Under the pieces are notes generated by a model that saw nothing but the letters and a program-made list of their open reading frames with translations, did no database searches and had not been told where the DNA came from. From positions 8,742,001-8,806,000 of the forward strand of contig CM120642.1 of the NCBI GenBank assembly GCA_051362555.1: a stretch of 64,000 nucleotides of DNA, in the 5' to 3' direction. Positions 1 to 64,000 of the stretch are shown in pieces. The translations under genes were made by a program, and so were the position numbers. The stretch comes from Lingula anatina (Eukaryota > Animalia > Brachiopoda). The stretch's first letter is position 1, and each line of letters starts with the position of its first letter.

Positions 1-100
1 GTTTATTTGGAATTATGTCAGTTTAACATGTAGTTCAGAAGTAAACAAGAGGCCATTCCCATCAAACCTGTCATCTCTTTTTTTTTATCTAAAGAAGTCC

Positions 101-868
101 TTAAATATCATCAACAAAATCATCTTTTAACTGCCTTTTGATATAAACTATAGTTGCTATTAGCATTGCAGTTACTGGGATGGTAAAAGGTAAAGTTTCA
201 CTTATCCTTACCATCCTACGGAATTTTACATCTTCGCGATCAGAAATGTTTATATTATACACATTTCTTCGCCACTGGTGAGCAGATCTTCTTAAGATGT
301 CTCGCTCTAGCTCTGACTTGTTAGCATACGCCTTCCACTCGGGATAGTGTCCATAACGGGAACCATCGTAATGATCTTTCAAATACTGATTGCTTAGTGT
401 CTCATAAGCTGTATTTAGGAGCGTAATTTTCTGATGTGCCGTCTCATCTGAGCAAACATCAGGGTGACATTTTTTGACTAGTCGGATGTAACTTTTTCTA
501 ATCTCTTCTTGGGTGGCACCTTTTGATATTTCAAGAATTTTGTAATAGTCCTCAGTCTGTTGAGCAGTATGTGTACTGGTATGTAGATGTCCCCTACCAG
601 CAAGATGTGCCAATGATCCTGGTATCAGTAAAAGCTCTGTTCCAAACTGGGAACTGTGGCAGAGTGTAAGATGTCTGTGACTTATATCCATTTGCTGAAT
701 GCCAAACTTATTTGAACTCGCATTCCTTTTGGAATGACATCTGGGAGATGGTGTTTGCAGTTTTTTAAATGCTATTCCATTGTGATGTGACTGCACGCTA
801 CTTTGGAAACTCCCAAGGTATACCCAGTTCCTCAAACATAAACTACATTGTGGCAGCAGTATCTTCAT
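101..868 (-). CDS. J-domain (DnaJ/Hsp40 type III) protein, probably mitochondrial and membrane-anchored (DNAJC4/DNAJC30-like), copy 1
   Basis: 255-aa ORF with J-domain DYYKILEI...IRKSYIRLVKKCHPD...LNTAYETLSN (HPD intact); N-terminus is S/R/H-rich and acid-poor; C-terminal hydrophobic helix LPFTIPVTAMLIATIVYI. Confidence 0.85.
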   Translation of the reverse strand: MKILLPQCSLCLRNWVYLGSFQSSVQSHHNGIAFKKLQTPSPRCHSKRNASSNKFGIQQMDISHRHLTLCHSSQFGTELLLIPGSLAHLAGRGHLHTSTHTAQQTEDYYKILEISKGATQEEIRKSYIRLVKKCHPDVCSDETAHQKITLLNTAYETLSNQYLKDHYDGSRYGHYPEWKAYANKSELERDILRRSAHQWRRNVYNINISDREDVKFRRMVRISETLPFTIPVTAMLIATIVYIKRQLKDDFVDDI

Positions 869-2377
869 ACTGTAATCTTATTAAACTCCAAAATGAAAAA
901 TCACTTTTAAAGGAATTCCTTTCCCATGGCAACTAAGCTGACCTTTCTAAGTTATGTCAATTTCAGCAAAATAAAATATGATGTGTGGGTTCCAAAGGTT
1001 TTGAAGCACGTCTTCCAAAAATTTAAAGGGGCAGAGTTACTGAAACAATTTGCTGGTTTCCTTTCTTGAAAAATCAATGCTATTCTCTCCAATATGACAG
1101 ATTTCTAGGTCTTCGTTTTCCAACAACAAACCTTTATTTCTTTGTTGGCTCAAGTGACATCAGCCATAGCCACCTGACTTTCCAGTCCTTAGCCTAAAAT
1201 CTCCTAGAAGCAAACAAAGCACCATCTCATACTTCACATGATTGTAAATGTTACCACCCGGTACAGAAGTGCATTTTATTTCTACAACTGGGGGGACAAG
1301 CAACAGAAATCTCCATATAGGAATCTGAAAGAAGGAACTCTGCCATCCTGTTGTTCTCTCGGCCTATCAACTTTATCAATTCTCATTTCTAGTCTTAAGT
1401 ATTTATCATTACAAAACCAGGTGGTAAGTTCCACATGTTATCATACACATTACTGAGGTTAAATATTGTACTTAATGCTACTTTTAAACCTTAAGCATTC
1501 CTAATATATATATCAGCTCACTTTGGAAATAAAACATGGGGACTTGAGTTTAAGAGCTATATCAGAATTTAAAAGGTCAGTAAGTTTTATATTAGTTCAG
1601 GCAAAACTGTTTGAACTTAGGAAGATGACTGTGCCATATAATGAATCATGTCAAAATGACATCAACTTAAAACAGTGTAAAAAGCACAGGTACACAACTC
1701 CAATCTTTAATTTTAACTTTAAATCAAAATCATTAGACTTTAAGAATAGTTATTTTTTTAACAACTAGAAACAATAAAACAACTTAGAGATCAGTGCTTG
1801 ACAAGGACAGCTGCTTTACTGTACAAATATAATTTTGCTCTAACTTTCAATTTTTTCAAAATTGTCAGTCATTTCATTTATCACCATTACAAAACCACTT
1901 CAAAGACAATATATCTTTCAGTTTTAAGTGTGAAGTCAAGCAGTGACCTTTGGAGCAATATTTTCATACTAGTACCTTAGAGGGAAGTGCTCCTTATAAA
2001 TGGCTTTTTCAGTACAGACTGTCGGTCTTCTATAGGGACCTTTTGAATCAGGTTCAATGGTTGACTAGGCAGTGGCATCCAATACCAGCACTGATCTCTA
2101 ACCTAAATAGATAAAGCAACCCAACTTTTAACCAGCTGTAGAATACATGGCTTATTGGATTATATATTCATCTACGTTAGGAGAGAAATACTAATCAGGC
2201 AAAAGTTGGGCAAGAATCAAAACTTTATTACTTTGACTTTGAAGGAATGAAAGTAAAAAAAGTTTCTCCTTTTCGGCATTCACAGAAAACCTTATGTAAG
2301 CCATAAGATAGCAAAATGCTTTAAAGTCAGTTTACTAAAATATGAATAATTAAGGGGCTAAAAACAATAAAAAAAAA

Positions 2378-2651
2378 CTAGAAAAGCACTCAGAGAGGGA
2401 AGACCTCCGCCAAAGCAGCAAAGTCTCCATCCAATGCCGTTTCACCCCTAAATTTTCGATATTATAAATCATTGATTGATTATTTATCTGGATCACCACC
2501 AAAAACTAATCATCCCTTCCTTGGCCCACTTCTGACAGTTCCTGAAAATTTCATCAAAATCGGTCCGTAACTTTTTGAGTTATATTGATGACAGACAAAC
2601 AAACTGACAGACAAACAGGGGTGTAAACATAACCTCCTTGGCAGAGGTAAT
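2378..2651. mobile_element. Short non-autonomous Helentron-associated (HINE/DINE-1-like) element
   Basis: Starts after an A-run (CTAGAAAAGCACTC); inverted motif ACCTCCGCCAA (~2403) / TTGGCAGAGGT (~2638-2648); internal ACAG/ACAA microsatellite; terminal hairpin ATAACCTCCTTGGCAGAGGTAAT. This layout matches HINE-type repeats of aquatic animals. Confidence 0.6.
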
Positions 2652-3011
2652 TACAATGAGCAATTGTTCAAGATAAATAAATTTGGAACAAGAATACTTA
2701 CTTACCAAAAAATCAATCTAACAAAATTTACGTTTGATGCTTTATTTATAGAATTGCAGGCATATCAAATGAACCAACACAAAGTCTTGGTTATGGAAAC
2801 CTTTGCAGACATTTAAAAACCAACAATATTTGGGGCTTACAATTCTTGAGACTTGTAACAAGTTTTGGATCTTTCTAACTTTGCACAAAGAACATGGAAT
2901 ATTAATAAAAGGAAAACATAATCATTGTCAGTAGATTCTATTGAAAGCAGAATTCTAATATACTACAAAACTTAACAAAGCACCTCCTCAAAAGTAAACA
3001 TATTTCCAGTA

Positions 3012-3752
3012 TTATTTACTCTTGTTTATGTCTGCCATAAAAGAGTCATGAAGCACAGATCTCATGCGTTTTCGGTGTTCTTCTCTTTTCTTATTAAGTA
3101 TCCTTTTCCTTTTCCTTGGAGACGAGGAATATATGAGAGACAGAAAAAGTGGAAATGCAACTGTGATCAATGCTGCGTACACTTTTATATATGTGTCTAA
3201 GAATTCCCAAAGTTTTGCCCTTGATTCTCGTAAAATACTCTGCATCTGCATTTCCTGCTCTCTCATGGCCTGCTTTCTTTCTCTCATTACTTTTTCTGCT
3301 TGATCACGCTTATATCTTTCAAATTCTTCACCAGATTTCCACCTTTGTTCTGACTTGTTACCAGACTCAGTCCGGGAAAATCCACCTGTGAAGGCAGAAG
3401 TATTGCGCAATCTGAATTCTTCATCATACTCTCTTTTCAATAATGGATTTCCTATGACTTCATATGCTTCATTTATTTCTGTGAATTTCTGGTGGGCATT
3501 CTTTGCTTTATTTCTATCAGGATGCAGCTTTTTTGAGAGCTCAAAAAAAGCAGACTTAATCTCCTGTGGTGTAGCTTCAAGGTGGACACCGAGGGTTTTA
3601 TAATGGTCTTTAAAATGCTGGTTATGCTGTTTATTTGTGTACAAAAATCTACGATGCCAAACAGTACAAGCAAATCTACCTTGCTTTATGTATGACCATC
3701 CAAGACACAAAGATTGTGTCAAACCTTGCAAGTGGGATCTTGGAAAAGTCAT
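3012..3752 (-). CDS. J-domain (DnaJ type III) protein, probably mitochondrial and membrane-anchored, copy 2
   Basis: 246-aa ORF; DHYKTLGV...IKSAFFELSKKLHPDRN...FTEINEAYEVIGN; basic presequence-like N-terminus; charged coiled segment, then TM helix VYAALITVAFPLFLSLIY. Likely 5'UTR intron (acceptor ~3854, donor ~4307). Confidence 0.88.
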   Translation of the reverse strand: MTFPRSHLQGLTQSLCLGWSYIKQGRFACTVWHRRFLYTNKQHNQHFKDHYKTLGVHLEATPQEIKSAFFELSKKLHPDRNKAKNAHQKFTEINEAYEVIGNPLLKREYDEEFRLRNTSAFTGGFSRTESGNKSEQRWKSGEEFERYKRDQAEKVMRERKQAMREQEMQMQSILRESRAKLWEFLDTYIKVYAALITVAFPLFLSLIYSSSPRKRKRILNKKREEHRKRMRSVLHDSFMADINKSK

Positions 3753-4109
3753 GGGCAGACCCTTAGGACGAGCTGAGGTTTAGCAAGGCTGCTTAGTTAT
3801 TTTCATCATATATTGCAGCCCTTTCCTTTGTGTTTTTGCAGCAGTATATGTACCTACGAAAATAACATATGTATGATCATACACTGAGCACCAGTAAGTT
3901 TATCGTTATTCAACTTGAACTTCCAAGGTCGTTTATTGAGCACGTAGCAAGTTGCAAAGTACGCAATGATTATCATAGAAACATGTAAACAATAAAACAG
4001 GAATTATCTTAAAGATAGAATGTTATGAATGTCGTTGTTTTTAATAGTTACGAATGCAGGTGCCGATACAATTTTCAAGGGTATTTTTACAGAACACTCA
4101 TGTCGACTA

Positions 4110-4440
4110 AAGGGTGAACGCGCATGTGCCGAAAGTGCAGCCATTTTCAATTCAAGCTGTTGGCACAACTTTACGTCCCCTTACGTGTAATACGCGGTAT
4201 ACAATCTAATAACAATTCGCTTAAAGAACACAAGTGTCTGAAAACTCAACACAAGTACTCCTTACTTGCGTTAAAGATGTAATGTTTTAATTGTTAGTAA
4301 GAACTTACCAGCACCCCGCCGCCGAAAGGTGCACTTACACAATCCAGGCACATACCTTTCTGCGCATGTCTGACCCAGAACCAAAAACATAGACGCTACT
4401 GCGCAGGTCTATGCCGCACGTGACACGTGATGTGATGTGA
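4110..4440 (-). promoter_or_regulatory. Putative housekeeping-type promoter of DnaJ copy 2
   Basis: Locally CpG-rich; NRF1-like GCGCATGT (~4120, ~4362), YY1-like GCCATTTT (~4140), tandem E-boxes CACGTGACACGTGA (~4417); surrounds a GTAAGT donor on the minus strand at ~4302-4307. Confidence 0.4.
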
Positions 4441-5985
4441 AAGTACATGTAGCAAAAAAATATGCTGAACCCCATGTTGCATATGTTACTAACTGTTTCC
4501 CTTTCTTTTAGATGTTGTATAAACTTTTACTTATAACTTTATTTTTACTACTATTATTACTTTTAATTTGATTCAGTTTTACTTCATACCTTAATTAATT
4601 TATGTATCTTTTATTCATTGACACAATATTTTGTATTCTAACCCCTCAGAGAGCCATGTGAAAGATAAGTGTATAAACTTAACATGTTTTACCCTCTATC
4701 ATTTATTCGTCTTCTTATTATTATATGTATTTATACATGCACTGTATATACATCTATAATACATAACCTTTAAATGTAATTGTATCAATATTTTAATTTT
4801 TTATTTCATTTTTTTTTAATTAATGTAAATGCAACATTTTTATCACAATTTTCATTCAGATATTGATGAGTTGTTGAAAATATTGAGTTGGTTTCACTTC
4901 TATTAAAAATAGTAATTTTTTAAAAAACTGATTTGTCATAAATCTCGGTAATTATTTTGATTTTTCATTTATTGGAATATACATGTATACTGGCCTGTCT
5001 TAATATTGCACAATAACCAGTGCATGTACATGTATGTATATACGCAAGAATAAATTGCACTTTCATTTATTTGAACAACTACGGACTTGCAAGATAGCTT
5101 TCTCAATTTGTCATTTATTTGAACATGTAAATACTATACACCTGATAGCTTTCTTAATTTGTCATTAGTTTTCCAAGCATTCTAGCATTATATTGTGCCT
5201 TGTTTGTATTATGACTCCATTATTTTTTTATTTAATTTTTTACATCACAATCATGTTTAAAAAATTAAACATTAGACAGCATAAATAAAAGAAAAATAAC
5301 ATATTAATAACAAATATAATAAAGAAAAAAGTTCTTTTGTAATTTAATCAGTGTATATACCAGCAACTTTTCCATTTTTTAACACCACACATATATATAA
5401 TGTTAAACTGTAATTTCAGCCCATTCTAGAGGTGCAGGTTTAATTATCACTGTGGTAAACTTCACCTAATTAACTTCATGCTTGCACATATCTTTTCTAA
5501 ATCCAAAAAACTGATTACTTTAACTTCTGGGAAAAGAATCAGATAAGGCTTTTTTTTTTAAAAACTGGAGCTATATTTTAGTCCTTACGATCACTCTTAT
5601 AAGTTCGAGACTAATATTAGTTTCACACAGTTATCTATTTACTGAATACAGTGAAAAATACATATTAATGGTTGACTCCAACAATGGCAAATTAAGACAG
5701 ATGAGGTGACATGTTATGTCTGTACTGAGGTTTTAAACACGATTTGTTCCATTTAGTACACAATTACACAAATTCATGCATTAGCACCCACTTTCCATCT
5801 TGGATATATATATATATATATATGGGACTACTACTAGTAAGTACTTGATTTCTTCTTATCAATATTTGAACACCTTTAAAGGCCCCCAATACTCCAAAGA
5901 AAAAGGGAATAATTAACGTGGAAATGAAATTTTACATACATTTATGTCTGTGCATCACATTAATAAAAACATCAAACAAAAGTGT

Positions 5986-6663
5986 TTATACTTTCTTCTT
6001 GCTTTGTGGGGCTTCACACAACATATAAGTCAAAAGGCATGGGATAAAAATGGTAATAAATACAGCAAAAACCCTCCCACCATCAACTATTGTGTCATGA
6101 ATCTGGTTGAAAAGTTCCCTCATAATTCTCTGGTTTTCTTTTATAAATGCTCTCCTCCTTTTTTCTGCATCTCTCTCCATCTGTCTTCGATGCTCAAGAA
6201 TTCTCTTATAATTTTCAGCATACCAACGGTCAAAGTCTTCAGGTGTCTTCCAGTGCTGCCCAACACCAGGACCTTGGCGACTCTGGGGATACTTGTATGA
6301 CATAGTTGAACTTTCCTTGAACTTAGAAGGAAAGTGAAGAAAGAACTCATTATCATACTTCCTACGCATAGAGTCATTACCAATTACTTCATATGCTTTG
6401 TTTATCTCTGTGAACTTTTCATGTGCATTTGAAGCACTGCTTCTGTCAGGATGGAATTTCTTTGACAGTTCAATATAAGCAGCCTTGATCTGTTTCGCTG
6501 ATGCCGTATGGGAAATGCCTAATGTTGCATAGTGATTCTGAAACTGATGCTTTTGCTGTGATGTCCTAAAGCATCTCAATGGCTGACGAACATGCTGTGA
6601 CTGTAAGTTACAAACAAAGTGAGCAACTTTCACAGTGTCACTTTGAATCCTCTGGAAAGCCAT
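5986..6663 (-). CDS. J-domain (DnaJ type III) protein, probably mitochondrial and membrane-anchored, copy 3
   Basis: 225-aa ORF; NHYATLGI...IKAAYIELSKKFHPDRS...FTEINKAYEVIGN, closely similar to copy 2; presequence-like N-terminus; TM helix VFAVFITIFIPCLLTYML. Confidence 0.88.
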   Translation of the reverse strand: MAFQRIQSDTVKVAHFVCNLQSQHVRQPLRCFRTSQQKHQFQNHYATLGISHTASAKQIKAAYIELSKKFHPDRSSASNAHEKFTEINKAYEVIGNDSMRRKYDNEFFLHFPSKFKESSTMSYKYPQSRQGPGVGQHWKTPEDFDRWYAENYKRILEHRRQMERDAEKRRRAFIKENQRIMRELFNQIHDTIVDGGRVFAVFITIFIPCLLTYMLCEAPQSKKKV

Positions 6664-6997
6664 CCTGTTGGTATAAATTTGACATTAACTTGATCATTTA
6701 CTAGTTTAATTGCCACTTTTCTTAGCTAATTTTTGATCTTTTAATTTCATATGTTGTAGTTTGGTACAGCAGTACATGTATATAGAGTCAGTAAAAAATC
6801 CCTCCCGCACTACGGCTTCCTTTTTTACACATCATGATATAGTCTTCAGATCTTCTGTATAACCAATATACCCATTGAATGAATTTCATGTACCCTGGAA
6901 CAGTCACTTGTACCTGAAAATGAATATATTTATCATGTGAAAAAAAATCAATTTACTAGTAATCAGTTTTTTAAGCCTGAGACCCACTTTCCATCTT

Positions 6998-6999
<2 letters not shown>

Positions 7000-7071
<72 letters not shown>
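7000..7071. repeat. (TA)n microsatellite
   Basis: About 35 TA units. The same lead-in, CCCACTTTCCATCTT(A/G)GA(TA)n, also occurs at ~5787-5823. Confidence 0.95.
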
Positions 7072-7075
<4 letters not shown>

Positions 7076-7645
7076 AGATAGGTATATAAATGCATGAATG
7101 TTCATGCTGTTAGGTATGTTACATTTTGGCAAAAACTACACAATTAAGTATCAATTTTAAGTTGGGATATATTCACCACTCCGTCCAAGGTTGCGAGTAG
7201 GCCTACTCAGCAGCAATTTAAGTTCAACTCAATTTAAGTCTCGCAAGTGGCACTAACATATTGAACATATTTTAGTTCTACGTGGATTATGCTTTACCTT
7301 CTATCGGCCCTATTTAACTGTAAACTCAGGCCTGCAATCTTAGTCCCTGTTACATCGTCTGCATTATGACTGTGACCTCTGGGAGTTGCATAAGTGTGGC
7401 GTGTTGAACTTGTGTCGGACCAAATCCGTACTGTCAATATTTGTTTCTGTCTTCATTAAAACTTATTTAATTATTTTTTTCTGTTTATAAGACAAGTAAA
7501 GCATATGATATTGTGTCTTAACTAGACGAGTAACACTATGCAGACATATATACGTTTGGCAACGGCAACATTCATAGAACGTTACGTTATGATAACGCGT
7601 GATTGTACGAGATGTTTTTGGCAATTGCGACAGGTGAGATGTTAT

Positions 7646-7661
7646 CAGTCTGTCCGGAGAT
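7646..7661 (+). repeat. Left terminal inverted repeat of the Academ element
   Basis: CAGTCTGTCCGGAGAT preceded by TAT; exact reverse complement at 17731-17746. Confidence 0.92.
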
Positions 7662-10196
7662 TCCGAGCTGCGCGTGCACATTGACTGAAGCGACGGCCAT
7701 TTCCGCACTACTTTCAGCAAAATCGAGTGAAAATGGACGACTTTTGATCTCTTCCTGTTTTCATGTGTATTTTTGTCAACTGTTGATGTGATTAAACGAT
7801 ATGTATATAAAAGGAAGCGGGAATGTCTAGGGATTAGGAATTTTAAGGTTAGTTGTCATAAATAATAGATTTATAACGGTAAAATGGAGGATTTATCCAC
7901 GCGGTTGATTGCAAATGGAGCCCCGTTTCAGGTGTCCGAAATTTTCTATTAAAAGATTTCAGTAAGAAGTTAAAGTCTCACAATTTTTTAAAAACTAAAT
8001 CATGATAGCCTACTTAACTGGGTTTCTAGCAGTGTATATGTTTTGCAAATTCAGCTTTGTCCATTTTTTTTAGCGGGAGGTGAAGTGCGCAGCAAGCGCT
8101 CGCATTTCTGCAGCGTTTTACACTAATGCGTTTCAAGTATTACAAAATTGCTACATTGTTGATTTCAGCGGCGTTCTATATATGTCATAAAAGGTAAACA
8201 AGTTGGCTTTATGTTGGTGTAAAAATATGTTGTGTTTGGGTCCCAAATCATTGGCACTGGTGTTAATATATCCGCGAAGTTCGCGTTAAAGTCTGCAAAA
8301 CCGACTTTTCTAATCGCAGTATGTTACGGTGGTTTGGTATCGCAGGAAACGCAAAATACCTTCAAACGATTACATCTCACAGAAAGACAAGATCATAAAC
8401 TTTCAAATGATATATCGTAAGGTATGTATCTCACCATTTTTTCTTATTTTGTGTGGGGGATTTCATTTATGCCCAAACGACGAAAAAAAATGGCACCCAT
8501 TGAAGTCACAATTCGTTGCGTCACGTGACCACTGTTCTACAGGCTTGTGTACATAGTTTCAAGTTTTTAATGTTAGCCCAACCTGGTTGTGATAATATTA
8601 AAAATATAGATTAAGTCGGTATATGTAACATCATAAATGTATCCTTCCCTCCAAGTTATTTTGCATTCTTCAAATATCAAATCTCTACTATTATCTTCAA
8701 GATAGAAAATAATTTTAAAAAACTGGTACTTGAACATGTTACTTTCAGTTATATTTCTAAACTTTAAAATAATTGTCCAATTCATTTTTATTTGTTATAT
8801 TAAAATGAAAGGAGGCAAAAAGAAGTCAATGTCAATGAGATGATGAAAAAAAAAAAAAAAAGGGAAAAGAAATTAGAAAATATTCAAGTCCATCTGTGGG
8901 ACAGGCAGACATACATATTAAGCTGCCCTTACAGGAGAAGTTTCATTCCTCTGACTTCATTAGTTTTTTTTTCTCTTATAAAATACATATATGTCCTTGG
9001 AATAATCTGAACAACCAGTAATGATTTGTCTTTTACTTCTCAAGTTTATAGCTCTCACAAATGAACACAAATGTAGCATTATTTTGCTATCTCTATCAAT
9101 ATCATTCTTTCAGTAAAGATTCTGCTTTTCGACAGTTTTCAAAACTGCACACAAGATATTTGGCCAATTGTCATCAAAATATCATTCTGAGCTCCAAACA
9201 ACAGTATCATCCTTGGTCTCTTGGGTCAATAATTTGTCCATACTTTGCTGTCCAAACCATACACCTTTTATTGCTAACAACATGCAGGATTCTAATGGCT
9301 AATAGGACACAGAGTGGACCGTTTTCTTTTCGTGGTCCAGGGGTTCTAACAGCTTGCCCTGCAATATAATACACAGATTTTTAAGAATCACTACTTTTTC
9401 ATCACTTTTTCCCCCACTAAGTGGTTTAAACTTGACAAAAACAAATCAAATTAACACTATTTACTTCAGCCAATTCAAGTCAATTTTAGTGCTTGTGCTA
9501 AATTTACCTCAGTCATGTCTAAGTTTAAAATATGTTCAAATAATGGTATATAAACAAACCTGAACTAGGTCAAAGACACTTTGCCATTTTCAAATCCACC
9601 TAAAATGTGTGTCACTACTGAGGCAGCTGTCCTTTTAATACTTCACATTCTTGTGACCAACATACCTGTTAATAAAAAAAATTGTACATTATACACCAAA
9701 ACTTCCATCCTAGCTTTAATATTTAAAAACATTAAATGTTTAATTAAGGAGGAGTTATTAATTGAATGTAACTTATTTATCCAAACTATTTTTGAAAATA
9801 CAATTTTAAAAAGCCTTAAACCTTACTCATTAAGGAGCTCCCCCTGTGGCTCTGTCTAGCAGACTTCAGGTATTATCAAAGGAAGTGCTCAAAGTCATCC
9901 ATTAAAAAGATATTTAAACATGTCACCAGTCTCATGAGCTGAGGAAGGAATTGAGGATGATGATTTTGATGCCAATTTGCTGAACTAAGCAGTACCACTT
10001 CAAAGCTCATTAGTGTTGGGTAAAACACCTAAAAGAGAAAATATGGTATATTTATATGTCTGTTCACACATCCACACAACAGATAGCTAATTCATAAAAA
10101 TATCATGTGTGTAAGGGTTTTATGAATGACAGTTAGGAATTATACTTTAACAAATTGTTTTTCTAAAATATATATTTACATCAACACATTTCTTAC

Positions 10197-13100
10197 CTAA
10201 TTAAGTAGTTCAAGTTCCAAGCTCCAGAAACTACTTAAGCCATCAATTTCATCTACGTTCAACTCATTTTTAACAGTTATATCTAAATTATTTTCATTAT
10301 AATTATCACAAATCTCACTGTCTTGATTGACAACAGATAGGCTTTCTTCTTTTAGCCCTTTCTTGATGGACTCATTGTGCGGGTTCTTGCAGTTTATACA
10401 CAAGCAACTAGGCCCACAAAAAAAAGAATTCTGGTAGCACTTGCACTGAGTTTTGACACAATTGGATTTTTTGCAACTGCAGCCACTAGTCAAAAATCGG
10501 GAAGTTTCTTCAAACTTGTGTAAATTGTAGTCTGATTCCCATATTGGTGAGATACTACTTTCACCCACTGTCCAACCAAAATTTGATAATGATGGATACT
10601 CAATGTGGGTTGAATTGGCCTGTGTCCAAACTTTAACAACATACAAAGAACGCAGCCAATGGAAATGAATTGAATCAAAAGATGGAAGTTGATGATCTAA
10701 GGAGGAAATTCTTTTTGAGGTAGTGGACCGGATATGAGAGAGGAACTTGCGGTGTATTTCAATATTATCTAAGTCAGAATGCTCATGAAGCAAGGATGTA
10801 AATAGATTTTTTGGACCTTCAGGGTATGAGGAAGAACAACTTTTGGCATACAGACAGCCCAAAAAACGACAAAATGAAAGAAAACCATTATCATCTGCAC
10901 TCCCTATATCAGCTTTAATGAAATCCGCATGATTATAAAAAGTGTTGAAGCAACTTATTTTCCCAAACCCTTTCACAAAAGAAGTGAAATCAGATCCAGA
11001 CAATACATAAAGTGACTGAAGGATGACACCAATATTATGTACATTGAAAAGCTGCAATGAAAAATCATGTGTCAGACTGTGATAAAGTGAAGACATATCT
11101 AAGAATAACTGATCATGCATTTTATCATGAATATGAACATGTACTGTTTTATGAGGGTATTGAGGAATAAAAGGAAGGCCAATAAAAGGGATATCAGTGT
11201 CAATGGAATAAATCAAAATATGAGTGCAGGAACTTAATAATGCCTGGTGCCAAACTAATGTGTCCCCCTCTTGATGATTGTTGTTCAAATTTAAGCATAT
11301 TTTTCCATTGATAATAGATTTAGAATTCAAAGAGTCATGAAAAGAACCACATATGGTAAAGTGATGATTTTCTGATAAATGTAAAAGACCCAATTTCAGT
11401 AAGCATTCACTTAAGTATGAAACTAACAATTTTTTGTTGTGACGGTTTCGTAAAAATTTATGCCAATCTGAGGGCAGAGATGTGGTGTCATCAACATGAG
11501 GTAAAGGCCCCAGTGTTTCACCATGGTCTCTTTTTTGTCTTTCAATGCTCTTTGGGTTCAAAATTTCTTCTTGACAATCAAAAACAATGTGAACTTCCCT
11601 GTAACTGTGCTTTTGAAAATTAGAAAGGACATATCGATCAAACAAAAACTTTGAATAATGCAAAAATTTGGAATGATGAGGTGCTGGCTTTATTTTATTG
11701 ATGAGAACCATTGCATCAAAAATGAGGCATTCTTTTTGGTCAGGGCTGCTGGTTGAGAAAGAGGGTGGATAATGTTTTTCCAGAAAGTCTAAAGCTTTTG
11801 ACTTATCACCCTTATTGGGGGTTCCATCATAAGAACAAAATGCAAGGGGTACTTTAACACAAGATTTACTTAAAGATTCTGGAAATGTGCCATATTTTTC
11901 ATAAAACTGAATCTGTTTCTGTAATAAATTATTAACACTTTTCAAATCACTCACTTCTTTCTTTTTGGCTGTCCCAGATGCTGGTTTCACTGTAAATGTA
12001 TTCAATTTGTTTTTCCTTAATGGTATTTTTGCATTTTGAGGTGTATTTAAGATAAAACATTGTATAAAATCTTCCAGAAACTTTTCCCCCTTTTCATAGA
12101 AATTCAACAAATCAACAGACTGAATGTCTGAAGCAATAACATTCGAAAAAAGATGGCACAATGACAGATTTTTGATGTCCGTATTTACATAAAACTTTGA
12201 GGTTTTCAGTAAATTGATGAATGCAACAATGTTGTCTTCAACAGCCCTTCTATGACCCAAAGACTGGTCTTTATGAGGTGGATTTAAACGAGAAGGGTAC
12301 AAGAAGGAAAAAATATTGTTGAAACAGTGGGATCTAAAAGGGAGATACGAGAGTGATGAAGAAATTGATGAATTGGTTAAAGATTTTAATGAAGCTTTCA
12401 TGTCACGGTTGATGCACATTTCATGGGCTTCATCAAATGCAAGAGATGAGAATGGATGACCCAACAAGTTAATGACAAAGCCACCTTCTGCAAAATTAGA
12501 AACAACAGATTTCGGGAAGCGAGCATGTAAATCAAACAAATGTTGGGGAATTAGCTTCATATAATTTTGTGCATCAAAAGCATGAAATAAAGGTGACATT
12601 TTTTTCAAACAAAAACTCCTAAGATGCCAATCACCTGTTCTTACAGAAAGATATAAAGCAATGTATAAAAAACAATCTCTATGAACAAAATTTAACCAAA
12701 AAGACCAGGTTTTATTTTTTTGAGATAACTCTTTAGTAAATTCTGAAAATTCCCTTTGAGTTTCCTTAATATCATCAAGAAAATTACAATTTAAGTTATA
12801 CATCTCACCATTTCTTTCTAACAAAATTTTGTCCATCATGTCAGCAAGTTTCACAATAATGTCTTCATTAGACCAATCAACATCTCCACACTTCCATTTA
12901 AAATACAATTCAATTTCAATTCTAAAAAAAGCTTCCCAAATTTGAAGTAGAAACATGTGTGTTTTATCAAAATTCTTGGCTTCAGCCACAGCCTTACCCG
13001 TAGCCCCATAATGAAACAAATTAATGAGTTCTTTTAATCCTGCATCATAATAAATTTTAAGTAAAACATGTTGATAGTTTTTCAGTGTGTGAAATTCTCC

Positions 13101-15971
13101 AAGATAAGGAAGTAGCCAATGAAGTTCACCTTTAGATTCTTGAACATATTTCATTAGATGCGAATAAACTTTGCCGTCACCAGCTACCACCAGATAGTCC
13201 AGATCTTTCCCCACTTTTAAAGAAATATACAAATGATCTAAAACACTACGGACAGTTTCAAATTTATCTATATTTTCATCTAACAGCCCAAGATAAACGA
13301 TTTTTGAAACCTCTGTCTGTTGGGGGTACTTGGTTGCAAAATAACAACGCAAAGGAAATGGGGGAGTATCTGCATTTTTAACTGAATGGGCATAATTACT
13401 AAAAACAAGCTGAAATAAATCATTCCAACAGAGGTCAGCACTTTGATTTTCCAAAGCTGATGTGTCAACAAATTTTGTTTCTTTCAGGTGAGATGATGAC
13501 TGAGAATTCAACTTTTCTTTAGGAATTTGTTTGTTACTTTCATTTTTAAAAGAAATTGGTTTTGGCTGTACAATTTGTAGACTGGTACCATCTAAACCCC
13601 TTCCCCCTACATCAGACACCCTAACCTGTGCATGACACTCTCTGAAATTTAAATTATCAACTGAAGCAACTGTAAACGAATTTGAACTTAAATCACTAAT
13701 AGGACTAATAAAAACATTTTCTAAAATAATTTTCTGAAATTTATCAAATGAATCTGCAGATAAAATTTTTCCAAAAGAATTTAACACCTTAAAGCAATCA
13801 GAAGAGGAATGAGAATATTTGTCAACAAAATCGGTACAAATTAATTGAATGGGGTGCCAGCACCTCCCACCAGACAAGGTAAATAAAAGAGAAGAAATGA
13901 TATTTGAACACTGAAGTAAACGGGTTTTGTTTTTTTGGTTACTTATATCAAAATTGCCATAAAAAGTTTTGTACCAATCAAAGTTATGTGTCATTTCCTT
14001 CTTAAGGTCAATAAATTCATTATTAGTAACACATAAAAAACTTATAACATTCCAAACAAACGGGTCAGTAAACTCAAAATTAAATTTGACAGGATCAAAA
14101 GAAGCTATATTGAGAGCAGATTGATTTTTTTCTATTTCTTTGGCCATTGATAATAATTTGGTTCGGATTTGATGTAAAACACAAATTAAAGTATTTGAAT
14201 CAATATTGTTATTACTCCCAGTATAATTTTTTTTCTCATTTTTGGGTATTTTTTCTCTAATATCTTGTTGTCTTTTTAAGTGTTCAGTGTTCTTTTGATA
14301 TGTTAATTTGGTGTTCAACATTTTTAAAATAATTTTATATGGATCAGAGTTGTCGTCCATTATCAAGGTCCCCCAAGATGCATTTTCTTTAAAGGTTTTC
14401 AATACAATTTTATCCCCATAATGTTTTTTAATCATGTCTTTTAACCAATCTTTTGAATTAAAGAAACCATCATAATCTGCAACAAATTCCCTAATATAAT
14501 GGACATAGGCATTATAAATCTCTTTCAAAGTGGTTGCGTTTCCTTCTTTAAGTATGTTATCAAGGTAGTCAATTGTTTTGGAAAAACAAATTTCATTAAT
14601 AGCATCTGGACTAATCTTCTTCTTTATTTGAAAAAAACATGTGAAACAAAATGGTGAAGATTCACTTATATTACAATTAAGGTGACGACTGGCTAGCTCC
14701 TGATCTTGTTGTTGAAGAAAATACTCAATCCTACTATTCTTTTTATTGCAAACCAAACAAACTTTCTTTTTAAATCTGTCCAAATTAAAAAAGTGTTTTC
14801 TACATAAATAGATTGTGTCAGGCAGATTAACTGCAGATGCTATACCAAAACAAGGGAGCACATCCTCAAAATCAAAAGAACAATTTCCCTGCTGATATGC
14901 TCTAAGATCTAAGTTTTCACAATCAAACCCTAAATTTTTGACAAAACAAGATGGCCTTAGCTTTTTAGAAGGTAAATGATCTGTATCTGTATCTTCAGGC
15001 CTCCCCCCTCCCAACAGCCCCCCATGCAATTCTAAGTTTGGAAAATCAACAATATCAATTTCATCAAAATCATTACAAACCCTCCCATGAAAAACAAAAT
15101 CTTTAAAACCAAAAAAACCAAATTCTGAAAGAAGTTGTTTTTTGACATCAGAAATCAAAACCCTTCTATGTTTAAAGCAAAGTACAAAAACTTTTTCAAA
15201 ACATAATACATTTAAATAAAACATCTCTTTATGTGTTTGTTCTCCATCATTATCTCCATTTGTAGGTGTACTTTTTGGAGGGTTATTTCCTTTGTTTATG
15301 GCCATCTCACAGTATGCCTTATCTTTTTTGCAATCAGTTTTTTCAGACATCTTTCTAACAAATGTATTTGGTTTCTTAGTTCTCCTCCTTTTCTTCTCTC
15401 TCTTCTTCTCTTTCAGTTTCACCAAAATTGCATCACGCATTTCATCAAATTTAATAAAATTTTCCCCCTTAAATCTCTCACCTTCACATTCATTCAACAT
15501 GTTTTCATCCACATCATCTACAACCTTCACATATTTCACATTCTCTCTCCTCTTCAATACCTTTTCTTCTCTTTCATAACTTTTTAAATCATCCTCCCCA
15601 TCATCCAACCATCCATCCTCCACTGTCAAACAACTAAATCGATTTTGTAGTTGAATTAGAGGAAAACTAGCATTCTGTGCTTTCTTCTTACCACTGGACT
15701 TGGGCTTTGTTTTTAATCTTTTACAGGCAAGTTTTCCTGAGTGAGAGGTCTGTGTTTCATGTTTTTTAGCAGAAGTGAATTTTCTTTTTGGTTTTTTTGG
15801 TAGTGGGCTTGTACATTTTTTATGAGTAGGTAATGACACGTGACGAGGGCGAGACTTTCTGATGGGCAAACTTAAAAATGACAATGTGCCTGAAGATTTT
15901 GGCAATGAAGGCCATTCTTCTTCAGTATCTATGAAAATGAAATCCCCATCAGAAATAAAGATGGAAGACAT
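10197..15971 (-). CDS. Academ transposase: basic N-terminus, ubiquitin-like domain, Zn finger, RNase H-like DDE core, XPG/FEN1-like nuclease, Cys8/CXC finger
   Basis: Uninterrupted 1924-aa ORF. Candidate DDE motifs VASVDNLNF, VVAGDGKVY, LGEFHTLKNY, RTGDWHLR, FDEAHEMCINRD. XPG/PIN-like motifs LIFDAM, HIVFD, KSIERQKR, HQEGDTLV, SIDTDI and H3TH LSGSDFTSFVKGFGK. C-terminal CSCKKSNCVKTQCKCYQNSFFCGPSCLCINC has 8 Cys. Confidence 0.88.
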   Translation of the reverse strand: MSSIFISDGDFIFIDTEEEWPSLPKSSGTLSFLSLPIRKSRPRHVSLPTHKKCTSPLPKKPKRKFTSAKKHETQTSHSGKLACKRLKTKPKSSGKKKAQNASFPLIQLQNRFSCLTVEDGWLDDGEDDLKSYEREEKVLKRRENVKYVKVVDDVDENMLNECEGERFKGENFIKFDEMRDAILVKLKEKKREKKRRRTKKPNTFVRKMSEKTDCKKDKAYCEMAINKGNNPPKSTPTNGDNDGEQTHKEMFYLNVLCFEKVFVLCFKHRRVLISDVKKQLLSEFGFFGFKDFVFHGRVCNDFDEIDIVDFPNLELHGGLLGGGRPEDTDTDHLPSKKLRPSCFVKNLGFDCENLDLRAYQQGNCSFDFEDVLPCFGIASAVNLPDTIYLCRKHFFNLDRFKKKVCLVCNKKNSRIEYFLQQQDQELASRHLNCNISESSPFCFTCFFQIKKKISPDAINEICFSKTIDYLDNILKEGNATTLKEIYNAYVHYIREFVADYDGFFNSKDWLKDMIKKHYGDKIVLKTFKENASWGTLIMDDNSDPYKIILKMLNTKLTYQKNTEHLKRQQDIREKIPKNEKKNYTGSNNNIDSNTLICVLHQIRTKLLSMAKEIEKNQSALNIASFDPVKFNFEFTDPFVWNVISFLCVTNNEFIDLKKEMTHNFDWYKTFYGNFDISNQKNKTRLLQCSNIISSLLFTLSGGRCWHPIQLICTDFVDKYSHSSSDCFKVLNSFGKILSADSFDKFQKIILENVFISPISDLSSNSFTVASVDNLNFRECHAQVRVSDVGGRGLDGTSLQIVQPKPISFKNESNKQIPKEKLNSQSSSHLKETKFVDTSALENQSADLCWNDLFQLVFSNYAHSVKNADTPPFPLRCYFATKYPQQTEVSKIVYLGLLDENIDKFETVRSVLDHLYISLKVGKDLDYLVVAGDGKVYSHLMKYVQESKGELHWLLPYLGEFHTLKNYQHVLLKIYYDAGLKELINLFHYGATGKAVAEAKNFDKTHMFLLQIWEAFFRIEIELYFKWKCGDVDWSNEDIIVKLADMMDKILLERNGEMYNLNCNFLDDIKETQREFSEFTKELSQKNKTWSFWLNFVHRDCFLYIALYLSVRTGDWHLRSFCLKKMSPLFHAFDAQNYMKLIPQHLFDLHARFPKSVVSNFAEGGFVINLLGHPFSSLAFDEAHEMCINRDMKASLKSLTNSSISSSLSYLPFRSHCFNNIFSFLYPSRLNPPHKDQSLGHRRAVEDNIVAFINLLKTSKFYVNTDIKNLSLCHLFSNVIASDIQSVDLLNFYEKGEKFLEDFIQCFILNTPQNAKIPLRKNKLNTFTVKPASGTAKKKEVSDLKSVNNLLQKQIQFYEKYGTFPESLSKSCVKVPLAFCSYDGTPNKGDKSKALDFLEKHYPPSFSTSSPDQKECLIFDAMVLINKIKPAPHHSKFLHYSKFLFDRYVLSNFQKHSYREVHIVFDCQEEILNPKSIERQKRDHGETLGPLPHVDDTTSLPSDWHKFLRNRHNKKLLVSYLSECLLKLGLLHLSENHHFTICGSFHDSLNSKSIINGKICLNLNNNHQEGDTLVWHQALLSSCTHILIYSIDTDIPFIGLPFIPQYPHKTVHVHIHDKMHDQLFLDMSSLYHSLTHDFSLQLFNVHNIGVILQSLYVLSGSDFTSFVKGFGKISCFNTFYNHADFIKADIGSADDNGFLSFCRFLGCLYAKSCSSSYPEGPKNLFTSLLHEHSDLDNIEIHRKFLSHIRSTTSKRISSLDHQLPSFDSIHFHWLRSLYVVKVWTQANSTHIEYPSLSNFGWTVGESSISPIWESDYNLHKFEETSRFLTSGCSCKKSNCVKTQCKCYQNSFFCGPSCLCINCKNPHNESIKKGLKEESLSVVNQDSEICDNYNENNLDITVKNELNVDEIDGLSSFWSLELELLN

Positions 15972-17730
15972 GACTAATAACGGAAAAAAAGTGAATGGAA
16001 CTGAAAGAAGTTAAATAACTGATTGATCTAGAAGCTGTGATAAAATATACTGAGTACTTGGAAAATGTTACTGCTATATGATATATCACAACTTTACTTC
16101 AATAAAATAAGCTGGAGAAGAAGATGAATGAAACTAGCTCAGATGCGAGTAAAAAAAAATATACAAAAAGGAATTGGCAAAGTGAAAGTGAGAAATAGAT
16201 GTGTAGCAGGGTGGAATTTGAGAAGGGTTTTGGGACGAATGGTAACAATAATTTTTTGTAAGTTGGATATGACAGTGACACTAAAAAAACTTGACTGAAA
16301 ATTACTGACAATGAAGAAGGAATGAATAAAACACTAATTAAAAAATACAGGCTAGCCAGATGTGTTAAAAATAATTAAATTCAATAGCTGTCTTTAAGTA
16401 AAAAAAGTTAAGATCAAAAATGCAAAATTAAAATAGGAAAAAAAACGATTTATACTATTTCAACTAAGACTCAAAAGTCAGTGCAAATAACTACCAAGCC
16501 CAAAGAAAGTAAATGTGTGTATTTTAAAGCACTAGATAGTACTCACACCAACAATATTTTCAAAATAAAATTCTGACTCCTCAAAAGTTCCGACAAAACA
16601 TGGCGCCTATCTGTGTCAACAACTGTTGCTAGGAAAATTGCTACTTTATATCAAACTTGAAAAACCTGCAACCGACCAAACTATACTTGTGTAGCACCGT
16701 GTAGTTGGTTATGCCAAACATGTATTTGTATATCTATATCAATGACGTGGTATTTGAACTCACCTGAAATGTAAGACAAGTCCATGATATATCATCCAAA
16801 GATTTTATCTAATTCCACACTTTGCAGAAATGAAAACGTAGTCTACTGGAAATGTTGTTCGCCATGGGCATAGGAGCGGTCACGTAAGTGCCATATCCAG
16901 AGAGAGCGATGCCTCAACTAGCAGGAGTGGTTTAATTTCACCTTTTGAAATCTCAGTCATTCCATGCAGAGCAGTCTGTTCCTGGTGTTTATAATAAAAT
17001 TAAGTACGAGTACCATAAAGTAAACCAACCAATCCAGCACGATGAAAGAGCTCCTGCTCCTTCCTCCCTCAGGCCCAACACGATCAACATAAAACAGGGA
17101 TTCATACATCGACCTCATTTTAATGTAGACTAAAATATAACATTTTCTTAAAATCTAAACTTGAAATTAAATAATTACTATACATTATCAATAGTTTTTA
17201 AAACAATTTTGAATTTTACCGAGAAAAACGCTCTCGAATCACTTGCTCAGTGCAACGTGACAGTCCAAGTTTCGACTGACCGACATACTTCGCACTAAAA
17301 TAGAGATTTTACAAAAATGAAAGGTCTCACAAAAAAAAGATTCTTCATGGCGTAATTTGACCATATGTTGTTTCACAAATCATCAAAATGTCAAAAAGTT
17401 AGGTTTGTCCATTTTTTCTGCATTTATTTCATTTTAGGGTACAAAATTTCAAGGTCAGCTTGGGAAAAACGTGTGTGCTATTTTTTTACAGCTGATACAA
17501 CATTTTCGTCCGAATTGAAATGTTCATTTTACATTGTGCGTTTACATCAAGTTCTAAAATTTATTCTTTGAAAGTTTCAATGAGAATAATGGGTTATTTA
17601 CAGAGTTTCATGGATTTTCATAACAGCTACGGATTTTGGAAAATATGGCGCGAAACACACGTCGCGGACTATTTTGTGCAAGCGCGTAGGATTTTTTGTA
17701 ATAATCACCGCTTACGCATTGATATGCCAG

Positions 17731-17746
17731 ATCTCCGGACAGACTG
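17731..17746 (-). repeat. Right terminal inverted repeat of the Academ element
   Basis: ATCTCCGGACAGACTG followed by TAT. Confidence 0.92.
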
Positions 17747-19520
17747 TATGTCGTCTGCATGAAATCAGCAGTGCTTTTAACCAGCCGTTGGACAGTTCCA
17801 TGGCATGAAAACATGCTAAGTAATGAAGTTTAAATGAGATTCAGGGTGCAGAAAAATAAGGACGCCTGGCTCGTCATTCCTTGACATTTTGGCGGGGCCC
17901 ATTTTGGCAGGGCATGCTGTTACCCTTCTCATCCGCGGATCCCCCTTCAAATAATCCTGGATCCGCCCCTGATATGTAGGCTATATGGTCCTATAGGCCT
18001 ATGTGACCAACATCTTGTGACTAAATGGTAAATACCGATAGGCCTACCCAGGTAGTGGAAACTTATAAAAATAGAAACAAAAATGTAGGGCATTTCCATA
18101 GGAGATAATTAATATCCACATAGCCTACATACATGTAGGCTATAGGCCTATATGTGTAGGCCTATGCATGTAAAAGGGTTAAACAAAATGATTTCTTTGT
18201 CACACCCAGGTTATTGTTCAGTTTTACAACGGTAGGCAGCTTATATGCCTCATATATTCGTTGTATTTTTACTTTTTTTTTCAATTTACAGGCCTAACAG
18301 GGGTTCCTTGTAAAATCATTAGGCCTAAACATCCCCCCCCTCCCCCGTATGCGTTCCTGTTAGGCCCTACATGTTTCCCAGTAGGATGGTCCTATATTTG
18401 TCCTGTTTGTTGCACTTTGTGTGATATTTTAAATTCCAAATTAAGATTTAGACCTAGGCCTACTTCATGTTATTGAGTCGTTTAATGAGCAAAATGTCCA
18501 AATCATAGGCCTAATATTCAGTTTATAGGCCTATTCTTAAAACAGCATGACAGGGAATAGGCCTATTCAGTATCTGCATTCCAATAAAATGTACATATAT
18601 ACCTGTAGAAATATGATTTCTAAACAAAACGACAAAATTTGAAGAGGCATGTTTTAACGTTGCCGAAAAGAGCTCTAACTGTTCAGTTCTAATATAAATA
18701 TAATCTGATTTTCTTATATTTCAGACCAGTGTCCCCGGGGGATATCAGTAACAACAGTGGCCTCAACTTGACTTGCAGAGTGGGAGAAGGGGCACGGGGT
18801 AACCTGCATGAGTTCTGATATTTTGTGGTTATCATAATACTTAATAGGTCTATTTTCTATCATTTGGTGGTTATCAAGATAAATGTAATTTGCTAGATCC
18901 TAATTTTGAAGAAAAAACAAAGAAAAGAACACAGGAGAGTAGAACAAGAAAACCTGTAATGGATAACTTAAGAAAAAGAAAAAAAAAGAATAAAATGTAA
19001 TTTCAAATAGTATGTAAGACACTTATTTTTATTCAAGATGCTGTACTTATTCTGTACTCTATATTTGATAGGCTGTTGTTGTTACATAACATTATTTAAT
19101 GATCTCCATCTTTTTTTTTTTTTTTTTTCGTGCCCTGAAAGATAAGATTTAGTTGACATGTACTTAAAATCATGCAATTAGTTATCTGGGCTTGGGTCTG
19201 CCAACCCTTCCACTAAAAATAAATCGCCTGCAATTTTTACACCCATTGTTGACACGACGAGTCGGTCCTCTACAATGCACATCTATATACAAACTAAAGT
19301 GGCAGATTCGGTGCTAAATTGTACCGCCTATTCATTGATTGTCACTTAGTCTAGGTGTTCTTGCCTAGTTCACAAGCCAAGCTGTAGTATCTGCTGCAAC
19401 CGCCCTGTTAAACTTCAACAGATTGTTTGATTTGTCCAACCTTTAACTCAGTAATATTATATGCGTCGACTTGGCGTTGATATTTTAACTTCAGTGGAAG
19501 GTGTCCTTATATGATATATG

Positions 19521-22500
19521 CTATAATTTTGTAAATTTATTTATCATCATTAAATTCTTCATTGATGGATGTGAAATGTCTTTAAACGTTGGAGGCAACA
19601 GAACTTGATTTATGGAATGGATAACTCCGTTTGAGACACTCGTGTCAGGCCAAACCACATAGCTGTTTCCGTTCAACTTGATCATTCCTGAAAAAAGAAA
19701 AAGATATGTCGTAGGATGTTGATCACATCTCAACTTACTGTAATTCTATTATTTAATCACAGAATTGTCAATCTTTATCACAATAATGGTAATAGAGAAG
19801 AGGAGGCCTGTGTGTCTGAGATCGAGAGCCATGATCTAAACCACGTTCAAGGGACAAAAAACGAAATACTGGCAAGTAGGCCTATCTACAAAACGAAAAA
19901 CATGTTAACCTGCTCCACATTGTCTAAGTAGGTTGGGTCGCAGCGAAGAAAAGGTCTGACAAAGTTCTAGAAAGAGAGAGAGGGGAAATTTACCATCAGC
20001 TTGCACATCAACTTTGACTGATTTCCCGTTGACCGTTCTGACGTCACCACTCTTCAGCCCTGCGCTGTAAAAGGTGCCCTTGACCACGTGGTATGTCAGA
20101 ACCTGCGTCAGTGCTGTGACGTTGTGCAGCAGATGATCCAACATACCAGGGGGCAGTGCGTTGAATGCGACATCTGTGGGCGCGAAAATCGTGAAAGGCC
20201 CGGAACCTTAATTTAAAAAAAATGTACATATATGAATGAGCCAATATAAAAATACGCATTTTAGAAGTATTATTTGAAAAGAATAGTGTTTGTAAACATG
20301 ATCTGAGAGCTCATATAGATGATGAGAAATCGGTAATGATATAATCTGAATATTCAACTTTTTTATGAAAAGTAAATTGAACTAGTTTGAAGAAACAAAA
20401 AGTCCCCTTCACACGATCCGGACTTCTTTCATTAGCAAGAATTTAAAAACCATGAAGATGTTAAATAAATCATAACGCCTAAAAGCCTATCCAACTTCAA
20501 GAAGAGGTTAGAAAGCCATTTTGCATGGCATCTCTCCTCTTAAGTTTACTTTTCATATTTTTATACGGAAAAAATTAAAAGCAGCCATAAGATTTACAGA
20601 AGAAATCGGAAAATAAAATTTAAAAAAAACTTACTGCTACAGTGATCAAAACGTTTCAACAGAAGCCTTACCAGACAGTGTATTAACTAGCCCGGCTTGT
20701 TGCAAGGCTAGTTTCAGAGTCTTGAAATTGTTAAAACTAGCCACCAATTCCGCGGCGTTCATCGTAGGGATTGAGGTCATTACGCAGTCCAGCACGTGAA
20801 TGACGCCGTTTGTGGCGTTCTGGTCAGCCTTGGATACTGGGCAGCCAGAGGCGGTTATTTTCTGAAGGAGTTCAGGGGGAAATTTTTAAAAATCTAAAAG
20901 GCATTCATTCAGTGTATTTTTATTTTCAAAAAGCAAGTTAGGTAATGTATTTAAATAAGTCTGTGATGGATTACAAAGGTGTACTGTTTCTATGTGTCGA
21001 CTATGAAATCTCTAAAGAAAAATATTAAAATTGGATTCATTGGTCATCCGCAGGAGGTTTTCACTGCCGGCAGAGACCAATGGTAACGTTGTAGAACTTC
21101 TTTAAAGTCAAAGAATATTAAATGCGAGATTTCTGATATATAATTTTTTTCGAAGAACATATCTGCATGAAACCTACGTAATCATGAGTAACCCCCCCTT
21201 CCTAAAATAAAAATGTGCGAAATCCGGTTTGATCCATAGAGGTACTTTAGAAAGAGAGAGGGGGGGGGGGAGGTTATCAACTGGGTGGCCTATACCTCTC
21301 CATATATGTTCACTCTCACACCGGCTCCCTGCATTGACTTGACAACCAGATCGTTCTTTACTTGACTGGAGTACACGTCTTCAGCAATCACATGGTATTC
21401 CAGCACCTCTTTAAGAGCTGTCACATTGGACAATAAGTGCATCACTATCTCTGGCTTAAGTTTTTTAAAAGCTGCGTCACTTGGACCAAACACTGTGAAG
21501 GGACCTATAAAAGGAAGGGCAAGGTTGTATTAGGGTGAGATATTGTATGGTCCTTTTGTGAGACACCCTGAGATTCTGGGTTTGGGACCTCACCTCTATA
21601 TAGACACCACTTCCCCTAAAATGGTCTACAAAATGAAAGTAATTCTGTAACAGACTACCAGACCCAGAGGTCAGAAAGTAATTCCGAAGTTGTGACGGCT
21701 TTTCACAAGAAAAGCTTTATTAAATATTGCTCTTAAACTTGGAACAATTGCCACCAAGACCACTCTTGATAAAGGTTTTTCATAAAAAAACTAAAGAGTA
21801 TCTCTAAAGTAAAGAAAAGGTTGAAACATGTTCAACTGGTACAAGAAAAAAAATCAGAAGACTTGCTTTGTAAAAGTTGGGTCCGACATCGACTTACCTT
21901 TGCCATATCGTAACGCAGAGCCCAGACCAGCGGTCTGAACTAGTTGTACTAAAGTGTGAGCGCCTAAATTGTCTGCCAGGTCTAAGATATTGAATCTCGG
22001 CGACTCTGCAGTGTTCGTTTCTTCTATTAAGCAAAAAAAAAAAGAATAAATGGAGGGGGACATTGAATATTAACGATAAAAGCAAAATAAAACTTAAAGT
22101 CAGTTTAGAATAATTCTTCATTTACTTAGTTTTCATTTTTAATAATTATAGGCCTATGAAAGATTCGATACATATTTTAAATAAAAAGTAATGTTGATCA
22201 CTTATACATAAGAATTCCCTAATTATTAAAAAAAAGCACTGTGCAGTAGAAATGAAGTCCGCGATTTATAAGTGTGTGTGTGTGTGCATGTATGTATGTG
22301 TGAAGTCAAAATGCAAATGGGCCGCTCTCACCGAACCTACCTATTTCATCAATAGATGATTCTGCTGGCACCAAGAGGTCTTCCCACATCGTTGGGGGTA
22401 TAAGCACCGAATCTATGACATGGACAACGCCGTTGGTGGTGGATAAATCTGCCATCACCACTCGAGCACTGTTTATTAGGACACCAGCTGTAAAAGAAAA

Positions 22501-25344
22501 CAATCAATCAAGTTCCCCAAGTGTTGTTATACTGGGTTTTCTCTATTTACTGGGATTCGATTGACCAATGTAAAATGATTCATTTGTAAAACCTTTTAAA
22601 ACTCCAAATATTATAATTATCCAAAATAAAAAACAACACCTTTTTTATAACGAACGAACATACACAAGGAAATAGGCACTCATCGAACAAGTCGATTCGT
22701 CGTGCCTGTAATATTGCACCTTTTTTTTAATTTTGCTGATTTGCAAAGTGGTGGGGGAGGGGGGGGGGAGAACACACGAAACTCACCAGAAGAACTAATG
22801 TTCACGGTCAGCTTGGCTCCATTAACCGTCGGCACCATTTCTCCGTTAACGAGGCCGGCGCTGTAGACGGTCCCTTGAACAACGTGGTACCTGAGCACAA
22901 GCCCCAGGGCCGTTACGTTACTCACGAGCTTGTTAAGAACGTCTGCAGGTAGTTTTTCGAACGCCTCATTAGTGGGGGCAAAAACTGTGAATGGCCCGGC
23001 ACCTGTAAAAAAAGAAAGTCGCTTAGGGAAGTACAGGTTAAATGATGTAAAGATTCTGGTTGTGGTGTGTTCAGACGTGGGGTATCTGAGACCGGAATCG
23101 GTCTACACGCATCAACAGAGGATCATAAAACAGTTGTAACTAACTTTGCTTTAAACATTCTGATCGCTGGTTCATCTAGACACCCGGTGACACAAGTTAT
23201 CTGATTTCTAATAAAAAAGAACTACCCTGAAGGCGGTTTAACTAAAGAACCGAGAGCTAAAACATCGAAGGACCACGTCCCTGCTTTGAAACGGTAATCA
23301 CACATATGAAAAACATATATTTCGGATGTAATGATAATAATAATAATAAAAGTGAAAATTAAACGTTACATTGTGAAAAAATTAAGGGAAGGTGTCCAAA
23401 TGTCTCCATCAACCCAATATTGGTTCAACTTACTTGAAAGTGTCCCAGCCAAATTCGCTTTAACTACCAATGATACCAGGGTACTAAAGTGTTTGTCACT
23501 TTTGGCCAGATCCACGATTGTCCCGGATGGAATAGGATACAAAACCTTGTCAACTACGTGGATGACTCCGTTTGTGGCATTTTGGTCAGCAAGATCAACC
23601 TTGCAGCCATCTGCAGTAATAACCTGAAACGCACGCGAAGCTAGCTTGTAGTTCAAAAAAGAGGAAGAACTCAGGAGAAAGATTAAAAAATTCTCATACG
23701 CCAGACGTTTTTATATGATAATGGCGTTTCAAACTAACACGATCATCATTCTATAAAGTTTATTCCGTTAAAACGGCTTTCGCACACTGCATACCTTGGT
23801 GTCGGTTCCATAGATATTTATCCTGATGGGAGAACCCTGTAGGGAATTTGCCGTCATGTCATTCTTCAACTGGCTGGAGAATACGTCACCACTGATCACG
23901 TGGTACTTGAGGACCTCCTGCAGAGCAGTGACATTTGACTTGAGCTGGTCAATGACTTTGTTTGGCAAGGCGTTGAATGCCTGGTTTGAGGGACCGAATA
24001 CTGTAAACGGCCCTAGAATTTGTGGGAAAATACGAAAAATAAGGCAATGTAAATAAATAGTTCTTAACGTCTTAATAAATGCTATCTTGATGCACAACCA
24101 TGACTACCCACATGAAGATTCATATACCAGTGATATCTGAAAAGTTTTAAGTCTCTTCATAGAAACCATGTTCTATGAAAGGAGTTGAGGCATGGTGAAA
24201 AGAAACCAGTGTCTGCGAGTTCACGCCTGTACTTTTGCGCCAGATGCTTAGGATATTTCGCTAACTTGACCAAAACACTATATGAAAGTGATCCCTTATT
24301 CAAATGGTCTATTACTCTATCTTAAAATTACTCCGTCGAAGAAGAAGGAACCTTTTGTGCGTGACGAGAATAAAAGAAAACATGATTTGACGCCATTTCT
24401 CCCAGTTTGTTGTGAATGGCAAGCAAGGTCCTACCTGGTCCACCCAATGCTCCTACGAGTCCAGCATCTTGAAGCAATTTGACCAACGTTGTAGCACCCA
24501 ACTTCGTAGCCAGCTGAACAATGTTTTCAGTCGGATTTGCCCGATGCTCGTCTAGTTGATCTAGGTTCTCAATAGGTTCAGCTAGGTTCTTGGTGTGTGA
24601 TTCCATTATTTTTTGCCGAAGCGCGGGAGGAAGGAGAACCTCGTCAATGGCATGGATAACACCGTTAGTGGTGGAAACATCAGCTATTACGACTCTGGCG
24701 GTGTTGACCAATACACCAGCTGGAGACAGGATTAAAATAAAATGTTCATGGTAATTTTGGATGGTTTATGAAACTTTAAAATCAACTTAACTGCTTTAAA
24801 AAATAACGGATTTTGAAATGCTATGCACTACAGCATATTCGTTATTTCAGCGATTATTTAGTTTTGATGACTCTAAATATTATTTGATGAGATGTTGACA
24901 GGGAATACTGCATTTACAATGAATTTGGCCAGGTTTAAGAGGTTGTAGTGACAATGCACAATTTCGGTTTTAAAATTGAATAATTCACATAATTACATCC
25001 AAAACGGGCGTGATGGAAAATTCAATATATTTTTACGACTAATGTAGTGAATATGTTTTGGATCAACAACACGCGGATAAGTTTCCAAACTCTCACCGTC
25101 GTGGTTAAGCTTGATAGTGACAGATTTTCCATTCAACGTCTTGACATCTCCGTTGGACAGGCCTGCACTGTAGAATGACCCGTTGACAACGTGGTATAGG
25201 AGGACCTGAGTCAGCTCGGTGACGTTGTGGAGAAGTCGGTCAAATGCTCCAGGAGGTAACTTACTGAATGCTTCGTTTGTAGGGGCGAATACGGTGAAGG
25301 GTCCTTTAGCTGTAAAGATATGGAACAAATTATCTTTCTGGATG

Positions 25345-25377
<33 letters not shown>

Positions 25378-27016
25378 GAAAATTAGAACAATTTTTGTTA
25401 AATTATGTATCTGAAGGCACTATGTTTCGGCTAATAATTATCTTCCGTTTTCAAAGAAATTCCCAATCTTCACAAAAGAAAAGTTTTAATTAGGATCTCC
25501 CTTCCAGTTTATTCTGAAGTCTTAATAAAATACACCAATGTTAAATTATTAAAATAAATGGGAGACGACTTTAAGAACGTCACGACAAATTCGATACGAA
25601 AACAGAAAAACGAAAGCACGGCGGTTAGCCGAGGTACTTCTCTCTCACCTGATAATGCACCGGTCAAGCTAGCCTTAGTTACGGCCAAAACGAGCGTCCT
25701 GAAGTCGTGGTTCGCCACTGCCGTACCAACTATTGTACCCACTGGGACTGGGAACAGGACCTTGTCCACCACATGAATAACCCCGTTGGTGGCGTTCTGG
25801 TCAGGCAAGATGACCTCGCACCCTGAGGCAGTGATCACCTGATTAATACACAGACAGAAAATATGGAAGTGTACAATTTACACTGACTGTTGGTAAATAA
25901 AGAAATAAGATTTTAACTCTTAACACATGCTTGTGTTGGTGCAAGATATAGGTTTTTAACTTTGTGTCACGAAAAACTTTGCCTGCAATGTAGCACTTAA
26001 AAATTGCAATCTAATAGCCAAAATTCTGAACATCTCTGAATAAGTAACAAAATCACGCACTTTTCCGTCTTTGTAAATGTTCACCCTGATCGGGGCACCT
26101 TGCAGTGAACTGGCAATCAGGTTGTTCTTCAGCTGACTGGAAAAAATGTCCCCAAGTATAACGTGATATTTCAGGACTTCCTGCAGCGCCGTTTTGTTCG
26201 CCATCAGCAGATCTAACACTGCCTTTGGTAGAGCCTTAAACGCCTTGTCAGTCGGCCCAAACACGGTGAAAGGGCCTAGAAATTATCAAATTTTGAAATT
26301 CATTTTATTTCACAGAAATTAGAATCGGAGAAAAGATAGTTGATATGAATATGTTTTGTAAGCTGAATGTGGCTTGTATTGATGTTTTTAATTGTTTTTT
26401 TTTTTTTTTTTGTGTTTAATGATTATCTCATTTTCTTGATATGATTGAGTAGTGTTCCTTTTTTTAGCTTAATCGGAGTTTGTCACAGCAGAGCAGTCGC
26501 ACCTAACACAATGTTGCTTATGCAAGCTTTTGTTGACACTATTTATCTATTGTCATAGATATGAAACATGAAAGACATTACGGCTAATGTTATGTTCTAA
26601 CAATAAACAATGACTGAATGCATTCCTGCTCTGTAACCCCTACAATACAATTGTTGGATCAAAATGGAGTATTCTGGCTGTAGACAGAGGAAACAACTGA
26701 GATGCTCTCCCCAATTCTATTCATTAAAGATCAAGCCCTACCTCTGCAAAAGCATGTCGGCCTGTTTCGGCCATGTCGCCTTACCTTTGCCTGACAGTGC
26801 ACCTTGAAGTCCTGCATCCTTGACAAGCTTGACCAGTGTCTTGGCCCCCAGTTTTTCGGCCAACTGGACAATGTTGCCCGACGGAGGAGCATGCTGCTTC
26901 AAAGTCAGGGGGTCAAGTTTTGTCTGGACGTTCTCTGACCAGTGCAGCCTGTGCAGCTCGGCACCGTGGCTACAGCAGGCCCAGAAACTCAGCAACACCA
27001 CTGCGACAAACTGCAT
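19521..27016 (-). CDS. Secreted fasciclin protein with six FAS1 domains (TGFBI/periostin-like), ~936 aa, 14 coding exons
   Basis: Exons (minus): 27016-26785, 26275-26061, 25838-25649, 25309-25097, 24719-24435, 24012-23795, 23623-23434, 23002-22787, 22487-22341, 22023-21898, 21504-21296, 20861-20672, 20206-19994, 19687-19521. All introns GT-AG, phases consistent, 2811 nt total. Signal peptide MQFVAVVLLSFWACCSHG; six copies each of H1 (GPFT[VI]F[GA]P), YHV and H2 (NGV[IV]H..[DN]). Confidence 0.9.
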
Positions 27017-27133
27017 TATGTGAACGAGAATATATCGTTTGGGGTTGCACCTGTAACCCGACACGTCTCAACAGGTCCTATGTGTGTTACCTGTACGACA
27101 ACTATGGCAATGTGAGCAGACCCGTGGAGCTGC

Positions 27134-27185
27134 TTTATATGAAATATGAACACGTGAGAGCACTCTTGCACTTTACATGCACGTG
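27134..27185 (-). promoter_or_regulatory. Putative TATA box and E-boxes of the FAS1 gene
   Basis: TATAAA on the minus strand at 27134-27139, ~120 nt upstream of the ATG; CACGTG at 27151 and 27180. Confidence 0.4.
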
Positions 27186-29351
27186 TCAGCACCTGCCCCT
27201 CCTGTTCGTTTATGCAACATCACCCCACCCCCTTTAAAATCACAAATACGCCCCATCATTGCTCAAATAAGTGTCTGGTGATTGTTTCGTAAGTTTTGAT
27301 AATGCACAGAGGTAAAATCAATATGAAATCTATAGAAGATTGTAGGCTAAGTACCCGTTGCCTGGCTTTGTTTGATTGTTTGGCGTTTGGGTTAAAAGGA
27401 CAACTGTGTGTGACGCGCTAAACATTTGAGAAGAGAAAAAAAGAATAAAATGAATATCGTGGAACAAAGAAAAAAAAACAATGAGGTGAAAGCTTAAAAA
27501 AAAAGAAAGGAAAATTTCTTTAAAGGTGTGCATCGTTGCTTTAATCAAAGGCACCCCTCTTTTCCCCACCCACTCAACCCTTTTCATTTCATTAAGAAAA
27601 CATCACTCGGAGGAAGTATTTGCAGTTGTAAATATTCATGAACATCTCTATAGAAAAAAAACGTTCCATTTAACCTAGGATCCAAAATAATTATTTTGGA
27701 TCCTAGATTTAACAATAGTATAGTCACGTGAAAGTGCACGACTTATGTAAGGAGGGGGTTGTGGTGTGGTTTATCAAGCTCACTGCACGTTGTTAAGAGA
27801 TACCCTAGTATCAGTTATCAAAGCCATGATACAGTTACCTCAGTTCACTCGAGATGAGCAAGGACATCCGAGATAAATGATTGATAACGTATTGGGATAA
27901 TCCAAGATTGTAAAGAGCATACATTTAGTATGATAAAACTACGTGAAACAATAACAAGTGGTTAGGAGGGGGGAGGGAGACAAAAGGAGGGATTTGTCAG
28001 TTTAGGCAAAGCAAGGCTTGAACGACCAGGAAGTGAAAAAAATCGTTCAGGCTCAAAATCGATATTGGTTTAAACAGGTTATTGTACGATTGCCGATTGA
28101 AGTCAGGGGAGGGGGAAGTATCAGTAGTAACAGTACTGGTATATCGCCCTTGGGACATGTGCTCGGCAGATCGCTGTTTATGTATTCCACGCTTATAGAA
28201 ACGTATTTGTGCTTCTGTGTTACTCCACGTGTCACATTTCAGTCTGTTGTTAATCTTGAACCCTGATTCCATAGTTGCTTTTGTCATTTTACCAGGTAAA
28301 AGAGACGGAAGTGAGAAGGATAATAACACAAACATGTTCTGTAAAAATCCTAAATCCTGTGCGAGTCTCATTTTTATAAATGCACTCAAATTTTGAAAAA
28401 TGGACAGCACAAAATCGCAGTTAAGTGCAGAGAAAATATAAGGGATGCCTCGCCAACTTCTTCGGCAAGTGCCCCTAATAACGGAGAGATTTCTTTGCTT
28501 AAATAGCTCAACAACTTTCTTTATCGCATACATATTTAATTTATTCAAATGGACTCCTTTGGACAATTTTTTTTCTGCTTAATAAATATCGTTATGATCA
28601 AAATAACAACTGACATCTTCTTTTGGGGGATCTGTACAATATCCTGTAATATAACTACACTTTTACGTAATATTATGAGACAGGACATATCCAACAATCA
28701 TGTCATTTATTTTTTTATATCAAAGACATACTGTAATAATGTTAACTACATGTAGTAGGAGTGTTTGACCATAAGTAACGGCCATGAATTAGCAATTTTA
28801 TGATATAATTTTTACTGACACGAACGTGGAGCTTTATATTTAAATGACATAGGCTACTGTTGCATGTGTTTCTACCTGAATAGATAGGCCTAATATGCAG
28901 ACTTGAATACACATCAAAAACTAGCTGAATAACCCCAGCAATATTTCGATACCTAAATGGATTCCTTTGTCAGATCCATAGTTCACCTGCACTAGTTTAA
29001 GCCCCATTAATACCGGGATAGTGATGGCCTGAATTCGTCTACATAACTTCAAATGCTTCTCTTTGAAAATTATTACAGTTTAACTTCCGTGGACATTTCT
29101 CAAAGTTTTAAGGAACTTTGCTATTAGGTTGTGAAGTATGTTTGGAATGCACCGCTCACCTGATGTCTTTGTTGTCATCAGAAGCGGCACACCCGTTAAT
29201 TTTTCAGAACACTGGTTCTCTGTACTTGCGATATTATATTTTCCCATACACGGATAGAACCCCATGCTACATTCTTCTAAGTGAAAGTTGTCATAGGAAG
29301 AGAGGAAAAGGGAGTGGGCTTGGTATTTGCTTCAGGGGCACCATTGTCTTT

Positions 29352-29390
<39 letters not shown>

Positions 29391-30482
29391 GTCATTATTA
29401 TTATTATTATTATTATGATCTTGAATGCCGTCCCTCAGATGATTTCCCATTTCTATAGTTTGAAATTAATGAGGCATGGGAATTCGTGTTTGCAGAAAAG
29501 ATGTTATGACGTCTGCCAAAATGATGCGATTTTCAATCATGTTATAGTCATTTATTGGAAGTCCGTGTTGCATTCTAAGAAGCAATCTAGTTAGTCAAAT
29601 ATTGAGATTCATGTTATTTTCTAGTTGTGTAATTTATATTTAGGTATCCAAATGTTGTTTTTTGAAATTGAAAGTGAAATCCAATATCCTACAATCATTT
29701 AACAAAGAGTCTATGTCCATTGATCTTTTTTTTTTTTTTTTTTTTTTTTTTGCAAAAGAGAAAATCTTGGATTTTGAACTTGTTTGTGCTTTTTTTATGC
29801 ATTTTGCAAAATTAAGTAGGCCTACCACGAGAATATTAAGATATTTAATAAGATATCTAAGAATCCACGAATTTTTGCATGATACATGAATATTAAAGAT
29901 AACCAATTTTTTTAAAAAGAAACTTGATTTATGTCGAATACATTCTTCACAAACGATTTCTTAAAGACGCATGTTATACACCAGGTTGAATTTCCATTTT
30001 GTCGAACACCCCAAGTAGCTTGTCGAAATACAGTCTAGCATTTTCATAGGTGCAAAATTTAAAAAATGTTTAAAACTACCGTAAAAAGTGGAAGCCTGCC
30101 ACCACGCATCTGGTGATTATCTTTGATGTTATCTCCAACTTTGGTTGAGTCAGATTTAATGACAATACAAGTATATCGTCATCTTTAAGAGAGTTTTTAT
30201 GGGTAAGCTATTTAGAAGATATTAATAGTCTGACTGCAGTGTTTGCTTGTTTTTTATAGTTTAAGTAACGTTATCTCATCTTTAAGGGAGTAAAGGAAAA
30301 CATGAGTTTCTGGCTGCTGTTTATAATATGATGTGTCCTTAAAGACCTTACAGAAAAAATGATTATTGTTACCACTGAAACCCTTAAAGGATAGGTTTTT
30401 TAATAGCTCTTTTTTTATCAGAGAAGGCGGACTTAGACAACCGCAAAAGTCTGGCTTGTGACCCTAAAAGTTGACAACATCC

Positions 30483-30488
<6 letters not shown>

Positions 30489-30532
<44 letters not shown>
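30489..30532. repeat. (GA)n microsatellite
   Basis: About 22 GA units. Confidence 0.95.
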
Positions 30533-30536
<4 letters not shown>

Positions 30537-30711
30537 ATTCAGAAGGTAAACAAATAAAAATGTATCAATTCTTTAGGACAACATGATGGAAATGAATAAT
30601 TGCCAGAACTGTGTCAAGCTGAACTTAAAATGGCATTACCGAAACGAAGACTACGTCGGATTCTTAGTATACATGTGCAATACTGTACGTATAGGGATTG
30701 AAAATATTTTA

Positions 30712-30748
<37 letters not shown>

Positions 30749-31699
30749 CATATGTTTAAATGATCAGTAATCCACTTTTATGAACTTTTATTAATTGTAC
30801 TTTTACAGGTGTAATTGCGAATAGATGATCCTCGGTGAAAGCAAGACCACTTAATCCCGCAATGGATTGAAAGATGGAGAGAAGACGCGTCGTCCCTGCA
30901 GGCCTATATTGCCAATGAGTAAAATAAATCCATTAAATTACAGTTTTTCTATTGGGTCTTCAGTAGAAATAAAGGTCTGGGTCTAAAAAGTTAAGAGTAG
31001 TTATCCATATTTCTCTAATATAAATACACAAATTCCCATTTAACATCAAATCGGCTATTCTATAATTATATTTTCAAAGTGAAATTTTTTTTGCGTATTT
31101 TAATTACATATTAATACATTATAATAAAATGAGCCGGAAGACAGAAGGAAGGACTTACTGCCCCCCCCCCCCCCCCCCCCCCAAACAATGACTTAATTCC
31201 TTTATTTCACAATGACTTCTATTTCAGTACTCTAAGCGAAAAATAACGAGAACAATTAATTTTTGAACGGAAATTCATGAATATCAAACCTGCAATTTAT
31301 GCTGGCAGCTACAAACAGACATCTGTGGACGTTTTTTATATGCATCTTTTCTCAAAACACCACATCCTTATGTGTACAAAAGAAACATGCACGTTATACC
31401 AGGTTGAAATTTGCGTCATATGAATATTATCGTGAACCTCACGTGAAAGCGAATGAATCATTTATTCAAAATTTAAACGTTTATTTCGACTGTCTTTTGT
31501 GCCAATTTGTCCCATTCCGATTCATTTTACGGCACGCTTCTTCAAATACGCATTTTGCATCCACCCAAGCGCCCACTCAGACACGACCACGTGCACGTGT
31601 GAATGCTAATGCTTACTGTTGAGAGAGGGAGGGAAGGAGGGAGGGAGGGAGGGAGAGGGGCAATTACACGGTTTAAGGGATAGAGGGGAAGCGACCGCG

Positions 31700-32195
31700 C
31701 CCGCCGGGATATCCGCCTTTATTGATCGCGATCCTGATGAAATGTTTTGGAAAGTTTACTCGGCAGTCTCTGGTTCTTCATGGAAGAATAAAACAACCAT
31801 TTATGGGCAGTGAAGGAGTGCAGAGCACGTAAAAAAAACTGCGTTCAGACTGTTCTTTTTTTTAACAATTGCTTATGGTTCCTGTCACGCGCTCTAGCAC
31901 CTAGCATTTTTCTTCCTTGAAAGTGGAATGTTCTTCTTTCATGTTCATTCATGCCTCTGCTTTTCTGAGTTCCCCGCAGGTTAGGATTTCCTACTTGCTA
32001 GACACGTGAATCGCTAAAATCGTCGCCAACCGTGACCGGACGACAAGATTGCCGGAACAAATTGAAAACTAAATAAATGTAGAAAAAAAATATGACCTCT
32101 CACCTTACCGTATTTATGTACACAGACGTATGCATGTGAAGTATTGCTTAATTCCTTCCTGATGCACCAAATTCGATGGTGAGCTATAAATAAAT
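31700..32195 (+). promoter_or_regulatory. Putative inducible promoter of cytokine-like gene A
   Basis: TATAAA 32185-32190; STAT-type TTCN3GAA at 31777-31785 (TTCATGGAA) and 31913-31921 (TTCCTTGAA); kB-like GAGTTCCCC 31967-31975 and AGGATTTCC 31983-31991. Confidence 0.45.
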
Positions 32196-32472
32196 TATAT
32201 ACTCACATTTGCATCCAGACAACATATAAATATTGCTGTTCATTTGTCCATCCACATGACTGAAAATCAACGACAAGTTTAAACCAGGCTTAACTTTTTT
32301 CTCTTATCAACCATTGGAGGAATATCTTTTTGACCAGCTAGAGTGAAGCTGAATATAGTTTTGGACGCAGAAAACACTGACGCAAAGTTCGAAGAGCTAG
32401 TTATTAAAAATTAAAATCGACAAAGTGCCTGAAGAATCTGTTTTAAATCCTAAAGAAGCGATATTTCTGCCG

Positions 32473-34258
32473 ATGGAACTTTCTGGTAAGTATACAAAAT
32501 TTTAAAAGCTATTTTATCTCATCTATTCATATTTTTTCTTTTTTTGTCATTCGTGACAGATGTCTGTTGTGAGGTGTTCTAATAGTGCATTAGTGCATTA
32601 AAACACTCTCAGCATGTTTAATATCCAAATGTGATTCTAAATATTAGCTTTCGCTATTTTGAAAGTAAAAACGTTCCACATTTGGTATAGATAATTCCTC
32701 AAAAGAAAATGGACATCTTTAGTAACATGCAATCGTCATGTTTTCATTTTTTTTTTTTTTTTTTTTTTTGCGATCATATCTTCGTAGCATACACTCTCGT
32801 AGTTAAGATTAAGATTAATTCTGAATATAAGTCAACAAAAATTCGTGGCGTGTTCTGATGTCTGTATTTCTGCCTTTTAAATAATTCATTCGACAGTTTT
32901 CATAGAAATATCCGGTGACACAGATTAATATCGCCCCGTGTTAATTCACGTCTATTACTGTAATAGGTGTACTCCTCCGATTTAACATCCTCATTGTTGC
33001 TGTCCTCATACTTGGCGATAGTAACTCCGTTGACGCGAGGTCCCTGCGTCGGCGACGTGCTCACGAGCCAGACAAGTCCCTTTGGTGGTACTGGCCCTGC
33101 CACGGAACAGCGCCTGTAGCCGGAGGCCCGGAACTTCCGAAGGTCCACCGAGAGTTGCACCTTCTTCGAGATGAAGTAATCGAACATTCCAAGCAGACGC
33201 GGGCACACGCTCTTGAACTGCAGAAAATGATTGTAAGTTGGTTTTGCTGTTTTGTTTCTTAACTGATTGGACTATTGATATTTTACAGCGAACTGTTTTT
33301 TTTTACATTTGTAGGCTGAAATATTGATTTTAGTTAAATAGTCAAGTACTGATAATTCAAAGTTATACAATGATAAACTAAATAGTAAAGGAAAAAGATC
33401 AAACACTTACAAATTTTGAAGCATTCATTATATACTACTCTATAATTCAAATACTGTCGAAATCTGAGACTCTTCAACATTTTGTAAACATAATGCATTT
33501 TGTTTCACTATTCAGAAATCCGAGCATTTCTCTTGGTATTCGAACGAAACAATCAGCTATTTTGCTCAAAATGCTGTTCCCGAAAGTCTTATGAAGTGTA
33601 ACCACCTAGCCGCAATGGACGTGTATACGAGTCTCCAAAAGTGGGGAGAGACCAGCCTCGATGCATACAAAACATATCAGGTAGGATTTTATATAAAATA
33701 TCTGTTTGATGGAATTTTTTTACTTACCACGTGCACACGTTGCTTAGAACATTTCTGGCTGGAACGTGTCGTGTTCTTATGTTTCTCATATCGCCTTAGC
33801 AGATGCAAAATCCATCTGATGCACGAATGAACAGAATTCTGTTTCTATATCAATATATATATATATATATATATTTTTTTTTTCATTTCAAGCTTCCCTT
33901 GTTGAGCGAAGCGTACGATTGCCTCAGCAGTTATGCCATTCACGTCCATCACATGGATAAGACGTTTTCAGCAGATCCATTAATGCCCCTCAGCGAAAAA
34001 TTGAAAGAGAAATCGGTGACATCCAAGCACATTTTGAAACAAACACTCGAGATCCTGTGCAGTCTAAAAGAGTTCATCTATGGTACCAGTGCCGAGAGAC
34101 AGCTTCGCTGGGAACTGCTCACTTTCCCCCGGGGTGATTTCAAAGGACAGGCAGATATTTCAATACCTGAAGGAAAGACAGAGAGATATCTGATGGAATG
34201 GAAAGTGATAAGTTTGCTTGAAAAGTACATGTTGGGGCTAAGTAAGGGGGGTGTTTAG
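32473..34258 (+). CDS. Secreted putative four-helix-bundle cytokine (Unpaired/IL-6-like), paralogue A, ~269 aa, 4 exons
   Basis: Exons 32473-32485, 32967-33232, 33516-33680, 33893-34258 (GT-AG, 810 nt, in frame). Protein: signal peptide MELSGVLLRFNILIVAVLILG..., furin-type RSLRRRR, SLWWYWPCHG, helical segments LHLLRDEVIEHSKQTRAHALELQKMI, LPLLSEAYDCLSSYAIHV, LKQTLEILCSLKEFI, RYLMEWKVISLLEKYMLGL. The paralogue at 38507-40109 supports the model. Confidence 0.8.
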
Positions 34259-37200
34259 GTTTCAAACAACAAATTTAGAGCACTTTAAGGTGGGGACTGA
34301 GGCGGATCCTAATTAATGTCATGCTTCTACAAGGCGACATCAATTTTTTAGTCAAATTGGTGTTATGGTAATTAAGTCACTAAACTCTTGTGCTGTGGAG
34401 GATCTGCAGTTAAGTGAGGAAAAAGGGAGAGGGGGAGGGGCAACGAAAAAAGAAAGAGGATTTTCCCGTGGCTCTTCCGGGTCTCTTTTTATTGTAAATG
34501 GTTGGTGATGAAACATTAGACCCTGTTCTGGTGATGAAATTCTAGACAAATTTTTAACAAATTTTGTTTCACAATACTCTAGTCAACTGTGTACTTGAAT
34601 ATCAAGATATTTATCCATTGTTGTGTTTGCGAGACTTGTGTCATGGAAGTAGGTTGCAGACCTACTGAATACTTTTTCAGTATTAATTTTATTTCTATTA
34701 TTTTTTATTTGTATTATTTCTGTTTTTTATCATTGTGAGATTATTGTCATTTTGTTGCAATCATTTAAAAGCGGGTATTAACCTTACGTATTGTTTTAAT
34801 GTACTTTTTCTTTTATAATTTTCCTGTGGGTAAAAGTCTGTGAAATACAGAACTAAAAAATTCACACATATCAAGTCAAATATTAACCGATGTCCAACAA
34901 AAAAGTTTTTGATATAAAAAAAAAAGAAAAAAAGATACGATTTCAAAGTAAAAAGTATAAGCATCTTCAAAGGCGAATTAGTGTTGTATGACTCTGGGCC
35001 GCAAGATTTCTAATTGAATTTTTTATTTAAATCACTGGTTTCAGTTCAGTGTAGTTTCAAAGTTATTAACGACATTGTTGAGAGATATATTTTCAAAAGA
35101 GATGTATTACAAATACATTCAAAATTGCAGAAACATTTTAAACGTATTTTATCTTTGTTAATCTAAGTATACATTACAATGACAAATATTTTTTTTATTA
35201 AAAACTGCACACTGTTGTCAATGATGTTGTATATTGGTACATGTTTATGTTTCGAAAAAAATAAATTTGTTGGGGGAAAAATCTCTCCCTTCAATCTTTA
35301 AAAATATTTTCTGGTGTCAAGGGTCTTCTTTTCTGTTAAAGGCAACTGCAACTGTAAAATAACATGAAAAGCTTTCAAATATGGCTATGGCTCTATCTGG
35401 ACACACTAGGTCAAATGCACTAGATGGTGTCCAGCTGAGCATATTAAATTTACTAACTGTAAACTTGATATATAAAACTGACCTGCACCGTAAGCTGACG
35501 CATAGGACAGTGCTTACACAGCAGGATATGTAATTTTTGAAATGACAGGTTAATCCCCTATGGAACTATCGTTCATTGATCAAGGTATCCTCATTGCACA
35601 AACATAATCCAGTGTATCCGCCCACTCCCACTTCTACCATTATGAATGAAATAAATCTGTGTCTGACTTTCCTCGTGCTCCATGCCTTACACACCATGCA
35701 TGCTTGTTCTTTCCAGATCATGCACACATTCTATTTACTTATATTAATTTTCCCCAGGGAGTGCCGCGACTCTACCCTCCACCATCGTATTGTATGCCCA
35801 AAAGAATTTCCATTTTAAACCGTCCGTCTCTTGCACTTGTTAAAACCCCGTTAATTTACATTTTCCCCCAATATGCATAAAACAATGATCTGGACATAGT
35901 GGTAACATAAATCGATAATGATACTTGAAACATTCAAGTAGATTAGTTAAGGTAAGAAGAAATACGATACTTCCGTTATGCCAAAACACATTTATCCGCC
36001 TACTTGAAATTTCAATACCCAAATCCCAATTTATTGTCAAATTTACGATATTGTTTCCTTAAGTCACTCTACAGAAATGCATTTCACATTCCATAGGTAA
36101 TTTTATCCTCCATTTCAGAGCAATTGCCGAGTAACAACCCTTTGTGATTTTTGAGTATACAACACCATAGTGTCTGAAAATTTTCCCCAATCATAAATGA
36201 CAAGGTCAAGTTGTATTGGTCAGTTACCGCCCAATGTATAAACAGCACTTCGTATGATGAAATAGATCTTTTCTTATCTCTTGTGGAAAGGAGGTACAAA
36301 AAGTAACTTCCGGGGCTAACTGACTTGCTTGTAGGGTGTGTAGTCAACACTCTCTGATATTATCCTTTAAAAGGGCCTAGATCTCCTGCCTCATAGGTAG
36401 ATGTCTAAAAACACGTTGACTCTCGCTAGAAACGAATTATTTTTCTTCATTTTACGTTTTTTCCATTCTGTTATTCAACTGTTATAAAGACATTTAGGAA
36501 AAATGGTTCATTATGAAAGCATCTTTAGAACTGTTTGAAGTAAAAGATTACATTTGTTGTCAAGAGAAGATTAATGTAACATGCTGATAAAAATAATAAA
36601 TATTGTGAAAAATATGAAAGGGTACCGACAGGTTTTTTGTTTGGCTATTTTTGCTTAAATAATGAAATGTAGGCTATAACTCAAGTATTATAATTGAAAT
36701 TTGATTTTAAGATATCGAATGAATCTAGATGGGTGGATTTTTAACATTAAAAATTGATATTTTTATATCTTAAGTAACTTTTCCTACCAGTTGAACAGTC
36801 AAACCCTTTTACCCTGTGTATCCATACTTGTTTACCACACTGTTTGCTTTTAAAATTGTCGTCTAGCGGCATCGGACAATTCAGTATTTTATATTTTGAA
36901 ATTAATGCCGAATGCACACACGGGTATAAATGACAGTACGTTAAAAACCAATTTCCAAAACTTTGGGATATAAGTACAATGTACGGCTCATCATAATAGA
37001 AAAAGAAGAAACTTGAAGACCACATACATGTATTTTGATACACCCTTTGAGATGGGGGAGACTCATGTTTATGCACACGTAGCATATTACATTTTCAAAA
37101 CACCATTGAATACCACAATAAATGACACGCGACCCTGAAAGACATTCCTCAACACGGATGTTTGTTCTCTTTCAACTGTTTCTGTACAAAAGAGAGGTTT

Positions 37201-37378
37201 GTGGTAAAAGTAACACAGAGATTCTATTTTACGGTTTATTCAGGGAAACCATTCTATTGGTCAAGTCTCCAGTCTCCTCCCTCCCCCTTCTCTCTTTGTT
37301 TCTAGGCCCCTTGCTATATTTCTTTTTTCTAAACCACCTGATCTCTCTCTCTCTTTCTCTCTGCTTGGAGTAAGCCAG

Positions 37379-37652
37379 CAGGGGCGGATCCAGGATTATT
37401 TGAAGGGGGGGGGGGGGGGGGGGGGCGTGGATGCGAAGCCGACCCTCCCCCCCCTCTTGACGTAGGGTTTGGGGCTCAAAAAAACTTTGGTGTTTTAGAG
37501 GGTGCTTTAGAGGGTGTTTCATTTGGGACAGTACTGTATAGAACTATGATTTAGCTAGTCGAAATTGCACTTTCAAGAGGGGAACATTGGTGTTTTTTTT
37601 CAGAAATCGAAGGGGGGATCAAGACCCCTGGCACCCCCTAAATCCGCCACTG
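37379..37652. mobile_element. MITE-like element with GC-rich termini (CAGGGGCGGATCC...AATCCGCCACTG)
   Basis: Imperfect terminal inverted repeats. The same end (CAGGGGCGGATCCAGGATTATTTGAAGGGG) recurs inverted at ~17941-17971; related ends at ~47718-47880, ~52985, ~58235 and ~60700. No clean TSD. Confidence 0.5.
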
Positions 37653-38506
37653 CGTCAGTGAATTGGGAAAACCCCGGGATTTTTTATCTGATTTCCACAA
37701 TGAGACGGATGGGCAGAGGCGGCACAATGGGACTACGAAAATAATTGTCTTTTCTATTGCCACAGCTAAATGGTCAAGCGCATCAAACCAATATTTATAT
37801 TTTCAACACATAAATGTGTGAGCATTCAAAATTATCGTCTCTTTTGTAGGGTCGAGAACAATATACCCATCCTGTTGTGGCTATGAGCTCCACATATTAT
37901 TAGTACTGTTGCCTCTACTCACTAAATTAGACACCAAGCATTTTGAGTCACAGGGGTTTGCAAACGAAAAGACATTCCAATCATTAGTTCCTTTAATTTT
38001 ATTTTCGAATAAATGTATGTAAGTAAAAATACATACAAAATAAATGTAAACTGTATATAAGTTGAAGTAAAAGTAATTAACATAACATATGTATAAATTG
38101 GACGACTGAGATATTAAGATAATAATATCAATTCCTATGAGCATCATCGACGAATAGCGCCAACGTTGTAAAAACGTACATGTAAAAATGGACATTATCA
38201 TCTGTAAAACAGCACCAAACACTGAATAAAATAACAGATCAATAAGAAGAAAGCAAAAAGTGTAAAGTAAGAAAAAAAAACACATGGTAAATTAAAATAT
38301 GCAAAATTAAGAAAAAAAACTCATATAAACAACATGTAGAATAACAAATTGATGTCATATGAAAAGAATGGAAACGGGTAAAAGGAAGAATAGTAACACC
38401 GAATATGGATGGGAACATATGAGTTATAATGTTAGGAGAGGGTTAAGATAAATATTTGAATATTTCAAACTCTGAAATATTATAATCGTAAAACTGAACC
38501 CGACCT

Positions 38507-40109
38507 TTATGAAATCAAACCGCCTACATAGACGCCCAGCAAACGCACCACGTTCCATTCTCTATAGTATCTGACCATTGTCGGCTCGCCACGTGGGAAA
38601 TGAGCGAATGTTGACCTTTTGACCTCTCCTGGCGGGTATGTCAGAAGTATCCAATGGAAATTCCCCGATGGCACGCTTTCGAATACAACTTCCGCCATGT
38701 AGCACAGAATGCGGTGGAGACGTTTTTTGACTGCCTTCACTTTAGTTGATATGTAACGCATTTGTGGCCTTGTCACAGGTCTCTTGAAGTTGTGTACGTA
38801 AACGGAAAACCTCACGAGACAATCATAGGTCTTGCGAAGATCGGTAAGCTGAAATAATTAAAAAGTTGTTTACAGACCCTTTTATTAATAATTTTTTTCG
38901 AATGAAATAAACTTCTAAATTCTTTACAAAACAATGCACTAATGTGTGTGTGTGTGCGTGTGTGCGTGTGTTTGTGTGTGTGAAAAGGTAGTTTCTGAAA
39001 AAGTCGGATTTGGTTGTTCGCGATATGTATTAAGATTTTAGATTTAGACTTGAAATTAGAACATGATATTTATCGGGCCATTTATGGGTTCAATAAATTT
39101 CAGATGCATATAAAACAGTAAGCTAAGTAACTCCAATGTGGATGTTTTTTCCTAATTTCTTTTCTTTTTCTGTCACATATCATAGGTTGAGAAGGTGAAA
39201 GTGATTGCTGTATGAAATACATGTATAGATTTTAGTTTTGTTATTTCATAGGACTTCATGTTGAAATGCCTCTCTTACCTCTGTATGTTCATCATACTCC
39301 TCAATGTCAGTCTCGGGTCTTCTCCGGAGACTTCTTGAAGTTTGTGAGGCAGACAGGTCATCGCATTGTCTTAAATTTTCGGGGACATGGTGGCTTGACT
39401 CCACGATTCGGTGTAATTCATTGCCATAGCCTTGAAACCGCTCTCTTTTCTTGAGTAAATAGGAAAAACTTTTGATTTTATTACCTACATTTTGTATTAA
39501 GTTTTCATCTATAAATTATTCCCTTGTTCAAGCCAAATAAAACATGAATTTATTTATGCTGTGTGTATGAAAACCTGAGACCCGATTTCTAAATAACTAC
39601 AATGGATATGAAAACGAACGCAAGATTCTCGAACTTAACATTGAAATCTTCACCGGACAGAAACGAACATTATAACTCACGCATTTACATATTTGATGAG
39701 TAAAATAAAAAAATAAATAAATAAATAAAGAGCTCTTTGTTCTCTGAGACCTTGCTGTTGGCGATATCACACTGACAATGGAAACATGTTAGAAAGCATG
39801 TGCATTTTAAGAATTTATATACCGGGTATTCATACAAACGTACCATGGCATCCTGTAGTGCGGCAATTTCCTCTCTCAGGAGAACCAGGTGCTCGGAGAG
39901 CAGCCACCTGACAGTATTCAAATCCATGTATTCCTTTGGTACACATGGATATAGATAAGCTGGCCGTGAGCCGTGGCAAGGACGGTACCACCACAGATTT
40001 GGGACCAGCTTGTCTTGAGGGCACGGTTCCGGGCCGGTCGACAAGGGTGACACCTGGCTACTGAGGAGAAGTAAGTGCAGGGTCGAGGCGGTCAGGGCGA
40101 AAATAATGT
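38507..40109 (-). CDS. Secreted putative four-helix-bundle cytokine (Unpaired/IL-6-like), paralogue B, ~260 aa; first mini-exon uncertain
   Basis: Exons (minus) 40109-39844 (266 nt, same length and phases as exon 2 of A), 39449-39279, 38848-38507; candidate start mini-exon ATGC|GTAATA at 40719-40716. Protein: signal ..IIFALTASTLHLLLLSSQVSP, NLWWYRPCHG, KRERFQGYGNE..VPENLRQC, LTDLRKTYDCLVRFSVYVH, LHRILCYMAE, WILLTYPPGE, RYYREWNVVRLLGVYVGGL. Confidence 0.8.
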
Positions 40110-42062
40110 CTAAAATCAAAATGTGATACAACGAAGTAATGAAATGTGGAGTTCATATGTACCGAATTTAAGTAAAACATAAAATACAGTGTGCGGAACT
40201 GAATCGAATCCCATCAAAAGTAAACAAAACTAAGTTAAATTGGATGGGGTTTCATATTTTGTTGTCTGTATATATTTTCTAGAGGCAAACTTCTCATTTG
40301 TTAACGAATAAACCTGTTTTGAACTTTTTGAGTAAAAACTTAAGGTTTATTAAAACTGAATGTTATTTTCACATGCTGTTTAAATCATCGGACCTGAAGT
40401 TTAGGACACTGTTTTAAGACACTTATGAGACCGTAGGATTTTGTTACAAAACAAATATGGCGACCATGTTGAAAAGTAAGTCATCCAGAAATACGTAGGG
40501 GCCTGTAGTAGGTTCTTTCTCTTTCAGTATTCTATTCTTTTAATAATATCTTTTTTTCCTGTATGTCAAATGGTTATTCAGTGTCAAGCCTTTTATTTTA
40601 CTATATTTCACTTGACCTTGACATTTTGAGAGTACAGTTTGGAAATCGGGTCAACATGTTTCAGCTGTTGTTGAAAAAATGCTATGACACTTGACTAGTA
40701 AAAAACAGATATTACGCATGTGCTTCAAGAAAAACTGAGGGCCAATGTATAAGGTGATCTTGCCTTAGAACAACATCAGGCGTTCATTTGAAGCTTGTGT
40801 TAATGTCAGTGCTTGTATTTTGTAAGCGTGTTTGCCTTTTGCACTTGACTGCCTAAAGTCTTCGTTTTACTGGCATGTATAACTGTCGCTGAAAGAAGGC
40901 GGATATGTCGCAATACTGATCATTGTTATAACTCAAGGTGGGTTGATCAGCAACTTTGGATTCATTGGGGGTGGTGGGGGGGGGGGGTGGAGGGGGCGCA
41001 AAGCTACACAATGTACGAACTCGGAGGGTGGCTTTCTCGAAAAAACATAAAACGTGCGAAAAAAAAAAGCAAGAGAATGTTCCAACTCTCTGCTTTATAT
41101 ATTGTAGTAAAATTCCCCTCTTCTTCGGTTTTTTAAAACTATTCATTTAACTTCATTGTGCCGGTCTTAACAATACTCTAGATCCATCAGTGACAAAGGT
41201 GTAGTCAACTATTTATGGATGGGATTTGACAAACGAAACCGTCTTGGGTCAATACGGTTTACACTAAACACTCATTAATTTGGACGTTTGCCACACGTTT
41301 GAAGTTGAAGAATAACACCCCACAGCCCCGAAAGAGGTTAACGGCCTTAAAGGTAATAAAAAATTTGGGAGTGTTTAGGGCAGTGTCACTATGATCACGT
41401 TTCAAGGTTTGAGTGGCCAATGTTGACACGTACACCGACCGTAGGAGAAAAAATGCCTAAAACTTGAAATTATCACAAACGGGATTTTCGCACAAATTGT
41501 TATTTTATTGAAGAAAAAAAAACAAAAACAATGCACTCCTTCTCGCAAATCTTTGCTCGACCGTCCCTTTACTCGGATTTGATGTTGGTACCAATTCTAC
41601 TTGATCAGCTTAGTTCATACATGTAGTCTTCCTGGCATTTCAAAGTGGAGGGTCGAATAGTCAGGTATTTTCATTTGAGGGCTTTTATCTTTTAGGAGAG
41701 ATCAGTAGCTTTGCATGACATTTAGCCATAACGATATGACTATGGTACGTTTTCAATCGCGCACATGTAAAGCACACGTTCGACAGAGCACAAATCATAG
41801 GACGCTGATGAAGGAATAAAATGTGTCTTCACTTGACCGGTGCAGGTGTTCTAATATCTTAGGTGCACAGTTGAATTCATATTTTGATCATGTCTTTAAT
41901 TTTAAAAAATTTCTTAACAATCCTTTAAGGATTATTAAATGTGACAATCAGCCAAGGTAATATCGGTCCTTTTTCCAGAAATCCAGATTTTGTAATAATA
42001 ACCTTACTCCTTTGCTAAGGCCAGTGTCAGTAGCTCCTACAACCAAACAAATGGATAGATGA

Positions 42063-42064
42063 AA

Positions 42065-42107
<43 letters not shown>

Positions 42108-42109
42108 AT
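42063..42109. repeat. (AAAT)n microsatellite
   Basis: About 11-12 AAAT units; similar tracts at ~29352-29390 and ~43532-43560. Confidence 0.9.
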
Positions 42110-42280
42110 ACCTTTTAAGTGGAAAATATTGAATAACGATCCTTTCATCTTCATGTTTTCTCTCCTTTGATGCGGACAGCTTTAAGGTTATTGTTCACTG
42201 AATATTCAGTGGTCTTGTAAGTAAGTCTCTTTTATACCCTTCCCTTGTCCTGTTTGGTGTGTGTCACTTTTTGTAAATTC

Positions 42281-42290
42281 GGGAAATTCC
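42281..42290. promoter_or_regulatory. Consensus NF-kB site upstream of cytokine-like gene B
   Basis: GGGAAATTCC matches GGGRNNYYCC; further kB-like AAAATTCCCC (~41109) and GGGATTTTC (~41481). Confidence 0.35.
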
Positions 42291-45200
42291 GTCGACAGTA
42301 CCCTCATTAATAATCCAATTTATCAATATGTCATGAAAGTAAACATAAATTCATACGGAAAGAAGTCCCTTGTATCTTGTTTCTTGTATAAGTATTTTAA
42401 TATTTTTGTATTAAAATACATTTTAAAATTTATGCAATTGTGGACAGTAATAAACCGCTTAGGCAATTTGGGCGCAGGCGGATGTGGGATTTAAAAAAAA
42501 TTATTGTGGTACATGCAACTAGGTAATGGAAACAGAGTTGTGGATATGACCGCCGTCCTAACTCCACCATTTTTTGTTCCCCTTTAACAACTGGTGGGTC
42601 TCGGTGTGGTGAGCGATGACAGGGTGCCTAATTTATTTGCACAATGGCATCCCAACGAGACCATGAGCCATTTTTGAAAAAAAAAGCCAACTTCTCTCTA
42701 CCTCCACCCTCTTTAGTAAAATAGTTTCTAAATATCCTCAATCGTGTATTTTAATATACATTGGCAAATGTTTACAGATGTTTGCAGAAGGATGAATTCA
42801 CTCTTCCAGCCGTTTTCAGAAAATGTGAAAAACTGAAACTCACTTCCTTCCCTAAAATGAATGAGCTCAGGTCAGCATTGTCTTATTTCTGCGAGAGGGA
42901 GAAATCACACTCACTGCGTTATAGAAAATATAATTAATCATGATCATTTGTATTTTATTGCCACAATATGCCATGTGTACATTTGTACGCCCTCCACTAA
43001 AAATCGACTTCTGGTGTAAATAATTTCAGGTCTCGGAGAATTTTTTTGTATTTGATAAAATTAACAATTTGGAATCTAAGAAGAACAAAGTGCCCCCTAT
43101 GGTCTTGGAAAACAGTGCGTGAATCTGCGTTGAGTATTCTCACTCTCCAGGCGCTCAGACCTCCTGAAGAAAAATGTCGTTTTCTATCAAATTTTTCCCT
43201 TGCTGTATCAGTAGTTTGCATTGGCGACCCCGCAATGAATCACTTGCTCTATCTAAAATGTTGTTTGATATTCAGGAAGTAATTTTAAAAGCAATGCTCC
43301 TCAACGATAAATTTACGAGGAAACAGTGACACGTACTCCAAAAACGACATACAGGTATGTCAGGAAAATGATTTATTAGATCATTAATATCCAGGATGTT
43401 CCATACCCTACTTCAAATTCCGGGTACAAATTCCGTGGTGAATTAGACCAATTGTACGGCTTCTTTTAGTTTACTAAATCAAAGCTGACCAGTCGGACAC
43501 CGACATTTGACCGAAAATTAAATAATAATTTTAAATAAATAAATAAATAAATAAATAAATTGGTTGCCTTCCCTTTTGGCATTCTGGACAAGCCAGGGAA
43601 AACGTAACAGCTATGAAAGAGGATTTGTCGTTGACACGGGCAATTTCACTGACAAAAGAGAGCAAACCAAAACATCGCCATAATAAACATATGAGTGATT
43701 ATTTAAGAGACGGGTGTATTCAAAGCTACCATCCCACCACGCGCGGTCAGGTTACACCAATCACGTTATGACTGATATTTTATTTGTCAGGAACACATTT
43801 TTTTCGATAACCTTCTTTTCTGGACAACATCCTTGTCGAAATTGAAAACATTCAACCCTCTCTGAGGCTGAAAAACCTAAAAGTCGACGTCACACCCAAA
43901 AAATAAACCTCGCTCCCTAACTCACAATTATCATTAGTATCTGCCTTGTGTGTTTAATAAAATTATTTTGTTTTCATTGTGGGGTGTTTACCGTCAAGGC
44001 CTTATCTACACGCACTTTTGTACACTGTTACGTGCACCGACTTATTTCTCAAAAGTTCAATGTGTGCTATTCTTATACTTTTTACTTCACTTATCCAAAT
44101 TCTACGTCTTTGTAATTTCTCTTTATTTACTTACTGGTGTTATTAGTGTTGCAAAATACACATATCTTTATAAAAACATTTTATTTAGCTATTTAATAAT
44201 GAATACTGTAATCACCAGCCTGCCTCTAGTTTTCTTTCCTTTCCTTTCAAAAATATACACACCGGCCACACTAGAAGTAATAAAGCTTCTTAATTCCACA
44301 TTATAAGTGACAGTGAAATGAGGGCAATTAATTAAAAAAAAAATTAATAAATAAAATAAAAATTAAATAAAAATTAAATAATAAAATAAATAAAAATTAA
44401 TTAATAAATAAATAATGAAATAAAATAATGAAATAAAAATGTTTCATTAAAATAAGTGATTGGGAGAGGGTGCTTACTTTTACTACGACAAGACGAAACT
44501 TTTTGGCTTCAGTTTCTTACAAAATAACCATTTAAGAAAACATGGACAAAATAACGTTATAATGTCCAAGAACAAAATAGAACTGTTATAATTTCTCCTT
44601 TAGTGCAAATCCTTGGCTTAAGCCTCATTGTACACGTAGGTTGTCATTAGTTCAATTTTGACTGCATTTAGTTGGCTCAGAGGATATTTAATCCATCACT
44701 GTGTATCACATTCAGAAGTTCAAATAGTGAGCAGAAGACATCCAGATATAGCTGCATGAAATTATCAAAATGAATAAACAAATTATTCATTGTGGTTTCA
44801 AAATTGCAATGACATCTGAAAAAGTGGGGACAGCAATAAAAAAAAGTAAGGCACCCGTAGAATACTGATTCGGAAAGTAGGCGGACATGTACAACCATCA
44901 GGCTAATCTACCCCCTCTGGCGGTACCGGTATCATGTTGTAATAAACTAGTTTTTTTAGGCATGTGATAATCAAGTGACAGAGTGTGCAGGAAACTTGAA
45001 CGTGACTCCAGTAAGGTAACGCCACACCGACCCTTCTAGAGAGCAAGTCTTAGATCTTTAAAAATATTAGTGAGACGAAGGTAGATACACTGTACTCTCT
45101 CCCACGCCTGTACGATGACTTCTTAGCACTACAGCCGCGGCACTAAGGGGGTGGGTGGGGCAGGGGGCGTGGAGTACTGTGTCACTCCGAGACTGATGAA

Positions 45201-45369
45201 GATGGATGATGGCACGTCAAACTTCTCACGTGAGTGAAAAGTTATTACTTCGTTTGTGATCGACAAAAGGGCTATTGATCTCAAGAGTAAGTCTCATATT
45301 TGATTATTATATGAATTTAGGTTCTTGTAGAAGCAAATTTTCATAGCCAGTAATCCATTGCAGCCATTT

Positions 45370-46524
45370 TTATGTCTGTAAGTTATTCAGAGGTAAGCCC
45401 CGATTAGTAACGTGGGACACCTCATCGAGTCTCTTCAGGGCTTGCTCATCGCCCAAAAGTTTCAGAGCAAGTCTGCGATACCCAAGCCGCACATCCGGTA
45501 ACCGGATTCCGTAGATTATCGGATTCACTAGGCTGTTACATTCGGAAACGAAACTGGTCACGGACTGCGCTATGACGATGTCCACGCTCACTGGGTCGTT
45601 CCTTTCCAAAGCCATGTAATATATGAAAAAGAAAGTGCACACCGCGGGCGTCCAGAAAATCACATTTGTGGCAAGTAGCACGGAAACAGTTGCAAATAAT
45701 TTCTTTTTCCTTTGGCCGTTACCTGTCTGTATTCTTCCAGATGAGTGTGTCGCCTCAGGGGAGCGAGCTTTTCTAACTATAAGGCACCATAGTAAGATGT
45801 TTGCCGCGAACAAAACCAAGCACGACACACCGAGGTACAGACTGGAAGCCTGAAGGTAGTGATCGTACAGGTAAGTCCAGCAGTCGTGTATGTACCAGTA
45901 AACCTTGAACTGCGTGTACCGCGCGTGCAGGCTGATATAAACCCCAATAGTCGCAGCGTAACACAGAGACATCACTATGGTGATGCGATGTTTGGTCAGC
46001 AGGGACCTGTACTTCAGTGGCTGTGTGACAGCCAGGTACAGGCTTATCACCGCCCCCGTGGTGCAGTACAACGGTACCAATGTAAAGTGGCGACACATAT
46101 CTTCTAGTATGTCATCACTGCAGTCGAAGTTTCCTATTTGTTTGATGGGTTTTTCATACACCTGCATGCGCACTATGAGTACACAATTAGCTATAGTTAA
46201 CCCCATGTATATCAAATCGGCCAATGCTATGTTAATAAGAATATAATGAAATGGTTTCCATGGGCGTTGAATACAAAGGAGAGCAGCCAGGGAGATGACA
46301 TTTTCTATGAAGCCGATAATTGCCATGGTAAGTTCTATAGGAAACATTACTCTCAAGTGACTTTGGAAGATCACATTATCTATGTTGATGAGCTCACGAA
46401 CGTCCACGTTGCCACAAATGGCGGGTGACTCCATCGAATGGGAAACGTGAGTACCATTGAGTTCGCACATCATACTGTTCGTAGCTGCGCAACAGATTTT
46501 GGCTTGAGACAAAGACAGGATCAT
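45370..46524 (-). CDS. Class A (rhodopsin-like) orphan GPCR, single-exon CDS
   Basis: Seven hydrophobic segments; TM1 GFIEN, TM2 NIALADL, TM3 end ISLYLAVTQPLKY, TM6 FWTP, TM7 NSLVNPIIY, helix 8 DVRLGY; N-terminal sequon NGT. The real start may be the MMCELN ATG (~46473). Acceptor at ~46580 suggests 5'UTR exon(s); candidate donors ~47916 and ~50742. Confidence 0.9.
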   Translation of the reverse strand: MILSLSQAKICCAATNSMMCELNGTHVSHSMESPAICGNVDVRELINIDNVIFQSHLRVMFPIELTMAIIGFIENVISLAALLCIQRPWKPFHYILINIALADLIYMGLTIANCVLIVRMQVYEKPIKQIGNFDCSDDILEDMCRHFTLVPLYCTTGAVISLYLAVTQPLKYRSLLTKHRITIVMSLCYAATIGVYISLHARYTQFKVYWYIHDCWTYLYDHYLQASSLYLGVSCLVLFAANILLWCLIVRKARSPEATHSSGRIQTGNGQRKKKLFATVSVLLATNVIFWTPAVCTFFFIYYMALERNDPVSVDIVIAQSVTSFVSECNSLVNPIIYGIRLPDVRLGYRRLALKLLGDEQALKRLDEVSHVTNRGLPLNNLQT

Positions 46525-49500
46525 TTAGATACTGGTGCGTATGTTGCCTATATTCCGTGCCTTATATGCTCATTAGCACCTAAAATTGAAAAGAAAAACA
46601 ATTTCTCAAATGCTTTCAGTGTGGGAAAGGAGTGATATATATATTAAACTACAGACCGCAATTTTTCAATGTAAACATCTTCCATTTTTTGTAATATTTT
46701 GGGGGCTTTATGTATTTCGGGTGAAATTTATACAAATAATAATATATTAGTTTCAATACATAAAATAGTTCTAAATGCCTTTGAAATATATATATATATT
46801 CAAGCTACATTGTATCCAGAGAGAAAATATCGAGATTGATTCCAACAAAAATTCTATGAAAGAGCAGCCAGTTTTACTAAATATTTCAGTGATGATGATT
46901 ACGCAAATATGGCAACAGTTTAATGAAAACAACAACCCTGAGCGCCTGCGAAACTGAATTTCAATTTGCTATGCTTTCAAGTCTTCAGACTCGGACATGA
47001 GCCAATGTTGGAACGGTTTTATCACCTTGCAGGCATGTACCACTATCTGACATATTTGTTGCATTGCTTTAAGGACCAAAATAGTACATACTGTACCTAC
47101 GTGTATACCACTTTACTTACTGCGAACATGAAAGAGTTGACGGTGACCATGAGTAACATACCAGTATATCTGATGTGTATCCTGCGATTCACAAAGCACG
47201 TGTACAGGTAAGTCTTATTCCTGTTGTTCTGAACAAAAGAAATCAAGTTGCATCCATTAGTAATAATTTCAGACAAAAAATGTCAAAATCAATTAACTCC
47301 AAATCTTTTGTCTGAAGCAAATTATCTTTTGTAATGAAATCGATGCTGTCGAAGGAGATGATAATTATATCCAAGGAATTTACATACTAGTATACGTCAC
47401 CATGTGCGTCTCGTTTGGGATAGTAATGTTAGCATATGTTAGCATGTGCATCTCTTCCACATATTGAGCATATGTAAAAGTTGCAGCAGACACCTTTAAG
47501 AGAATGGCAATTTAACGAATTTATTTCAATTAACCTTCGGTGCATTAGCGGAACGGCCGTCTCATCACTGGCATTGACATCGACATACAATTATTATGCT
47601 TCGTTCACGTTCGTCAGAGTTAAGAGGTTATGAGTAGTTTATACGACCACATGGTAAAGGCGCAATATTGGCGTGCGGGGAGCGCCCTGCTGAAGGTTTC
47701 CAGTGCATATAAGACAACAGGCCTGTAGCCAGCAAATTCAAACGGGGGGTTCTTTTTCTGAAAAAGTGGACCTTTAACAATGAAACCTATGTGTACCTAG
47801 ATAAAATTTTACCCAAAATGGACCTTTTCCTGACAAAAGGGGCGGTTCTTTCGAACCCCCCGAACCCCCCATGGCTACGGTATTGTATCATACAAATGCC
47901 GTCTTTATGCGACTTACCTGATAATCAGCCTAGTTCTAAATTAAGGGGAATGTGAACCCTGCTCAGAACCCTACAGATAGATATCAACGTGGATAATTGA
48001 ATTAGGCTTATATTGTACTATGACAATAATTGACCGAGAGGCCATTCTTGTAATTCACTTCCTTATTTCCTGAAGTTGATTAAAACTCTTTGGAACAATT
48101 TATGATCGTGTCACTGTGGACCTGCTATCATAACCCCCTTAACCAATCTTAATTAGCATTAATGTGCTCCGCTCTCCCCAGAACTGGTCTAAATCATCTC
48201 AATCATGACCACGGCGAACCCTAGAACATCCCAGAATCGATCAAAATTATAACTTTTGCGAATCTGGGCAAAAAACAGTTTCGAAAATTCAGTTGAAATT
48301 ATGGCAAATGGACACCCAGTCCTAGAAGAGTATACATGCAGGACCAATTTAATCATGAATGTAGTGAACTCGATCGTAATGGAGACCAGAAGCGGTCTAA
48401 ATCACGGGTTGAGTGAACCTTAACACAGAATAATCTGCTTTTGAATCTCACAGATAACTAATTGCATCTACGTTGTATACTGTATAATGGCAACACCGAA
48501 ATGTAAATGATTGACCTATTCGTGAAAGTTAGCTGCTAATTTCCTGGGGGGAATCTTTATTGATTAAGTTAACAAAATAAGTCTGATAGAATTACTACGC
48601 ATGAACGCCGCTGCACTAAACTGACTCTAACTTTCATCCAACGGCGCAAATATCTTACATTTTAATCAAGATTGCTCTCCGACGATTGATGACATACAGC
48701 TGCAAATATGAACTATTTTTATTGCTACGTGCGGATTTGGAGCAGTAATTAGTATGTTTTAATTAAGATAGACCCTAAAAAGTTACATCATAGGCGTACA
48801 TGTAAGATTTTGAAAATAAAATGTAGAATTCGAAATAATTATCTAATATGTACCCCTTTCGTCTCTTATTTTATTGTAAAAGTGTAACAGTTTATGAGGA
48901 ATATGTATAACTCTGATACTGGGACTTATATTTAGGAACTATTACCGACACTGCGGTGTCAACATCATATTTCTCATTCTTATTCTACTGAATACTTATA
49001 ACATTCATTCATTTGGAACAGTTTATATAACATAGGTGCATGCGTACCGTTTTTTACGGCGCCATTATTTCTGCAATAGATGCTCAAAAACAGCAACGCT
49101 GCTTTTTGTCAATATTAAATCTGTATTGTGCAATACAAAATGTATGAACAGAATCCGTTCATTTAATTTTAGAAGTACATTTAATAAAACGCGTGAAAAA
49201 TATTTTGATAAAAGCGATTAACCATTTCTTCCTCTTTGTCGAGATCATTATCCTTGGACTAGTTGTGCTGATATGCATTGAGTATTTCAATTTTCCAGTT
49301 GATTTTTATAACTACTTAACGAGGAAAGAGAGACATTTGCGACTCAACGTGTGCTTCATAAATACAATATCTTGTTATCAGACAATCAAAAATTTCATTC
49401 GAATTCACCCAAGCTAAGCACAATTCCTCACCGTTTTTGTCTTTCGGGTACTCCTGCCCTCTTGAGCTTGCAGTCGATGCGTTAACGAGACTACTACGTA

Positions 49501-51394
49501 TTTTCTCCTTACGTTATGATCAAAGACGTTTTGAACCAAAGGTTATAACCAAAGGTTATAAAAAACACAGTGATCACAAGGCCTCCTATGAAGTATCAGT
49601 CAGTCCTTCATTCCTTGAGCTGTCTGCATTCTGGGAATTAAGTCATTTATATCCAGGGGCCCTTTCGAATTCTAGAGCAGTATAAAATATTCATCGGTGA
49701 GACCAAACACTAGATGAGATGAAGCTCTCTGGGTGCACTTGGTGCTCGGAATAACGTACTGTGTAAATGTGGACCATCTACTCCGAATCGATGACATCAT
49801 TATTATCAGCGATTACATCATTATCACGAACCTAAACTCCGCCGTGCAGATATCTAATACCAAAGTTAACGTCCTATGAGTGCCTGCACTCCTCAGCTTC
49901 TGAATGGTCGTACTAATCAAATTAAAGAATCGTTACGATTCGGTTACCAACCGGAGGACAAAGTGTGTCGGACTTTTAAATCAATAATTGAGAAAGTGAA
50001 ATCTACAGATTGCAGGCTCTTATGAGACTGGTCAGGAAAAATCAGAAATTGAAATTGAATAAAAAAGAAAAAATCTTAACTTTTTAAATTATTTTCGCGA
50101 ATTGACCAGACCCTTAATAACTAAAAATACTTCATTCAATCACGTTCTGCCTTACTAGAATTACAGCGTGAGTGGTCCACGGAGAATTTCAGTCATCCAT
50201 CATTAACAGATTTTATCAACATTTACGAAAGGTTTTCTGTCGTTGAATTATTCAACCTTTCAAACCAAAGTCCCTGTTCAGCCCATGGACAAAATTACGT
50301 GATTATGTCCAAGTTCAACCTGAGTTGAAGTAGATCGTAAATTAGTGTAAAACACCAAGATGCAAAAATCTCCTCCAACAGTCTAGATTTACAACTGACA
50401 GGCTCATATTGAATACGGAAATGTAAAAACGTCTTGTAGTGCATGTACGGTCGCCCCTAAACCGTTTCTCACGACAGTTTACACCTTGCACAGACTTCTG
50501 GACGGCGCTTATTTGTTGGGTGAAAAAACATTTGATTTCATAAAGATTAGTAAATCTCTAGTAGCTTCTTGATTTAGTCGAACAGTTTTCATGATTTTGC
50601 AGCGACAGGAGACACAAAAGTAATGAAACACGAGTGTGGTGGTTAGAAAAACAATATTTGGATCAGCGGTTAAGACGTAAATAAACAACATGTACGAGTC
50701 GGTTAACGAAAACAACAATAGTTAAAGAAAGACTATCCTTACCTGTTTCCCATATAGCCCGTATCAAAATTTGAAGCATAAAAAACGAAATCGAATTCCT
50801 ATATTTATCAAAAAGAAGAAGTAGGTGTAAGTGTTTCGCATCAGGTCACTCTCGTTGTAAATACTATCATAATGACTGGCATCAAGGCGGACTCTCAAGA
50901 ACAACATAACTGTCTTTTGGGGACTTTATATGAGTCTGTACTGGTGACTGACCAATGTTAAATCTAATCCGTCACGCGACGATTACCATCACTATAACTA
51001 CTGGACAGGTGAAATCAACTGAAAGTGCACGATGGACAACTGGTTGGAGCCTGTAAAGTCAGTTATACCTTATCAATACTAAAGGGCATAAGTGCATATA
51101 TTACAATAATATTAGTAATAATGAGCTGGCTCGCACGGCAGCAACATTATAATACAGACTTCAATAAATTCTCCCATGTAAAAATCCCTCTCTTAACTTG
51201 TTAGCGTGATATAAGTAGGTCGCCAGTCTTTTTATAAATCAACATTATGTGATGACAGAGCAGTCAGTGACATTGTACAAATCTCGGGGAAATATAGCGT
51301 CACCTCAGTTCTTCATAAAAACAACACGACATTAACATATGCTCCTCTTTCTGTGTCTTGCTATGGACACAAAAAAAAAAAAAAAAAAAAAAAA

Positions 51395-51720
51395 AACAAT
51401 ATAAATATTTCTCAAGTACTAAATCTAATTCAAAAGAGCTGTAAGTCCTTAGCTTGTCTGATTCGCGTATTGACGAACACCAGTTATGCTTGCTTATGTC
51501 CGTTAATCGCTCTGTAAACAGTTCTATGAAAGTTCCACAGCCTTGGTTTTCCCATACTACTCCAAATCCATATGAATATAAAAGATGCTTTATGTCACTC
51601 GCCCATGTATTTCTCCCACTCCCTTCCAACTAAAAAAATATAGCAAAATTTGGGCAGCCTGTCGCTGTTTATACACAGAAATCTGAACCAGTACTTAATG
51701 TACTTGACATAGTATGTCTT
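51395..51720 (-). pseudogene. Degraded non-LTR retrotransposon (LINE) ORF2 C-terminal fragment
   Basis: Across a frameshift: IKYWFRFL...RLPKFCY...WASDIKHLLYSYGFGVVWENQ...RLTD...NW...SDKLRTY...EKYL, typical of the post-RT region of invertebrate LINEs; truncated at a long A/T homopolymer tract. Confidence 0.7.
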
Positions 51721-51824
51721 ATTTAGGACTCTGCTTAGGAATATGATGCGCGTTAGCGTCTCATATAGCAAGAAATTAATTTCCTGGAAATTTCATCAAT
51801 TTATCAAAGCAACGAGGTATACAC

Positions 51825-52170
51825 TGTCCTTAACCGTTGAGGATTGTTGGGAAAACGAATGAAATGGTAGTTGATTTTAGAAAAAAAGACAGATAAAAAG
51901 CTGTTTACATTGATAACACTGTAGTTAAACAAGTGGGTGATTTTACACTGTTTGGATTGGCATACCCATACGCACAAACAGGTGAAGAAAGCGAGAACAA
52001 CGGACTTACTTTTGAAGAAAACTCACAGGAAACCAATTGATTTTATCTAATTTTTATAACTGCATTATTGAAAGTGTTTTAACCTTTGCTGAAATAGTTT
52101 GGTATAGACAAGCCTCAGAGAGGAGGAAATCAGTAACTTGGGTGGACTTGCCGAGACGTGCAGAATAATA
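51825..52170 (+). pseudogene. Degraded Rex/Babar-like LINE reverse-transcriptase fragment
   Basis: Broken frames give KTNEMVVDFRK (cf. KTKEMVVDFR) and IIESVLTFAEIVWY, motifs from the Rex1/Babar RT thumb region. Confidence 0.6.
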
Positions 52171-54133
52171 TACCCCTTTTCGAATTTTAGTTTCTTCGTT
52201 TTTGCTTCCACGAGTGAAATTCGCCAGACTATTTTCATTATACTAGAGACTCGAAATTTAGAAACTTAACACTCAAAATGGTAATTCTGTAAGCTTTTTT
52301 TAATGCAATATGATTTGATTTATAATCGTGTCAGCTTGGCATTAATTTTGCAAGAACATGTACAAACTTTTGGAGGACTGACACGATAAGAATTGTGTAA
52401 GAATAGTTTTATCAAAGACAAACGCCGTACCAGTAGAATAGTGCTCGGCGTCTATGACAGGCTTGTATCAGAAACCTACCCAAATTTCTTATATCTTTAA
52501 CATTATTTGAAGAAAAATATGGATATGATTTACCTTGGTGCTTAAGAGAAAATGTTGAATATCTAGGCAAATTGCATTTTACTCTATGAAGGTCGAACGC
52601 TCGTTGCGCACCTTTCATCTTCTCAAAGATCAAGAGAATTTACGACCAGCTGAGGGTAGTCGTGGTGGCAGAACAACATCATTTGTTTTCCAATCATTTC
52701 GCCTTTCATCATCTTATTAAATTCCATATTATATCATTGACGGTTATTTCATTTCGAAAAAGTCAATACGTTCGTATTATCTCGCTGGGCAAATTGCGAA
52801 TTTAGGTCTACCCTTAGTTAATATGTTTACACTAATGAGTGTTTTTTTATGATTAGCTACGTGAGCGCAGAGACAGTTCGAATTAATTTTCAGTTGTCTC
52901 TGTCATGCACAGCACGTGCTATTTGCATGGACACGGCTATTAATTCCAAATCATTTGATAGCAACATATAGGCTATAGTCTTAGTCAGCGGCGGGCTTAG
53001 GATATCTCTAAGGGAGTGGGTGCCATTTTTTTTCCATTTTTATGTCCATACCCTCTGATATCTAAATAGATTTCAAAATGAAAGGAAACAATAATTTTGT
53101 AACAGACTACTAGCGGACCCTGTGTTTAGGGAGAAGGGGGTAGCGAGTGACTTCATGCATGGTGTGGGGTAAGGTGTGTCCCCTTGCCCCTTGATCAGTT
53201 CATCATCGCGCTTAAGCGGCTCTGGTGCTGGCACATCTGCTGAAGCTGCAAGGGGGTAATTCACTATCGTTCAGTAGATTCAGTAGGCGTGACAGACATG
53301 TAAGCCGCTGAAGCTAAAAGCAATTTAGCGAGAAACCCGGCCCTCGGAGATGGGTCGATCCTGTTAGATCGATCTAGGTATGGGAATGGGATCTAATTCA
53401 GCAATCTTGATTCAATTTGCTGCATGCATGTTATCCACAGGTCCAACCAGATTCAGTCAGATCTGGCTAATTAACTACGCTGACAGGTAGCTACCTGTCT
53501 CGGAGCAAAATCTTACGTTTATAATAGGCCTACAGTGACGTTAGACTTTATATTTATATGTGAGTGCAAATATGACTAAAATTAATTCATGGAAGCACAG
53601 CTGTATTTATTATTGCATCCCACATCTACACTTAAATAACTGAAATAAGACCACAGAACTAATGATGAGCGTCTCGCCCATAGCTGGTAATAAATAAATA
53701 AATAAATATGAAAATGAATACGAAAATGAAATATAAAACGATATCTAAGTTAGATTAACAGTAGTGTTTTTTTCTGTGAAATTCCCCACATAAATTGTAA
53801 GGTTTAATGTATGTATATTTAAGGACTTTACAACGAGTTGAAGGCGGCCAGTGCAACAGATTGAATCATTGATCGACCCTATGTTGATCTCGCGAGACTT
53901 TGAAGCCATTAAAAACAAGTCTTTATAGACTAATATAAGATGAGTATAAATCAATTTAAGTTCTTTAGGAACAAATTATAAATTACTTTTGTACAAATAT
54001 TATTTTAATTTTTTTTATAAATGCAATTACTGCGTAAATGCGATATATGCGACATACTTATTGTAATAGTATAACAGAATTGTAAATATCTATTAATCTA
54101 CAGAGACCTGTCTCTCGCCATATTTGGTCCCAC

Positions 54134-57100
54134 ATGTTCGCGACCTTGCTTACTTTACTATCTGCATTGTACAAAGCCATGGCTGGAAAGACACCCGAAC
54201 GTAGTTTTATCATGGTTAAGCCAGACGGCGTCCAGCGTGGGCTGGTCGGGGAAATCGTCAAAAGGTTCGAGCAGAGAGGTTACACGCTAAGGGCCATGAA
54301 AATGATGCACGTACGTATTGTCAGCCCAGTGAGGAAGCGAGTTGCTATCGACCGGTTGCCGGCCGAAGCACTTTCTCAAGGTCAATTTGGTTTTAGTCTT
54401 TATGTCATGAGTCGAAATAAAGGCACTTGCGTGTCGACGGTATAATTTCTCTTTTTGCTTGTCTATATATTTCATTAATAATTGGTGGCTGGTGTATACC
54501 TCTAAGCAGTTTTGTAGATAAGCTATAATTTTTCAGACGACAAGACACGCTCAACACGTGTCCTGAACTTCGTCACAGTGCGTTAGGTGAGATGCTAATC
54601 AACAAAACGATTAGTAAATTAGGTCTTTTGGGCCTACCATATCTTATTGTGCTTTTAGCATATATTCAATATGAGAGAAAATATATAAATTTGCAAAAAG
54701 CTTTGCGTTTGTCCTGTGTACCTTTCAAGGTCATCCGACTCCTTCAACTTGTGTTAAATCTTTTCTGAAAGGTAGCTGGAACCAAATCTGTTGTACCAAG
54801 TCGTAGATGTGGAAAAAGTGGGAGATCAGTATTAATTGCAAAATTGAAGATTTTCAGTTTATCATAGATTATGATACTCATTATAAGGAAAATATTTTTG
54901 TAAGTCTTGGCTTAACATTTTTACCTCCAAGGTCACAGGAGATCTTTGTTACATTTTTTTTAGTTAACAGCCTACAATGTAACTCTCCTATGGCATGATG
55001 GATTGTTATACAAGGTACTGCATGCTATGTTTTCACAATCATTTTAGGCCTCCAAGCCTCATCTTGAGGAACATTACAAAGATCTTAGCTCAAAGGGGTT
55101 CTTCAAGGACTTGGTTGCTTACATGAATTCCGGGCCAGTGGTCGCTATGGTGAGTAAAGAATTCTTCTATAATTAATTAGGTAATAAAAACAAAAATATA
55201 CTTTAAAAAGTTGGTTTAATATAGTAAATCTTCTGAAAGTTTATTGCAACCCTGTGATGCCAAAGGAGAATATTTTTCTTCCATTTCTTACGGTTATCTT
55301 CCCTGTGGAAGATTGATAATTGAAATCAGATAAATAATTTTACATGATTTTACCATTAGAACACCTGTTGCTGAACATGCCATCAGTGCTAATAATATTT
55401 GTGCCATGCCAAAGAATGACTGCAAAGAAAATAGTTATCTTTGACAGTATAAACCAGATAATCATGTAAGCAATAGGGCGTGGAACTAATTCTTCAAAAT
55501 CATGCAATTCTGATATTTTTAATTCAATGCGGATGGAATCAGAAGTAGACCCTTGACTCAAGCTGATGAAGAGTTTGATAGCACACTAAAAGTTTTTTTT
55601 TATAACTTTAAAACTTGGGCTCATGCCTGACCACCTTTGAACTGGAGCCCATCTGTTCTTTTGTCAAGACTGTACTAGGCTAGACTTCACATGAAGTGGC
55701 AGTGACTATATTTGGCTCCTTGATTACTCATAATTGTATCCTATGCCAGACATCCTGCCCTATTGCCTGACCTCCCCATGTGCTACTGTCTACAGCTGTG
55801 GTGGTACATACCTGGTACAGGCACCACATCTGCTGTCCACATACACCAGTAACCAGTGCACAAGTGGGGTGAACTCCCAAACTGGAAGTTTGACAATTTT
55901 TGTTACATATAGACTAGAAATACATCCAAAATGGCATAGGCATGGAGAAACTTCCTAATCATGCTGCCTTTCTTGGTCCCAAATGAGTTCATAAAACATG
56001 GCCCAAGTGTTGACCTACTGACTGTCCTGGTTTCAGTGAGCACCGGAAGGTCCACTTGCTGCACAATTAAATAGGAGGATAGCTCAGCACCGTGGCTATA
56101 TTGTATGGTCACATTTGTGCCAAAGAAAGAAAAAAAATGTAGTTACTTTGTTCACATTAATTTAAATGTACTATGCTTACAGGAGACGGATGCGGCAATC
56201 ACTTACCTACTCAACACTCTTCTGGTTTTAAGGTTCATTCCCATTCATGAAGCTGGGACAGTTAAACTACATATGCACTTTCTTAGCAGACCATGTAATT
56301 GTAGTCTTGCCAAAGTGTGATATGTGGCCTTTTATTGTGATGTTGTCATTGGATTTAACTGTCAGTTTTGACTGTGCACAGTATTAGTTGATGTGATGTG
56401 GACTGCCTTGTCTATTTATTTCAGGTGTGGGAAGGCAAGGATGCGGTTAAGACTGGGCGTAAGATGCTAGGTGAGACCAACCCCTTAGCATCGGCACCAG
56501 GGACCATCAGAGGAGATTTCTGCATTGAAGTGGGAAGGTATGGAAAATATATATTTATACAGGGTTCCCAGATTGCCTTAAATTTGGAGGACACTTGGGA
56601 TATTTACTTTCTCTTTTCCCGTCTGTGAAAAGTCAGGGAAATGAAATCTGTAAAAAGCTCCTCAAATCTGGGGAAAATCAGTAATTTTGTTTGGTCAGAC
56701 TTAATGGGATTGTCTATACCAGACCATGATGTTAATACCAAACCATGATCATTTATGTCTTATGGCCTGCAGTAGCTGTTTAACAAGGATATTTAAAACA
56801 AGAAATGGCTCAAAACTGTGATCCCAGAATTTTTAAATTCTAAAAAGGGAAATGTCAGGAAAATAATTAAAAACTGCATGCAGTTGATTTCCTAACAAGA
56901 AAATTTTATGATATGTGAAGTTTTGATTTAGGCAATATTCATATTTAAACTAATGCCATAGATGTATCTGTCTTCCATACTTCTTTGAGATTTGTGATAA
57001 TTTGAGTAATAAAGTGATGAGTATTTGGCATCTACTTGATATATTAGATTATATTTTTGTTCTTTTACTGGTCTTAGAAAGTTATAATTCAGACATTATT

Positions 57101-57607
57101 TTAAGATGAAAGAGTGAATTAATCATAGTAATAAAAAAGTATTTTATCTATCACCTTACTTAAATGTGTCCCTATCTTCAGAAAGCCATCAAATATGTAA
57201 TTTTGATGAATGATTAAAATCCAAAGAGAAAGAAGCCACATAAAAATGGTTGCAAAAGTTTGAGGAATTCTTGCAGTACATTTTTAGTGGTTTGAGTTTA
57301 ACATGTAAAAGTTTGATTTTTATCAATTTCAGTCGGATTGTGCATGTGAACTAACCTCAGGGGTAACAGTTAGTAGCTTCAGTCTCATTTCATTTAACTG
57401 CCAGTGTGAATTTAGACCTTTCTTAATTGTTTCCTTTTTCAATTTTTAAAAAAAAGTATTTCAAGTATTCGATTTTCCTGGTGTTTCAGAAACATCTGCC
57501 ACGGCAGTGACTCTGTTGAGAGCGCTAACCGCGAGATCAATCTTTGGTTCAAGCCGGAAGAGATAATCGCCTGGGACCCCTGTATCAAGGACTGGATACA
57601 AGAGTGA
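54134..57607 (+). CDS. ndk: Nucleoside diphosphate kinase (group I NME/nm23/awd), 4 exons, 169 aa (154 aa from the second ATG at 54179)
   Basis: Exons 54134-54310, 55048-55149, 56425-56537, 57490-57607 (GT-AG, 510 nt). [40 protein letters not shown], catalytic [12 protein letters not shown]; AATAAA at 58054-58059. Confidence 0.96.
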
Positions 57608-59400
57608 ACTCGACCAGACTTTAGCCTATCTCTCCAGTGTCAGGATGTTTGGTGGAAAAGGAACGCTCTGGGCCACAAGACTTAAACAAGTGCAAATAGA
57701 CTGGAAATGATGAATTGATGGCGGTGGGTGATGGACTGTGCAGTGCACGTGTGTCATTATCATGTGTCGGCCATCTTTTCTTAACTTTTGAAGGCATAAA
57801 ACGCCATTGTCTATTTATATTTTCGATGTGGTGTCATAAAAATCTCAAACTTTTTCATTTTTCATCTTTTGACAACAGGGTTATAATACTGCGTTTCAAT
57901 ATACACAAATATACGGGATGCATCGAATTGAATGCTAGTCATTCGCCCTTCTGTAAATATAAACGCATTTTAAACCCTTGTTAAAAAGGAACACAAGATA
58001 ATCACTAATGGTCCAAAATCACTGGTTCACTTTTCAATGTCAGCTGGAACGTGAATAAAATAGAATAATCACATCTGAGAATGCATAGATGTTGTTACTG
58101 GTCCACACAAGTTGTGGTTTATTTCGAGTACTGCCAGCGTGACAGGAGTGGTAAGTTGTAGTCAACTAACCCAGTACTACCAGGACCTAAACTTAACCTT
58201 TACAAATCGTGTGGGACCCCGAATTCCATTCCTGTCATGCCGGGTCCAGGATTTTTCTGGGGGTGGGGGAAGAAGAGTTCAAATATGAGACGAAAGATTA
58301 GGCCAATTTTACTAAATACTATAGAAAACGGTCCGGATTTACCACACATATTGAGAAAAAGGGTGGGGGGCGGTGGGAGGCTCGCACCCGTTTCCCCAGA
58401 TTCGCCATTGGGCCGAGGACAATTCTAGACTGGACAAGTGTGACAACCAACTCGGTAGCCAAGTCTACCTTGAAAATAACTTATAATAGGTTTCATTTCA
58501 GACCATTGGCAACATTTTTTGGTTCAAAATGTAGAACTTTTAGTAATGACCAACTTGTATTCCATTGGGAATGAATTGGTCATTAACTGTAAGTGTTTTG
58601 ATCGGTGTTTTTCATAACTTAAACTTGCTTTGATAGTCTAAGAAGAGGATAGGTAGAAAAATAAATTAATAACGCTCATATTGACCAGTAAAAGTAAACA
58701 AAAACATAAATGGGGCGTTGATCGAGAAAACGTTTTATTCATTTGTTTGTTTATATTTTTAAATTAAAATTGTTATTGTTGTGAATGGAAAAATACCGAA
58801 AGCTATCAAAGTCGAGTATTATTAGTCTCCATATCTTCCTGGTGACGGAATCCAGTTATTTTTATCAGGAAATTTTATTGGAAAGTAAACAAGAGTGACA
58901 AGTAAAAATCCCTTAAACAGTAAAAAAAAAAAATTGTGATATATAAATATAACAATAGTCATTGAATCATACACGATACCAACACGCGAACCTGATGAGA
59001 TGCCCTCACTGCGCTGCAAACCTATATGTGACTCATGCGTTAACTATTCATAAGGTTATTTCAAATAAAGGTCGGAAAATAAAGATTGATATTGAGATCA
59101 TCAATAACTGTAAATGATTGAAGATGGTGAAAATATGATGCACGTATTGTAGTTATGTATTTATCCGATTAAAGGCGTATAAATGCAATATGTAAGATGC
59201 GAATTGTTGACACAGATTTTCTAGCGTTGTTTAATGCTTTCTCCTCAAGCAGTGCCAGCTCCGCCTATTTTTCTGGATTGCATAGCATCGCTTCCATAAG
59301 TGTTGTGCAGATGATTTTCTCACTATTGTGGTCGCAACAGAAATTCATTACCATATCGCACCCCGTCCGTGATCTCGGTTCTGGAAATTTATTATTTGTC

Positions 59401-60564
59401 TTCAATATGGCACATTTGAGTCCTGTATTGGTAATCTATCACAGAACTGCCTCTCCATATTTCTAACTGGACCGATTCTGCATAATACTATATCAAAGTA
59501 GCAATGATGTGAAATAAGGATCGTTGTTCAGATCCTTTGAAATATTCTGATATTTTTATAATTAAGTATAATAAAATCAAAATTTTAATTGATTTTGGAA
59601 CTGGAGATTATAAAATGTTTTTGAGTTTGGCTAGATGGTGACATGACATCATGTAAATAATTGTGACTGAATGTGAAAGCGTTCGATGTGGTACTTTGAT
59701 ACAATACTGAATATTGCCAATTTATGACATGAATGTAATTTTTTGTGTATTTTAAGAATTATTCGTCATACAAAACTTTTTCTGTCAAAGCAAAAAACAA
59801 CACAATATATTCGTAAGCAACAAAATTAACTTGTCTGGTCCTTTATGCACTCTCTTTTGTTATTGCAGAAAAAGGGAGATGATGCAGACGAACCCATGAT
59901 ATTGGAAAATTTATGATAGCAAAATATCCCCTACAGTTTCATAACAACAACAAAAAGATCGTTTTTCTCCTTTAACTCACGCAGCCGTGAGAGGTATTTG
60001 TGCATTGTTCTCGTGTGATATGATATGCCGTTCAGAGCAACATATTGTTCCATAAATACACAGGAAAATCCACCCTGAACCTTTAACGCTTTATCTAAAA
60101 GCAACAACAACGTAAACCAGGTGGAATGTTGCTCGAGTCATAACACACCTTTTCGTTTTCTCAATATTCCTCTGCCCTACAACTCCGGTTTTCGTGTAAC
60201 AGGAATGGAACCTCTTGGGGTGTAAGTCTGGGCTCCCGTATGATTAGTGTACAGGTTAGGGTTAGTCGGAGTATTAGGGTTAGAAGGGCCCACATGGGAC
60301 GAATGTCACCTGTATGAAATAATGGGAAGCGAACTAAGGTTCCTAGCGGACTTCCATTCCTGTTGCACCTGGCCAACAGTGAAAACTAGTTTACACCGGA
60401 CTGGCTGGAGGTGTGGTCATTCCCGATTAATTGTCAGATCTACGATTTTCCCTAGAGATGAGGAAAAGAATAAAATAATTCTGCATCGCTTCTCTCGGTA
60501 ATCAATAAAACTGTATACGAGGACAAACTTTTTACAAAATTTATGCTTTATGCTCCCCCTCTCT

Positions 60565-60617
<53 letters not shown>

Positions 60618-62362
60618 CGTGTTTGTGTGCGTGGCGGGGGATGAGGGGAGGGGTTACCTAAGAATCAAAGTGAGGAACACGTGTCCACTGTGCCCCCTGG
60701 ATCCGCCTTTGGGACATTTCCAGACTGGACAAGGTCCATATGCATGGAATGCAAAGGGGGCAAATAAACAATTGAAAATCAAACATTAAGCTAAAGGGGT
60801 TTAATATCGTAACAATTAACATCGACAATATTTTAGAGTGTTATATGCAGATCATTTTTATGTACAGACATAGACGTGTCTGTACATGTAGCCGTCACCT
60901 GCGTCTGTCGTTGCCGTTCACTTTCAGTGATAACACGATTAGTGGAAAGCCGTTTTACTTTTTGTCTTCAACTAACGGAACTGATAAATATTCAGAAAAT
61001 ACAGGTCGAGTCCGAAAATCAGCATGATCGGGCAATAATTTTTAAAAATTATGCTGTTTTTTCGCTTTTTTTCAGCATATATGCAACATTGATAACACAT
61101 TTCAAGGAAAACCGATTGGGCTTATGTCTTGGAACTCACAGAAGGGATCAATTTTTCGTAAAGTTCGAAAATCAGCTTGATCGGACTTTTTCAGCTTTTT
61201 TTTCGGCATATTTTATCCACCATTATACAGATAACATGAAAACCGTGTCATGTTTTGCTTTAAAACTTGTAGGACTGACTCATTAGGTGTGATACACAGA
61301 TCAAGTTCGAAAATAAGCTTGATCGGTGCAGTTTTGAAGTTATGACTCTTTGTATGCAAGTGGTTTTTCCTCAGATTCAATTCTTAGGCATGTTAACAGT
61401 CTCATTATTGAACTAATTAGATATGTGAAAGTGTTCTTTTAACATTTTCTGCATCTTAACATTATTGTTAGTTGAATATATAAAAACGATGGTTTTATTG
61501 TATTCAATATAGCTCATTTGAGTCCTGTATTGGTCATCTATCACATAACATGTTTTTATATGCTATGTGCTTTACAAGCAAACCAGTCTCTGTCCACACC
61601 TGCTGCCACAAGTACAAGTTGACGGGAAGATCTCTCCTATCCATATTTCTAACTGGACCGATTCTGCATAATACTATATCAAAGTAGCAATGATGTGGAA
61701 TAAGGATCGTTGTTCAGATCCTTTGAAATATTCTGATATTTTTATAATAAAATATAATAAATTAAAATTTTTAATTGATTTTGAAACTGGAGATGATAAA
61801 ATATTTCTGAGCTTTGCCGTCTGGTGACATAACATCATGTAAATAATTGTGACTGAATGTCAAAGCGTTCGATGTGATACTGTGATGAAATATTGAATTT
61901 ATCCACTTTATGACATGAATGGAAATTTTCGTGTATTTTAAGAACTTATTCGTCATACAAAACTTTTTCTGTCAAGCAAAAAACAACACAATATATTCGT
62001 AAGCAACAAGAATGACTAGTCTGGTTCTTTATGCACTCTCTTTTGTTATTGCAGAAAAAGGGAGATGATGCAGAAGAACCCATGATATTGGAAAATTATT
62101 GATAGCAATATCTCCCCCTGCAGTTTCATAACAACAACAAAAAAAAAAGGTAGTTTTTTCTCCTTTTACTCAGGCAGTCGTGAGAGGTATTTGAAACGCA
62201 GTTTTGAAGTTATGACGTTTTGTATGCAAGTGGTTTTTCTCAGATTCAATTCTTAGGCATGTTAACAGTCTCATTATTGAACTGATTAGATACGTAAAAG
62301 TGTTCTTTTAACATTTTCTGCATCTTAACATTATTGTTAGTTGCATATATAAAAATAATGGT
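59401..62362. repeat. Local tandem segmental duplication (A-spacer-B-A'-B')
   Basis: Block A 59401-60000 recurs at 61503-62192 (with a ~90-bp extra segment at 61546-61635); block B 61328-61492 recurs at 62198-62362; high but imperfect identity by eye. Confidence 0.85.
60546..61356. mobile_element. HINE-like element with ~150-bp internal tandem units
   Basis: Starts TTTATGCTCCCC, followed by (CT)n/(GT)n, then three spaced copies of a GT(T/C)CGAAAAT(C/A)AGC(A/T)TGATCGG motif at ~61010, ~61163 and ~61305. Confidence 0.45.
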
Positions 62363-64000
62363 AAACATGTTATCGTGTATTGTGTAATAAAGTGTCAAAA
62401 ACGGAAATAAACTCATATCATTGCAGTTTGTCAGAATCAATCATTCACTATGTTCAGAATGTCAGAATAGAGCAAATTGGACATTTAAAATTGTTCTATT
62501 GATATTTTCCCCTTCTCAACAATTTTCTTAGTTGATCATATAAAAGTGACGGTAAATTAATTATTTTGTTTTATGTAAATAAAGTGTTGAAAATGAAAAT
62601 AAACTCACTTCAGTACAGTTATCTCTAGGTTACATTTTGGCATTTTCAAGGTGTGACTTTGAACCTCCATGGGTTTGAAGACCTTTGCTAGTCACATTTT
62701 ATGAATATCCATGATACTTATATTCTTTTGTTAAAAATTGATGGTCATTATGCTGTTTAACATTACCAGTATATTATGATACCTTTATGGCATCAAAATT
62801 GAAGAGAACCCTATTTTGGAAACTGCCGTCATGATGACCATTAAGGGAAAATCTTGTTACTTATGATTCTCAAACTTACAAAAAAAGTAACATAGGATTA
62901 AAATGCAGACTGATTTGGAAAAGCAATCTTTTTCTGGAATCAAACATTTTTGTGAAATTTTTATTTTTCACATATTGGTATTTTCAATATGACACTTAGA
63001 ACTCCCACGAAGCCGAATGGTAATCAAATTGTCTAAATGTCATTTTATTTATAATAATAAAAATAATTAAAAGATGGAGGTAATTATGCCGTTAATCATT
63101 GTGTAATATCCCATCAAAACTGACAAAAAAAAAAAAAAAAAAAAAAAAAACCTACTGTGTGCACCGCCACCACAAACTTTATAAAAAGGAAAGCTGTGTT
63201 ACTTATTATTTTATCAACTTACAAGAATGTTTTAAGGATTGACATACAGCTCAAATTAGAAAACCACCTCTGTTGCATTTATGCATTTTTTTGTGAAATT
63301 TTCTCATTCTGGCATTTTCAAAGTGTGAACTTGAATTCTCATGGGCCTGAAGCCTTATGCTTGTTACACATTTTACTTACATCGCTAAATTACCAGATGT
63401 GCTTAATTAAAATTTGATGTTGACTTTGCAGTTAAGCATAATGTATATTTGCTGCAGAATTGACAGTAGCTTATTTTGTGCATTATTATTTTTCTTTTTT
63501 TTTTGCTTTTTGTCTGTACATTTGACAGCTTTGTTCTAATTGTTGTGCTCGAGAAAGAAAACCATTGCCAAACCTGCAGTTACCTCTGATTTTTAAAGCT
63601 AGGACTCAATATCCATATTGAGTCTAGTTTTAAGTAATGTTGTAATTCGTATTGCAGAAGAGCGTGCTAAACACCAGTGATATATTTTACCCTAAAGTGA
63701 TCAAAATGCGCAGAAAAATTACTGCAAATGCCTGGAAAATGCCTTTTAAGTCATTTTAAACCCCAGAAAGAGACGTTCTATAATTTTGATGGCAAAGTCT
63801 GACCCTTCTCCTTGCAGTGTGCTATGCATTAAACCAGTTTCTGAAATCACCCCACCACAGTGTAGCGCTTGACAGGTCGATTAAAAATATTATGCACATT
63901 TTCCATAGACCGATTTCTTCATAGAAACGAACATCTAAAAACGATTTAAATTTGGAAGAAGGAACTTTGTTCAGTTCAGATTCTGGCATTTTAATGCATA

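What the first reader, a model, noticed from the sequence alone, without database searches (positions are those of the whole stretch)
32473..40719. Hidden convergent pair of Unpaired/IL-6-like helical cytokine genes in an invertebrate
Seen: two spliced genes face each other tail-to-tail (stops at 34258 and 38507) and are not recoverable intact from the ORF track. They share intron phases (1,0,0) and an identical 266-nt exon 2. Both have signal peptides and conserved blocks LWWY[WR]PCHG, K.E.F..Y.NE, VPE.L..C, YDCL..[YF]...VH, ILC, W.LLT[FY]P.G[DE] and RY..EW.V+.LL..Y+.GL, including four invariant Cys (possibly two disulfides). Established: long-chain class I cytokines are secreted four-helix proteins of about 200 aa, often with a tiny first coding exon and phase-0 internal introns. 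From memory, arthropod Unpaired-like ligands show an N-terminal W.NPC motif, an LLC in helix C and an R.W motif in helix D. Inference: these are JAK/STAT (Domeless/gp130-type receptor) ligands in a lineage where such ligands are poorly characterised, probably annotated only as uncharacterised proteins.
Basis: partly seen in the sequence, partly recalled or inferred. Interest (0 to 1): 0.85.

Follow-up and report, generated by a model that had tools for sequence, protein, structure and literature searches.

The report
Brachiopod IL-6-like cytokine gene pair

Summary
The pair is real. Gene A (+, 269 aa) and gene B (-, 273 aa) match Lingula anatina RefSeq 'uncharacterized' proteins LOC106177645 and LOC106177613, are 32% identical (E 2e-36), and share three intron positions (phases 1,0,0) and four cysteines. 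RNA reads confirm A's introns 1 and 2. One correction: RefSeq puts B's first coding exon at 42154-42112, behind a TATA box and a kappa-B-like site, not at 40719. No other relative was found among 1.84 billion representatives, and Pfam gives nothing. ESM Atlas features place both proteins among long-chain class I helical cytokines (LIF, cardiotrophin, IL-6, GH-like, unnamed arthropod and mollusc clusters; 0.90-0.93). Predicted helix spacing and exon layout fit. The fold itself is not shown: my AlphaFold2 models were poor (pLDDT 38-40), and no structure search, including the Atlas's own, returned a cytokine. No receptor could be tested. Likely class I cytokines (about 0.75), JAK-STAT ligands (about 0.62), Unpaired orthologs (about 0.2). 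This scan noted similar genes before in annelid, octopus, feather-star and flatworm genomes, and an oyster IL-12p35 homolog is in print: a new member of a known kind.

The parts
32473..32485 (+). Gene A coding exon 1 (13 nt, phase-1 donor)
   Evidence: intron 1 (481 nt, GT..AG) seen in 6 reads of runs X7 and X9; matches RefSeq XP_013415938.1
32967..33232 (+). Gene A exon 2 (266 nt): signal-peptide-like stretch, WWYxPCHG block, predicted helix A
   Evidence: intron 2 (283 nt) seen in 6 reads of X7 and X8
33516..33680 (+). Gene A exon 3 (165 nt): predicted A-B crossover with short helices, Cys121, sequon N103
   Evidence: read depth on the exon
33893..34258 (+). Gene A exon 4 (366 nt with stop): predicted helices B, C, C-D loop, helix D
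   Evidence: reads on the exon and none in the two intron bins 33697-33878; the intron-3 joint itself is not listed
38507..38848 (-). Gene B exon 4 (342 nt with stop)
   Evidence: matches RefSeq XP_013415906.1; low read depth in X7
39279..39449 (-). Gene B exon 3 (171 nt)
   Evidence: RefSeq match; low read depth in X7 and X9
39844..40109 (-). Gene B exon 2 (266 nt)
   Evidence: RefSeq match; low read depth in X7 and X9 over part of it
42112..42154 (-).
   Evidence: 14 of 14 residues match; not covered by my read lays
42229..42236 (-). TATA-like box (TATAAAAG) 82 nt upstream of B's ATG
   Evidence: sequence; function inferred
42281..42290 (.). NF-kappa-B-like site GGGAAATTCC, 44 nt upstream of B's TATA box
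   Evidence: 4 matches in the window, 2.86 expected; noticed after the fact; function untested
32185..32190 (+). TATA-like box upstream of gene A (a second TATAAA at 32225)
   Evidence: reads reach up to about 32342; function inferred

Best explanation
Two paralogous four-exon Lingula genes encode likely secreted proteins predicted to be long-chain class I helical cytokines, which would act by binding a Domeless/gp130-type receptor and switching on JAK-STAT. Shown: the gene pair, its homology, shared intron positions and cysteines, and splicing of A's first two introns. Inferred: signal-peptide cleavage and secretion; a bundle of helix A (about 63-95 in A), a long A-B crossover (exon 3), helix B (141-170), helix C (190-212), a long C-D loop and helix D (244-265); disulfides Cys49-Cys204 (N-terminus to helix C) and Cys121-Cys158 (A-B crossover to helix B); a shared Tyr at the start of helix D (A247, B254) as the site-III aromatic. 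Inferred with less support: B is induced by NF-kappa-B during infection or injury, and the pair arose by local duplication with inversion and then diverged in regulation. Probability about 0.75 for the cytokine fold and about 0.62 for the whole statement.
For: ESM Atlas feature search: for A (residues 36-269) ranks 1-4 score 0.91-0.92 with 200-206 of 256 features shared and include LIF_OSM (11% of members) and cardiotrophin-1 clusters; for whole B ranks 1-10 shown score 0.90-0.93 with 195-208 features, with Hormone_1, IL6 and LIF_OSM clusters, and an IL-6 cluster (PF00489 65%) at 0.90; in both, 10 of the 10 best hits with a family share one clan. Both AlphaFold2 models are all-helical with four long helices and long-short-long linkers (about 46, 16-21 and 32 residues), the spacing an up-up-down-down bundle needs (PMC7378365, passages). 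Intron 2 falls at the end of predicted helix A and intron 3 near the start of helix B, after a tiny phase-1 first exon, as recalled for IL-6, G-CSF and GH genes. OSM has a Cys6-Cys127 bond and a site-III aromatic at the start of helix D (PMC8355150, passages). Coding constraint: 10 of 20 codons that differ in reads of a diverged population are synonymous against 0.22 expected (p 0.005). Lingula has a STAT (PMC13203501, passage).
Against: The Atlas's own models (pTM 0.72 and 0.64) found no cytokine by structure: best TM by query 0.46 for A and 0.34 for B, all rows microbial. My models are low confidence (mean pLDDT 39.8 and 37.7). No Pfam family at E up to 10 and no significant PDB sequence match. 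Shuffled proteins reach 0.9 in 4-10 of 100 Atlas searches and an all-one-clan list a third of the time; the two paralogs are not independent, and the calibration was not made for protein parts. Helices A and D are no more amphipathic than their shuffles (p 0.38-0.72), only B and C are borderline (p 0.011-0.057). Four exons, against five in G-CSF genes (PMC6389648, passage). FxxK is absent (Y-x-x-E). The mature chains (about 235-240 aa) are longer than most vertebrate members (recalled). No Lingula receptor was examined.
Confidence: 0.62

Rival explanations
1. Same class I fold, but an endocrine growth-hormone/prolactin/leptin-like signal (or a ligand of a CRLF3-type receptor) that controls growth or metabolism rather than an inflammatory gp130-type ligand.
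For: Top Atlas clusters for B carry Hormone_1 in 13-32% of members; length of 260-270 aa matches those clusters; the recalled GH exon layout fits as well as IL-6.
Against: IL6, LIF_OSM, CNTF and IL12 clusters score within 0.03 of the top; kappa-B-like site beside B's TATA box; the ancestral protostome receptor is described as Dome/gp130-like (PMC1963337, passages). Much of this rival would still signal through JAK-STAT.
Confidence: 0.13
2. A brachiopod-specific secreted helical protein that is not a cytokine (for example a shell-matrix, mucus or defence protein); the language-model hits reflect only 'secreted, helical, about 250 aa'.
For: No relative outside Lingula at E up to 0.001 among 1.84 billion representatives; Atlas structure lists hold no cytokine; no Pfam match.
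Against: Both paralogs give one-clan cytokine lists with 200 or more shared features at the top; exon-to-helix layout; low read counts (23-28 reads in 3 runs, none on A's coding exons in 3 others) suit a signal better than a bulk structural protein, though tissue is unknown.
Confidence: 0.2
3. Class II helical cytokines (interferon/IL-10-like), akin to the oyster IFN-like protein.
For: All-helical secreted protein with more than four predicted helices; a class II-like protein is reported in oyster (PMC9756803, table passage).
Against: Interferon genes are described with 0-0-0-0 or 0-0-0 intron phases (10.64898/2026.05.30.728932, passages); these have 1-0-0. No IFN or IL-10 cluster is among the Atlas rows shown.
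Confidence: 0.05

Closest known systems
Vertebrate gp130/IL-6-family long-chain cytokines (LIF, oncostatin M, cardiotrophin-1, CLCF1, IL-6, IL-11) and IL-12p35, G-CSF
   Same: Likely signal peptide, four long predicted helices with long-short-long linkers, N-terminal Cys that could pair with a helix-C Cys as in OSM, aromatic residue at the start of helix D, tiny phase-1 first exon then phase-0 introns; Atlas feature neighbours.
   Different: No sequence or Pfam match; four exons rather than five; longer A-B crossover with two predicted short helices; Y-x-x-E instead of FxxK; fold and receptor unproven.
Insect Unpaired (Drosophila Upd1-3) and Aedes Upd-like
   Same: Proposed role as secreted Domeless/JAK-STAT ligand; Aedes Upd-like is induced by bacteria and needs Dome (10.1101/2025.09.21.677592, section 8 and passages). 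Unnamed arthropod clusters are the top Atlas neighbours of both proteins.
   Different: No profile match in Pfam; no Atlas row shown carries an Unpaired family; orthology untested.
Oyster IL-12 p35 homolog (Xin et al. 2021, PMID 34051203; seen only as a title in the reference list of PMC12122919)
   Same: A reported long-chain-cytokine-like protein in another lophotrochozoan; an unnamed mollusc cluster (IL6 in 11% of members) scores 0.87 and 0.91 against A and B.
   Different: No mollusc protein is found by sequence; the paper's text was not seen, so relatedness is unknown.
Growth hormone / prolactin family (Pfam Hormone_1)
   Same: Same clan and fold class; top Atlas clusters for B carry it in 13-32% of members.
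   Different: No profile match; cysteine pattern differs (recalled).

Membership tests
Long-chain class I helical cytokines | Secreted protein with N-terminal signal peptide, no other hydrophobic span | tested here: met
   Hydropathy only: one N-terminal hydrophobic stretch in each; no predictor run
Long-chain class I helical cytokines | Four long helices with long A-B and C-D links and a short B-C link | tested here: met
   Secondary structure of two low-confidence AlphaFold2 models of A agree
Long-chain class I helical cytokines | Up-up-down-down bundle topology | tested here: inconclusive
   Models at pLDDT 38-40 cannot fix the topology; Atlas models at pTM 0.64-0.72 could not be inspected
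Long-chain class I helical cytokines | Homology signal to the clan | tested here: inconclusive
   Positive by ESM features for both paralogs; nothing by HMMER against Pfam or PDB sequences
Long-chain class I helical cytokines | Gene layout: tiny phase-1 first exon, then phase-0 introns, five exons (phases recalled; five exons for G-CSF in PMC6389648) | tested here: inconclusive
   Phases 1,0,0 with introns after helix A and before helix B, but four exons: the last intron is missing
Long-chain class I helical cytokines | Binds a class I (WSXWS) receptor and activates JAK-STAT | not testable with these tools
   No genome held and no Lingula receptor sequence in session
LIFR-binding IL-6-family subgroup (LIF, OSM, CT-1) | FxxK motif at the start of helix D (PMC9601804, passages) | tested here: not met
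   The aligned position is Y-x-x-E in both proteins (register inferred)
IL-6/gp130 family | Signals through a shared gp130-type chain, with a site-III aromatic hot spot (PMC7378365) | not testable with these tools
   A shared Tyr lies at the expected place, but binding could not be modelled
Unpaired family | Match to the Unpaired profile (its presence in Pfam is recalled) | tested here: not met
   0 Pfam families at E up to 10 for both whole proteins; the family is very divergent, so distant orthology is not excluded
Unpaired family | Activates Domeless | not testable with these tools
   needs cell assay
Class II cytokines (IFN/IL-10) | All introns in phase 0 | tested here: not met
   First intron is phase 1 in both genes (pattern)

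The most novel reading that the evidence does not exclude
These are the first brachiopod JAK-STAT ligands, descendants of an IL-6/Unpaired-type gene of the bilaterian ancestor, and gene B keeps the IL-6-like wiring of a kappa-B site just upstream of the TATA box, so an NF-kappa-B to cytokine to STAT inflammatory relay would be older than the protostome-deuterostome split and not a vertebrate invention.
Probability: 0.22. Interest if true: 0.8.

Novelty: new member of a known kind. Interest (0 to 1): 0.52.

Why it matters
A 2026 BLAST-based survey that included brachiopods found IL-6-family cytokines only in vertebrates and left the ligand of lophotrochozoan IL6R/Domeless-like receptors open (PMC13203501, section 3.4 and passages). 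Two named, expressed or annotated candidates make that gap directly testable and, with similar genes in other spiralians and echinoderms, would date the long-chain cytokine gene and its exon layout to the bilaterian ancestor. It is a new member of a well-known class, not a new mechanism.

Full report
OBSERVATION. Reading the region and listing splice signals gives two convergent four-exon genes. Gene A (+): 32473-32485, 32967-33232, 33516-33680, 33893-34258, 269 aa. Gene B (-): 40109-39844, 39449-39279, 38848-38507 plus a first exon. All introns are GT..AG, phases 1,0,0, and exon 2 is 266 nt in both. Database searches with the last exons returned one protein each: Lingula anatina RefSeq LOC106177645 (P0001, 269 aa) and LOC106177613 (P0002, 273 aa), both 'uncharacterized' and each a cluster of 1. 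A differs from P0001 at 3 residues and B from P0002 at 1, so the window is Lingula or a very close form. A and B share 73 of 227 residues (E 2e-36), introns 2 and 3 at aligned codons, and four Cys.

EXPRESSION. Six of the nine listed RNA runs were laid. Runs X7, X8 and X9 (one study) gave 23, 28 and 28 reads on 32150-34850, concentrated on A's exons and 3' end; X2 gave 1 read outside the coding exons, and X1 and X4 gave none on A's coding exons. Intron 1 is skipped in 6 reads and intron 2 in 6 reads. Intron 3 is not listed; both bins inside it have zero depth, and one joint row was dropped at a repeat, possibly the one next to its acceptor. B shows only thin depth on exon bins in X7 and X9 (at most 0.78 per direction) and no visible joint, because poly-G artefacts filled the table. 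The reads differ from the window by roughly 5-10%. Of 20 codons with listed differences, 10 are synonymous against 0.22 expected (p 0.005); the difference tables were truncated and the expectation ignores transition bias, so this is modest support for constraint. A one-base deletion at 33006 in 5 of 5 covering reads is unexplained; it may be half of a compensated indel in that population.

WHAT IT IS. Sequence methods are blank: only A and B among 1.84 billion representatives, 0 Pfam families, no significant PDB sequence match, no relatives in metagenome or viral contigs. ESM Atlas features, however, put both proteins among long-chain class I helical cytokines. For A (36-269): an unnamed arthropod cluster 0.92, a LIF_OSM-bearing cluster 0.91 (11% of members), cardiotrophin-1 0.91, then IL-12 alpha, IL-6/G-CSF, IL-11 and a mollusc cluster at 0.87-0.88. 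For whole B: arthropod and chordate Hormone_1-bearing clusters 0.92-0.93, a mollusc cluster (IL6 11%) 0.91, LIF, IL-6 and CLCF1 clusters 0.90. In both, 10 of 10 best family-bearing hits share a clan, and the top hits share 200 or more of 256 features; by the tool's calibration 9 in 10 true family hits share 170 or more, against 1-2 in 10 chance hits, while shuffled proteins reach 0.9 in 4-10 of 100 cases. Against this, the Atlas's structure search with its own models (pTM 0.72, 0.64) listed only microbial helical proteins (best TM by query 0.46 and 0.34). My AlphaFold2 models, from one and two sequences, have mean pLDDT 39.8 and 37.7 and cannot fix the topology.

ANATOMY. The two models agree on secondary structure: long helices at about 63-95, 141-170, 190-212 and 244-265 of A, short helices in the A-B stretch and C-D loop, no strands. 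Linkers are long, short, long, as an up-up-down-down bundle needs (PMC7378365, passages). Exon 2 ends at the end of helix A, exon 3 is the A-B crossover and exon 4 begins near the start of helix B. From memory, IL-6, G-CSF and GH genes have the same first three introns plus a fourth before helix D; G-CSF's five exons are stated in PMC6389648 (passage). Interferon genes have all-zero phases (10.64898/2026.05.30.728932, passages), which these do not. Cys49 before helix A and Cys204 in helix C would pair like OSM Cys6-Cys127 (PMC8355150, passages); Cys121-Cys158 would tie the crossover to helix B (recalled for IL-12p35 and IL-6). Helix D fits a recalled pattern, aromatic-x8-LL-x2-Y, in both proteins (1.2-1.3% of shuffles, pattern chosen after the fact), placing Tyr247/Tyr254 where IL-6 has its site-III Trp and LIF/OSM their FxxK Phe; the Lys is replaced by Glu. 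Helices B and C are borderline amphipathic against shuffles (p 0.011-0.057), A and D are not. A kappa-B-like site lies 44 nt upstream of B's TATA box; 4 occur in the window against 2.86 expected, so one within 200 nt of either promoter has about a 2% chance by my arithmetic, noticed after the fact. STAT-like sites are at chance level.

MECHANISM. Most likely the proteins are secreted, fold as long-chain four-helix bundles with two disulfides, and bring together a Domeless/gp130-type receptor to activate JAK and STAT, B perhaps after NF-kappa-B induction. Gene structure, homology and A's splicing are shown; secretion, fold, receptor and regulation are inferred. Lingula has a STAT (PMC13203501, passage); I saw no direct statement of a Lingula receptor, only that IL6R/Dome-like receptors occur in molluscs and that a Dome/gp130-like receptor predates the protostome-deuterostome split.

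COMPARISON AND NOVELTY. It works like IL-6-family and Unpaired ligands by inference; membership of the class is likely but the defining fold and receptor tests are open, and the FxxK and Unpaired-profile tests are not met. Ten paper searches (listings only, except papers named here) showed no report of a class I cytokine in a brachiopod; most subscription journals are not held, including a Lingula immunity paper, and bioRxiv supplements are closed. PMC13203501 (section 3.4, passages, supplement) found none in invertebrates by BLAST at 30% identity or more; PMC5385356 (passages) found Upd2 homologs only in Drosophila. An oyster IL-12 p35 homolog is in print (title only) and Aedes Upd-like has been tested. 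This scan's own unchecked notes describe similar genes in annelid, octopus, feather-star and flatworm genomes, none similar by sequence; I did not test them.

VERDICT. Real, correctly spotted gene pair with one exon corrected; likely class I helical cytokines; new member of a known kind; interest 0.52, limited by the unproven fold and by parallel candidates in other invertebrates.

Noticed in passing
window 10197-16010 (-): Intronless 1937-aa open frame with DUF6589 (E 1.6e-11) and a C-terminal TCR/CXC cysteine cluster; looks like the large ORF of a mobile element.
   Followed up: partly
window 101-877, 3012-3779, 5986-6684 (-): Three tandem, apparently intronless DnaJ-domain ORFs with a C-terminal hydrophobic stretch and N-termini that look like mitochondrial targeting sequences.
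   Followed up: partly
window about 19900-27070 (-): Multi-exon gene or genes with many repeated fasciclin (FAS1) domains, upstream of gene A on the opposite strand.
   Followed up: partly
window 45370-46524 (-): Intronless rhodopsin-family GPCR (7tm_1, E 2e-12), 3 kb upstream of gene B on the same strand.
   Followed up: partly
window 54086-54445 (+): First coding exon of a nucleoside diphosphate kinase.
   Followed up: partly
window 33006: One base left out in 5 of 5 covering reads of runs X7 and X9, inside the signal-peptide region of gene A, with no compensating change listed; unexplained.
   Followed up: no
window 32150-34850: RNA reads carrying the same species label differ from the window by about 5-10% at fixed positions, which suggests a distinct population or cryptic species.
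   Followed up: partly
window 37500-38506 (-): The first kilobase downstream of gene B's stop holds 9 ATTTA motifs against about 3.1-3.6 per kb in the window, as in AU-rich cytokine 3' ends; region is AT-rich and no test was run.
   Followed up: no
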